Positions 1 to 52,497 of a stretch of DNA of 52,497 nt are shown here, in pieces. The first letter of the stretch is position 1; the number at the start of each line of letters is the position of its first letter. Under the pieces are notes generated by a model. It saw only the letters and a list, made by a program, of their open reading frames with translations, searched no databases and had not been told where the DNA came from. Source of the stretch: Candidatus Zixiibacteriota bacterium (GTDB lineage: Bacteria; Zixibacteria; MSB-5A5; GN15; FEB-12). The stretch is taken from contig JBGSIV010000304.1 of the NCBI GenBank assembly GCA_041742355.1, positions 1-52,497 on the forward strand. The letters are read 5' to 3'. A program made the position numbers and the translations under genes.

Positions 1-915
1 CACAAAGCCATAGATCTCTGGCCGGTTGCCAAGCGCACGAATTTCTGGAACTCTCAGGACTCATTCCGTAAGGCAGTGGATCTTGATCGGTTCAGGCAAA
101 GTCCGCTCCTCAAGGCGTTCATCAATACCGTTACCACCGACCTATTCGACCAGTTGGTCCGCGTCTCGGATCCAGGGGTTCGAGACAGCGATGGACGGCT
201 CCAGGTGGACCGCGTCATCGTATCCGGCCGGTGCGCCCGCTTTACACCTCTGCAGGATGCCCTAAAAGAGTGTCTGCAGGTTTATACAACGTTGCCCGCT
301 GGAAACACTATCTTTCTCAGCGGATCTGAACAGAAGGATGCTGTGGCAAAGGGAGCACTCTACGCTGCAGCACAGTCGCTGTCGATTAAGCACCGATCGG
401 TGGATGCATACTACGGAGTTCTCTACTTGGCCAAGCCGGGCCAGTACGAGTTCCTCACGGCCCTGCGACCGGGGAATGGCTTGGACCCTGCTCACACAGA
501 GGCTATTGCCAAGCATGTGGGTAACGAACTGCACATCGAGTTCCCACCGCGCGAGATCAGGTACAGTCGCTCGGTTTGGTTGTTGCGCAGCTATACGGAA
601 ACACCGCATGAGGATTTCCTCCGGGAACGCACCGGTATGTTTTCAGACGTCGCCAGGCTCGTCTACGATATGGCACCCCAAGGCCCGCAGTCGATAGTTG
701 TGACCGCGCAGATGCTGCCCGGCAATCGTGTCGGCAAAGTCAGGCTCAAAGTAGGCAATCGGATGACGCAGTACGACAGCGCCAATCAGTCGCTCGAAAT
801 GAACCTGCTTCATGAGGAGAGTATCTGGCCGTTCTGCTCAATGGAATGCCTGCGAAAACACATGAAGGCGCTGTTAGAGGCTGATGACACCACCGGATGG
901 AAGAAACCTCGCTGA
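1..915 (+). CDS. Hsp70/actin-fold ATPase, C-terminal part (5'-truncated by window edge)
   Basis: Frame is open from base 1. VDRVIVSGRCARFTPLQDAL and QKDAVAKGALYAA match the Hsp70 adenosine motif (VILVGGSxRIP) and connect-2 motif (PDEAVAxGA). The C-terminal ~170 aa do not resemble the DnaK substrate-binding domain. Confidence 0.75.
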   Translation, partial: HKAIDLWPVAKRTNFWNSQDSFRKAVDLDRFRQSPLLKAFINTVTTDLFDQLVRVSDPGVRDSDGRLQVDRVIVSGRCARFTPLQDALKECLQVYTTLPAGNTIFLSGSEQKDAVAKGALYAAAQSLSIKHRSVDAYYGVLYLAKPGQYEFLTALRPGNGLDPAHTEAIAKHVGNELHIEFPPREIRYSRSVWLLRSYTETPHEDFLRERTGMFSDVARLVYDMAPQGPQSIVVTAQMLPGNRVGKVRLKVGNRMTQYDSANQSLEMNLLHEESIWPFCSMECLRKHMKALLEADDTTGWKKPR

Positions 916-956
916 GCGGCGGTAGACGCCGGAAACCGTTAGAAGAGGAGACACAT

Positions 957-3152
957 GTGGCCAGTCCCCTGTGGACTCAATGCAGACTTTGGGTGGCATT
1001 TGCGATAGCCGCCGTGATAGTGGTATCGGCACTGAGTCCTCTATCGGCAAAAGCTGGTCCTTCAGAGGGTCCCGAAAATGAATCGCCTCCAACAAACCAC
1101 CGGGACACTTCGATGGATAGAACCGTATCGCTCTATGTCATCGATGGTGCTACGAGCGCCCTCTATTCTTTTGGGCAAGGAAGGTTGTTCGCCGTAGCCA
1201 TGATGTCACCAAGCGCCGTGGAGAAACCCGACAAGGTTGCGGCTCCGGTAGGCGGGAACCCTTCCGATCTGTTATCGCACATAGCGAACTCCGACATAGT
1301 GCAGACTCTTTGCTCTAAACTCAAGATTCAGTTGCCTAGGAGAGCCTCCCTTCGGGATTCAGCGCTGGCAGCCTTTAGCAGTGGGGCCGCCGAGAGTGAC
1401 CGCAAGATTTTGGCCTCGGTGTTCGAGAGCGCGGGCCTGCAGTTCAATATTGTCACGACTTCGGGATTTCCAGAACTGGATGAGAGATTTCCCGGAAGTT
1501 CCCCCGGGGACACAGAGCCGTACCGTAAATGGCTTGAAGTGGTTGCGGTAGCCGGAGAACTGAGAGGTTCTATGGCCCAGCTCCCTGATTCTGCTAGCGC
1601 AGAAGGGGAGGAACTGCGGTTTCGCATCCAGCTGGACTCGAGGAGTGCAAACAGGCTGAGCGTTGGAGCTGTGCCGGACTCGGTCTACGACGTACAGGTT
1701 AACGTTTCGAGAATGGAAATTACGGGAGAGGTGCGAAGGAAGAAATCGGTTTCAGCCGATTCTGCTGGGTCAGTCTCCCTTTTCGTTAGGCCAACCGAAG
1801 GTGATCTCTCAGGAGTTGCAGCCCTGCAAAAGACGATTGCACTAAGCGTACCGCCAGAACCGAACCTGCTCACTATGAAGACGATCATCGCGAGCGCCGT
1901 TGTCGCATGCGTCACAGTCGGAATCTTGGCTGTGGTCCTGATCTTCAGGCGACGGCACCAGTTGCATAATGAACTATCTAAAGTCGCAGGGCAGCCTGTG
2001 TATCCGACAATGCCAGCATCAGCCGTCACAAAATGGCCACCGGTAGATCCCGCGGCTCAGGCATCCACGAGGCTGCTTGACGAGATAGCTCGCCAGTATG
2101 GCCTCGAACGGAGAAGCGCTGAAGGGGAACTTGTATCCGCTGTCAAACGCGATCACCTCAGATCACTTGAGTACGATAGGTTTGTGCAATCGTTGTTTCA
2201 GATGTTAAAGTCGTACGACGTACCAGTCGATGTCGATTGCGGAGCGGAGGGTATTCTTGCGGGTATCAAAGGTGCGCTACAGCGGTGGCACACTGAACAG
2301 CAGGCTGCCTTACAGAGCCAGAAGGTTTTCGGGGACGCGCTGCAGCCACTGGTGGCAGGGAGTGGACGATTCAGAGAGTTTTTTGAGCGAGCAGCCTGCA
2401 ATGCTGGCTCCCCTCCTGCATCTCTTGCCCCTGAAGCAGACCAAATCCGCTTGGCATTGCTCGGGCTGGAACTGGGGGTGAGAGACGAAGATCGGTCGAT
2501 TCGGGCCCTTCACAGGGCTGTCCATCGGCTGTTACAGCCGATGGAGGAGAGGGTCTCGCGGTTGGGCGACAGCACTCTCCTGGAATTGTGGGTCACCCTG
2601 CGAGGCTACCTCGGTGATCCGGTTCCTGAGGCTGCGGTAGTGGCGGGTGCTTGCCCCGATCCACTCGATGTCGGTTGCCAGCAGACCGACTTGAGCCAGC
2701 AATGGAAGGCTGAGTTCCGTCGGTCATCTTACCTAGATCGGGTTGATAGTGGTTATCAGGAGTGCGTCCGGCTCGGGTTCCGTATTCGTACGCTCGCAAT
2801 TGTCACTGCGCCGACTGACGATGCTTCGAAGCTCGCCATCCTTACCGAATGTGATATTCTCAGTAGCGCCTTGGCGAGCCACTTGGCGGTGATTCTCGCA
2901 GCTGCAGACCGGATTCCCCACACTCCATATCCAGGCATGCCATTCGATCGGGCATCCATGTCCAGCCAGGGTGATCTAGCCACGCTGAGCCAATCAGAGT
3001 TCGAGGCTGTGTCCCGCTACATTCAAGACGGGTTGGCGGACGTCGTGGGCGTTGGTTTCGGCGAGTTTGAGGAAGACGCATGGCGGTCGTGCGTGGCACC
3101 AACCCGCGTTGTCCTCAGCCGGTCCCAGAAACCCTTGAAAGGCCGTTCGTAA
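957..3152 (+). CDS. Exported/membrane protein: signal peptide, extracytoplasmic domain, TM helix, cytoplasmic helical region with GrpE-like C-terminus
   Basis: In-frame GTG at 957 follows GAGGAG (945-950); the ORF track starts at 897. Hydrophobic N-terminus ends in AKA. TM TIIASAVVACVTVGILAVVLIF is followed by RRRH. C-terminus PYPGMPFD...VGFG...CVAPTRVVLS resembles the GrpE beta domain. Confidence 0.6.
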   Translation: MASPLWTQCRLWVAFAIAAVIVVSALSPLSAKAGPSEGPENESPPTNHRDTSMDRTVSLYVIDGATSALYSFGQGRLFAVAMMSPSAVEKPDKVAAPVGGNPSDLLSHIANSDIVQTLCSKLKIQLPRRASLRDSALAAFSSGAAESDRKILASVFESAGLQFNIVTTSGFPELDERFPGSSPGDTEPYRKWLEVVAVAGELRGSMAQLPDSASAEGEELRFRIQLDSRSANRLSVGAVPDSVYDVQVNVSRMEITGEVRRKKSVSADSAGSVSLFVRPTEGDLSGVAALQKTIALSVPPEPNLLTMKTIIASAVVACVTVGILAVVLIFRRRHQLHNELSKVAGQPVYPTMPASAVTKWPPVDPAAQASTRLLDEIARQYGLERRSAEGELVSAVKRDHLRSLEYDRFVQSLFQMLKSYDVPVDVDCGAEGILAGIKGALQRWHTEQQAALQSQKVFGDALQPLVAGSGRFREFFERAACNAGSPPASLAPEADQIRLALLGLELGVRDEDRSIRALHRAVHRLLQPMEERVSRLGDSTLLELWVTLRGYLGDPVPEAAVVAGACPDPLDVGCQQTDLSQQWKAEFRRSSYLDRVDSGYQECVRLGFRIRTLAIVTAPTDDASKLAILTECDILSSALASHLAVILAAADRIPHTPYPGMPFDRASMSSQGDLATLSQSEFEAVSRYIQDGLADVVGVGFGEFEEDAWRSCVAPTRVVLSRSQKPLKGRS

Positions 3153-4582
3153 TGCCGGCGTTGGAATGTGCAATCCAGTGTCCTCGGTGTCAGGAGGAGG
3201 TTGCCCAGGAACTGGCCGCCTTCTGCCCCTACTGTGGCCACATCCTCATTGTCGACGGAAGAGCGGCAGGTCCGCTGAATCCATACACCTGCCCTCCGGA
3301 GCCATCTCCATCGGGACCGAGCGTCATCGCCGCAGCCAGAGTGCGGACTCAGGCCCCACGCGAATTTCCTCTCGCCGGACCAGTCCTTGACGCAGCTGTA
3401 GCTGGGGACCGGCTAGCTCTCGCGCTCAGCGATCGCTTGCACCTCATCGACTTGAGTTCGAGCGTCACTTCCGGCGAGCTCCGCCATCCTTTCGCAGCCA
3501 GAGAGTATTTGGGCGGCAACCTTATGATAGCTGGCCGCTTCGTTTTCGAGGTGCATGCTGACCGAGTCATCTGGCATCACTATACGGCAGCCCATCTCAC
3601 TGGATCTTACCGATTTATGCCGGAGCTTGTTAACGAACCGCTCCTCGGAGCTTTATCTCGTGAAGTCGTGTTCGATGGTGAGCGAACCCTCATTATCGTT
3701 CTCGCTGGCCAGTCAGGGCTCCGGGTTCTACTGGCATACCTTAGCCGCGGACGCCACGACCTCAGACCCAGCTTCACGGAGCGAGTATTCCGTTTCGACA
3801 AGCCGCGCCCACTAGCGTTTATGACCGTCGACAGCAGGGACATGCTCTATGTACTGCCACTACTCAATGAAGATGACACGAAGATCTTCTTCGAGTTCGA
3901 CCTCAAATCTCTCGCAAGACCTAACGGAGAGGCGGTGCTGACCACTAGCATCGCCGCTGGCCTGCCCGATTTCTGCCAACCGAGGTCCCTCGTTTCGAGC
4001 CGCACAAGACGCCTCTGGCATGTCTACAGCGTCGACGGCTATTCGCAACTCGTTTGGCAGGATGGCGAGGAATGGAGTCAGCCGGAGTCCTGTGGCCCGG
4101 TTGCCGTCGATCCTAATGTCCCTCTTGCGGAGATACCGCGGCGCGGGAAACCTCGATTCGATCCTGATCGAAGACTCGCCTACTTCGAAAGCACGACCTA
4201 TGGCTTGGTCACGGCCGACTTTGACAAGAAACTTGTAACGAAGCACTTACCGCGGGTCGCTCAGTTGCTCAATATCGATGAAAACAAAATCGTGTATTCT
4301 ATGGAGCATCTCTGGCCCGCCTACGGGTCGCTTGTCGGATTCCTGCCCGATCGTAGCATCGGGGCCTCCTCCGCGTATTCAGCTTGCTCAATAACTTCTC
4401 CCCCCAATAACGGAAGCTCCGGCTTTCAAGTAAGCAAGTTTGGTCCCATGCTCTCCGGTGATGGGAAGTCCGATGTACCGCTCTACCCGGCGAGATCATT
4501 GTTCTGTCACGACCGACTGATCGCCTTCGGCCAAGAAAAGCTGATGGTGATCCCATACCACGGGAAACCTTTGGGCAAGTAG
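3152..4582 (+). CDS. Zinc-ribbon protein with beta-rich (propeller-like) C-terminal region
   Basis: ATG overlaps the upstream stop (TAATG). N-terminal CPRC...CPYC zinc ribbon, Pro-rich linker, then repeated short beta-strand segments (RLALALSDRLHLIDL, RLIAFGQEKLMVIP). Confidence 0.6.
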   Translation: MPALECAIQCPRCQEEVAQELAAFCPYCGHILIVDGRAAGPLNPYTCPPEPSPSGPSVIAAARVRTQAPREFPLAGPVLDAAVAGDRLALALSDRLHLIDLSSSVTSGELRHPFAAREYLGGNLMIAGRFVFEVHADRVIWHHYTAAHLTGSYRFMPELVNEPLLGALSREVVFDGERTLIIVLAGQSGLRVLLAYLSRGRHDLRPSFTERVFRFDKPRPLAFMTVDSRDMLYVLPLLNEDDTKIFFEFDLKSLARPNGEAVLTTSIAAGLPDFCQPRSLVSSRTRRLWHVYSVDGYSQLVWQDGEEWSQPESCGPVAVDPNVPLAEIPRRGKPRFDPDRRLAYFESTTYGLVTADFDKKLVTKHLPRVAQLLNIDENKIVYSMEHLWPAYGSLVGFLPDRSIGASSAYSACSITSPPNNGSSGFQVSKFGPMLSGDGKSDVPLYPARSLFCHDRLIAFGQEKLMVIPYHGKPLGK

Positions 4583-4599
4583 CTAAGGATATATCTCAC

Positions 4600-5841
4600 A
4601 TGAAGTTATTCATCCTCTTGTGGATTGCAGTTGGCATGGCTGTGCTCACGGCTCAAGGACAGGAGCAAGGGTGCGCCATTCTCTTCGACAACTCCGGTTC
4701 GATGGTCCAGTATTTCACAAAGCAGCAGATGCTTGACGCTGAGCAACTGGTGCTCGACCTGGCGCTGGATGGGAAGGTCGATGAGACCAAGTGGGAAGTC
4801 GTCGGAGATCGCAGTAAGCTCAAGCCTCTTTGGCAGACCGGACAGCGACTGTATCTGCATGCGTTCGGCCAGCTAACGTCCGACGTTGAACCATTCTTCC
4901 GAATCGTGCCAAGCTACGGCGCCCCTCCCTCGCGGGCAGAAGCCGAGCGGGTCATCAGATCTGAATTGCTCGATTACCTCGACTTCGGCGACAACTTCAC
5001 CCATATCGAGCTGGCACGAAATCTGGCCTGGTGGACGTTTGCGGGCAATAAGACCGAGGCCAATGACAAGCTCTTTATGAATGTTCTGACCATAACCGAT
5101 GGCGTCCCGGATCAGCTCAAAGACCTGTCGTCGGCTGGCAACTACATTCGCCGGGCGTTCACCAGCAACGGCATTCAGGAACGTCATGTCCTTCGTTTCG
5201 AACATCGGGTCCCCTCGCTCAGAGACCCACAAATGCGCCTTGCAGTTCAGTTGGATTATGTTGGTCCGCACTTCTACGTGCAATCGAGTAGCACCACACC
5301 AAGTGACACAACCTCCGACACCACAGTTTCCCGGACGTCCGATGCAATTCGTTTCACTCAGCCGCGTCCTAATACACTGTTTGATGGGCAGTCCAAAGTT
5401 GTGAACCTCCAGTGGATCGGCGAAGGAGACTTCTCGCACTACCTGGTGGAGGTCTTGATGCAGGCGGGCCGCGGCCGGGTCCTGCAGGTGTCGGTGGGCC
5501 GCCAGCAACAGGCGCGCCTCGATATCGCCCGTCAGTTGATGCCCAAGCTGAAGGAATTGCACCAGAAGGAATACCGGCTGATGGCGGTAGTCCGCGGCGT
5601 GTACCAGGACCCAGATCGGGCGCCGCTTGTGTCAGGGCCGATGCCGTTTCGGATAGCGGGGGAGACTCCCACACCATGGGGCTTTATCTGGGCAGGGATA
5701 GGTGCACTGACACTCGGAGGTCTGTTTGCCGCCCAAAGAGTCGGTCTTGTTCAGCGCTTGATGCGCTGGCTGCGTGGCCTTTTGGGTGGAGATACGCCAG
5801 CGGACAATGATAGAAAAAGCCACGGAGTTTCGGAGATCTGA
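4600..5841 (+). CDS. Exported von Willebrand factor A (vWA) domain protein with C-terminal TM anchor
   Basis: Signal peptide; MIDAS motif ILFDNSGSM, FTHI Thr and ITDG; Ser/Thr-rich linker; beta-sandwich-like domain; TM WGFIWAGIGALTLGGLFAA. Confidence 0.8.
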   Translation: MKLFILLWIAVGMAVLTAQGQEQGCAILFDNSGSMVQYFTKQQMLDAEQLVLDLALDGKVDETKWEVVGDRSKLKPLWQTGQRLYLHAFGQLTSDVEPFFRIVPSYGAPPSRAEAERVIRSELLDYLDFGDNFTHIELARNLAWWTFAGNKTEANDKLFMNVLTITDGVPDQLKDLSSAGNYIRRAFTSNGIQERHVLRFEHRVPSLRDPQMRLAVQLDYVGPHFYVQSSSTTPSDTTSDTTVSRTSDAIRFTQPRPNTLFDGQSKVVNLQWIGEGDFSHYLVEVLMQAGRGRVLQVSVGRQQQARLDIARQLMPKLKELHQKEYRLMAVVRGVYQDPDRAPLVSGPMPFRIAGETPTPWGFIWAGIGALTLGGLFAAQRVGLVQRLMRWLRGLLGGDTPADNDRKSHGVSEI

Positions 5842-5861
5842 CTCTTTAAGGAGGGATATAA

Positions 5862-6275
5862 ATGCACTGGTTATTGGCCGCCCTCTTGGGCGGATTGCTA
5901 GCAAATGCGCTCTGGTATGTGCTCGCAACCATAGCAGTTGGCGCGGCCGCCATCGTCGCCGTACACTTTCTGTTCTTCAGCCTTGCTGTGAGTCTGAGCA
6001 AGTTCAACTCGGCTTCTCTGAGCGGCGGATTCGAGTATTCGCTTCACCGTCAGTGGCTCTCAAGCCTGATATATTTGATTCTGGGCATACTGCTGCTCAT
6101 CGAAGTTGTCGTCGGATGGCAGCTGAGTTGGTTCGGCGGTTGGCTCTTAGTGCTGCCATTGCTGATCCTGCTGCTATTTGCGGTGGTGATGTCAATCGTA
6201 GCGGCCAGGCGATTTCGCGGCCGCCACAACCGCCTTGCAGGTCTGAGATCAGCGATGAACAAGACGAGTAAGTGA
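5862..6275 (+). CDS. Small multi-pass membrane protein
   Basis: Strong RBS (AAGGAGG); about 4 hydrophobic segments and a basic tail; stop lies within 10 nt of the next start. Confidence 0.7.
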   Translation: MHWLLAALLGGLLANALWYVLATIAVGAAAIVAVHFLFFSLAVSLSKFNSASLSGGFEYSLHRQWLSSLIYLILGILLLIEVVVGWQLSWFGGWLLVLPLLILLLFAVVMSIVAARRFRGRHNRLAGLRSAMNKTSK

Positions 6276-6283
6276 GGTATGAT

Positions 6284-9200
6284 ATGGCGCATGGTTTAGC
6301 AGAACTCCGCCTCTTTCGCACGCTAGTCCTCGGCGTGGGGACCTCGGGCAAGCAGGTCCTCGAGGGGCTGCAACAGCTATGGTTCGAGCGATTTGGCAAC
6401 CTGAACAGTTCGTTTCTTCTGCTCGTGAATATCGAGACCGAGCAGGCCGGCGCGAAGCCCACCGCCGATGCCGGCTCAATGATTCACCAGTGTTTCATCA
6501 AGAATGTCGAGCAATTCAAGGATATTGAGAACCGGCTTCGCAGCTCGGATGTCCCTGCGTTCGTGAAGCGCTATCCGGAATCGCAGCACCACTGGGAATG
6601 GATCACCAAATTCGTCCACGCATCGTCAGTGCAAGGCGGTCCGGGGCTGGTTGGTGGCGAGATGAGAGGCACGGGACGTCTTCTCCTTCACGGCAAGAAT
6701 GACAAAGGCGTTCCTAACTATCAGGTAGTGCAGGGCTTCATCGAACAGCTCGTAAAAAAGCATTGGCCCAGTTTCAATCAAGCAGGTTTCCCTATCGAAA
6801 AGCAGATCTACAGAGATTTCGGCCTTGAATCTGCCGACTGGGATGACAAAGATAAGCCCGAACTGGATCAGGACGGGCTCATGCGGTCAAAGAAGAACGC
6901 CTACTTCGATCCCCTACCCAACATCTATGTAGTCGGCTCCCTCACCGGCGGCACCTGCTCCGGTATGGCGTTCGATCTCGGCTATCTCCTCCAGGAGATT
7001 TTCGGGTATCCGGTCAACGGCGCGGTTGTCGGCACCCAGACAGCCGGCATCTTTATGATTCCCCCGGTCGAAGGGGACGCACTGGCCAGGTCCGTCAACC
7101 TGCCACGGGTGCGAGCCAATGCCTTTGGCGCCCTCTATGAGCTACGGAAGCTCTACCGGGACTTCCGCTCTCCCAATCGCATGCCATTCGGTACCACTTA
7201 CTTGTGCGCTCCTGAGTACAACAGCACACAACACGACGATACCATCCACTTCGACGGCCTCATCGAAATGGTCGCACTGCGAGTATTCTCGCTTGCCTTG
7301 GGCTACCACGATAGACTTACGTCCAGCGTGAAGAATCAGCTGCAGGGAGGGTCCGAACCGTTTTTCGGCTTCGGTATCGGGGCCGCAGTCTATCCCAAGT
7401 ACTCCCTCGTGCTCAAGGGCACCTACGAGTTGCTCGCAAACCACTATGCACGTCTGACGGACAAGGATGACTATCGCGATCTCGGTGGACGACAGCAGAA
7501 GATTCTGGAGTCTTCGATTCGTCAGCGGGTCCGTGCAAAGGTTGACGAATGCATGGATCGTATGTTTGCAGTCGTCCACGCTGCCGCAACAAGCGCTAAT
7601 CTGTCACTGGACGCTGCTGCCGATGAATGGGTTGAGAAGCTCTCAAAGAAGGAAGTAAGTGAACAGGATCTGGTAGATCAATTTCTCCAGCCAGCCGGAC
7701 AGTTCAACGATATGGGCAAACGTGGCCAGCAGATGCTGGCTGTAGTGGAGGAGCTTATTGACAAAGATTGCGTCAAGCAGCTCGAGATATCCACCAATCT
7801 GATATACGTGAAGCAAACCTTAATCATGTATGATTTCTGGTTCGACCGTATGGGGGACCTCCTTGCCGCGCAACAGGCTAACACGTTTGTGTCAACGGGC
7901 TTCAAAGAAAAGGTAGCGGCTCTGCTTTCCGAGTGGCGCATCTGCAAGGGTGTGGACAAGCGAAGGTATCTTCAGCTCCTGCTGGCCCTGCTCTTGGAAA
8001 AGGCAGCAATTGCTCATTGCAGCGAGCAGATAGACGCCATTCGTGAACTGATTAAGGTGAAGGTCAGTGCCGTCGCATCTGCCATCAGTCGGCTCGGCGA
8101 ACAAATCCCGAAGTTGCGCGAGGAGGAGAACCGATACGACGACCGCCTTGTCGATGACGATTCCTATGCTCCGGTGACAAAGATGTTCTATGTCAACCAG
8201 GACAAGGACTACGACGCTATGAAGAAGGGGTTCCTCGGTGACGACGAGGCAGCCGAGATACAGTGGTCCCTGTTAGCGCCAGTCGGCTTGGGACCCGATA
8301 TTCTCTGGCAACATGTGTGTACTGAGGGAACCAAGGCTGCCGTCAAGGAAACTGTCATAAATGATGGCGACACCCATGCTAATCGCGATTCACTGCAGCA
8401 GCGCCTCGTCAATCACATCAGGCGGGAGTTGATCATCTCTCTGAACAGATACCTGCATCCGAAGAATCAGCAGGTGGGATTCCGAGCCAGTGCGAAAGTT
8501 TGTGAACCGCATCATGCTGCTGCCGTCGCCAAGATGTTCAAGCGCGTGCGGGCCGGTCTGCTCAAGTACCGGGCCACCGAAGAGAGGGGTCAAGTCGCGC
8601 GTCACCTGCTGGGCAGTGAAGACAAGGGTGAACTCGCCAAGGTGATCGTAGAGTTCGGGCTGGACCAGGATCCTTACAAGGTAGGACCATGTGAGCTCGC
8701 CCTTGCCGGCGATCAGATCATTCACACCCGCGACATTCCCTGCCTCGAATTTGAGCGGATGGCCGCGTACAAGCAGCTCAAGGACAGTTTCCTCGAACCA
8801 CCTGAGGAGGCCTTGGTCGATAGAGGCGGGGAGTCGCGCGAGGATATGATACGCAACTGGCAGGCAGTCCGACTGACACTGAATGGGGATGCTAAACTGA
8901 ATGGGGAGGTTGATTTTACGCTCATCGACACCATGAAAGTGGAGCGCCTCAAGGGACTCCTGGCGTTCGTACGATCTTTCTGGTTTACTCCGAATGGCCC
9001 TGCCGACACCGCCGTGCTTAACGTGCCGAAGGCACAAGTTGGTCAGAACGGAATGGCAACTTCCTCGGGATGCTTCGTCCGGTCGAGCGATTGCAGGAGG
9101 ATCCTGGCGTTCAGAGATGACTCGACCAAGGCCTGCATCGAGCTCGACGTTGATGATACTACGGCGTACCAGCTGAACGTCCTATGTAGGTACGAACCGG

Positions 9201-9460
9201 TGTATGCCAAGTTCATGTCTTACATAAGCAGCCAGATAGGACCGCACAAGGACCAGGGCGGACTGACCCACCTGAAAAACCTCGACAGCTTCTTTATGAC
9301 AACGATCGCCGATACTGTTCCCGTCAATGATCGACCGAAGGTCAAAGAGAGCCTTTTTGGCGATGTACAGTTTGACAAGATAACCAGCGCTGACGAGATC
9401 CACCGCAAAGACTGTGTCGTGAGTCGGGCTTTCAAGATCCTGGCCGAATTGAGAGGATAG
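6284..9460 (+). CDS. FtsZ/tubulin-like GTPase (Tubulin_2 / FtsZl1-type) with long helical C-terminal extension
   Basis: TLVLGVGTSG (T1 loop), RGTGRLLL, IYVVGSLTGGTCSGMAFD (tubulin signature variant) and ANAFGALYEL are typical of Tubulin_2 proteins. ATG at 6284 follows GAGGT; alternative GTG at 6272. Confidence 0.8.
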   Translation: MAHGLAELRLFRTLVLGVGTSGKQVLEGLQQLWFERFGNLNSSFLLLVNIETEQAGAKPTADAGSMIHQCFIKNVEQFKDIENRLRSSDVPAFVKRYPESQHHWEWITKFVHASSVQGGPGLVGGEMRGTGRLLLHGKNDKGVPNYQVVQGFIEQLVKKHWPSFNQAGFPIEKQIYRDFGLESADWDDKDKPELDQDGLMRSKKNAYFDPLPNIYVVGSLTGGTCSGMAFDLGYLLQEIFGYPVNGAVVGTQTAGIFMIPPVEGDALARSVNLPRVRANAFGALYELRKLYRDFRSPNRMPFGTTYLCAPEYNSTQHDDTIHFDGLIEMVALRVFSLALGYHDRLTSSVKNQLQGGSEPFFGFGIGAAVYPKYSLVLKGTYELLANHYARLTDKDDYRDLGGRQQKILESSIRQRVRAKVDECMDRMFAVVHAAATSANLSLDAAADEWVEKLSKKEVSEQDLVDQFLQPAGQFNDMGKRGQQMLAVVEELIDKDCVKQLEISTNLIYVKQTLIMYDFWFDRMGDLLAAQQANTFVSTGFKEKVAALLSEWRICKGVDKRRYLQLLLALLLEKAAIAHCSEQIDAIRELIKVKVSAVASAISRLGEQIPKLREEENRYDDRLVDDDSYAPVTKMFYVNQDKDYDAMKKGFLGDDEAAEIQWSLLAPVGLGPDILWQHVCTEGTKAAVKETVINDGDTHANRDSLQQRLVNHIRRELIISLNRYLHPKNQQVGFRASAKVCEPHHAAAVAKMFKRVRAGLLKYRATEERGQVARHLLGSEDKGELAKVIVEFGLDQDPYKVGPCELALAGDQIIHTRDIPCLEFERMAAYKQLKDSFLEPPEEALVDRGGESREDMIRNWQAVRLTLNGDAKLNGEVDFTLIDTMKVERLKGLLAFVRSFWFTPNGPADTAVLNVPKAQVGQNGMATSSGCFVRSSDCRRILAFRDDSTKACIELDVDDTTAYQLNVLCRYEPVYAKFMSYISSQIGPHKDQGGLTHLKNLDSFFMTTIADTVPVNDRPKVKESLFGDVQFDKITSADEIHRKDCVVSRAFKILAELRG

Positions 9461-9470
9461 GAGGTAAACA

Positions 9471-10229
9471 ATGTACGTTAAAACATATCGCGGTTTTTCC
9501 GAAGTTGAGCACGTTGCCAAGAAAGCCAAAAGCCGCTGGCTGTTCATACTTGTCACCGGCATCGTGCTACTGGTTGCCGGCGTCCTGGCAGCCGTACCGC
9601 TCTTCACCGGACTGCCTGCCCTACCCGATCTTCAGGGGTTCGCACCGCGCTCGGACATGCCCGGCGTTGTTGTCGTTGATGTATCCGGCCGAAGTGGAAG
9701 CGGCTTCTTTGTCGCCACTGACCTTGTCCTTACGTCAGCGTACGTCGCGCAGACTGTCGGCGAGTCCGCTACGATTAGAAACAGCGAGGGGAGTGAGCTT
9801 ACGGGACAAGTGGTCGCCACAGGCTTCGCGGAATGGTCAGCTGCAGCAGGCTCGTCTGGTGCGGCGGAGGACGACTATGCCGTTGTCAAAGTCGCTTCCC
9901 AGTTACAGATTGCTCCTCTCATGTACGGCACCGTCGCCAGCGTGTCCCCGAAAGCATCACTCGCTGTCGCATCGCTCGAAAGTGACCAGGTGGTACTTCA
10001 GCAGTTCACGGCCCGGCGACTGGATGGCTCCCTTATCATATTGGACGAGTTACCGGACTACCAACTGATTGGAGGGCCCGTGCTGCAACTCGAACGGGGT
10101 GAGGACGCCTCCTCCGCTCTCGTGGTAGGCATGGTCGCCTCCCCCGAAAACAATTCCGGCGACGGCGGTGCTGCAGTGGGAATCGACGTCGTACGAGAAA
10201 AGTGTCGGGCAAAGGGAGTTAGTTTTTGA
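9471..10229 (+). CDS. Membrane-anchored trypsin-like (S1) pseudoprotease
   Basis: N-terminal TM. GSGFFV...VLTSAYVA (His to Tyr), DDYAVVKV (Asp retained), QLIGGPV (GNSGGP Ser lost). RBS AGGAGG. Confidence 0.75.
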   Translation: MYVKTYRGFSEVEHVAKKAKSRWLFILVTGIVLLVAGVLAAVPLFTGLPALPDLQGFAPRSDMPGVVVVDVSGRSGSGFFVATDLVLTSAYVAQTVGESATIRNSEGSELTGQVVATGFAEWSAAAGSSGAAEDDYAVVKVASQLQIAPLMYGTVASVSPKASLAVASLESDQVVLQQFTARRLDGSLIILDELPDYQLIGGPVLQLERGEDASSALVVGMVASPENNSGDGGAAVGIDVVREKCRAKGVSF

Positions 10230-10251
10230 CGATGTTCATGGGAGTGAACGA

Positions 10252-13200
10252 ATGAGATGCCCAGCTTGCAGCTTTGAGAATCTCCACGACGGGCGATACT
10301 GCACGGAGTGCGGAGCAGCATTTGTCCGACTTCTTGCTCCTACTCATCTCTACAGCAAGGTAGCTGACGGGTTTATCAGCCGCGTCACGTTCCAGTACGA
10401 GTCTGCCTACCCCGCTTCGGAGCGCCTTGAGCTGGTCGGAGTGGGCATTCGTTCCGCTGATGGCGGGACCGTAGAAGCAGTGGAGGTGAGCGTGCCGCTG
10501 AACGCTACCGGTCACCGGCAAACAACCTCAGTCAATCTGAGCCTCGAACGTCTCCGCGGTGATGAACCGGTGCTGGCATGGTTGGAGTGGAAGGTACGCC
10601 GCGGTGAGCGCGTGTTCCCCGCCGAAAGAACTCAGGTATGGGTCGCTCTTTTTCCGTTCGTCTCCGCGGCATTTGACCTGATTGCCGGCTCCGCCATCGT
10701 GCTTAGCCCCGTAACCGATTTTATGGCTCCGGTGCGGATCAAGCTGGGTACGAACAGCCGGATACCGTTTCAAGGACTCATATTTCAGTCGCAAAGCCTC
10801 GCCCGGATAGACGGCCCTCCGAAGCGATTCATCGTCCGCCTGCCGAATGGAGGCCACGAAGTTCTGACCGGCGGCCGGAGCTTCACTCAATCGCTTGATT
10901 TCAAGCCTATTGGTGATTTCCTCGAGGGCTTTCGGACAGGCAATGCGCCTCCCCTCAAAGCGACGCACGTTCTCTGCGGCGATGATTCGGGGGAGCCGTT
11001 CGAGATAGCCCTGTCCGGGGCTGCGGAGGTTCCCTTCCGACTGGCTGCAGTACCCCGGATCGAACTTGGCATCTGGCGGTCAACTCGATTTGGATTCGCC
11101 TGCATCACGAAAAATCGACTCCTCAGCGAATCAACAGCCGCAGATGAGGGCCAGTTTCTGTGCTCACCTGCGCTCGGGAGCTTGATGCACGACGGTACCA
11201 TCGAACGTAACAAGGCCCTGCGAGATAACGCCATTGAGTCGGAACTTGTGGCCCTGGGCAACCGGCACCTCCGCATCCTGGCCCCTATCGGCGGTACCCG
11301 GAGACGGCGATTCCAGGTCTTCCTCAATTACCCTCGCGATGAGCGGGAAGACATCGGCGTGCATCCTCATTGCTGTCACATACGCGTTACACCACTTCAG
11401 CCGCAAAGCGATGAAACCGGTCTCACGCCAGACCGGGTCCGTTACACCAGCCTGCTGCGGGGTGAAACAGTGCATTTGGGGGAACTTCTCTCTCTGGGCA
11501 ATATCCGCGATGGGGCCGGCTTCTGGCTTACCGTCACAGTCCCTGACGATATCCCGGCGGATACTGAAATCGACCTCCGTCTTGAACTGCTTCGGTGCCG
11601 GCCTGACGGCCAGATTATTCAGTTCGCAGACCCGATTCCACCTGTGACTCTCACAATTGCCTGTTACCAACGAGTCATCAATGATTTTGCTTTGGCAATC
11701 GACTTTGGTACGTCAAATACCTGCGTGGCCGGCCCCAGAATCGATTACTCCAATCCGAAACCACAGGAGATGGCAGACTGCTACGCCCTTGATTTCTATC
11801 GCGAAGGTACCGCTGAGGGCGGGCACACTACCTTTGCCACCGCGGTCGCTTATCCCCGACTCGAAGACTCAGAGCCGTACATCGCCGATGTCATGCAGCC
11901 GTCCAGTTCCAGCCGGCCCGTGGATCACATCTACACCGGCTTCAAACTAGAGTTGGTAGAGGAACTCCAGAACGCTGAGCGGTTTGCCGGAGACCAGCGG
12001 CGACCAACAAGACTCGTAGCGGATTTCATCACGTGTGTGCTCGAACGTACCGAGCTATATTATGAGGACCGCAGGAGCCGGTATACCGGATTCCAGATCA
12101 TAGCGGCGAGCAGCCCGGTTGGGTTTGTTCCCGAACTCAAGACTTCGCTGGAGGACGCAGTGCTACAGCGACTGAGGCCCCGCTACGCACAAATCGAGTT
12201 CGCGTTCCGAATTCATGAACCCCTCGCCGTATTCTTACAGGCCGCTTCCGGTCACCTGCTCGGCGCAGCCCCGTCCGGCCCCTTCCTTATCGGCATCGTT
12301 GACATAGGCGGAGGCACGACCGATACCGCCTTTATCCTTGCGGAATCGGGGAAACCGCTCCGGCTGGTCGGCACCGGCGGCAGCGTCTACGTGGGTGGCT
12401 TAACCTTTGACGCCTGGCTACGATACCGGCTCCAGCGGCGGCCGGTGGAAGCGGAAACGGTGTCTGCGGCGCAGCTGCCGATGACTCGGCTCTCGGATGT
12501 ACTCACTCAGGAGGAGCGCAAACTTTCGGGCGGAGTAGAGAGAAGTCTGTCCAATGACATTGCTTCCTTGAAACATCGTTTGGCACCGTGCGCCCAACCG
12601 TCCCCACCGCCGGCTCCCATGGTACCCCTATCGCCTGCGGCTGAAATGATTGGAATCCCTTCGCGCGAACCGAATAAGGCCGTTATCGCCGCACGCGTTG
12701 CCCAGGTGGCCGAGCGACTCATCCCTGAGGGATCGCAGTGGTCTGCGGCAGAATGGGACTCGCCGGCGACGGTGTCATGGCATCTTCTTTATCCATTCTA
12801 CTCTTCACTCTACGAACAGCTTCTGCGGATCATCGAAGACACGATGGATGAATGCTTCGCGAATATGGACTCCGAAACCATCTTGCCGGTGCCCGTTACC
12901 ATTGTGCTCGCAGGCAACTGCTCTCAGATCGCCGGGTTACCCACCCTGGTCGAAGCTGTCTTCAACGGGTTGTCGAAGGTCCAGCGGATCGCATCCCTCA
13001 AGATCGTCGCTATGCCGCGTCCGAAGGAATCAGTCGCTTTGGGAACGTATGCGGAGGCACAGGGCAGTATCGTTCGTCAACCCGAACCGGGGTTGCCGCC
13101 GTTCTGCATGTATCTCCGGGTTGATTCTGCTGGCTTCGGCGTTCCTCTGGCAACGCTAGTGGACCGCCAGAAGGACCAGTGGGGCATCGTCATCTTTCCC

Positions 13201-13524
13201 GAAGGCGCCTTCCACAACGTGCCATCGTCTCAGAAATATCTCGTGCGTGTATTCGCATTACAGGACATTCTGAAAAGGCCAACGGATACCACGGTGAATG
13301 TCTGGCTGAAAATTGGTATCGACGACTTTTCAAGGCGTATCAAGATTATCCCGATTGGTCCGGCGCCGGACAGACTGGCATTCGTCTTGGACCGGCATAC
13401 GCGGCCGTGGGCCCTGGCGTTTTCGACCCCCCAAATAAACCAGCCGATTGACAATATGGATATCGACCTGACAGAACTCACACGATTGATGAAAGAAGCA
13501 ACAGCTGCAATGAAGAACTCATGA
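10252..13524 (+). CDS. Zinc-ribbon + beta-rich region + Hsp70/actin-fold ATPase
   Basis: ATG at 10252 after GGAG. CPAC...CTEC ribbon. Full Hsp70 NBD motif set: AIDFGTSNTCVA, SSPVGF, RIHEPLA, IVDIGGGTTDTA, VGGLTFD, IVLAGNCSQI, PKESVALG. Confidence 0.85.
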   Translation: MRCPACSFENLHDGRYCTECGAAFVRLLAPTHLYSKVADGFISRVTFQYESAYPASERLELVGVGIRSADGGTVEAVEVSVPLNATGHRQTTSVNLSLERLRGDEPVLAWLEWKVRRGERVFPAERTQVWVALFPFVSAAFDLIAGSAIVLSPVTDFMAPVRIKLGTNSRIPFQGLIFQSQSLARIDGPPKRFIVRLPNGGHEVLTGGRSFTQSLDFKPIGDFLEGFRTGNAPPLKATHVLCGDDSGEPFEIALSGAAEVPFRLAAVPRIELGIWRSTRFGFACITKNRLLSESTAADEGQFLCSPALGSLMHDGTIERNKALRDNAIESELVALGNRHLRILAPIGGTRRRRFQVFLNYPRDEREDIGVHPHCCHIRVTPLQPQSDETGLTPDRVRYTSLLRGETVHLGELLSLGNIRDGAGFWLTVTVPDDIPADTEIDLRLELLRCRPDGQIIQFADPIPPVTLTIACYQRVINDFALAIDFGTSNTCVAGPRIDYSNPKPQEMADCYALDFYREGTAEGGHTTFATAVAYPRLEDSEPYIADVMQPSSSSRPVDHIYTGFKLELVEELQNAERFAGDQRRPTRLVADFITCVLERTELYYEDRRSRYTGFQIIAASSPVGFVPELKTSLEDAVLQRLRPRYAQIEFAFRIHEPLAVFLQAASGHLLGAAPSGPFLIGIVDIGGGTTDTAFILAESGKPLRLVGTGGSVYVGGLTFDAWLRYRLQRRPVEAETVSAAQLPMTRLSDVLTQEERKLSGGVERSLSNDIASLKHRLAPCAQPSPPPAPMVPLSPAAEMIGIPSREPNKAVIAARVAQVAERLIPEGSQWSAAEWDSPATVSWHLLYPFYSSLYEQLLRIIEDTMDECFANMDSETILPVPVTIVLAGNCSQIAGLPTLVEAVFNGLSKVQRIASLKIVAMPRPKESVALGTYAEAQGSIVRQPEPGLPPFCMYLRVDSAGFGVPLATLVDRQKDQWGIVIFPEGAFHNVPSSQKYLVRVFALQDILKRPTDTTVNVWLKIGIDDFSRRIKIIPIGPAPDRLAFVLDRHTRPWALAFSTPQINQPIDNMDIDLTELTRLMKEATAAMKNS

Positions 13525-14207
13525 TTGATCTTGCCAACATCATCGCGCGGGAAACAAGCACATTTCGGGATCGAGTACTATCGCTCATCGATCGAGCGGC
13601 CTCCCGAGGCCTTTTGACTGAGGATGGCCGAGCGAAGCTGACGAATCACATTGTGCTGTGTGTCATGCCTTTGGTGCAGGAGGACGAAATCCGACAGCTT
13701 GCTTCCCTGTCCACACCAGTGGGAACCGTTCCCGAAATCACCACCTCCAGCTACATGGCAGGCGGTACTGAACCGCTCGTTACGTCCTGTAACGCAGATA
13801 ACGCCACAGGGGAACAATCTTCTCCTCCGAGTCTGCCGGAGAGAATTGCCTTTCTCACGGAAGCTGACTCGGATGATCTGCATCGGATCTTGCGTGCCTT
13901 TGTTGATTCGTACGCGCCGGAGGTGAATCCAGAAACTTCAGCGATCGAACAGGCCCTGGTGAAGAACCGCTCAATTGACATTCTCGTCATCCACGCCCCC
14001 CTTGGCGAAGACGCTTCAGCCGCTGTCGGATTTGAACTGGTCTCTCGCCATATGGCGCGGACACGTTTAACGGAAGAGGAGCGTGGGCGCCTGGCGAGTA
14101 TCAATCTCAATTCCGAAGACCGGCCAGGCGTCATCATTCTCGAACTCTCCCCACGTATCTTGATTCGTAACGAGGTGGTTCATGCTGGGCGGGCTGTCAC
14201 GACATGA
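13521..14207 (+). CDS. Hypothetical protein with GrpE-like C-terminus
   Basis: ATGA overlap with the Hsp70-like gene. Helical N-terminus; ends PGVIILELSPRILIRNEVVHAGRAVTT, resembling the GrpE tail (G.V..V...GY.L..RV.R.A.V.V). Confidence 0.5.
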   Translation: MIDLANIIARETSTFRDRVLSLIDRAASRGLLTEDGRAKLTNHIVLCVMPLVQEDEIRQLASLSTPVGTVPEITTSSYMAGGTEPLVTSCNADNATGEQSSPPSLPERIAFLTEADSDDLHRILRAFVDSYAPEVNPETSAIEQALVKNRSIDILVIHAPLGEDASAAVGFELVSRHMARTRLTEEERGRLASINLNSEDRPGVIILELSPRILIRNEVVHAGRAVTT

Positions 14208-14249
14208 ACCGGCGGCGTTATCCCACTTCACTCGAGTGAGGGTCTCTTT

Positions 14250-14651
14250 GTGATCATGAAAGTTCTGGTAGTCTGCCTCATCGTAGCGTCAGGAGGTACT
14301 GGCTACTATTACGGATTCGAAAGAACTTTGATGCTTTCGGAGATTGTTGGCTCATCCGACGATCCGACCGTAGAGCTGGCAGTCACCCTTTTCGATTTCG
14401 ACACCGGCTTGACCCGCTACGATCTGTATCACTTGTCCCGACGGGCCCCAGAATGGAGCAGCCGCATGGAGGAGATCGATGCCATGGAAGATTGGGAGGA
14501 GCGGCAGCGGCAGCAGCATCTGCTCACAGCGGAAATGATGCGTGACCCTTCCATGAAGAAGGTCATGAAGAAACTGTTCGGGATCAGTACCAGTGCAGCC
14601 AAAGCGGTACTGAGTGCCGTTTCTAGTTTCAAGTCATTCGGTTTGTTCTAG
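14250..14651 (+). CDS. Hypothetical protein with N-terminal signal/anchor
   Basis: 133-aa ORF with hydrophobic N-terminus, co-oriented and 42 nt after the operon; start could be ATG 14256. Confidence 0.55.
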   Translation: MIMKVLVVCLIVASGGTGYYYGFERTLMLSEIVGSSDDPTVELAVTLFDFDTGLTRYDLYHLSRRAPEWSSRMEEIDAMEDWEERQRQQHLLTAEMMRDPSMKKVMKKLFGISTSAAKAVLSAVSSFKSFGLF

Positions 14652-15076
14652 GCTGTTCTGAGCCTCTCGAATTTCACTTCGGAAATGGCTGCGGTCGCTC
14701 TAAGCCGCAGTTGAGCCATTGCCCCGCACTCATCCACAACTTCGACACGATATGAGTCGCTTTGGGCCCGTTCGTTTCTCACTCAGATAACCTCCTTTAC
14801 GCGAGTTTCCCCCAGCCCTGGTTCACAGATTTGGCGAGGAGTTCTCCTGTTCACAGCAATGCTCCCCATTAGGGTAGCGATTTCTAAGATAGTCCTCGTA
14901 GTTGGATCGGGATTTCCTGCATCCGATTCAGCGTCCGGTAGCAGGGCGCCGAGTTCAAGTCCGTCTCGTAGTATGCAACAATCGGTCGACCGACCTCGAT
15001 CGACCGCTCACAGGCATTGATCTGTTCCCGCCGCCAGATCACTTCCTCATTAATCGTCCGCCTCTGCCGATCGGTA

Positions 15077-15682
15077 TCAGTATTTCCCTTCTGATTGCCA
15101 TGGCAAGCCAGGGCCATCTCCTGCCACGAACCGGGCAGCCAGAGCGAATCCTCCTTCCCCGTCGTTCAGGAAAACAGAGACGCTGTCAGAGTTCATGTTG
15201 GCGAGGGCCACGTCGCCATCACTATCACTATCCAAGTCAGCTACCACAAAGCCCGAGGCACCGTCCGTATTGTAGGTGGCGGGAGACGCAAGAATTCCAC
15301 CGCCATTGTTAAGCAGGATGGATAAACTCTTAGATGCCACATTGCTTATCGCTAAGTCGGGATCACCGTCGCCATCCAAATCGGCCGCTATGATGAAGGC
15401 TGGCGCTTCTCCCCCGGAGAAATAACTGGCTGGCGGGGAGAAAGTGCCATAGCCGTTGTTGAACAGAACCGAGACACTTCCAGCGGATATGTTGGCAACG
15501 CAGAGATCCAAGTCACCATCTACGTCGAGATCAACTGCAACGACATCGTTCGGCCCATCACCAGCCCGGTAATCCTTACGGGCCTCGAGGAGCTGCTGAG
15601 AGGAGAGGTTCGCTGCGGACAGCAACGTAAGGGTGAATACTACCAGTGACGTCTGTGAAATGCAGTACCGCGATGACGTCAT
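15077..15682 (-). pseudogene. Truncated FG-GAP/VCBS repeat secreted protein
   Basis: Signal peptide and three DLD.DGD.DL.V.N repeats; sequence turns non-repetitive right after GDGP and stops, too short for a complete propeller. Confidence 0.6.
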
Positions 15683-16374
15683 TACTTCCCCGCTCAGTTA
15701 CCAGCTTACTATCTATCTACTTGAAGAGAGCACACTCAGGCGAGGGTCCCCACTCATTCTGGGTGCGATGGCTTTGGGAGCCTGAGAAGGACAAAAGCGA
15801 CGAAGGCCTCAAGGCCGCCAACAAAGTCATCAACGAGATTGTCATTTCAACATTGGATGGTTTCCTGCAGTCGTCGATCGGCCGAGCTGCCCTGCCAAAA
15901 TCCTCCTTTCAGAGGAGAAACCGCCCTGAGAACGTCGCAGCTTAACACCAAGGTATTTAAGTGGATAGAGATGTCAATCGACATCTCGCGCCACGAGGCC
16001 GAACTTGAATTCGAGATCACCTGGTCGACCCGCGGCGCCAAACAGCCGCCCCCCTCGCGGAAGAAACGGTCTCGCGCCAGGTAAGTGCTCGGGCCTCCCG
16101 TGTCTTAGCTGGATCCGATGTCTCCATATTCAATCTGTTCAGAAATCGGGCTTGCCGTAGCCGCGCGCGCACGTATCTTACTGCCGGCGGTTCCGATCCC
16201 GGCTGGCTGTCCGCGCCCCGAAGCGGCGCCGTGCCGGTGGAACCGGCTGTTTTGACCGCACGTTACTAGTCTGACACGAACCGCCCCGCGCGAACCTGCC
16301 CGCGGCAGCATGTCGCGGCGACACACGAAGGAGACACAGAGGCGGGTGAGCACCGACTCATCCCCCCGCAACCT

Positions 16375-16860
16375 ATGGCCCTGCGAAAGTACCATATCCC
16401 GGAGTTGATCGAGGTCCGCAATTCGCGGATTCAGGGGCGCGGTGTGTTCGCCAAGCGGCGAATCCGAAAGGGACAGCGGATTATCGAGTATGTCGGCGAG
16501 CGGATCGATCCCGAAGAAGTCGACCGTCGGTACGACGACCATTCGATGGATCGACACCACACGTTCCTGTTCGAAGTCGACGAGTATACGACAATCGACG
16601 GGGCGGTGGGCGGGAACGAATCCCGCTATATCAACCACTCCTGCGATCCCAATTGTGAGGCGGTGGATGATGGCGGACGGATCTTCATCTTCGCGCTGAA
16701 AAACATTCAGCCCGGAGTCGAGTTGCTGTATGATTACCAGTACGACCTCGATGAGCCGTTGACCCAGGCGCTCAGGAAGCGCTATCCCTGCCGGTGCGGG
16801 GCGACGAGCTGCCGGGGAACCATCCTCGTCGTGCCCAAGCAGCGCAACCGGCGGCGCTGA
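16375..16860 (+). CDS. SET-domain protein-lysine methyltransferase with post-SET
   Basis: SRIQGRGVFA, RYINHSCDPN, ELLYDY and post-SET CRCGATSCRG. Confidence 0.92.
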   Translation: MALRKYHIPELIEVRNSRIQGRGVFAKRRIRKGQRIIEYVGERIDPEEVDRRYDDHSMDRHHTFLFEVDEYTTIDGAVGGNESRYINHSCDPNCEAVDDGGRIFIFALKNIQPGVELLYDYQYDLDEPLTQALRKRYPCRCGATSCRGTILVVPKQRNRRR

Positions 16861-16903
16861 GCCACTCGTCGGTCAACTATAGACCACAAACTCAGAGATC
16901 GAT

Positions 16904-17407
16904 ATGCGGCGAGAAGAGCCCACACCAGAAGTGCGAATCGAGGAGTACCGGGCCAAATACCGTCGGCACTTCCGAGATCTGAACTACGAATGGCTCGAAC
17001 GCTACTTTTCGATCGAGCCGTACGACCGGATAGTCCTGGCCGATCCGGAAAAAGAAATCATTGGGCGCGGGGGAGCGGTGTTGTTTGCGCTGGTGGGAAA
17101 CGAGGTCGCCGGAACCTGCGCACTCCTCAAGCATGCCGAGCGCAAGTTCGAACTGGCCAAGATGGCGGTGACCGAGCGTTTTCAAGGGCAAAGAGTGGGC
17201 CGTGTACTGGCCCTGGCAGCGATCGACAAGGCGCGCGCCCTCGGCGCGGAGACCCTGATTCTGGCCACCAGCCCATTACTGGAAACGGCCAACCGCCTCT
17301 ACCGGTCCATCGGTTTCGAACCGGCAACGCCGGAGGTGTTCGGGCCGATGCCGTATGCCCGTCACTCCACCGTCATGGTGATGGATCTGACCCGGTCGCC
17401 GAAGTAA
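16904..17407 (+). CDS. GNAT family acetyltransferase
   Basis: ELAKMAVTERFQGQRVG motif A; ANRLYRSIGF. Confidence 0.88.
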   Translation: MRREEPTPEVRIEEYRAKYRRHFRDLNYEWLERYFSIEPYDRIVLADPEKEIIGRGGAVLFALVGNEVAGTCALLKHAERKFELAKMAVTERFQGQRVGRVLALAAIDKARALGAETLILATSPLLETANRLYRSIGFEPATPEVFGPMPYARHSTVMVMDLTRSPK

Positions 17408-17474
17408 CACCGTCGGGACCTTTTCCCCGGAATATTGTTTAATCCTCTGAAGACCCGAATCAGCAGGAGACACT

Positions 17475-18101
17475 ATGGACATGTACTGGGCAGGAGTGGG
17501 CTGGTTTGCGACGGTGGTCGGGATGACCGCGTTCACCCTGGCTCCGGCTGGCGGCAGCCTGTCCGCCGGGAGAACAACGGGCGACTCGGCAGAGCAGCCG
17601 ACCGAGAAGGTAGAGGAGAAAGCAGAGATGGCGACAGCAACATTTGGCGCCGGGTGTTTCTGGGGAGTGGAAGCGGCGTTTCGTCAGATAGAAGGGGTGA
17701 AGGCAACGGCGGTGGGCTACTGCGGCGGTCACACCGAACGCCCGACTTACCGTGAGGTGTGTTCCGATGAAACCGGGCACGCCGAAGTCGTGGAAGTCCA
17801 GTACGACCCTTCGGTCGTATCCTACGAACGGCTGTTGAGAGAGTTCTGGAATGCGCATGACCCCACCCAGGTGAATCGTCAGGGGCCGGACATCGGCAGC
17901 CAGTACCGATCGGTGATCTTCTATCACACGCCCGAGCAGGAGCAGGCGGCGAAACAATCGAAGGAGGAGCTTGATCGCAGCGGGCAGCACAAACGACCGA
18001 TCGCGACCTCGATTGAGCCGGCACAGCCGTTCTGGCGAGCCGAGGACTACCACCAGCAGTACCTCGAGAAACGGGGGCTGTCGAGCTGCAAGATCAAGTA
18101 A
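17475..18101 (+). CDS. msrA: Peptide-methionine (S)-S-oxide reductase with N-terminal hydrophobic extension
   Basis: [14 protein letters not shown]...[33 protein letters not shown] before 17475. Confidence 0.95.
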
Positions 18102-18127
18102 GCTCTTTACAGGTAGCAAGTTCCGCG

Positions 18128-18162
18128 GCGCCTGCCTCCACCCCGGGGCAGGCGCTTCTTTC
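18128..18162 (+). terminator. Rho-independent terminator
   Basis: GCGCCTGCC / GGCAGGCGC stem followed by TTCTTT after msrA. Confidence 0.7.
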
Positions 18163-18300
18163 TGGGTTCTTCCCTTCATGGATAGTTCGGTACATTACCC
18201 TTGCGTTTTTCGGAAAGTTCTGCATATTTGAATCAATAACGGTCAAGAGTCATCCTCGATTCTCTGCGGGGGCTGCAGGGAGAGAAGGGAGCCGAAGTCC

Positions 18301-18864
18301 ATGCGAGTTTTTCCAGCTATCCTCTGTGTCGTGGTGCTGTCGGCAGTCGGTTTGGCCACTGCGGCCGATCGGGAACCGGTGTCGCCTGAACCAGTGAAGC
18401 GGCCGGTGGCCCGGGAGATATCGATCACCGAGCCCCCCCCTTCCGTCGGATCCATGACCCCTGCGTCCCCATCAGCCGACGATCTGGAAGTGAAGTGGTC
18501 GGTTATCGGCGGGGGCGGGAAGACGGTTGAGGCCGGGACGTTGCGGATAAGTGGAACGATTGGACAAACGTCAGCCGGCTGGACTTCGGGTCTGAAGCAT
18601 GATGTCCATGCGGGTTTCTGGCAGAACTTCGGGTACACGCCCTGCTGCGAGCACCGGGGAAACGTCGACCATAAGTTCACCAACGCAAGCCCGATCGCGA
18701 TTCCCGACCTGACCTACCTCGTGGCGATGGTGTGGCGGGCAGGGCCCGATGCACCGTGTAAGGTGGAAGCCGACGTGACTGGGGACGGCTCCATCAACGT
18801 TCTGGACGTGACGTTCCTCGTGTCATTCTTGTTCAAGGCCGGCCCAGCACCTGGTCCGTGCTGA
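18301..18864 (+). CDS. Small secreted protein with C-terminal dockerin-like domain
   Basis: Signal peptide; GTIGQ...GFW segment; CCEHRGNVD...DLTYLV...EADVTGDGSINVLDVTFLVSFLFKAGPAP. Confidence 0.75.
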   Translation: MRVFPAILCVVVLSAVGLATAADREPVSPEPVKRPVAREISITEPPPSVGSMTPASPSADDLEVKWSVIGGGGKTVEAGTLRISGTIGQTSAGWTSGLKHDVHAGFWQNFGYTPCCEHRGNVDHKFTNASPIAIPDLTYLVAMVWRAGPDAPCKVEADVTGDGSINVLDVTFLVSFLFKAGPAPGPC

Positions 18865-18957
18865 GGCAACTCACATTCCAAAAGCTGGTTCGGGCGGGGA
18901 GTTCGACAACCCGCCCTCATATCATTCCTTTCCCGTACGCAAACGGGGGAGTCTGCC

Positions 18958-21105
18958 ATGAGAAAACGTTGCGTTTTGCCGATGGCGCTCAGTCTGCTCA
19001 TGCTGTCTGTGGCGGCATCCGGGGCCGAGACCAATGCTCCACGCGCAGGACATGTTCGGCCTCCACTGGTTGTCGAATCGGGTACGCCGGGTGCTGACGT
19101 CCACTTGAATACCGAGGCGTTGCCGATCACAGAACTGGCCCGCACGATGCGAACGCACTATATCGAGGTGGTCGTGCAGGGAGATCTGGCCTTTGCCGCA
19201 GTTGCCGAGGCCATGGAAATGTTCGACATCGAAGATCCCCTGTCCCCGGTATCGCTTGCGGTTGTCCCGATTCCCGGTGACTGGACGCGAGGAGTGGCGG
19301 TCTTCGGAAACTATGCCTACTGCGTGTCGGGTCCGTCCGGGGCGGCCAGCCTGTACGCACTCGACGTCAGCGATCCTTCAAATCCATCCGTTGTCTGGTC
19401 GGAGTTGTGCGGGGTGTGGCCGGTCGCTGCGGACATTGAAGGGGATCATCTGTATATCGCCGACCGGGGTTTCGGTCTGCGCGTGTATAATCTGTCGATG
19501 CCGGCAGCGCCGGTTCTGGTGGGTGAACTGGCCGTGGCGACGGCGCCGCTCGACCTCGATGTTCGCGGAGACCTTTCGTATATCGCGGTGGCTCCGGGGG
19601 GGCTGCAGATTGTGAGTGTAGCCGATCCACAGTCGCCGGTTGCCGTGGGTAGCTTCAGTCCCTCCGGCTCCGGCTATGGCATCATGGTGGCCGATTCCGT
19701 TGCCTATCTGGCAAGCGACAACTTTGGGGTGTATATCGTTGGCATTGCCGATCCATCCAATCCCTACCAGCTCAGTCAGTATCAAACTCCCGGATATGCA
19801 CGGCAAACGGTGTTGCGGGACAGCCTCCTCTATGTGGCAGATGCCGGTCGCGGCGTGAGGATAGTGAATGTGAAGAATCCGGCATCGCCGGTTGAGCTGG
19901 GGCAGGTTGATACACCGGGCGAGACATTCGATCTGACTCTGGTTGGTCAAACGCTTTATGCGGCGGATCGCGAGGGGGGTATTGCGGTTGCCGATGTAAC
20001 CGATCCGAGTTCCCCGGCACTTCGCAAAGTGGTCGGCGAGGCGGGGGCTCCGGGCAAAGCCGTCTTCGACGGGAGATATGCTTTTGTGGCCTGCGGTATC
20101 GGCGGGTTGAAAATCGTCGACCTGCAGGATCGGCTAGCGCCGGTGGTCGTTGCACGGGTCCCGCTAGGGTGTGAAACGGCAGCATCAGTGCTGCTGCAGG
20201 ACACGTTGCTCTTTGCGGGCAGTTACACGGGGGGCATCTCGGAGGGATGCCTTGATATTATCAATGTGAAATCCCCCCAAAATCCGCTGGTTGTGGGATC
20301 AGCTCCGGCCGGGGTCTACATCGGCGACATGAGTCGTCGCGAGCAGTACCTGCTGGTGGCCGACGGAAACCTCTCGGTGTACGACGTTTCCGATCCGGCT
20401 GTTCCCGTGCGGGTGGGCGGCTACGACCTTTGGTACTCCAGCGTGCTGCTTCTTCACGGAGACTATGCCTACACAGATGAAGGAGTGTTCGACATCAGCG
20501 ACCCGACCGCGCCCGTTTACCTAATGCCGGGCTCCTGGGGGCTGACGACTACTGGATTCGCTGTGGTCGGCAATTTCCTTTACCGAACCGCGTATTTCAG
20601 CGAGGGTTTTGACGGCTACATTTACGTGTACGATATCGCGAATCCGGCGTCGCCCGTTACTGTAGCGAGTCTCTATGTGCCGCAGGAAGCGCATTGGATA
20701 TCCATCCTCGGGAACTCCGCCCTCGTGGGCTTGAGCAACAGGGTAATGGAATTGGACATAACCACGCCGGAGGCGCCCGATACAGTTGGAACGTGCTGGC
20801 CCTACCCGCTGGCCCGGCCCGGCTCTGATGGCGGTCTTCTTGTGGGAGGGAGCGGGTTATACGGCGGTGGTTACCTCGCTGTCTTGAGGATGGGAGATGT
20901 TGCCTGCGGCGACGTGAATGGCGACGGTTACGCGGGGAATGTCGCCGATCTCACCAGCCTGGTGAGCTTCCTGTTCCGGGGTGGATCTGAGCCGCCGAGC
21001 CTTTGGGCAGCGGACGTCACGGGAGATTCGCGCGTGAACGTTGCCGACATTACCTTCCTGGTTGGTTACCTTTTCAAGGGTGGCCCTGTTTCTGCCTGTT
21101 CATAG
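18958..21105 (+). CDS. LVIVD-repeat secreted protein with C-terminal dockerin-like domain
   Basis: Signal peptide; many YVAD...GL.IVDV.DP..P repeats; GDVNGDG...ADLTSLVSFLFRGG...ADVTGD. Confidence 0.88.
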   Translation: MRKRCVLPMALSLLMLSVAASGAETNAPRAGHVRPPLVVESGTPGADVHLNTEALPITELARTMRTHYIEVVVQGDLAFAAVAEAMEMFDIEDPLSPVSLAVVPIPGDWTRGVAVFGNYAYCVSGPSGAASLYALDVSDPSNPSVVWSELCGVWPVAADIEGDHLYIADRGFGLRVYNLSMPAAPVLVGELAVATAPLDLDVRGDLSYIAVAPGGLQIVSVADPQSPVAVGSFSPSGSGYGIMVADSVAYLASDNFGVYIVGIADPSNPYQLSQYQTPGYARQTVLRDSLLYVADAGRGVRIVNVKNPASPVELGQVDTPGETFDLTLVGQTLYAADREGGIAVADVTDPSSPALRKVVGEAGAPGKAVFDGRYAFVACGIGGLKIVDLQDRLAPVVVARVPLGCETAASVLLQDTLLFAGSYTGGISEGCLDIINVKSPQNPLVVGSAPAGVYIGDMSRREQYLLVADGNLSVYDVSDPAVPVRVGGYDLWYSSVLLLHGDYAYTDEGVFDISDPTAPVYLMPGSWGLTTTGFAVVGNFLYRTAYFSEGFDGYIYVYDIANPASPVTVASLYVPQEAHWISILGNSALVGLSNRVMELDITTPEAPDTVGTCWPYPLARPGSDGGLLVGGSGLYGGGYLAVLRMGDVACGDVNGDGYAGNVADLTSLVSFLFRGGSEPPSLWAADVTGDSRVNVADITFLVGYLFKGGPVSACS

Positions 21106-21154
21106 GAAAAAAAGCGGGCGGGGGGGGAAGAAAAGGGTGGCGGTGCGCCATTGC

Positions 21155-21172
21155 TTGTGTTATTTTTCACAA
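21155..21172. promoter_or_regulatory. Putative Rex-type operator TTGTGTT-N4-TTCACAA
   Basis: Matches TTGTGAA-N4-TTCACAA at 12/14 specified positions, palindrome extends to GCTTGTG...CACAAGC; about 70 nt upstream of the CoA-transferase. Confidence 0.55.
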
Positions 21173-21244
21173 GCTATCGCCAATTCCGGCCGATAGAGAG
21201 AGCAGGAATAGATGGTTGCAAGAAGATCCAGGCATATTGCAGGT

Positions 21245-22627
21245 ATGAAGTTAGCCAAAGTAGAAGACGTCATAAACGCCGCTCACCTGAAGCCGGGGAG
21301 TGTCGTATATGTGGCGGGCAATGCCGCCACGCCGCAGGTGCTGCTCGGACAGCTGGCAAAAGACCGGTCGATTCGTGATATCGACCTGTACGCGGTTCTT
21401 CCCTTGGGTGATCGGATCCAGGAGCTCTACAGCGAGGAACGGTGCCAGACGCTCACCCACCGCGTAATATTTAATAGCCATGTGACCCGGGAAGCGGTCA
21501 ACAAAGGCTGGGCGAAGTACCATCCGATGCACCTGCGGGAAATCCCGCGGACTATGTTGAATGTGGTCAAGCCGAATGTCGTCCTGTGTTCGGTGGCGGG
21601 ACCGGACAACGGCGGGCACTACAGCCTGGGCACGACGGTGGAAGGGACACTCGGGGCAATACGCTCCGCACAGCGGCAGGGAGGATTGATCATCGCGGAG
21701 CGCAACCAGAAGATGCCGTTCGTGATGGGCACGACGCTGCCGGAATCGGATATCGACTTCCTGATCGACTCGGACTACGACTTGCCGCGAAGCCCCTTCC
21801 GCCATGCCGACGAACGGGCAAAGCGGATCGGCGAGATCATTGCCGCGATGTACGTGCAGGATGGCTCCGGGGCCGAGCCGGGAACGACGCTCCAGTACGG
21901 GATCGGCGAGGTCCCCGAAGCGGTGACGGATGCGGTCATTCGCCGCGGGGTGAAGGACCTGGGAGTCCACACGGAGCTGCTGGCCGGGGCGATGATCCGG
22001 TTGATCCAGTCGGGGGCGGTGAGCAACCGGTGGAAACCGCGGGTGAACTTCGCAGTGTCGTCGATATTCCTGGGCGAGAGCCAGGAGCAGTACGATTGGC
22101 TGCACTACAACAGCGCGGTGCAAAGCCGCCCGAGCGACTACACCAACAGCGTGTTCCAGATTGCCGACCAGCCCCGGATGGTGTCGGTGAACAGCGCCCT
22201 TGGGGTGGATCTGCACGGGAACATCTGGGCCGATTCGCTCGATGCGCGGAAGATCTACAGCGGCGTCGGTGGCCAGGCGGATTTCATCCGCGGAGCGCAA
22301 TACTCCGAGGGCGGGGTGGCGATCATCGCGCTGAAGTCCACCACCAGTGACGGGATCTCGAAGATCTCTGACCGGTCGCCGTCGGGTATCACGACCACGG
22401 CAATTCCGGCCGACCAGGTGATCCTGGTGACCGAATACGGATCGTTCGACCCCCGGGGATTGAGCCTCGGCGAGCGGGCGGTGGGGATTGCACACCTGGC
22501 CGCGCCACAGGAGCGGGACAAGCTGCTTAAAATCATCCACGACAGCGGAGCCTTCCACAAGCCCGATGACGCGCTCCACCGCGGCGTACCCGGATTCACG
22601 CCCTACGAAAAGGCGATTGCCCGGTAA
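21245..22627 (+). CDS. Acetyl-CoA hydrolase/transferase family (4-hydroxybutyrate CoA-transferase-like)
   Basis: TLQYGIGEVP, LGVHTE, VNSALGVDLHG, YSGVGGQADFIRGA, VTEYG. Confidence 0.9.
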   Translation: MKLAKVEDVINAAHLKPGSVVYVAGNAATPQVLLGQLAKDRSIRDIDLYAVLPLGDRIQELYSEERCQTLTHRVIFNSHVTREAVNKGWAKYHPMHLREIPRTMLNVVKPNVVLCSVAGPDNGGHYSLGTTVEGTLGAIRSAQRQGGLIIAERNQKMPFVMGTTLPESDIDFLIDSDYDLPRSPFRHADERAKRIGEIIAAMYVQDGSGAEPGTTLQYGIGEVPEAVTDAVIRRGVKDLGVHTELLAGAMIRLIQSGAVSNRWKPRVNFAVSSIFLGESQEQYDWLHYNSAVQSRPSDYTNSVFQIADQPRMVSVNSALGVDLHGNIWADSLDARKIYSGVGGQADFIRGAQYSEGGVAIIALKSTTSDGISKISDRSPSGITTTAIPADQVILVTEYGSFDPRGLSLGERAVGIAHLAAPQERDKLLKIIHDSGAFHKPDDALHRGVPGFTPYEKAIAR

Positions 22628-22653
22628 TCGAAAATCTATTCCAGATTAGGTGA

Positions 22654-22693
22654 GGGCGGCCGGTGCCGTTTCTGCGGCGCCGGTCGTTCTTCT
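22654..22693 (+). terminator. Probable terminator
   Basis: GC-rich imperfect stem (GCGGCCGGTGCCG / CGGCGCCGGTCGT) followed by T-rich tail. Confidence 0.5.
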
Positions 22694-22842
22694 GTCGGAG
22701 ATCCCGAAGAAACGAGACCCACCCCGCTTCGCCGGCACCGCGGTCGCTGCACGGCTATCCCACCTTAAAGAATCGAAGGCCGCTCATTGGCTGTCCCCAT
22801 CCTCCGGGGGCCGCCCGGGTGTCTGAATGTGACAAATAGGAC

Positions 22843-22871
22843 TTGACCGCAGGGTAGTCAATGGGTATCTT
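22843..22871 (+). promoter_or_regulatory. Sigma70-like promoter
   Basis: TTGACC-17 nt-TATCTT upstream of the large secreted protein. Confidence 0.55.
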
Positions 22872-23042
22872 AATACGGATACATTCAACCATGATGTGTT
22901 TTTCGCACCGTTGCTGGTCATCATCGTTACGCAGGATTTCGATGTCTGACTTCAGAACAGTATCCGCCGAAGTCGTTTGTCAGGAAATGTAGTTCTACGT
23001 CTACAATCGCATCACACATCAAATGTTCGTGGAGGAGGTATG

Positions 23043-25778
23043 ATGAAGCCGTGCCTGTTCCGAGCGGCCGGATTTTGCCTGGTAGTGGCGCTGCTGGTTG
23101 GACCGGCAGTCGCCGACTGGGTTCCCGCCGACGGCCACAAGATGCATTTCCCCCAGCTTCCGGATGAAGCGGGATGGGATGTAAACGCGACGCAGCCGCT
23201 GGTGCTTGCCGATGACTGGCAATGCAGCGAGACCGGCTGGGTGAAGGACGTCCACTTCTGGGGATCCTGGAAGCACGGAGTGGAGGGGCAAATTGTCGCG
23301 TTTGTCTTAAGCATTCACGCCGATATTCCCGCCGAGCAGAGCCCGACCGGGCACAGCATGCCGGGGGAGACCTTGTGGGAGCGGGAGGTGACGCAGTTCG
23401 TGGCGCAGCCGATCGACCCCCCGTCAATGGAGGGGTGGTACGATCCCATGTCGGGTGAAGTGCTGTACAACGATCACCAGGCGTACTTTCAGTACAACGT
23501 CTTCCTGCCGGAACAGGATTGGTTCTGGCAGGAGCAGGGCACGATCTACTGGCTGAACATCTCGGCGATCGTGGCCGACCCGGTAAACACCGTCTGGGGG
23601 TGGAAGTCCACCACCGATCACTGGAATGACGACGCAGTCTGGGCGACCTGGGGGAACCTGGCCTGGGTTGACATGTGGGAGCCGGCGCTACCGAAGACAA
23701 ACAACTTCTGGATCACAGTCGATCCGGCCGGCCAGTTCGTGACCGGCAGTGGAACCGGTGCATACGGTTCGGGTTGGTACTACTACCCGCAGACGAACTG
23801 GTACACCATCTGGTTCTACGACGATCCGTTCGACTCGACGCGCAAGAAAGAGATGTACATCGAGTTCACCGTAGGCAAGTTCGATCCGGCTCTGCCGAGC
23901 CAGGTGACGATCGCGGCCAACTGGTCGACACCGGAATGGTCGGCGGAGGGGGATGACGGTCCGCCATTGCCGGGAACCGACGAGAACCGCTACATTGTCC
24001 GCCAGATTCTGCTCAGCGCACCTGATCTTCAGGGCCACTTCACCTTCGAATTCGACGTCAACGACTATAATCCGGAATGGGTCTCGATCGATGTGCAGGG
24101 ATTCAACTTCCAGATGCTGGAAGGAGAGCCGAACCTCATCCAGCATACCTGTATGGGATCACTCGACCTGTCGTTCGTCATCACGGGGGATCCGGGCGGT
24201 TCCAGCGATACCTGCAGCTACTACAAGTCACCGTACAAGGACTACGCCCCCTCGGGCATGCCGGACTTCGACCAGAAGCAGGTTCACTGGAAAGATCCCC
24301 AGACTCTGCAGTGGAGCCACTGCGGGCCGGTGGCCCTGGCGAACTGCTTCTGGTGGTTCGACTCAAAGTTCGAGCCGAACCCGATCGATCCCCGACCGTT
24401 CATGCCGAGTGCGATAGCGCCGCCGCCCAACGACAACTACCCGCTCGTGGGCACATACCCCGCGCCGGGCCTGTGGGATGATCACGACACGAATAACGTC
24501 GTGCCGTTTGTCGATTCGCTGGCGCTGTATGCGCAAACCAACGTGGGGATCAGCGGCACCAATGTCGCCAACCTCGCCAACGGCGCGCAGAACTGGCTGA
24601 ACAAGCTCGGCCTGGGGACACAGTACACGGTCCAGGTCGTTCCGCTCGATCCCGGCTTCCCCTACGAGTTCATCCGGGACCAGGTGCTCGAGAGTCAGGA
24701 TGTGATCCTGCTGATCGGGTTCTGGCAGGAGATGCAGACCGGGATGTGCGAACGCATCGGCGGGCACTATGTGACCGTGGCGGGCACGTGTCCCGATCCG
24801 CTCGATTCGGCCTTCTGCATCTCTGACCCATACTTCGACCGGAACGAAGGCGAGCCGCCCGCAGGATCGGCGCACGCCGCCGGCGTGCACAACGATGCGG
24901 CCAACGTGTCCGGCCCGCACGGGACGATTCACCACGACCGGTACGACGTTGTTCCCACTGCCTGCCAGAATCTGGTCGGCGGGTTGCCGTTCCAGATGGA
25001 ACTGGCCGGATACCCGGTCGGTGTGGCCGATATCGGGCCGTTCTACGGGCAGAACATCTTTAACCTGTCGACGCCGCCGGTACTGCCCCAGCCGGGTCTG
25101 CCCATCCACGCCGTGCTCGAATGGGCCATCATTATCTGTCCGACTGCCCAGTCGCAGGTCGACACGGTGAAGTGCGAGCCGCAGGGCGGCGTCAATCCCA
25201 GCCATGCGCCGACGTACTGGTACGATGTCACCCCGGGCGGCGCAACCCCTCTGTACGACTTCCACGTGAAGGTGCAGGACAGCATCGCCGTGTACTTCCA
25301 GAACGTCACCGCTCCGGCCGGCTGGACGCACGGCCTGCATAAGGTCGGCTCCGACTGGTGGTACTCGTGGTGGGATCCGACCGGTACCATCCCGCTCGCC
25401 GGGACGTTCCGCTTCAAGTTCGATAACATCAACAATTCTGCTTGGAGCGATTGGGTTACCACAAGCGCCGGGTCGAACAACCCGACGGCTGGCGTGGTCG
25501 ACCTGTCGGGCAACCACGGAACCGACCCGGATGGCTACGGCTACCGGGTGCACGTGCCACACCTGTGCTGCGTGACCCGGGGAGATGCGACCCACGATGG
25601 CGCGGTCATCGTGAGCGACCTGACTTTCCTTGTGAATTACCTCTTCAAGGGAGGCCCCGCACCGATCTGTCCCTCCGAGGCGGATACGAACGGCGACGGT
25701 AAGGTCATTGTGTCGGATCTGACTTACCTGGTGAACTACCTGTTCAAGGGCGGGCCGGCACCGGTGCCCTGTCCATAG
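23043..25778 (+). CDS. Large secreted multidomain protein with papain-like (C39-like) peptidase motifs and C-terminal dockerin-like domain
   Basis: RBS GGAGGAGG (start 23040 or 23043); signal peptide; SHCGPVALANC, GGHYVTVAG and ISDPY give a Cys/His/Asp arrangement; two dockerin-like repeats at the end. Confidence 0.7.
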   Translation: MKPCLFRAAGFCLVVALLVGPAVADWVPADGHKMHFPQLPDEAGWDVNATQPLVLADDWQCSETGWVKDVHFWGSWKHGVEGQIVAFVLSIHADIPAEQSPTGHSMPGETLWEREVTQFVAQPIDPPSMEGWYDPMSGEVLYNDHQAYFQYNVFLPEQDWFWQEQGTIYWLNISAIVADPVNTVWGWKSTTDHWNDDAVWATWGNLAWVDMWEPALPKTNNFWITVDPAGQFVTGSGTGAYGSGWYYYPQTNWYTIWFYDDPFDSTRKKEMYIEFTVGKFDPALPSQVTIAANWSTPEWSAEGDDGPPLPGTDENRYIVRQILLSAPDLQGHFTFEFDVNDYNPEWVSIDVQGFNFQMLEGEPNLIQHTCMGSLDLSFVITGDPGGSSDTCSYYKSPYKDYAPSGMPDFDQKQVHWKDPQTLQWSHCGPVALANCFWWFDSKFEPNPIDPRPFMPSAIAPPPNDNYPLVGTYPAPGLWDDHDTNNVVPFVDSLALYAQTNVGISGTNVANLANGAQNWLNKLGLGTQYTVQVVPLDPGFPYEFIRDQVLESQDVILLIGFWQEMQTGMCERIGGHYVTVAGTCPDPLDSAFCISDPYFDRNEGEPPAGSAHAAGVHNDAANVSGPHGTIHHDRYDVVPTACQNLVGGLPFQMELAGYPVGVADIGPFYGQNIFNLSTPPVLPQPGLPIHAVLEWAIIICPTAQSQVDTVKCEPQGGVNPSHAPTYWYDVTPGGATPLYDFHVKVQDSIAVYFQNVTAPAGWTHGLHKVGSDWWYSWWDPTGTIPLAGTFRFKFDNINNSAWSDWVTTSAGSNNPTAGVVDLSGNHGTDPDGYGYRVHVPHLCCVTRGDATHDGAVIVSDLTFLVNYLFKGGPAPICPSEADTNGDGKVIVSDLTYLVNYLFKGGPAPVPCP

Positions 25779-25813
25779 CCTGTCGAAAAGGGGTACCGCT
25801 CGCGCGATACGAA

Positions 25814-25844
25814 GACGCCCGCTACACGTCGTGTAGCGGGCGTC
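25814..25844. terminator. Perfect hairpin between convergent genes
   Basis: GACGCCCGCTACAC-gtc-GTGTAGCGGGCGTC, 14-bp inverted repeat. Confidence 0.7.
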
Positions 25845-25870
25845 ATGCCGTTACGCTTGGAGCGAGCGGC

Positions 25871-26362
25871 TCAGGGTCCGCCCTGATCACGGCCGCCGTA
25901 AAAAGGCCCGATGATGTTCGACGTTATCCAACCGCCGAACTGATCGCTCGGCTCCGGTTTCGCCCGTTCGTCGTCGACATAGCATCCGTCCATCTTGCCC
26001 GGATAGAATGCGACGTGATCCTTGATATCTTCGAAGCCGGGTTGCGGTTCCGGGTATGCCCAGGCGGCACACCGGGCGTGTTTCTGACCGGCGATAACAT
26101 CGTAGAATCGGGCCAGCCCCTTGTCACCGCACTGGGTAGTGCGGGGTACGTCCCAGAGTACACCGGGGCGGATATCGGCGCTGGGGATGTAGTAGACGGG
26201 CGGATGGCCCCGTTCGATCACGCGCTTGGCCCGGGTGGTATCGGCGACGACCTCGTCGCCGAGCATGACCTGGATGCGGCAGTACGTAGGTTCGACGCGC
26301 GGCGAACGGGGAAATTCCTGGGCTGACTCTCGGCGGTGAGGATATTTGTCCGCGTGTGTCAT
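25871..26362 (-). CDS. DUF427 family protein
   Basis: ERGHPPVYYIP, C..KG.A..YD, AAWAYPEP, HVAFYP, GGWIT; ATG at 26362 with GAGGT upstream. Confidence 0.85.
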   Translation of the reverse strand: MTHADKYPHRRESAQEFPRSPRVEPTYCRIQVMLGDEVVADTTRAKRVIERGHPPVYYIPSADIRPGVLWDVPRTTQCGDKGLARFYDVIAGQKHARCAAWAYPEPQPGFEDIKDHVAFYPGKMDGCYVDDERAKPEPSDQFGGWITSNIIGPFYGGRDQGGP

Positions 26363-26480
26363 AGTGTACCTCACTTTCCTGTGCAACATGGAAACCGGAT
26401 GCGGTCTCATCCGGTCTCCCTACTCTCAAACATTGGCGGGTAAGTTCGGGTTCACCGGGTTGCGGGAAAGCGACCGCAAG

Positions 26481-26510
26481 AAAACCCACCGGGCTATCCC
26501 GGTGGGTTTT
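26481..26510. terminator. Terminator downstream of the cytochrome operon
   Basis: AAAACCCACCGGG-ctat-CCCGGTGGGTTTT. Confidence 0.8.
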
Positions 26511-26541
26511 TCGGACAGTGATCTGTCAATCGCTGAATTAG

Positions 26542-27708
26542 TTAGTGCCCCTGGGCGCGAGCCGGCTTAGTGTACACGCCGGGGGGCGCATCCTTGTGCG
26601 TCCGACCGTCATCGTGACAGCTCGAGCAGTCCGGAGTCTCATCGTAGGCCAGGTCAATATGGCACGACTCGCAATCGAACTCGGTGTGGGCCTCATCCAG
26701 ACGCAGGCCCGTAATCACATGGCTGAAATTCCCGGGTTTCCAGCCGGCGTGACAGGCGACGCACTCGCGGCTGATCGTGCTGATGCGTTTGCCCGTCGGA
26801 TGGCAGGCCCGACAGTGGAGATCCCGGTGATGACCGGTGAGCGCCCAACCGGTGACTTCATGCGAGAAGCCCGGCCGCTCCTTGGTGTCGTGGCAGCGCT
26901 CGCAGGCATCGGCCTTGTGGCAGTCATTGCAGATCGCGTGAACCTCCTCCTGTGACTTGGCGAACCGGGTCGGTTCCTCCAGATCGTGGCAGTAACTGCA
27001 GTTCTCTTCCTTGTGGCAGCTCGCGCAGCTGAGGTCGAACATCTCGATGTGTTCCTTGTGGTGGAACGTCACGATCGGCCCCTTGCTGTACGGCGTGGTG
27101 TACACCTTCTTCTGCGGCTCGGTGACCAGCGGGTGGGAGATACCGATGATATCAGTCGAGTCGGTCATCGTGGTCTCAAGACTGCTCAGGTCGGAGGGAA
27201 GGTGGCAGACGACGCACTTGGTGTCATGGCTCCACTCGCGATGGCATGAAAGGCACTGCCGATGGTAGGCCCCTTTCAGGCTGGGCTGGCGGAGGTTGGC
27301 GTTCGAGTTGCTCCCGTTGTGGCACTCGCCGCACGGAGGAATTCGACCGGGCGGGCTGAAGTGATGGCAGGTGGCGCAGTCGTTCCCCATCTTGGCCATG
27401 GAGGCATGGAGCTTGTGGTTGAACGTCACCGGACGGTATTGAGACGTCAGTTTGTCCAACAGCATCGTATCCGGCGCCTCGGTGAGTTGGTGCTTCGACG
27501 TCATGTGGGTCATGGTGTGCGACGGGCACGGCTTCAGGCAGGGGTTGCCCGGCCGGGGCTCCTCGCACGTGTGGCACGAAGTGCAGTTCAGGTTGGTGGC
27601 ATCGGACACCGGATCGTGCAGTTTGCTCTGTGCCGCGGCGGCAGCAGGCAGAAACCACAGGCCGATGCCCAGCAGGCCAACGAGTAGGCGAGAGGTGTAA
27701 TTCATCAC
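26542..27708 (-). CDS. Periplasmic multiheme cytochrome c (c3-type domains, 13 CxxCH)
   Basis: Signal peptide; 13 CxxCH counted; c3-type V.F.H..H motifs and LKGAYHRQCLSCH. Confidence 0.9.
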   Translation of the reverse strand: MMNYTSRLLVGLLGIGLWFLPAAAAAQSKLHDPVSDATNLNCTSCHTCEEPRPGNPCLKPCPSHTMTHMTSKHQLTEAPDTMLLDKLTSQYRPVTFNHKLHASMAKMGNDCATCHHFSPPGRIPPCGECHNGSNSNANLRQPSLKGAYHRQCLSCHREWSHDTKCVVCHLPSDLSSLETTMTDSTDIIGISHPLVTEPQKKVYTTPYSKGPIVTFHHKEHIEMFDLSCASCHKEENCSYCHDLEEPTRFAKSQEEVHAICNDCHKADACERCHDTKERPGFSHEVTGWALTGHHRDLHCRACHPTGKRISTISRECVACHAGWKPGNFSHVITGLRLDEAHTEFDCESCHIDLAYDETPDCSSCHDDGRTHKDAPPGVYTKPARAQGH

Positions 27709-28970
27709 TTGGCTCCTGACATGTCGGCGCGGATACCATTGGCGGCCCGTTCATGGGCGGGGATGCTCTCGATCGGGACGGAGATGATCGGGAAGACGGT
27801 GACGATCCAGCGGTAGACGAGAACGAGAGCGCTGATCAGCCCGGCCGTGACTAGGATCTCAAAGACCGACGGAAAGTACCCGCCGTTATCGTACAGCGGC
27901 GTGTAACCAATGAGGAAGACGTTGATACGGTTAAGGGCGACGCCGCCGATTGTCAGGGAGGCGGCGGTGAACAGCCACGCCACCGAATGGCGGCGCGTAG
28001 CGCTTGCCAGAATAACGATCGGGGCGAAAACGCCGAGGAGGATCTCCGCCAGCCAGAAGAAGGACTCGGTCGAGAAGGCCCAGACAAAGGGCCAGGCCTC
28101 GCGCAGGGTAATGTCGCTGAGCTTCAGGCCGAGGTAGACACCCAGCAGGATCGGGGTGTACCTGGCGATGGACGAGAGGATGCGCAGTTCCGGCTGGAGC
28201 TTGAACGAGCGGCTTGCGAGGATCGATTCGAAAATGACCGTCGGAAAGCCGACCGAGATCGCGGAGAGCAGGAAGAGCAGCGGAGAGATCGGCGTGTACC
28301 AGAGCGGGTGGAGCTTTGTCGGGGCGATCACCATGAGGGTGCCCAGCGACGACTGGTGGAGGCAGGACAGCACGACCCCGGCGATAATAAACAGGGAGAT
28401 GAAGCGGCCGAGGTACTTGTGGGCCAGCTCGAGCCAGGACTCGAAAAAGCGGTTGAGGGACGCCAGCGGGCCGGGCAGGCGGACACGGCCGCGAAATCGC
28501 TCCACGACGACAGGAAGAAACTCGATGTAGAGCACGCTCAGGTACACCATCACGCACATGCCGACTTCAAACAGCACCGAATTGCCCTGCCACATGGACG
28601 GGAGCATCGGGTGCCAGACATTGTAGTAGCGGCCGAGGTCGGCCAGAAGGCCGATGACGACGAACGTATAGCCGAGCATTGCCGTCAGCAGAGCCGGCCG
28701 GGTGATGGCGTGGTACTCCTCCTTGTGGAAGATATCGGCCAGGGCGGCGGTCGTGAAGCCACCGGCCGCGAGGGCGACGCCCGAGGCGACGTCGATGGCG
28801 ATCCAGATGCCCCAGGGATACTGGTCATTCAAGTTGGTGGCTGCCCCGATGCCGGCAATCAGGCGGTAGGCATAGGAGGCCAGGCCCAGGAGCATGATCC
28901 CGAAGAGAACCTTCGTTCCGGTCGTGAAGAACTTGGTCCGCATCGGGATGGCAACTTCATGATGATTCAT
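27705..28970 (-). CDS. NrfD/PsrC-family membrane subunit (HybB/HmcC-like)
   Basis: TNLNDQYPWGIWI, GVALAAGGF, DLGRY, SVLFEV, HQSSLG; about 10 TM segments. Confidence 0.9.
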   Translation of the reverse strand: MNHHEVAIPMRTKFFTTGTKVLFGIMLLGLASYAYRLIAGIGAATNLNDQYPWGIWIAIDVASGVALAAGGFTTAALADIFHKEEYHAITRPALLTAMLGYTFVVIGLLADLGRYYNVWHPMLPSMWQGNSVLFEVGMCVMVYLSVLYIEFLPVVVERFRGRVRLPGPLASLNRFFESWLELAHKYLGRFISLFIIAGVVLSCLHQSSLGTLMVIAPTKLHPLWYTPISPLLFLLSAISVGFPTVIFESILASRSFKLQPELRILSSIARYTPILLGVYLGLKLSDITLREAWPFVWAFSTESFFWLAEILLGVFAPIVILASATRRHSVAWLFTAASLTIGGVALNRINVFLIGYTPLYDNGGYFPSVFEILVTAGLISALVLVYRWIVTVFPIISVPIESIPAHERAANGIRADMSGAK

Positions 28971-29875
28971 GATTTCACCTCAGCCTCTTCCTCTTTGCCG
29001 TCGCGCAGGGAGTGCATGATCAGGCCGAGCAAGCCGTACAGCGCCAGTGGCGGCACGAAAGACTTGAACACGCCGTGCTGAATCGTCTCGGTCGTCGTCG
29101 GGATAACATCCGCCGTCAGCACCGGCAGTTCGGTGTTCGTAAACTCGACCGGGGCGAGGTACAGCCAGGACGTACCGCCGACCTCGTGCTCGCCGTAGAC
29201 GTGATTGACATAGCGGTCGGGGAACGCCTTGATACGGGAGTAGGCCGCCGCGAGCAGTTCGTCGCGCCGGCCGTACGTCAACGCTTCGTTCGGACAGATC
29301 TCGACACACGCCGGAAGCTTTCCCTCGGTGAGAATCCGCTCGGAGCAGAAGGTGCACTTGCGCACCTGCGGATCGAGCGCATTGGCGTACTCGTAGGCCG
29401 GAACCTGGAAGGGGCAGGCGACCATGCAGTACCGACAGCCGATACACTTCCAGGCATCGTACTCAACCGGCCCCTGGGCGTTCTTGGTGAGGGCCCCGAC
29501 AATGCAGGCGGAAGCGCAGGCCGGATGCAGGCAATGCATGCACTGCACCTTGATCGTGAACTTTCGGGCCGGGTCCTTCGGATCCTCGAAGCGGTTGACC
29601 ACCGTGTAGGCAGCCGCGTCAGGCCGGCGGTGACGGTCAAAGACGGTCTTGTCCTCAAACGCGGAAGGCGGCAGGTCGGCCAACTTGTGCGCCCTGTTGC
29701 AGGCAGCCTCGCACTTGCGGCAGCCGATACAGGCGACAGTGTCGACGAGCACGCCATACGTTTCGGCGCAGTCGATTGGTTCAGCGTGGGTGTCCTTGGC
29801 GAGTGACTGTCCGGTCAGCAGTGCGGCTGATCCGACGGCCGCAAGGCCGAGGAATTCGCGTCTGTTAAGGCCCAT
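28967..29875 (-). CDS. Tat-exported 4x[4Fe-4S] protein (HybA/HmcB-like)
   Basis: Tat motif LNRREFL; CIGCRKCEAAC, CMHCLHPACASAC, CIGCRYCMVACP, KCTFC...PACVEICP; YGEHEVGGTS; C-terminal TM. Confidence 0.9.
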   Translation of the reverse strand: MGLNRREFLGLAAVGSAALLTGQSLAKDTHAEPIDCAETYGVLVDTVACIGCRKCEAACNRAHKLADLPPSAFEDKTVFDRHRRPDAAAYTVVNRFEDPKDPARKFTIKVQCMHCLHPACASACIVGALTKNAQGPVEYDAWKCIGCRYCMVACPFQVPAYEYANALDPQVRKCTFCSERILTEGKLPACVEICPNEALTYGRRDELLAAAYSRIKAFPDRYVNHVYGEHEVGGTSWLYLAPVEFTNTELPVLTADVIPTTTETIQHGVFKSFVPPLALYGLLGLIMHSLRDGKEEEAEVKS

Positions 29876-29924
29876 GTTCTTATCCTCTGCAACATCAGTG
29901 CGTCCGTAATCACGACAAAAAATG

Positions 29925-29942
29925 TTGTGAATACTTTCACAT
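29925..29942. promoter_or_regulatory. Putative Rex (or CRP-family) operator TTGTGAA-TACT-TTCACAT
   Basis: 13/14 match to the Rex consensus and a perfect TGTGA-N6-TCACA; lies between the promoter and the start of the Fe-S gene. Confidence 0.7.
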
Positions 29943-29973
29943 ATCTATAGAAAGAACGCCAAATACTGGATAA

Positions 29974-30002
29974 ATGCTACCATAATATTGTCGTATTGTC
30001 AA
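29974..30002 (-). promoter_or_regulatory. Sigma70 promoter of the Fe-S/NrfD/cytochrome operon
   Basis: On the minus strand TTGACA-17 nt-TAGCAT, with an extended -10 TG. Confidence 0.7.
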
Positions 30003-30230
30003 GGCAGATTCTTGATTAAAAGCTGGATAATATCAGAGAATTTTACTGCGGTTTCGCTTGTGCTAACGCAACGGCTTGCTATCAGTCAGCTTATGTGAGA
30101 CTATTGGGACACCCTTCGGAAGCCGCTGCAGAGGAGTACATGTACCTGCCCCCCCTTTAATAGGTCAGTTCTGCTCGGCCCCCGGCAGAAGTTGCGCCGA
30201 GGAATTCCGGAAGATCGCCAGTCGCGGCTT

Positions 30231-31289
30231 CTAATGCCCGAGCACGCGCACGTCGTCCCCAAGCACATCCTGAATGTACAGCATTTGGACGGCGACGATC
30301 ACAATTACGGCTAGCGGGGTGGCCAGGAAGATGCCGACCACGCCGAAGACGGCGCCCATCACGATCTGAATAGTGATAAGGGCACCGGGAGGAATGGACA
30401 CGGCGTAGCGCTCCACCAGCGGGGTGATGAGGTAGCTTTCGGAGGTCTGGATGACTGAATAGACGATGAGAACGTACAGGGCGCTTACCGGACCCTGGGC
30501 CAGGGCGAGGAGAAGAGCCGGAATCAAGGCGAGGACCGGGCCGATGAATGGGACGAATTCGAGAATACCGGCGATGAGACCCAGGACGAACGCGAGGGGG
30601 ATACCGGCGATCCAGTAGCCCAGGGCGGTGAGGACGCCGACGATGGCCATGGAAACGAACCGCCCGACAAAAAACCGACGGAGGACAACCGTGACCGAAT
30701 CCAGCACCTCACGCAGACGGGGACGGCGTTCTTTGGGGGCGAGGCTCAGAGCACTCCCGATGTACGTCTGCGGCGAAGCGGCGAGGTAGAGGCCGACGAA
30801 GAGTATGATGATGAAATTGACGATCACACCGAACAGGGTTCCGAACGCGGCCGGGGCGCTGATCAACTGGCGCGAGCCGAAAGGCAGGACCTCGCGCACC
30901 TCGGGCATGTTGTTGAGCAGCATCCGTCCCCACCGGTAATCGTTGAGCGATCCCTTGAGCTGCGCGACAACCTGGGGAAGCCGGACCGTGAGGCGCTCGA
31001 TCTGATCGCCGATGCGGGGCCCGGCGAAGTAGAAGAGGCCGACGACGGCTAGGATGAGGGCCACCGTGACAACCGCCACGGAGATGCCGTAAGAAACGGG
31101 AGTGCGGTTGTGGAGCAAGGTGGCGAGGCCATTCAGGAGCACGGCAAGGAGAACGCCGGAAAAGAGCACCAGGAGAGTCTGGATCAGGGTGGCCAGAAAG
31201 TACACGAGGATCGCCGCGCCGACCACAGTGGCGACGACGACGAGAGTCCGTCGGACGAAAACACCCATGTGGTTACGAGACTGGGGCAT
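30231..31289 (-). CDS. AI-2E family transporter
   Basis: FVPFIGP, QTSESYLITP, GVVGIFLATPL; multiple TM. ATG at 31289 has AGGAG; the longer ORF-track start overlaps the next gene. Confidence 0.9.
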   Translation of the reverse strand: MPQSRNHMGVFVRRTLVVVATVVGAAILVYFLATLIQTLLVLFSGVLLAVLLNGLATLLHNRTPVSYGISVAVVTVALILAVVGLFYFAGPRIGDQIERLTVRLPQVVAQLKGSLNDYRWGRMLLNNMPEVREVLPFGSRQLISAPAAFGTLFGVIVNFIIILFVGLYLAASPQTYIGSALSLAPKERRPRLREVLDSVTVVLRRFFVGRFVSMAIVGVLTALGYWIAGIPLAFVLGLIAGILEFVPFIGPVLALIPALLLALAQGPVSALYVLIVYSVIQTSESYLITPLVERYAVSIPPGALITIQIVMGAVFGVVGIFLATPLAVIVIVAVQMLYIQDVLGDDVRVLGH

Positions 31290-31468
31290 AACTCCTGACG
31301 CGTGGGGTGTTCGGCCGCCTCTGCGAAGGCGTAAAAACATGATGGGGCGAGGCGGAAGAGGCCGGATCGCGCAATGTCCTGTCACATTGAACGCAGACAG
31401 GCGGAGCGTGTTGGTCGGAAATTGCACGCCGCAGGCTGCGGGGCTGGCTGCGACCGACAGAATGGAAA

Positions 31469-32182
31469 TCAACGGGCCGAACGGGTGTGAAACCACTCGG
31501 TAAACTGGCGGCGGAATTCGTTGGCCCCCTGCATGGCGGGGTGGCGCACGACCGGAGCGTCGATGTTCATCCGGTTGAGCAGCACCTGTGCGCGTTTGCC
31601 GACCGCGAGAATGTGCTCGATATTGGTGATCGCAAGGAGGCGGCGGAAAGTGGCTTCGCCGGCCAGCGTTTCGCTCGTGCGCGGCGTGCGGTTGGAGAGA
31701 ATGCCCTTCTGGCTCGACTTGTTCCACGAGTGCCAGGGGCAGCTGTTCCAGATGATGACCCGGTAGGTGTCGATCTCCATCGCGGCGAGATGGCTCCACA
31801 CAATCGTGGCCGTCGGTTCGGAGAAGCCGTGCGCTTTGACCGACGGTTTGCTCGTGCGACGAGGCGCTATGGTGGCGAATACCTGCTCGGGTTTGACGCC
31901 ACGGCTTTCGAGGCCGCCGAGCAGGAGACGTTCGGAAGTCATGGCGATGCCGGTGAAATGCCCCCCCTGGTAGCCGGTCGCTTCGCCGACAAGGAGGTAG
32001 CGCGCGGTATCAAGGCGTTCGGAGAGGTAGACACCGAGCTGCTCGCGGCGAATAGCGGGCGCATCCGGCGAAATATCGTTATCGGGATCAGAATCCCACC
32101 ACGGACTGAACAGGTCGTCGCTGTCGGGTCGCTCCCTGAGCATATCAATCAACTCGACGACTCGCGGATCAACAAGCTTCAT
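31469..32182 (-). CDS. Uracil-DNA glycosylase superfamily protein
   Basis: LLVGEATGYQGGHFTG, SEPTATIVW, WNSCPWH, NRTP, VRHPA. Confidence 0.85.
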   Translation of the reverse strand: MKLVDPRVVELIDMLRERPDSDDLFSPWWDSDPDNDISPDAPAIRREQLGVYLSERLDTARYLLVGEATGYQGGHFTGIAMTSERLLLGGLESRGVKPEQVFATIAPRRTSKPSVKAHGFSEPTATIVWSHLAAMEIDTYRVIIWNSCPWHSWNKSSQKGILSNRTPRTSETLAGEATFRRLLAITNIEHILAVGKRAQVLLNRMNIDAPVVRHPAMQGANEFRRQFTEWFHTRSAR

Positions 32183-33063
32183 GGTCGTTCCAGCCAGTGT
32201 TTCAGGTTATCGCCGTAATCGATGATGTACATCCGTACGCCCCGCGCCAGGGCCGAGTCAAGGGCTGATGGCTCAATGTGATACGTAACGTAGCGCTGGT
32301 TCATACCGCTTTTGCGCAGCCAGGCGGCGAAATCATCGGAAACGGCGGCATAGCGAGAAGCAACCAGGTCGGTGCGAAATCTCGTGGGGATGAGCGAGTA
32401 GAGCCACGGAAATCTCGGGTTGATTCCCTCGAGCACGGTGACAATGCGGGGGAAGTTGTACTCGAGGTACGCGATAAACCAGATATGAGCGCTCGCCACC
32501 AGGGCCCGATCATACAGATTGTGCCGCTCGAAAACAGCGGCGATATCGCGCGCAAGCTGGACCTTGCTTTTGTGGCCATGGCGCTTCATGTCGAAGTAGA
32601 AGAGCACCCGGGTTGGCTGGCGCCGCAGAACATCGTCCAGCCGCGGGACATACTGATCGGTCGGCCTGCCACCGGAGAGCAGCGGGAAAGCCGAGATCTC
32701 CTCGGAATTGAAATGGCTGATGACAGTGTCGAGGCCCAGGAGTCGGTCGGCGCGCAGGTCGTGAGCGAGGATGAAAACCGAGTCGCGGGCGAACTGCAGA
32801 TCGACCTCGAGGCCGTCGTAGCCGGCCGCAACGGCCCGGTCGAGGGCGGCCATGGAGTTTTCCGGAATCGAGTCGACCAGAACCCGGTGGGCCAGCAGCA
32901 GCGGTGGATCGAACGACTGCCACACCTCGGGCAGGGGAGGTTTCTCTCCCCAGCCGCCGCCGAAGATACCGAGGAGCGAGACCAGGACAACGATCATCGC
33001 ACCGACTATCGGCAGGGCTGACTTCAAACCTCGGAGAAGTGCATTCGCGCGGTGTACTGCCAT
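32179..33063 (-). CDS. Glycerophosphodiester phosphodiesterase family protein, membrane-anchored
   Basis: LAHR...PENSMAA, GLEVDL, LAHD, FDMK; N-terminal TM. Confidence 0.85.
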   Translation of the reverse strand: MAVHRANALLRGLKSALPIVGAMIVVLVSLLGIFGGGWGEKPPLPEVWQSFDPPLLLAHRVLVDSIPENSMAALDRAVAAGYDGLEVDLQFARDSVFILAHDLRADRLLGLDTVISHFNSEEISAFPLLSGGRPTDQYVPRLDDVLRRQPTRVLFYFDMKRHGHKSKVQLARDIAAVFERHNLYDRALVASAHIWFIAYLEYNFPRIVTVLEGINPRFPWLYSLIPTRFRTDLVASRYAAVSDDFAAWLRKSGMNQRYVTYHIEPSALDSALARGVRMYIIDYGDNLKHWLERP

Positions 33064-33073
33064 GGTGGTCGGC

Positions 33074-34063
33074 TCATGCAATGCGGGCGAGCAGAGCGCT
33101 CCCCGCGCCCCGGCCCGAGAGTGCCGCGCCCTCGACCGTGCCGCGGCCGAACGCATCGCCGGCGAAAAGAAGCGGAGCGGGTTCCTCGATAAAGAGGAAC
33201 GGTTCCGGGTACGACGTGGTCGGATGGCTGTAGCGCCAGCGGTGAACCTGGGACGCGAGCGGTTTCTCCGGCAGCCACTGCGCGGCGTGCGCGGTGACTG
33301 CCGCAACGATCTCATCATCCGGCGCATCCCAGAGCGAACGGGTGAACGCGGCCGTGGTGAGGATCGTGACGCCGTGGCCGCCGGGTGAAATGCCCTTGGC
33401 ATGGTTGTCGGCCAGCCACGCGATCGCCGGATTGTCCAGGGGCATCCCTCCGGGCTGGGGAACACCGGATGATCGGCCGTAGAGGAGCATCACCGCCATC
33501 GCCGGGTCATACTGCACGTTGACCAGATGGGCCAGGACATAGGTCGGCAGGATCGCGTAGCCGGCGCGGAGCATCTCCAGCGATTGGGGAATGGGCGCGG
33601 TGGCGATAATCGCCTCCGCCTCGAATTCTTCTTCGCGAGCGGTACGGATGATCCAGCGGTTGCGGGCAGGAGCTATCGAGTTCACCCGGGTGTCTAGGCG
33701 AACATTCAGCCCGGCCGCCAGTAACTTGGGGACAGCGGTCATGCCGTCGCAGCCGCAGTAGTGCGCCCCGGCTTCGGAGTTGCCGTTGTTGGGGAAGCCC
33801 CGGCTCCAGAGGCGGGCGACGCCGGCTGTCATCCAGTCATCGACCAGGCGCTGAAACTCCGGGCCGGTGGCGGTGATGTGTTGGGCGCCGTGGTCGAACC
33901 GGGCGGTCCCGATGCGCCGCGTAGCCATGCGCCCGCCGACGCCACGGGCTTTGTCGAGCACGAGGACGTCGACTCCGGCATCGGCCAGCGTTCGCGCCGC
34001 GATCAGGCCGGAAATGCCGGCGCCGATCACAATGCAGGAGTGCAGGGGCGGATGGTCTTTCAT
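33074..34063 (-). CDS. NAD/FAD-dependent oxidoreductase (renalase-like)
   Basis: VIGAGISGL, DKARGVGGRMATRR, FDHGAQ, HRWRYS, FAGD...VEGAALSG. Confidence 0.9.
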   Translation of the reverse strand: MKDHPPLHSCIVIGAGISGLIAARTLADAGVDVLVLDKARGVGGRMATRRIGTARFDHGAQHITATGPEFQRLVDDWMTAGVARLWSRGFPNNGNSEAGAHYCGCDGMTAVPKLLAAGLNVRLDTRVNSIAPARNRWIIRTAREEEFEAEAIIATAPIPQSLEMLRAGYAILPTYVLAHLVNVQYDPAMAVMLLYGRSSGVPQPGGMPLDNPAIAWLADNHAKGISPGGHGVTILTTAAFTRSLWDAPDDEIVAAVTAHAAQWLPEKPLASQVHRWRYSHPTTSYPEPFLFIEEPAPLLFAGDAFGRGTVEGAALSGRGAGSALLARIA

Positions 34064-34270
34064 GGACTCTTTATGTAGCACCTGTTCTGGTTTTGCAACC
34101 GTTTTCTATCGTTCGGTCTACAACGGCGGATCGGAGATGGCAGTTCCAGTGCGAAGTGACGGCGGCGGCGAGGAATTCGCACCCCGACCGAACTCTTTTG
34201 ACCGGATGCTGTTACACCCTTGAAAGAGAAGAACCGGGTGCGTGCATCCGGGCTCGGACAAGGAGAATCT

Positions 34271-34669
34271 GTGAACCAGGCAAAAGTGACCATCGGCTAC
34301 GGCATCGCCCTCATACTGCTGGGCGCCTCGGGATATTTCGCGGTCGGCGGCGCAAGCATCACCGCGCTCATCCCGGCGTTCATCGGGCTGGCCGTGCTGG
34401 GCCTGGGCATTCTCGCGCTGAAGGGCCGGTGGGTCAAACCGGCACTGTACACGGCCGCCGTCCTGGCACTGGCCGGATTGTTGGGAAATATCGGGGCGCT
34501 GACTCACACGCTGCGCTGGACATTCGGCGATGACATGCCGCGTGTCATCGCCCAACTGGCGCGAGCCATTATGGCCATTCTGTCACTGGCATACCTCGCC
34601 GTGTTCCTCGGCGGACTGCGCTTGCTTCACCGGGATTCTTCGCGCGACTCGTACAACATCCGCGCCTGA
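34271..34669 (+). CDS. Small 4-TM membrane protein (TMEM14-like)
   Basis: GTG after AGGAG; YGIALILLGASGY...SITALIPAFIG pattern. Confidence 0.65.
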   Translation: MNQAKVTIGYGIALILLGASGYFAVGGASITALIPAFIGLAVLGLGILALKGRWVKPALYTAAVLALAGLLGNIGALTHTLRWTFGDDMPRVIAQLARAIMAILSLAYLAVFLGGLRLLHRDSSRDSYNIRA

Positions 34670-34739
34670 GGCCCACTGGGCCACCAAACTCATCGCTATC
34701 AGTCCGGGCATAACCAAAACCTCAGGGAAAGAGTGTGCC

Positions 34740-36740
34740 ATGGCTGATTTGTCCCGTCTGCGCAATATCTCCGAAAAAGACCGCAAAATGCTGGCCGAGG
34801 CCGAGGTGATGCTCGGCCCCGAACCGTCGGAAATGGGCTTTGTCAAGAACCTCTTCTGGGGCCGCCTGCGCAATGAACTCGTGTTCCCCTATCCGGAACA
34901 GGATAAACGAGAACGGGCCCGGTGCGACAAATTGCTCGACCGGCTGGATGCCTACCTCCGCGATGAACACCCCGCTGTCCAGATCGACCGGGAAGAAGAG
35001 ATCCCGGCTTGGGTGATCAGGCGACTCTTCGAACAGGGTGTCCTCGGGATGACGATCCCGGAGGAGTACGGCGGGCTGGGCATGTCGGTGACCTCATACA
35101 ACCGGGTGCTCGAGCGGATCGGACGAACCTGCGCTTCGACCGCAGTCGTGGTCTCGGCGCACCAGTCCATCGGCTGTAAAGCGGTGATGCTGTTCGGGAC
35201 CGATGAACAGAAGCGGCGATGGCTGCCCGGAATGGCGACGAAAGAACTCTCGGCGTTCTGCCTCTCCGAGCCGAATGTCGGGTGCGATGCCGGCGGGCAG
35301 GAGACACGATGCGAACTGAGCGACGATGCCACCCACTACATCCTCAACGGCGAGAAGAAGTGGTCGACCTCGGCGGCTCTCTCGGGCCTGTTCACAGTGA
35401 TGGCGAAACAGCGGCTGACTGATCCGTCGACCGGCAAAACCTCGGATCGCGTCACGGCGCTCGTGTGCACGCCGGACATGGAAGGGATCGACATCTACGA
35501 AAAGAACCGTTCCAAATGCGGAATCCGCGGAACTTGGCAGGCACGCATCCGGCTGACCAACGTCAAAGTGCCGCGCGAAAACCTCCTGCACAAAGAAGGA
35601 AAAGGGTTGACCGTGGCGCTGTCGTGCCTCAACTACGGCCGGTGCACCCTGTCGGCGGGAATGCTCGGATCGGCGAAACGTTGCAAGGATCAGGGGATCA
35701 AGTGGTCGCAGACACGCTACCAGTTCGGGCGGCCGCTCGCCGCCTTCGACCTCGTGCAGGAACGGGTGGCCCGCATGGCGGCCTACACCTATGCGATGGA
35801 CGCGATGCTGTACCTCACAACCGCGATGCTCGACCGCCACGATAAAGACATCATGGTCGAAACTGCGCTGTGCAAAGTGTTCAACTCGGAGATGGGATGG
35901 CGCGTGGTCAACGACGCCATGCAGATCATGGGCGGCGAAGGCTACATGACCGAAAACGAGGTGGAACGGGCAATGCGGGATGCCCGGATCAACCTCGTGG
36001 TCGAGGGCGCCAACGAAGTGATGCACACCTTTGTGTTCGGCTATGGCGGCAAACAGCTGGCCGAGCAGATGGTGGGCATCAAAGAAGCCCTGCTGCCTGA
36101 TGCGTCGCAGACCGTCAGCGCGAATCTCTGGCGCATGTTGCGCAACGCCATGCGCCCGAGTGTCGTGAAGACGGCCGCTGGACTCGGGGCGGAGTTGTAC
36201 CTCGGCCGACGACCGCCAAAGCCGACAGCGCCGACCGTGCACGTATCACTTCAGCCGTACGCCAACCGCCTGAGCGACCTGGTGCACGACCACTCGCACC
36301 AGTTCAAGCAGGTGAGCCGGCGCTTCATGGAAAAGATCCTGAACAACCAGATGATGCAGCGCCGGCTGAGCGAGAACGCCATGTGGCTGCACGCAATGGC
36401 CTGCACGATCAGCAGGCTCGACAGCCAGATCAAAGCCGGCGATTCCGGCCCGGCGTTCGAGCGGGATCGGGCCGCGGCGATCTATTTCCTCGAGATGGCC
36501 CAAATCGAGATCCGCGAGAATATCGGCCGGCTGACTCGCAACGCCGATGACCCCATGCGGGCGGCGGCGAAAGCGGCGCTGGAACACAACGACACGCTGC
36601 CGACCGGAGATTTCGTCGTACCGGAACGGTCACCGAATGCGAAGGGGAGGGGACGGAAACCGGCGACACGGGGAGTCCGGCAGTTCCCGGGAGACGGAGT
36701 GGAAGAGCCTTCGGTGCAGGATCGAGTAACGCGGGGGTAG
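34740..36740 (+). CDS. Long-chain acyl-CoA dehydrogenase (VLCAD/ACAD9-like)
   Basis: IPEEYGGLG, FCLSEPNVGCD, LNGEKKW, RYQFGRPL, QIMGGEGY, EGANEV; C-terminal extension. Confidence 0.92.
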   Translation: MADLSRLRNISEKDRKMLAEAEVMLGPEPSEMGFVKNLFWGRLRNELVFPYPEQDKRERARCDKLLDRLDAYLRDEHPAVQIDREEEIPAWVIRRLFEQGVLGMTIPEEYGGLGMSVTSYNRVLERIGRTCASTAVVVSAHQSIGCKAVMLFGTDEQKRRWLPGMATKELSAFCLSEPNVGCDAGGQETRCELSDDATHYILNGEKKWSTSAALSGLFTVMAKQRLTDPSTGKTSDRVTALVCTPDMEGIDIYEKNRSKCGIRGTWQARIRLTNVKVPRENLLHKEGKGLTVALSCLNYGRCTLSAGMLGSAKRCKDQGIKWSQTRYQFGRPLAAFDLVQERVARMAAYTYAMDAMLYLTTAMLDRHDKDIMVETALCKVFNSEMGWRVVNDAMQIMGGEGYMTENEVERAMRDARINLVVEGANEVMHTFVFGYGGKQLAEQMVGIKEALLPDASQTVSANLWRMLRNAMRPSVVKTAAGLGAELYLGRRPPKPTAPTVHVSLQPYANRLSDLVHDHSHQFKQVSRRFMEKILNNQMMQRRLSENAMWLHAMACTISRLDSQIKAGDSGPAFERDRAAAIYFLEMAQIEIRENIGRLTRNADDPMRAAAKAALEHNDTLPTGDFVVPERSPNAKGRGRKPATRGVRQFPGDGVEEPSVQDRVTRG

Positions 36741-36755
36741 CGGCAGAGTCGCTTC

Positions 36756-36988
36756 GTGGTGTCAGGCGCCCTCCCTTGGATCAGTGGCATCAGGAACCCA
36801 CCCTTGGATCAGTGGTGTCAGCTACCCTCACTTAGATTTGTGGTGTCTGGTGCCCTCACCTGACACCCCGCTCCTCCAGCCGGCCTGCCACTGAATCTTC
36901 AGTGGTGTCAGGTGTCCTCCCTTAGATTTGTGGTGTCAGGTGCCCTCACCTGACACTACTGTCGTCTTCCACCACTGCCACCGAATCT
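36756..36988. repeat. REP-like cluster: 28-bp tandem units and two GTGG-led hairpins within a 90-bp duplication
   Basis: Units begin GTGGYRTC at 36756, 36784, 36812, 36840, 36902 and 36930. Hairpin GTGGTGTCAGGTG-ccct-CACCTGACACTAC at 36930-36959. Confidence 0.8.
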
Positions 36989-38234
36989 AGTGCGTAACAA
37001 TCACACCCCGGGCTTCCAGAGCGGGAATGTGCGTGCCGATCGAGGTCTCTGAGAGGGGATTACTCTGCAAGTAGAGAACGTCCCCGGATCCAAGCCCGGT
37101 GTTGGCCACCAGCGGCGCAATATCCGTGATGCCGTTGAAAGAGAGATACAGGGTCGATAGGCCGGTGAGCCCCTGCAGGGGAGTGATATCGACAATGTCG
37201 TTGGCCGAAACGAACAACCCCTCCAGGTTGGTCCGGCCGGCGAGCGGCGTCAGGTCGGAGATGTTATTCCCATTCAGCGAGAGCTCTTTCAGCGCCGGGA
37301 AACGCCCGGTGAAGAACCCGATACTGCTCAGGTTATTGTTGTTCAGCCAGAGGCCCTGGAGGTTCGCCAGGCCGTAGATGGGAGTCAAATCGACGGACGG
37401 GAGGTACTGCGCGCTGAGGCCGGTCAGGCCCGTGAGGCCTGCAACCGGGGCAAGGCTGGTCAGCGGGTTGTCGCCGATCCCCAGGTACTCCAGGTCGCTG
37501 AGTAAGCTGATGGGGGAGAGATCGGTAATCTCGTTGCCGGAGAGGCCGGCGACGCGCAACGACGACAGGCCGGCGAGTGGGGAGAGATCGCTGATCGAAC
37601 CGTTCATCATGTGAAGGAACACGAGATGACTGAAGTACTGCACACCGGCCAGATCAGCAACACCCTGATCGGTGCCATCGAGCTGGGTCACGGTGTCGAT
37701 GGCTGAAATAAAGATGTCTCCCGTCGGGAGGTGAATGTGCTCGCGGACGACGCGCTCGAACACCGAGTCGGCGAACTCGATCGGAACATTCAGGGGACAG
37801 ATGTCATGGCAGCAGTTCGACAGCCCGCTCCAGTTCCCCATCTGATCGCGTGTCTTGATCGCAAAATAGTACGTCTCGCCCGGTTCGAGGCTGTCCACAC
37901 AGTAGATCTGCGCGGTACCGGCCGGGGCCGGGCCGAAGATATCGGTGATCTGGAAGGCCGTCGCAAACGACGCCTCGGTGATCGTATCGTGCGAGGCGCG
38001 CAGATCGTACTGGTACGCGCACCCGACATTGCCGTCTTCGCCGGGAGCGGTCCAGGCCAGTGTCATGCTCGATGTTGTGATCGAGATCACGTGGAGATCC
38101 AGGATCGCGGCGGGGGCGTCGGTGTCGTCGATCGGATCGTCGTCATCGTCGCCGGTGGAGTTCTTGGAACAGGCGAGCGCCAGGCACACAAGCATCACCG
38201 GCGCCAACAGGAGTAGCAGCCGTTTCCACTTCAT
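36987..38234 (-). CDS. Lipoprotein with FN3 domain and internalin-like leucine-rich repeats
   Basis: Lipobox LALAC; LAWTAPG...LEPGETYYFAIK (FN3); repeats L..L.L..N.ISDLSPL. Confidence 0.88.
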   Translation of the reverse strand: MKWKRLLLLLAPVMLVCLALACSKNSTGDDDDDPIDDTDAPAAILDLHVISITTSSMTLAWTAPGEDGNVGCAYQYDLRASHDTITEASFATAFQITDIFGPAPAGTAQIYCVDSLEPGETYYFAIKTRDQMGNWSGLSNCCHDICPLNVPIEFADSVFERVVREHIHLPTGDIFISAIDTVTQLDGTDQGVADLAGVQYFSHLVFLHMMNGSISDLSPLAGLSSLRVAGLSGNEITDLSPISLLSDLEYLGIGDNPLTSLAPVAGLTGLTGLSAQYLPSVDLTPIYGLANLQGLWLNNNNLSSIGFFTGRFPALKELSLNGNNISDLTPLAGRTNLEGLFVSANDIVDITPLQGLTGLSTLYLSFNGITDIAPLVANTGLGSGDVLYLQSNPLSETSIGTHIPALEARGVIVTH

Positions 38235-38285
38235 ACTACGGTCCTTTGTAAAGGTCCTGCGTTGCGAAGGGCATCCAACTGCCAA

Positions 38286-38314
38286 AATGTACTAAACGGT
38301 CGATGGTGTGTCAA
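38286..38314 (-). promoter_or_regulatory. Sigma70 promoter
   Basis: On the minus strand TTGACA-17 nt-TACATT, about 50 nt upstream of the LRR lipoprotein. Confidence 0.6.
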
Positions 38315-38344
38315 GAGGCGCGTGTACGGCCTGGCGGCGCGGCG

Positions 38345-38797
38345 TCAGTCGACCGCCGTATACCAGCCGTCGTAATCGCCGCCGAGCTCGCTGGCGAGGG
38401 AGTCGAATTCACCGGTGATCGGGTCCATCACGCTTTCGTGCGGGGCGGCCGCGACGACCACCTCGAGATACCAGGGATAGCCGCCGGTTTCATCGGGATT
38501 GCGCTCGCCGAACACCCCCACCCGTGCCCCGCGTGCACTGAGCGTGTCGCGGCACTCGGCCGCCTGATCGAAGGTCAGGAAGTAGAAGCAGTGGAAGGTG
38601 TCGCGGGTATTCATGGCGTCGGAGCCGTTCTTCTCGAGGTTCTCGCGGATCGCCCGGTTGGCGGCGTGGTGGCGCGCAGGGCCGGGGCCGGGGCCGGAAC
38701 CAGTGTTTGACTTTGGCTTCCAGCCGGGGGGCGTGGCGGTGTCGGACCCACTGCCGCCCTTATGCATTGATGCAAAGAGGCGTTGTTTCCAGGTCAT
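38345..38797 (-). CDS. RraB-like (ribonuclease E inhibitor) domain protein
   Basis: LEKNGSD...RDTFHCFYF and C-terminal LASELGGDYDGW. Confidence 0.7.
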   Translation of the reverse strand: MTWKQRLFASMHKGGSGSDTATPPGWKPKSNTGSGPGPGPARHHAANRAIRENLEKNGSDAMNTRDTFHCFYFLTFDQAAECRDTLSARGARVGVFGERNPDETGGYPWYLEVVVAAAPHESVMDPITGEFDSLASELGGDYDGWYTAVD

Positions 38798-39156
38798 ATG
38801 GGTACCCTCAATCGTTTACGTGTTCGGCGTCTCGATTGATGTCGGGCGTGGGGAGGGGCTCAAGAGAAATGTATGCAGGGGGAGAGGGGATGTCAAGGTT
38901 GTATCGGGCGTGCATCTTCAATTGCCGATGGTTGGACGGGCGCGCCGCGATGAGACCCCGTTCAGTACATGAATTGATGATAGGCTAATGACTACTCCTA
39001 TCCAACTTCACAGCTCCACTGAACGCCCAAGAAACCATCGTCGTGTAGCCGAGGACAAGCGGCACGTGATCAGCGCGATGATGCTCCTATCGAAAGAAAC
39101 CCATCTGGTCAACAGGGTCTCGGTTTGCCAATAGAACCTCCTCAAAGGTCGCTGAA

Positions 39157-40893
39157 CTAGCACGCGACGGGTGCGGGGCCTCCCTTAAATAGGAAGTTCA
39201 CCAGATAAGTAAGATCGGAAACGACCGTCGACCCATCTCCATTAACGTCGCCATGCGCTTGGCACACGGGGGCAGGACCGGATCGGAACAGATAGTTGAC
39301 GAGGGACGTCAGGTCTGAGACATTTATGCCGCCTGAACCATCGAGGTCACCGCGCTTCGTACAGCATGGCAGGAGAGTCATTGCGCCCATTATGTCGGGA
39401 CGTGGCCCGATGTTCTGGGAGAGAGGGAAGGTGCCGTTCTGTTGAGGGGAGCCGGTGGCTTTGAGAATAGTGAGCATGGTCAGCGGGGAGAGGGGGCTTC
39501 CGCCGGCAGTGACTTCGCGCATTGACTCCAGAAGAGCCACCGCGGAGGCGACAATCGGCGAGGCGCTGGAGGTACCCGAGAACGTGCTCGTATACCAGAG
39601 ATTCTGTCCTTCGGCGGAGTAGAAACCGCCGTAGCCGAGGGTCATGACATTTTCGCCCCAGCCTTGCAGATCGATGCGGGATCCGTAGTTTGAGAACCAG
39701 AGGCGGGAACGGTCGTTGTCGGATCCACCGAAGGCGGCAGGAGAAGCGCCGGCGCCGACTATGATAGCTCCCGAGTTGTTGCCCGGCAGGAAGGGCCAAT
39801 GGCCGCCATTGCCAACCGCATAAATGGGGGCGTCGAGATCCTCGGCGCCGTTCCCTGCGGCCTCAACGACGTGGATGCCATTTCCGACGGCAGTGAGAAT
39901 GATGTTGTACCAGGACTGCCACCACTCAACCGGAATGAGCCCGTTCTGGGTGCCGGGGGGGACGCCGGTGTAGTTTGGGCCGGCCATCTGCTGTTCGATG
40001 AGCCAGACGTCGCCGGGGCCGTAGAAACCGAGCATCCAGGACATGGCGGCTCCGAGGTCCCAGGAGCTGCTGAGGTAGGTCGGGGAGACGTCTATGGTCA
40101 TGTTCCACGCGCCGCCGATAGTGCCCCAGCCATTCATCATGCTGACCAATTCGCCGAGGACGGCGGTGCCGTGGTTATTGTCGGAGAAGGGATCGCTCGG
40201 CGTGTACATGGGGTTGTAGAAGTAGCCAACCGGGGGGAGATCCTGGTGGCCGAGATTCCAGGAGTATTCGAAGTCGCACACTTTGACCGGGCAGATTCCG
40301 GGGGGACAGGATCCGCCGGGCAGCCCCCAGAAAGTCTGGGCACCGGTGCCGACCGGGGCTGGGAAGTGGTAGCCCTGACCGCCGGAGAAATCAGGTGGTA
40401 CCGGGGCGGGCATGGCCAGGGGCATGGCGGCGGCCATCTCAACATCCGGCAAGGCGTTGAGCTGGTCAATCCATTCGGTCGTGGAGATACCGGCAGGGAC
40501 CTGCAGAATGAAGTAGTTGTTCAGGTCGGCGATCGCGCGGGACAAATTGGCCTCAGCGGTCTCACGGTAGCGGTCGATCTCGCCTTCAGCGAGCGCCGGC
40601 ATGCGCCGCCAAGTACCGCCGGCATCGGCGATAGTCGAGAAGATTGCTGAGGCAGCGGCAGATTTGAGCGAGATACCGGAACGGCCCGCGGGGATGCCGT
40701 CGGCGGAAAGTGCGATGTCCAGGTGGTCGAGGAATTTTACCTCCACGTGGCGGGCATCGTAGCCCGGCATAACAGATGATTGCACGGGTTTTGGTGGCAA
40801 GGTACGGGGAGCGATCTGGCTGGCGCCGGAAGGCTCCGCCGCAGACAAGATCAGGACCAGCCCCAGTACTAAGAGCGCAGTGGGAGTACGCAT
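39157..40893 (-). CDS. Secreted S8 subtilase with C-terminal dockerin-like domain
   Basis: Catalytic D (DFEYS), H (HGTAV), oxyanion AAGNG, S (FSGTSSASP); signal peptide; GDLDGSG...SDLTSLVNYLF. Confidence 0.9.
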   Translation of the reverse strand: MRTPTALLVLGLVLILSAAEPSGASQIAPRTLPPKPVQSSVMPGYDARHVEVKFLDHLDIALSADGIPAGRSGISLKSAAASAIFSTIADAGGTWRRMPALAEGEIDRYRETAEANLSRAIADLNNYFILQVPAGISTTEWIDQLNALPDVEMAAAMPLAMPAPVPPDFSGGQGYHFPAPVGTGAQTFWGLPGGSCPPGICPVKVCDFEYSWNLGHQDLPPVGYFYNPMYTPSDPFSDNNHGTAVLGELVSMMNGWGTIGGAWNMTIDVSPTYLSSSWDLGAAMSWMLGFYGPGDVWLIEQQMAGPNYTGVPPGTQNGLIPVEWWQSWYNIILTAVGNGIHVVEAAGNGAEDLDAPIYAVGNGGHWPFLPGNNSGAIIVGAGASPAAFGGSDNDRSRLWFSNYGSRIDLQGWGENVMTLGYGGFYSAEGQNLWYTSTFSGTSSASPIVASAVALLESMREVTAGGSPLSPLTMLTILKATGSPQQNGTFPLSQNIGPRPDIMGAMTLLPCCTKRGDLDGSGGINVSDLTSLVNYLFRSGPAPVCQAHGDVNGDGSTVVSDLTYLVNFLFKGGPAPVAC

Positions 40894-41079
40894 GAAAACC
40901 TCCTGCGGGTCAGCGAACTCGTATCCGGAGACGTTATATTGCCTGCTAGCCAACTGGACATGTGAATCGCCGTCAGCGATTGGAGCGTGTACGTGACGAC
41001 TGACGATCTCGCAGTACTAACATAGGCAGAAGCGTCTTGATTGTCAAGCAGATTGCCGCGTTCAGCCCTCACGCCGGAA

Positions 41080-42102
41080 TCAGTAACTACTCTTATCCAG
41101 CTTCACCTTTCCCCTAAACACCCAGTAGATCGTCGTCGTGTAACCAAGCACCAACGGCATCCCGATCAGCGCAATGATCCCCATTATCCCCAATGTCTTC
41201 TGCGACGACGCCGCATTGTAAATCGTCAGGCTGTTCGCCTCGGGATTGATACTGGAGAGAATGATGTTCGGAAACATATCCACCCCGAACAACACCAGCA
41301 GAAAGAACATCGCGAACGCGCTCGACAAAAAGGCGCGGAAATCCCGTCCGTGATGAATCTCTCTGGGAATATTCGCAATCGCCAGCATATTCAGAAGCGG
41401 CAACGCAAACAGCACCGGGTTCTCGCGGATGTTGTTGGTCATGTGCGGGACATACAAGAGCGTCGCCATCGTGGTCGTCGCGTAGCAGATGATGAAGAAG
41501 ATAATCGTGTTGTTGATCCAGCCGCGGACCTTTTCGTGCATCTCCCCTTCGGTCTTGAGCGTCACATAAATCGCCCCGTGCATCATGAACAGCGCCACCG
41601 TCGTGACCCCCACCAGCAGGGCATACGGATTGAGCAGGTCAAAAAACCCGCCGACATACACATGCCGCTCGTCCAGGGCGATCCCCCAGGCGATATTCCC
41701 CAGCGCCACCCCGATAAGCAACGACCCGAGAATCGACGCCCCGGTGAAACTGATATCCCAGGCCTGACGCCAGACTCTCGATTCCCGCTTGGAGCGGAAC
41801 TCGATCGCAACCGCCCGGAAAATCAGCGCAAACAGAAGCAGCATGAGGGGGATATAGAACCCCGAAAACGCCGAGGCATACACCTCGGGAAACGCCGCGA
41901 AGAGCGCACCGCCGCCGGTGACCAGCCAGACCTCGTTGCCGTCCCATACCGGCCCGATCGAGTTCATCATCACCCGGCGCTCGGAATCGGTCTTCGTGAA
42001 CAGGTGCAATGCCCCGACCCCGAGGTCGAAACCGTCGAGAATGGCATACCCGATAAACAGTAGGCCGACCAGCCCAAACCAGAGAGAGTTGAGATCCATC
42101 AT
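41080..42102 (-). CDS. cydB: Cytochrome bd ubiquinol oxidase subunit II
   Basis: LDGFDLGVG, PVWDGNEVWL, FRAVAIEFR, Y.VFRGK; ATGA overlap with cydA. Confidence 0.95.
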   Translation of the reverse strand: MMDLNSLWFGLVGLLFIGYAILDGFDLGVGALHLFTKTDSERRVMMNSIGPVWDGNEVWLVTGGGALFAAFPEVYASAFSGFYIPLMLLLFALIFRAVAIEFRSKRESRVWRQAWDISFTGASILGSLLIGVALGNIAWGIALDERHVYVGGFFDLLNPYALLVGVTTVALFMMHGAIYVTLKTEGEMHEKVRGWINNTIIFFIICYATTTMATLLYVPHMTNNIRENPVLFALPLLNMLAIANIPREIHHGRDFRAFLSSAFAMFFLLVLFGVDMFPNIILSSINPEANSLTIYNAASSQKTLGIMGIIALIGMPLVLGYTTTIYWVFRGKVKLDKSSY

Positions 42103-43472
42103 GCGCGGGGACCCTCCTTGGCGATAACGGGGACGTCGTCGGTCGGTTCGTCGTGGACATCGGGGCCGTGCTGGATTTTGTCGTTGAGCAGATAGATGAA
42201 CAGCGCGCCCAACAGCAGGTAGATCAGGCCGAACATGATGAGCGACCCCCACACCTGCCCGGTGGTGACATTTGTGCTGGCAGCTTCGCTGGTGCGCAGG
42301 AGCCCCTGCACAATCCACGGCTGGCGGCCGACCTCGGCGGTGAACCAGCCGAGCTGATTGGCCAGCTCAGGGAGAATCACGCTGAACACGAGTATCCACA
42401 GAAACCACCGTTTTTCCCAAAGGCTGTTGCGCCGCCAGAACCACAGCGACATCAGGCTCAGCGCAATGAGCCCCAGCCCGATCCCGACCATCGCATGGTA
42501 GCTCTGGAATGTAGGGTTGACCGGCGGACGATCCTCCACCGGGAACGCACGAAGGCCCGTGACCGGGACATCCGCGTCCCAATGGATCAGAAAACTGAGA
42601 AATCCGGGGATCTTGGGGCCGTAGACAGTCTCGGATCCTTCATCGACCCAGCCAAACAGGTAGGAGTCGGCCGGAGCCGATTCGGGGTAGTGCCCCTCGA
42701 ACGCCGCCAGTTTGGCTGGCTGGTGCTCGGCCACGACATTGGCGGAGCTGTGGCCCGTAACCAGCTGCAGGATCGACGCGACAACCCCGATGACAATAGC
42801 CACCTTCATGCTCCCGATGGCGAAATCCCGATGTTTGCGTCGCAGGAGGTACCAGGCGGACACGCTCAGGACGAAGAAGACGCCCGCCTGCCAGGCTCCC
42901 ATGTAGACATGGCTGATGCGATCGAGGAACGAGGGGTTGAAAACAACCCCCCAAAAATCGACCGTCTCGGCGCGCAGACCATTGGCATGCTCGACAATGT
43001 GATGCCCCGCCGGGGTTTGCTGCCACGAGTTGGCGACCACAATCCAGATGGCCGAGAAATGCGCGCCCAGGCACACGAGAATGGTCGCCCAGAAGTGCGT
43101 GATCGGCTTGACCTTCTCCCAACCGAAGAGGAGAATCGCGAGAAATCCGGACTCGAGGAAGAACGCGAAAATCCCCTCGGCGGCCAGCGCCGATCCGAAA
43201 ACATCACCGACAAATCGCGAGTAGACCGCCCAGTTGGTGCCGAACTGGAACTCCATGACGATACCGGTGGCGACACCGAGCGCGAAGATCAGCCCGAAGA
43301 TCCGCACCCAGAACCGGGTAATATTCTCCCAGAGCTTGTTCTTGGTCTTGAGGTAGATCCCCTCGGTGATGACGAGGAAAAGGCCAAGGCCGATGCTGAG
43401 AACCGGGAAGATGTAGTGAAAGCTGATGGTCAGGCCAAACTGGAGCCGGGAAAGCCAGGTTACATCGTCCAT
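42099..43472 (-). CDS. cydA: Cytochrome bd ubiquinol oxidase subunit I (short Q-loop)
   Basis: SRLQF...[52 protein letters not shown]. Confidence 0.95.
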
Positions 43473-43638
43473 GCGCATCCTTTCAACGGGTATCGGTCCT
43501 GAGGATAAGGTAGTGAGCGAGTAGGGTGCGTCAAGAGGAAAGTGCGGAGACCTCACATCACGCCTGCAACGGGCGCGGCCCTTCACATGCCGACGAAGCC
43601 GAAGGGCCTCACAGCGGGCTACTGCGTACTCGCGTACC

Positions 43639-43656
43639 TATTCGACAAGTCGAATA
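43639..43656. promoter_or_regulatory. Perfect inverted repeat, candidate operator
   Basis: TATTCGAC-aa-GTCGAATA in the divergent intergenic region, 4 nt before a -35 box. Confidence 0.5.
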
Positions 43657-43660
43657 TCGC

Positions 43661-43689
43661 TTGACAGATCTCCGGATCCACATTAGCTT
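43661..43689 (+). promoter_or_regulatory. Sigma70 promoter
   Basis: TTGACA-17 nt-TAGCTT. Confidence 0.6.
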
Positions 43690-43934
43690 GATATCAGCAT
43701 TTCGCATTGGGCCGTATTTCAGGACGATTCAGGAATTTCCACGTACTCGCGAGGTGACAGCGCGATTGCCTGTTTCGCGACGGCCGATGTGGGGGCGCGC
43801 TGATGTGTTTCGACCGAGAGGGAGGTCGCGTCAGACGCGAAGATCCGCCTCTCCTTCCGGTTCTCTATAGTCCTAATCTTTTGCCATTGATCGACGGACT
43901 CGGTGAGTCTTCACCACGAACTCAGGGAGGTGCT

Positions 43935-46900
43935 ATGAGTTTGACGCGTGTTCTCCCAGTTCTCGCCATCGGCCTATGCCTGGCCGTTTCCGCAGCCGCA
44001 CAGGACCCGAATGACCCCGGTATTCCCGATACCGTGGCGTTGGTGATTTCCGGCCCCTGCCCCGACAACTCTCCCCAGCAGTTGAAAGTCAAGGTGGAGC
44101 TGTGGGTGTTCTCGGATCACACTGTGGTGGGAAGTTCGGCCGGATTCAAATGGGACAATCCCAAGCTGGTCATGGACAGCGCCAGGGTCGCGCCGCTGGT
44201 GGCCACCGCCTACGACCTGGGATCGTTCGTATACGAAGGCAACAATATCGCCACGACCAACGCCAACCAACGGTTCATGCTCAGCGGAACCATAATGAGC
44301 TCCAGCGGTATTCCCGGAAGTGCCGCCGGGCGAAGACTCTGGGCCACCTACTACTTCACGCTGACATCGTGGACGACGACCGATCTGATCATCTTCGACA
44401 CCCTCACGTTCAACAACGGATCCGAATGGATCATGACGCAGCAGGAGACCGGATCGCCGGCGGATTACAGCGCACGGTGGAAAGGGAAGCTGTATATCGG
44501 GAACGAATGCCTGTTCTGCATCGATCCCGATGGCGACGGATACGGCGATCCCACTATCCCAGGCCAGAACTGCGCCCCCGACAACTGCCCCACGGTGAAC
44601 AACCCGACTCAGGCAGACTCGGATGCCGACGGAGTCGGCACCGCCTGCGACAACTGCCCGACAGTCAGCAACGCAAATCAGTCCGACGGCGACGCCGACG
44701 GGGACGGCGATGTCTGCGACAACTGCCCGACAGTCAGCAACCCCACCCAGGCCAACCAGGACGGGGATACCAAGGGGGACGCTTGCGATAACTGCCCCAC
44801 CGTCTCGAATTCCAACCAGACCAACTCGGACGGTGACTCGTTTGGCGACGTCTGCGACAATTGCCCGACCGTGACCAACCAGACGCAGGCGAACCAGGAT
44901 GGCGATTCGAGGGGAGATGCCTGCGACAATTGCCCCACCGTCAGCAACTCCGATCAGGCCGATTCGGACGGCGACGGCAAGGGGAACGTCTGTGACAACT
45001 GCCCCACGATCAGCAACGCCAACCAGTTGGATGGTGACGGCGACGGCAAGGGAGATCTCTGCGACAACTGCCCGACCGTGGCCAACTCTGATCAGACGGA
45101 CAGCGACGGTGACGGCAAGGGCAATGCCTGTGACAACTGCCCCACGATCAGCAACGCCAACCAGTTGGACGGCGACGGTGACGGCACCGGCGACGCCTGT
45201 GACAACTGCCCCGCCATCGCCAATGCCGACCAGGCGAACGCCGACGGGGACGCGTTCGGGGATTTGTGCGACGCCTGCCCGCAGGATGCCCAGAATGACA
45301 TCGACCAGGACGGCCACTGTGCGAACGTCGACAACTGCCCAACGGTGGCCAACTCGGATCAGGCCGACGGAGATGGGGATGGTAAAGGAGATTTGTGCGA
45401 CAATTGCCCGACCGTGAGCAACGCCAACCAGGCTGATGGCGACGCCGACGGCAAGGGCGACCTCTGCGACAACTGCCCGACCGTGAGCAACGCTAACCAG
45501 GCTGACGGCGACGCCGACGGCAAGGGCGACCTCTGTGACAACTGCCCGACCGTCGAGAACGCCGACCAGGCCGACGGGGATAGTGACGGTGACGGCGATC
45601 TCTGTGACAACTGTCCGACCGCAGCCAACCCCAACCAGCAAAACGGCGACGCTGACACCTTCGGGGATGTCTGTGACAACTGCCCCACCATCACCAATCA
45701 GGATCAGGCCGATCTGGACAGCGACACCAGGGGAGATCTCTGCGATAACTGCCCCGACGTTAGCAATGCCGATCAGGCTGACGGCGATACCGACGGGAAG
45801 GGAGATCTCTGCGACAACTGCCCGACCGTGGCCAATGCCGATCAGGCGGATGGGGATCTCGACGGCACCGGGGATCTGTGTGACAACTGCCCGCAGATTG
45901 CTAACGCCGACCAGCAGGACAGCGATAGTGACGGGATCGGCGATCTCTGCGACCAGTGCCCGTTCGATGCGCAGAATGACATCGACGGTGACGGTCTCTG
46001 CGGCGATGTCGACAACTGCCCGGCGACGGCGAATGAGTTCCAGGAGGATCTCGACCAGGACGGCGTCGGCGACGTCTGCGACAACTGCATGAACATCGCC
46101 AACACCGACCAGGCCGATGCCGACATGGACGGTGTCGGGAACCTCTGCGACAACTGCCCGGCCAACGCCAACGCCGACCAGGCCGACGGCGATCAGGACG
46201 GCGTCGGCGACGTCTGCGACAACTGCGCGGTTGTCGAGAACACCAATCAGGCCGACGGCGACAACGACGATGTCGGCGACGTTTGCGACAACTGCCCGAC
46301 CGCCGCGAACACAAACCAGGCCGATGGCGATCTGGACGGCATCGGAACCGTGTGTGACAACTGCCCGACCAATGCCAACACCGATCAGGCCGATGCCGAC
46401 ACCGATACCGTCGGCGATGCCTGCGACAACTGCCCGGTCGACGCCAACACCGATCAGGCGGATGGCGATCTCGACCGGGTCGGCACAGTCTGCGACAACT
46501 GCCCCACAGTCGCCAATGCCGCCCAGGAGGACGGCGACCAGGACGGTATCGGCGACGTCTGCGACAACTGCCCCACAATCGCCAATGCCCTCCAGGATGA
46601 CTCTGACAGCGACGGTATCGGCGACGCCTGCGACCAGTGCCCGCTCGATGCGCAGAACGATATCGACCAGGACGGTGTCTGCGGCGATGTCGACAATTGC
46701 CCGACCACGGCCAACTCCCTGCAGGAGGATCAGGATCTGGACGGACTCGGGGACGTCTGCGACAACTGCGTCGCGACGTCGAACCTCAACCAGGCGAATG
46801 CCGACGGCGACCTGTACGGCGACGCCTGCGACAACTGTGTTGCCACCCCCAATAACGACCAGGCGGATGTCGATCAGGACAACGTCGGCGACGTCTGCGA

Positions 46901-47294
46901 CAATTGCCGCGATGATGCCAACACGAACCAGCTCGATACCGATCTGCCCACCTACGGCGGGCCGGATGGTATCGGCGACGTCTGCGACAACTGCCCCCTG
47001 CATAACAACCCCGGCCAGCAGGATACCGATCTCGACGGGATCGGGGACGTCTGCGACGGATGCTGTGAGGGAATTCGCGGCAATGTCAACGGGGACAGCC
47101 AGGAGAGGATCGACGTGAGCGACCTGACCTTCCTGGTGGTCTATATCTTCCGAGCGGGTGCCGAGCCGCCCTGTCTCGAGGAGGCCGATATCATCGGTGA
47201 CGGAGGACCACAGCCGGTGAAGATTTCGGATTTGACTTACCTGGTTAACTACCTGTTCAAGGGAGGGCTGGCGCCGACTCCTTGCCCGTGGTGA
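43935..47294 (+). CDS. Secreted thrombospondin type-3 repeat protein with N-terminal beta-sandwich (cohesin-like) and C-terminal dockerin-like domain
   Basis: RBS GGAGG; signal peptide; about 36 CDNCP..N..Q.D.D.DG.GD repeats; GNVNGD...SDLTFLV...SDLTYLVNYLFKGG. Confidence 0.9.
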   Translation: MSLTRVLPVLAIGLCLAVSAAAQDPNDPGIPDTVALVISGPCPDNSPQQLKVKVELWVFSDHTVVGSSAGFKWDNPKLVMDSARVAPLVATAYDLGSFVYEGNNIATTNANQRFMLSGTIMSSSGIPGSAAGRRLWATYYFTLTSWTTTDLIIFDTLTFNNGSEWIMTQQETGSPADYSARWKGKLYIGNECLFCIDPDGDGYGDPTIPGQNCAPDNCPTVNNPTQADSDADGVGTACDNCPTVSNANQSDGDADGDGDVCDNCPTVSNPTQANQDGDTKGDACDNCPTVSNSNQTNSDGDSFGDVCDNCPTVTNQTQANQDGDSRGDACDNCPTVSNSDQADSDGDGKGNVCDNCPTISNANQLDGDGDGKGDLCDNCPTVANSDQTDSDGDGKGNACDNCPTISNANQLDGDGDGTGDACDNCPAIANADQANADGDAFGDLCDACPQDAQNDIDQDGHCANVDNCPTVANSDQADGDGDGKGDLCDNCPTVSNANQADGDADGKGDLCDNCPTVSNANQADGDADGKGDLCDNCPTVENADQADGDSDGDGDLCDNCPTAANPNQQNGDADTFGDVCDNCPTITNQDQADLDSDTRGDLCDNCPDVSNADQADGDTDGKGDLCDNCPTVANADQADGDLDGTGDLCDNCPQIANADQQDSDSDGIGDLCDQCPFDAQNDIDGDGLCGDVDNCPATANEFQEDLDQDGVGDVCDNCMNIANTDQADADMDGVGNLCDNCPANANADQADGDQDGVGDVCDNCAVVENTNQADGDNDDVGDVCDNCPTAANTNQADGDLDGIGTVCDNCPTNANTDQADADTDTVGDACDNCPVDANTDQADGDLDRVGTVCDNCPTVANAAQEDGDQDGIGDVCDNCPTIANALQDDSDSDGIGDACDQCPLDAQNDIDQDGVCGDVDNCPTTANSLQEDQDLDGLGDVCDNCVATSNLNQANADGDLYGDACDNCVATPNNDQADVDQDNVGDVCDNCRDDANTNQLDTDLPTYGGPDGIGDVCDNCPLHNNPGQQDTDLDGIGDVCDGCCEGIRGNVNGDSQERIDVSDLTFLVVYIFRAGAEPPCLEEADIIGDGGPQPVKISDLTYLVNYLFKGGLAPTPCPW

Positions 47295-47329
47295 GCTGTA
47301 ACCCGTAGCGGTTAAGCGGGCAACCTCCT

Positions 47330-47362
47330 GACGCCCCCGTACCTGACGGGGGCGTTCTTTTT
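47330..47362 (+). terminator. Rho-independent terminator
   Basis: ACGCCCCCGT-acctg-ACGGGGGCGT followed by TCTTTTT. Confidence 0.85.
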
Positions 47363-47500
47363 GTGGCCGGGAACCATGGGACGAAAGCAGGGTTGCGAAC
47401 TGCCGGATATTTGTCTACCTTTGACCGCGCGGATCCTTGTGGATCCGGTGGATCGGCAATTAAGAAGAACGGCCATAACGGAACCGAAGAGGAGAACCTG

Positions 47501-48148
47501 ATGGTGGTGCGATTGGGACTGATCGCGGGAATTACGGCGCTCATGGTGAGCGCGTGTTCATCGGACAACAAGCAGGCCGGCAACGGCGCGGATACCGGGC
47601 AGGGGGCACAGCAGAGCGGGCAGTTCGCCCAGGTCAATCCGGCCGACTACGACCTATCGGGGCAGCCGACGACCGTGGCGGGACTCACGTTCACCCCGCC
47701 GACGAACTGGGTCGACCTGGGAGCCTCGGGAATGCGGCAGGCCAGCTACTACCTGCCGGCGGTGGGGGAAGATACCGATTCGGCCACCGTGACTGTGTTC
47801 TACTTCGGGCCGGGCGGCGGCGGGACAGTCGACGCCAATATCGACCGGTGGATCGGCCAGATGGCGACCGCTGAAAACGACAACCCGGCGGCGCGCGCCG
47901 CGCGCGACACCATCCAGGTCAACGGAATGCCGGTGCACTTGGTCTCAACCTCGGGCAGCTACAGCGGCTCGATGGGCGGGGCAATGGGCGGTGGATCGAT
48001 GCTCAAGGAAAACTACGAAATGGTCGGAGCGGTCGTCGAGGGCCCCGAAGGAAACCTCTTCTTCAAACTGACCGGCCCGCAGAAGACCGCCAACGAGATG
48101 CGCGGGGGATTCATGGCGATGGTGCAGAGCGTGAAGAAGGCGCAGTAG
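47501..48148 (+). CDS. Hypothetical lipoprotein
   Basis: RBS GAGGAG; lipobox VSAC; conserved-looking GGTVDANIDRWIGQ and FFKLTGP. Confidence 0.75.
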   Translation: MVVRLGLIAGITALMVSACSSDNKQAGNGADTGQGAQQSGQFAQVNPADYDLSGQPTTVAGLTFTPPTNWVDLGASGMRQASYYLPAVGEDTDSATVTVFYFGPGGGGTVDANIDRWIGQMATAENDNPAARAARDTIQVNGMPVHLVSTSGSYSGSMGGAMGGGSMLKENYEMVGAVVEGPEGNLFFKLTGPQKTANEMRGGFMAMVQSVKKAQ

Positions 48149-48172
48149 CCGCCCGAACAAATGGAACATGCG

Positions 48173-48203
48173 AAAGGCAGGCGCCGCGCGGCGCCTGCCT
48201 TTT
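48173..48203. terminator. Bidirectional terminator
   Basis: Perfect palindrome AAAGGCAGGCGCCGCGCGGCGCCTGCCTTT between convergent genes. Confidence 0.8.
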
Positions 48204-48221
48204 CTCATTCCTTCAGGGAGA

Positions 48222-48983
48222 TCATTCGGTCCGCCGCAACAACACCAGCGGGCGGGTGGACTTCGAATGCACGCTCAGGGGGGCGGCAAGATCCCAATCA
48301 TCAAACCACCCGACAAGCTCAAAATTCCGTGAAGCCGCAACCAGGTCGAGGAAAGCCTCCGCCTTCAGCGACCGGTTCCGCTCGACTGTATGGAAAACCT
48401 TCTCGACGCCGCGATCATTCACGGTCACCGTCCAGCTCTCCTCATAGAGATCCGTCTCGGCATCAAGCAGGCGCAGGGCGAAGTGAGACTCCACCCGGAT
48501 GCCATCCCGCTCGAGAGTATAGGTCGAACCGTCGAAATCGAGCGGATCCCCGAACTGCACGCAGCCGTCGAGGAGGTAAATCCCGCCGGGATTGAGGGCC
48601 CGGGCCACCGAGTCGAAGTGAGAGGCCAATTCCCCAGGGGACTCGGCATACAGCGACCCGAGCAGGACAAAGGCGAAATCGACCGGGTGGCCGAGGTGGA
48701 AGGCGGTCATGTCGCCATGGAGGAAGGTCGGTTCGGGGCTCACCCCGGACCAGCGCCGGCGGGCGTAATCGAGCATGTTGTGATTGATATCGAGGCCAAG
48801 GTAGCGGCGTCCGCTGGCCGCCAGCTCACCGGCATGGGGCGCGGTGCCGCAGCCCAGCTCGAGGGCAGTGCGCACATGAATGTCGCTGTAGCGTCGAAGA
48901 GCTTCCTCGATCACAGCCGCCTCGCTGGCGATATCGCGAAACGAGAATGCCGCCTCGTAGTAGTGCGGATAGTCGTAGAGCAC
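48222..48983 (-). CDS. Class I SAM-dependent methyltransferase
   Basis: LELGCGT, GLDIN..ML, GDM, ALNPGGIYLLD; GTG start at 48983 with AAGGA upstream. Confidence 0.9.
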   Translation of the reverse strand: MLYDYPHYYEAAFSFRDIASEAAVIEEALRRYSDIHVRTALELGCGTAPHAGELAASGRRYLGLDINHNMLDYARRRWSGVSPEPTFLHGDMTAFHLGHPVDFAFVLLGSLYAESPGELASHFDSVARALNPGGIYLLDGCVQFGDPLDFDGSTYTLERDGIRVESHFALRLLDAETDLYEESWTVTVNDRGVEKVFHTVERNRSLKAEAFLDLVAASRNFELVGWFDDWDLAAPLSVHSKSTRPLVLLRRTE

Positions 48984-49173
48984 CGGTGTATCCTTTGCCT
49001 TCCTTAAGGAGGATAACGGCGTCGAAACAGCGAGAATAAAGCACCGGGACCCTAAATAGTTTGATTGCGGACGCGAATTGTTTAAGTTCTGGTAGCACCA
49101 TGGGGAGGCGCCGACACCAGAGGTGTTCGGCACGATCTGCCCGACTCAACGAGAAACGAAAGGAGCCGTACCT

Positions 49174-49710
49174 ATGGCGTCGACAAAATCCGCCCCAAAG
49201 AAGGAACTAGCCAAACCGGACACCTTCGACCACAAGACCAGGCTGGCGTTTGACTGGACACAATTCACCCTGAAAATCTTCGTTAAGGCGTCACCGCAGA
49301 CGGTCTGGAAAGCCTGGACCGACCCGCAGATGCTGTCCTCGTGGTTTCCGGTCAAAGGGATAATCGAGCCGAAAGCGGGCGGCCGGATTTGGCTGCAGTT
49401 CTTCCGCCCGGAAGATACGCTGGACGATATCGTCATCAGCGCGGTGAAAGGGAAGAAAGTTGTGTTTCCGTTCGGGAACCATGGCGAGCAGGTCGAGGTG
49501 AAGGTGATCAGCCACAAGGGGGGAACAATCTGCCAGTTGACCCAGTCGCGGATGCGTACCACGGCCCGGGACAAGGTGTACATGCACATGGGCTGCCGCG
49601 CCGGATGGGTGTTCTTCCTGACCAACCTGAAAGCGTACCTCGAACACGGCCTTGACCTGCGAAGCACCGACCCGAAAATGACTTACCGCGAAGGGTTCGT
49701 CAACTCCTGA
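49174..49710 (+). CDS. SRPBCC/Aha1 domain protein
   Basis: ASPQTVWKAWTDP..LSSWF, GW..FL.NLK.YLE; RBS AAGGAG. Confidence 0.88.
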   Translation: MASTKSAPKKELAKPDTFDHKTRLAFDWTQFTLKIFVKASPQTVWKAWTDPQMLSSWFPVKGIIEPKAGGRIWLQFFRPEDTLDDIVISAVKGKKVVFPFGNHGEQVEVKVISHKGGTICQLTQSRMRTTARDKVYMHMGCRAGWVFFLTNLKAYLEHGLDLRSTDPKMTYREGFVNS

Positions 49711-49786
49711 CCCGGCCGGCCGGTTGTGCGCCGGCTACTTTTCCCTTGTAAGTCATTGAAAGGTTATATATTCTTGGGCTTGGCGG

Positions 49787-49812
49787 TGAAACAGCGCCTC
49801 AACTGAATCGTA
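49787..49812 (+). promoter_or_regulatory. SigW-type ECF promoter, probably autoregulatory
   Basis: TGAAAC-N16-CGTA ending 12 nt before the ECF sigma start codon. Confidence 0.75.
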
Positions 49813-49824
49813 CAGCAAAGAGAG

Positions 49825-50394
49825 ATGTCGGTGCAGGATAACGATACAGAAGTCATTGAGCAGGCCCTCAAAGGGGACCAGCACGCGTATCGAATCCTTG
49901 CGGAGCGGCATCGCCCGGCCGTCTTCCACATCGTCTACAAGATCGTCCGGGACAAGGAAACGGCGAACGATTTGGTGCAGGAGACCTTCATGAAGGCGTT
50001 TACATCGCTCGCGACCTACCGCTCCGAGTACCGGTTCTCAACCTGGCTGTACAAGATTGCGGCCAACTGCTCGATTGATCATCTGCGCAAGAAGCGAATC
50101 CAGGTGTTGTCGCTGGAAGGCCAGATGGATCATGAATTTGAGGGCCGAACGATCGATGTCCCGGACTACTCCTACCATCCCGAACGCGATCTGGTCCGAA
50201 AACAGCAGCGGTTCAGTATCGAAGAGGCTATCGATTCGCTGCCGAAGAAGTACCGCGAGGTGATCGTCTACCGGCACAAGGATGATAAATCCTACGAAGA
50301 AATAGCCGATCTACTGGATATACCGATCGGTACAGTCAAGGCGCGGATATTCCGCGCCCGGGAGCTTCTCAAAAAGAAGCTCAAATCGATCTGA
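49825..50394 (+). CDS. ECF sigma factor (SigW/RpoE-like)
   Basis: DLVQETF, FSTWLYKIAAN..IDHLRK, SYEEIA...IGTVKARIFRARELL. Confidence 0.93.
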   Translation: MSVQDNDTEVIEQALKGDQHAYRILAERHRPAVFHIVYKIVRDKETANDLVQETFMKAFTSLATYRSEYRFSTWLYKIAANCSIDHLRKKRIQVLSLEGQMDHEFEGRTIDVPDYSYHPERDLVRKQQRFSIEEAIDSLPKKYREVIVYRHKDDKSYEEIADLLDIPIGTVKARIFRARELLKKKLKSI

Positions 50395-50422
50395 ACTGGG
50401 GATGGTACAAGGAGTTCTGCGT

Positions 50423-51331
50423 ATGTCCCGGACTTGCGGCTTCATCCTGTGCGTGATCTGCCTCTTCGCCGCCGGCACGCCGGCTTCGGCCGAAGAATAC
50501 ACCTTCGACTACCAGAAAATCATCGATCTGGATCAGCCGGGACAACTGGATCTGCGGCTGGTGCACGGCTCGGTGCGGATAGTCGGCGGGGAAGGAAGCC
50601 AGGTGGTGATCGAAGCGGTCAAGCGAGTGCGGGCCAGCAACTACGACGAAGCACAGGAAGTGGCCGACCACATGGAGATCAAAACCCGCCAGAAGGGAAC
50701 GCTCATTGAGATCCAGACAAACTACCTGACCATGGTCCGTCGTGGGCGCTCGTTCTGGCAGAAGCTGTTCGGATCGGGCTCGGACGCTCCGGGGAATGTG
50801 GAGTACACCATCACCGTGCCGTACCAGACGGATATCCGGATCGCCAGTGTCGCCGGGAAGATCAGCGTGAGTTCCCTGGAAGGGGCGCTCACCGTAGAAA
50901 ATGAATCAGGAGAAGTGCGGGCGGAATATGTGATCGGCCCGCTATCGGTTAGCCAGCCGCATGGCTCGATAGACCTGCAATGGATTGAAGGGGATATTCG
51001 CGTCAAGGCGGTGACCGGTACAGTCAGTGTCAACCAGGTGCGCGGGGCGCTCGATATCGCCGCGCGGACCGGAGAAGTTCACGTACGCACCGAGTTGGAC
51101 AGCCCCGACGACTTCTTCGTCGAAACCACGAGCGGACAGATCCATTTCGCCGTGCCGCTTTCGGCCTCGGGCAAGCTCAGTGTGGAAACAGCCAGCGGCG
51201 GAATTCAGAGCGATGTGCCGGTGGTGATTGAGGCCGTGACCAAACGTCAGCTGGTCGGCATATTCGGCCAGGGCGGACCACGGGTCCACCTGACGTCGTC
51301 ATCCGGCGATGTCACCATCGCCCAGTTCTGA
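50423..51331 (+). CDS. DUF4097 family beta-strand repeat exported protein
   Basis: Signal peptide; VEYTITVP; repeated T.SG.I.V motifs; ends LTSSSGDVTI. Confidence 0.85.
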   Translation: MSRTCGFILCVICLFAAGTPASAEEYTFDYQKIIDLDQPGQLDLRLVHGSVRIVGGEGSQVVIEAVKRVRASNYDEAQEVADHMEIKTRQKGTLIEIQTNYLTMVRRGRSFWQKLFGSGSDAPGNVEYTITVPYQTDIRIASVAGKISVSSLEGALTVENESGEVRAEYVIGPLSVSQPHGSIDLQWIEGDIRVKAVTGTVSVNQVRGALDIAARTGEVHVRTELDSPDDFFVETTSGQIHFAVPLSASGKLSVETASGGIQSDVPVVIEAVTKRQLVGIFGQGGPRVHLTSSSGDVTIAQF

Positions 51332-51359
51332 TCTGCCGCGCGCGAACATAGGAAGTTGC

Positions 51360-52497
51360 ATGCGCTCCGCCGATCCTTGTCGTTGGTGGCCGGTTCTGGC
51401 CGGCCTGCTCTGGTTCGCCGCGCTGCCGTCGTCCTCGCCCGCCCAGGACGACAGCGTCAAGGCGGTGGAAGAGCTGTCGGCGGCAAGTCGGCCCGAAACC
51501 GTCTCAGATCTCAAAACCGCCCCCCCCGGAGTAGTCTTCAACGAAATCCGCCTCTCGGAAACCGGCGTCGTGGCGACCGACATCGACGGCAACGACTGGC
51601 GGTATGACTTCCAGCGCGACGCCTGGGTCGAAGGAACGGCGACAACCGAAGGCGCCGGACGTTTGGACCGCCCCGCCGCGGGAAACGACCTGCCGATCGA
51701 GCAGCGGGCGACACAGGTCCGGGAGGTCAGCCCGGGCGAACCGTCGGTCACCATCGGGTACGACGAGTTTGTCGACGGCAGCATCCTGGCCTCGGGACGC
51801 GTGACGGTCAAAGGATGGGTCCGCGGTGACGTCCGGTCATACAAGCGCGTGCTGGTGACCGAGTCGGGTCAGGTGGACGGAGATATTGAGGCGCCGAGCG
51901 TCGTGGTGAAGCCGGGCGGCGTCGTGCGCGGAGAGGTCCGCGAAAACGAAAACCCGCTGGATCCCAGCCGCTACACCGAAGCAATCTCGGTCGACGCAAT
52001 CGTCGCGGTCACGGCAATCGCCGTACTCATGATGTTTGCCGGGTTCCTGGTGGTCGCGGTCATTCCGAAACAACTGGCGCACGTGACCGCCTGTATCGCC
52101 GGCTATAAGACGAGGTCCTATGCCGTCGGGCTGCTACTCATCTTCCTCCTCCCCGTGATCGCGGCCCTCTTCGTGATCACTATTGTCGGAATCGTGCTGA
52201 CACCAATCCTGCCGATCCTCTACCTGGCCGCAGTGGCTTTCGGTTTGATCGCCTTCGCCGGAATGATCGGATCCTGGGCCCTCCGCAAAGCCCTGCAGCA
52301 AGAGGCCGGGCCGCAGTTGCAGACGTTCGTCGGGATGGCGCTCCTGGCGCTGCTCTGGCTGGTGGTGATAATGCTGGTCGGAGACAGCGATTCCCTGCTC
52401 TACGGGCTGGGGATTGCCCTCCTGGTCATCGCGATCGCCGTGACCTCGTTTCCCATCTGCGCCGGCGTGGGGGCGTCTTTCCTCACCCGGTTCGGTC
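51360..52497 (+). CDS. Bactofilin-like (polymer-forming) beta-helix plus multi-TM membrane protein, 3'-truncated by window edge
   Basis: Not in the ORF track because it has no stop in the window. Manual translation from ATG 51360: signal peptide, VDGSILASGRVTVKGWVRGDV...GQVDGDIEAPSVVVKPGGVVRGEV, then TM helices including VITIVGIVL. Confidence 0.75.
   Translation, partial: MRSADPCRWWPVLAGLLWFAALPSSSPAQDDSVKAVEELSAASRPETVSDLKTAPPGVVFNEIRLSETGVVATDIDGNDWRYDFQRDAWVEGTATTEGAGRLDRPAAGNDLPIEQRATQVREVSPGEPSVTIGYDEFVDGSILASGRVTVKGWVRGDVRSYKRVLVTESGQVDGDIEAPSVVVKPGGVVRGEVRENENPLDPSRYTEAISVDAIVAVTAIAVLMMFAGFLVVAVIPKQLAHVTACIAGYKTRSYAVGLLLIFLLPVIAALFVITIVGIVLTPILPILYLAAVAFGLIAFAGMIGSWALRKALQQEAGPQLQTFVGMALLALLWLVVIMLVGDSDSLLYGLGIALLVIAIAVTSFPICAGVGASFLTRFG

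Follow-up and report, generated by a model that had tools for sequence, protein, structure and literature searches.

A conserved and mobile operon in a Candidatus Zixiibacteriota genome joins an FtsZl1 tubulin-like GTPase to two Hsp70-fold ATPases

The window, a 52,497-nucleotide stretch of DNA from a Candidatus Zixiibacteriota bacterium, opens with an operon of nine co-oriented genes, A to I (positions 1 to 14207, plus strand; Table 1). The operon has a defined set of parts in a conserved order, and it is mobile. It is of the FtsZl1-vWA type (Makarova and Koonin 2010) and is not a member of the GAP1/DO-GTPase or Zorya systems. We tentatively favor a reading in which events at the envelope trigger the Hsp70-controlled assembly of a tubulin-like polymer, and we predict that this assembly probably serves defense.

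Table 1. Genes of the operon and its putative end, in window coordinates
Feature	Positions	Strand	Description
A	1 to 915	+	Last 304 aa of an Hsp70-fold ATPase of ~1150 aa; end of the nucleotide-binding domain (NBD) and C-terminal domain
B	957 to 3152	+	Single-pass membrane protein; start GTG 957 or ATG 897
C	3152 to 4582	+	Soluble; N-terminal Zn ribbon, then beta-rich body
D	4600 to 5841	+	Exported vWA protein, MIDAS complete; beta-rich second domain; C-terminal hydrophobic anchor
E	5862 to 6275	+	Small 4-TM membrane protein
F	6284 to 9460	+	FtsZl1/Tubulin_2 GTPase, 1058 aa
G	9471 to 10229	+	Membrane-anchored trypsin-fold protein
H	10252 to 13524	+	Soluble, 1090 aa; Zn ribbon, beta-rich domains, Hsp70-fold NBD, short C-terminal domain
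I	13521 to 14207	+	228 aa; probable divergent GrpE-fold protein
Hairpin	14226 to 14241	+	Terminator-like, directly after I; likely operon end

Ten plus-strand open reading frames lie in the same orientation within positions 1 to 14651. A sequence-only reading had placed at least 9 to 10 genes in one operon. Nine of them belong to it, but the tenth, J (14256 to 14651), does not. J has a 42% paralogue in an unrelated context on contig C122, and it is missing 3' of I in three other loci (L013, L178 and L179). Since J is outside the unit, the operon stops at the end of I. The hairpin is weak evidence by itself, because terminator-like sites number 3 per 2.5 kb, near the 1.5 ± 1.2 of shuffled sequence. 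The junctions between A and I measure -4 to 41 nt, most of them with a purine-rich stretch resembling a ribosome-binding site, and the overlaps noticed earlier (TAATG at 3150 to 3154, ATGA at 13521 to 13524) are both present. Hydrophobic segments were seen in B, D, E, G and J, in keeping with the membrane-associated members first described, and the Zn-ribbon motifs reappeared in C and H as weak Pfam matches. NCBIfam and PADLOC searches with the 10 window proteins returned nothing meaningful.

F is the tubulin-like GTPase that the sequence-only reading had recognized. It matches Pfam Tubulin_2 (PF13809) with 74.4 bits against a cut-off of 27, and a Foldseek search with its structural model (pLDDT 78.4, pTM 0.76) returned the tubulin/FtsZ fold. 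The FtsZ/tubulin core is complete in the model, spread over residues ~10 to 820 or 884. CetZ proteins are the best structural neighbors (VIA Z 22.7, versus ~20 for FtsZ). A helical insertion of ~400 residues (~372 to 770) divides the C-terminal domain, and the secondary structure of the model also includes a central coiled coil and a mostly helical C-terminal part. As modeled, the FtsZ C-terminal domain thus appears to be present, but split by the helical arm. Makarova and Koonin (2010) found no such domain in FtsZl1 (PMC2875224), and a 2023 tubulin phylogeny omitted FtsZl1 proteins because the domain seemed absent. Loops T1 and T4 are intact, in agreement with a motif census of 43 sequences, and the T3 loop is altered, with two residues that each occur in 1 of the 43. 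F had no relative among the viral contigs searched. A word-indexed protein search returned only two other proteins for F, and only the query itself for B and for H.

The two Hsp70-like ATPases of the earlier reading were borne out. H has ~450 aa of beta-rich sequence and an NBD at ~470 to 950 with its motifs intact. The first 841 aa of A, with its phosphate-1, connect-1 and phosphate-2 motifs, are encoded at the end of a different contig from this genome (G000:C99; L176:2-2524, minus strand). With this part included, A and H each contain phosphate 1, connect 1, phosphate 2, adenosine and connect 2. C99 and the window contig, C304, share no terminal overlap, and we found no contig bridging window position 1. 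The junction within A is therefore inferred from collinearity. The A and H profiles match each other at 98%, and a relative of A (L069), whose family matches A at 99.5%, hits Pfam HSP70 with an E value of 4e-10. The H profile matched DnaK/Hsp70 structures (best E, 6e-7), the best-scoring stretches all falling within the NBD among the 60 matches listed. By sequence profile, no peptide-binding domain or lid was detected in the two Hsp70s. The housekeeping dnaK and grpE genes are on a different contig (C263).

Two GrpE-like proteins had also been proposed; I fits this description weakly, and B found support in no test. In global hhalign mode, I aligned to GrpE at 12.7%, collinearly across 108 columns and with a score of 20.9, whereas 40 shuffles reached at most 11.7; local mode gave 2.2%. 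The nearest named Atlas cluster is GrpE (0.85), as a lead only, and profile searches of Pfam and the PDB gave no GrpE match for I. These results weakly support a probable divergent GrpE fold in I, which makes I a candidate exchange factor of H. B has a signal or anchor, an exported domain, a transmembrane segment near residue 323 and a cytoplasmic helical bundle, and the GrpE-like motifs at its C-terminal end are a likeness by eye. Comparison of B with GrpE by local and global hhalign was not significant (0.1 to 0.2%), and the B and I profiles matched at 0.1%. The B model (mean pLDDT 54, below 50 in the last 70 residues) is a four-helix bundle. It had no Foldseek match at E ≤ 0.001, and its structural neighbors are generic four-helix bundles (best Z, 12.5), with GrpE not among the matches listed. 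A GrpE-head HMM run on 808 C termini gave no clear signal: B- and I-type proteins ranked from 6 to 393, 19 of 22 being listed and window B unlisted. We retain B as a candidate nucleotide-exchange partner of A.

The vWA protein of the earlier reading is D, in which the MIDAS consists of DNSGS plus T134 and D167, both invariant in 10 sequences. The D family matches the D family of a sister clade at 98.6%, and one member there matches Pfam VWA_2 (E, 3.6e-5). E lies directly 5' of the tubulin gene in relatives as well, and its profile weakly matches those of the E proteins from the two sister clades (26 to 34%). The N terminus of C matches Pfam Zn_ribbon_3 under the cut-off (E, 1e-4), its body is propeller-like by appearance, and C is a candidate soluble adaptor. 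PDB profile searches with C, D and I gave nothing informative. Relatives of G match Pfam Trypsin_2 with E values of 1e-16 to 1e-21, with a family match of 99.6%. At the triad positions of window G, His is replaced by Tyr, Asp is kept and Ser is replaced by Ile. By these residues, window G is predicted to be catalytically dead, as first read. Loss of the triad is not a family trait, because 21 of 23 G-family sequences keep His-Asp-Ser.

Four distant relatives share this gene order. One has A-B-C-D-E-F-G-H, with H-I on a separate contig of the same genome (L089); a second has A-B-C-D-E-F, plus H-I (G287); a third has C..D-E-F-G-H-I (L013); and the fourth has all nine parts, with B and I fused and one inversion (L014). 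B follows A in L008/L087, L089 and L014, and homologues of C occur in L008, L013, L014, L015 and L089. In every intact case, a candidate exchange factor lies directly 3' of each Hsp70, and across clades the A/B and H/I pairs are retained or lost together. The D-E-F-G core (vWA, 4-TM, tubulin, protease) also occurs in sister clades, with one Hsp70, or with a ZorAB-like stator instead of two Hsp70s. The PADLOC library found ZorB-like genes in 3 of 3 sister-clade loci tested, and one sister clade, which includes an Emticicia genome, has a compact seven-gene version. Ignavibacteria-type relatives keep D-E-F; C, G and a private Hsp70 are not nearby, and in one of these genomes (G285) they are absent genome-wide. 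The private Hsp70s are therefore dispensable in some lineages. Within the phylum, the operon occurs in 1 of 285 genomes, with no match in the other 284. Distant bacteria thus share this gene set in matching order, and neither PADLOC nor NCBIfam gave a meaningful match, so the proposal of a conserved system is upheld.

These relatives bear on a very improbable alternative, a dedicated export and maturation line in which a tethered Hsp70 and its exchange factor would move or fold a client over the inner membrane, the protease would process it and F would serve as scaffold. In relatives, A, B and I are predicted to be membrane-anchored and G to be an active-type protease with its triad, as such a line would need, and a 2064-aa exported protein is encoded on the island described below. 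However, no conserved client gene adjoins the operon in 16 loci, the Hsp70-structure matches are confined to the NBD among those listed, and a J-domain protein is not encoded, with no DnaJ match among the 10 window proteins at E ≤ 1.

The start of A lies on a C99 island that adjoins a tRNA and a serine recombinase. The island contains tRNA-Ser, the recombinase, an IS remnant upstream of the operon and an orphan CRISPR array. GC content is 0.565 in the operon versus 0.61. The operon was acquired horizontally from another lineage. A repeat of the tRNA 3' end, which would mark a right-hand attachment site, was looked for in the window and not found.

We consider it unlikely that the family is functional while the window copy is decaying after transfer. 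That copy deviates independently from its relatives in four ways, which would be the first steps of decay: A has no membrane segment, I lacks the N-terminal anchor present in 4 of 4 relatives (in one via the B fusion), G has lost its triad and the T3 loop of F is altered. A search of the rest of the genome did not find the anchors that A and I lack. A long terminal branch (1.15) and the IS remnant also fit decay. Against it, nine frames are open across 14 kb with tight junctions, and in the ZorAB sister clade G lacks the triad at 6 of 6 loci as well (alignment read by eye). Furthermore, 9 of 10 differences in F and G from the contigs of another sample are synonymous, compared with a chance expectation of 0.23 to 0.34. 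The counts (4 of 4 in G, 5 of 6 in F) come from run X3, with two short contigs at a depth of ~2 from one study.

CetZ proteins have a role in cell shape. Their structural nearness to F is in line with an accessory machine for membrane remodeling or surface structures (vesicles, adhesion, cell shape), which would have no defense role and in which the Hsp70s would routinely recycle polymer. We regard this alternative as possible, yet less probable than the defensive reading. A recognizable effector is absent, and the flanks of the 16 loci are mostly housekeeping, with specific defense-type matches near 5 of 16 (107 proteins, no control set). A co-oriented gene for a TonB-C membrane protein is found 93 nt upstream, and vWA proteins can be motor-coupled force transducers (PMC12204202). 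However, the TonB-C gene was rejected as a conserved member, because it is not upstream of A in a relative (G286), and the very patchy spread, fast divergence (20 to 35% identity to the nearest relatives) and island location also argue against this alternative.

The earlier link to FtsZl1/vWA operons was right. Like the operons of that type, the window operon has a ~1000-aa protein that carries an FtsZ-like domain at the N terminus together with a coiled coil and a helical tail, an adjoining exported vWA protein with intact MIDAS, small membrane proteins and a patchy spread (PMC2875224). The same source tabulates a 1626-aa 'DnaK' together with three vWA genes at a Magnetospirillum FtsZl1 locus (amb2957-2961), a 1083-aa 'GrpE' at a Chloroflexus locus (Cagg_1315) and a serine protease at a Gemmata locus, and it proposes a membrane-remodeling-type role. 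The window operon differs in that it lacks genes for a P-loop GTPase, a kinase and OmpA, and two Hsp70-fold ATPases with paired partners plus a membrane trypsin are not among the descriptions in the available text of that source (PMC2875224). The proposal that the system is uncharacterized is weakened in that single FtsZl1-DnaK and FtsZl1-GrpE neighbors were already tabulated in 2010. We found no description of the gene set in the literature searched, which excluded subscription journals and bioRxiv supplements; the source data of Kaur et al. may list such loci. In that literature, FtsZl1 proteins have predicted functions only.

GAP1-N2 DO-GTPase systems are also mobile, membrane-associated loci, with tubulin plus vWA or HSP70 plus GrpE, and some have a second HSP70 without a peptide-binding domain (PMC7159879). 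Kaur et al. (2020) predict for them the regulated assembly of cytoskeleton-like complexes and a role in conflict (PMC7159879). However, in the available text the tubulin and HSP70/GrpE themes do not overlap, whereas the window operon joins them; it lacks the core DO-GTPase and GAP1 genes, and GAP1-N2 hosts are mainly Firmicutes and Actinobacteria (PMC7159879). No DO-GTPase matched among the 10 window proteins or the 6 upstream proteins scanned, which also lack a GAP1 domain; the only DO-GTPase2 match of the genome is on contig C5, and GAP1-M has none in the genome (93.8% complete). The Pfam search of the 10 window proteins gave no match to FNIII repeats.

Zorya consists of the ZorAB stator plus effectors. 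The operon shares with it an envelope-spanning layout and cytoplasmic NTPases, and a sister clade has ZorA/ZorB-like genes, but the window operon has no ZorA, ZorB, nuclease or helicase. PADLOC Zor models gave no match at E ≤ 0.1 among the 10 window proteins, whereas the same library detects the sister-clade ZorB. With DnaK-DnaJ-GrpE, the operon shares the NBD motifs and the probable GrpE fold of I; it differs in the long N-terminal extensions and Zn ribbon of its Hsp70s and in having no J protein. Type III CoCoNuT systems are a precedent for recruiting Hsp70-like domains to predicted defense, but they are McrBC/HEPN systems with degenerate Hsp70-like domains, and tubulin and GrpE go unmentioned in the available text (PMC11090510).

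In the defensive reading that we favor, D, G and the outer domain of B would be exposed to the periplasm, where they would sense damage or a surface structure of foreign origin, with G acting as a protease in relatives or as a non-catalytic binder in the window copy. The signal would cross the inner membrane via E, B and G. The exchange factors, I for H and probably B for A, would reload the two private Hsp70-fold ATPases, which would control the assembly or disassembly of F. The long helical arm of F is a likely docking surface, and C may act as soluble adaptor. As the end product, a GTP-dependent polymer would form at the membrane and would contain, seal or arrest the cell under attack. The Hsp70 module looks like an exchangeable source of energy, the D-E-F-G core in the sister clade having a ZorAB-like ion stator, and the likeliest purpose would be defense against phage or other envelope attack. 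For this reading we counted the conserved order, the paired Hsp70 and partner genes, patchy spread, GC content and island; the sister-clade ZorB-like genes, the conflict prediction of Kaur et al. and the full tubulin fold of F; and the mostly synonymous differences in F and G. Against it we counted the lack of a recognizable toxic effector and of a PADLOC match in the operon, the mostly housekeeping flanks, the weak GrpE identity of I and the non-significant one of B, the Ignavibacteria-type loci without Hsp70s and the four deviations of the window copy.

With an FtsZ C-terminal domain present in the model though split, polymerization of F becomes a concrete, testable prediction. The neighborhoods yield a bounded parts list, the cognate pairs A-B and H-I, and a natural swap between the Hsp70 module and the ZorAB-like stator. 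The seven-gene sister-clade version is likely more tractable than the window copy. If its role is defense, the operon would represent a system without an effector, triggered at the envelope and made from cytoskeleton and chaperone parts. A bolder and doubtful extension is a modular immune or repair cytoskeleton, in which either a proton-driven ZorAB-like stator or private Hsp70/GrpE pairs would serve, interchangeably, as the power source of the D-E-F-G core, and here two Hsp70s would trigger and dismantle the polymer at the site of envelope attack. If true, this would give FtsZl1 tubulins their first function and would provide a bacterial case of a tubulin polymer under Hsp70-driven control.

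ORF calling filled positions 1 to 14651 with ten forward-strand ORFs, A to J. The window opens at the start of its contig, C304, one of 310 in a 4.37-Mb genome. Both junctions quoted in the sequence-only reading, TAATG (3150-3154) and ATGA (13521-13524), are present, and successive genes between A and I are spaced by 41, -1, 17, 20, 8, 10, 22, and -4 nt. J was rejected as a member; the operon ends before it. The GC content is 0.565 over 1-14207 versus 0.61 past 16300. Contigs from run X1, possibly the source sample, span 68-16000, and the five long records listed are identical to the window there. F was the sole protein above a Pfam cut-off (Tubulin_2, 74.4 bits); H weakly matched FtsA and HSP70, and C and H weakly matched Zn ribbons. 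PADLOC and NCBIfam scans of the ten proteins gave nothing meaningful.

The grouping noticed in this one stretch recurs in distant bacteria, with full or near-full sets in L089, G287, L013, and L014 (see table). Among 1.84 billion representatives, 108 relatives of F were found at E ≤ 0.001, the best at 26-35% identity. Scans yielded 138 loci from metagenomes, of which the best 80 were used, and 48 from genomes. In a FastTree phylogeny of 106 N-terminal tubulin domains, excluding duplicates and ORFs under 420 aa, F clusters with nine others (local support 0.998). The exported vWA protein D and the 4-TM protein E lie upstream of F in 13 of 14 loci of its type; one contig (L009) carries E only. 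By contrast, the genes preceding D in Ignavibacteria-type loci (L088, L011/L012, L017) are unrelated, and Hsp70 matches in genome G285 were only weak, at housekeeping level. Between C and the duplicated D of L013 (1094-5642) lie a gene for a 1102-aa vWA-TM-AAA ATPase and a second ATPase-like gene. In L014 (16615-22457, - strand), an inverted A accompanies a natural B-I fusion of 735 aa. This fusion suggests that B and I may work in one complex.

Two Hsp70-like ATPases, each with a GrpE-like partner, had been proposed. The ATPases held up: all five NBD motifs occur in both H and A, and the H profile matched 79 PDB sequences at E ≤ 0.01, the 60 matches listed being Hsp70-family. For I, the GrpE claim is weakly supported. 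A global profile alignment with 16 GrpE sequences was collinear over 108 columns and scored 20.9 (best of 40 shuffles, 11.7), but at 12.7%. Local mode with three sequences only gave no support; the nearest named Atlas cluster to I is GrpE (0.85). For B, profile and structure tests failed or gave no clear signal, and it is a GrpE-like candidate only by gene position and motif likeness by eye.

That F belongs to the tubulin-like GTPases was borne out by the Pfam match and by its predicted fold. Its AlphaFold2 model, built from 11 sequences (pLDDT 78.4, pTM 0.76), retrieved CetZ, tubulin, and FtsZ in Foldseek. VIA-align superposed model residues 10-851 on CetZ (Z 22.7, 308 residues, rmsd 4.2), 10-821 on FtsZ residues 8-312 (Z ~20), and 10-888 on tubulin 1-425. 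In the model, a strand at 360-369 is followed by helices at 372-757, and strands resume at 773-819. This layout and the alignments point to a split domain: the C-terminal domain of FtsZ/tubulin is predicted to be complete in F, but interrupted behind its first strand by an insertion of about 400 helical residues. The accessible text of Makarova and Koonin (PMC2875224) aligns FtsZl1 only to H5 and finds no C-terminal similarity, and the accessible text of Santana-Molina et al. (PMC9871819) gives FtsZ_C and Tubulin_C as absent from such tubulins. In a census of 43 sequences, loops T1 and T4 of F are intact; T3 has Val and Glu in place of Gly (Gly in 42/43 and 35/43). Asn, found in 8/43, replaces an Asp conserved in 35/43, which we would guess to be the catalytic Asp.

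The clade of F is nested in a larger group of 43 sequences (support 0.981). In one sister clade, with ~800-aa tubulins, the genes run A, B-like, second vWA, D, E, F, G; there is a single Hsp70, and C, H, and I are absent. Its sole named record is Emticicia (L093). Another sister clade (sole named record Acidobacteriales, L096) has D-E-F and a short, triad-less G, followed by ZorA/ZorB-like genes. ZorB matched 3/3 tested loci of this clade (E 3e-9 to 2e-13) and ZorA weakly 2/3; no Hsp70 motif was seen in its loci. Window-type and sister-clade families matched by profile for D (98.6%, both clades), G (99.6% and 90.6%), and A (99.5%), and weakly for E (26-34%); B-position proteins of the ~800-aa clade had no profile match to B. 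From these gene orders and matches, we conclude that D-E-F-G is a core, with Hsp70 pairs or a stator as add-on modules. In two loci of the ~800-aa clade (L053:12411-18964, L020:11615-18553), G is followed by a comparable series of five or six unnamed genes, some of them for membrane proteins, which may be a further plug-in module.

The start of A is missing from the window. A profile built from A together with three relatives matched the end of contig C99 (E 1e-50). A frame of 841 aa is left open there by the contig end; it has three Hsp70 motifs (phosphate-1, connect-1, and phosphate-2) and ends a few alignment columns ahead of the window's A. There is no overlap between C99 and C304, and none of the runs examined holds a bridging contig, so the join is one that we infer; with it, full-length A would be ~1150 aa. 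A TonB-C gene lies 93 nt upstream of A, co-directional; none was seen upstream of A in genome G286. The 2064-aa protein farther upstream has what we take, by appearance, to be a lectin-like start and a dockerin-like end. The CRISPR repeat was found on no other contig of the genome, and Cas1 was not found in it (93.8% complete). The serine recombinase and tRNA-Ser(TGA) are the probable left end of an island; a matching right end was not found. A 200-aa exported FG-GAP repeat protein with an abrupt end (15077-15682, - strand) is possibly a truncated gene at the right edge. A profile of F's close relatives matches 1 of 285 phylum genomes, the window's own; Tubulin_2 is present in 4 of 61 genomes of the host's family, and its other matches that entered the tree all fall outside F's clade. 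Because of the island elements on C99 and this patchy distribution, we regard the operon as a gene set acquired with an island. Three Tubulin_2 genes stand in tandem in another genome of the host's family (G035:C16:89777-99589; L002, L005, L006).

Features and loci of the operon, its island, and its relatives
Feature	Location	Strand	Description
J	14256-14651	+	Small protein, exported or anchored; contig C122 has a paralogue (42%)
TonB-C membrane protein	L176:2621-3892	-	424 aa; unnamed N-terminal domain, one TM, Pro-rich linker, TonB C-terminal domain
Integrase-core remnant	C99		Upstream of A
Exported multidomain protein	C99 7724-13918 (spans L176/L177)		2064 aa; upstream of A
CRISPR array	L177:~6780-7300 (C99)		9 identical 29-nt repeats
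Large serine recombinase	L177:9689-11210 (C99)		Directly adjoins tRNA-Ser(TGA)
Relative	L089 (Acidobacteriota MAG)		A-B-C-D-E-F-G-H; remainder of H + I on another contig
Relative	G287		A-B-C-D-E-F; other contig: H-I + extra vWA gene
Relative	L013		C..D-D'-E-F-G-H-I; locus begins inside C
Relative	L014		C-D-E-F-G-H facing A + B-I fusion on opposite strand
ZorA/ZorB sister clade	L039:8513-17767; also L096, L050, L042, L064, L086		D-E-F, triad-less G, unknown gene, ZorA-like, ZorB-like, unknown gene
Specific defence-type flank match	L053		AbiU, PDC-S01
Specific defence-type flank match	L093		AbiEi/AbiEii
Specific defence-type flank match	L066		PDC-S23
Specific defence-type flank match	L069		PDC-S01
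Specific defence-type flank match	L017		PDC-M51A

This copy deviates from its relatives. In G, read earlier as a dead protease, the catalytic His is indeed replaced by Tyr and the catalytic Ser by Ile; however, the triad is kept in 21 of 23 G family sequences, and death is not a family trait. A starts about where the L089 membrane segment ends and has no anchor, and I is without the anchor carried by its four relatives. Such losses could mean decay. However, all nine frames are open, and differences in run X3 are synonymous in 4/4 cases in G and 5/6 in F, versus 0.23-0.34 expected; run X2 has a single difference, non-synonymous, in H (both comparisons from short contigs at depth ~2). We favour a copy that is rewired but probably under selection over one in decay.

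We suggest that D, the outer domain of B, and G would lie outside the cell membrane, with E, B, and G as membrane parts and F, A, H, I, and C on the cytoplasmic side. In the simplest wiring, a signal would enter through the membrane parts, the private ATPases would exchange their nucleotide, and F assembly would thereby be controlled. Defence is the favoured putative function, in view of the operon's mobility and rapid divergence, the sister clade with ZorAB, and predictions in the accessible text of Kaur et al. (PMC7159879). Against defence count the absence of any recognised effector gene from the operon and the mostly ordinary neighbours among 107 flanking proteins at 16 loci, where defence-type counts have no control set. 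Beyond the specific matches tabulated, the flank matches are to generic ATPase, helicase, or nuclease domains.

The operon belongs to the FtsZl1-vWA operons. It differs from GAP1/DO-GTPase systems, whose defining genes our tests did not find in it, and from Zorya by the PADLOC test. Elsewhere in the genome, a 730-aa protein has a DO-GTPase2 match of 34.4 bits (L181, C5:2252-2881, - strand), and no GAP1-M was found in the genome; this protein may be an orphan member of the conflict-system GTPases. The accessible part of the 2010 supplement (PMC2875224) already tabulates individual FtsZl1 neighbours annotated DnaK or GrpE, and no account of this gene set was found in the published literature searched. 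The FtsZl1-vWA kind is known yet still uncharacterised. The present analysis adds the recovered start of A, the operon boundary, the core-and-module pattern, the prediction that the tubulin domain is split, and the losses particular to this copy.
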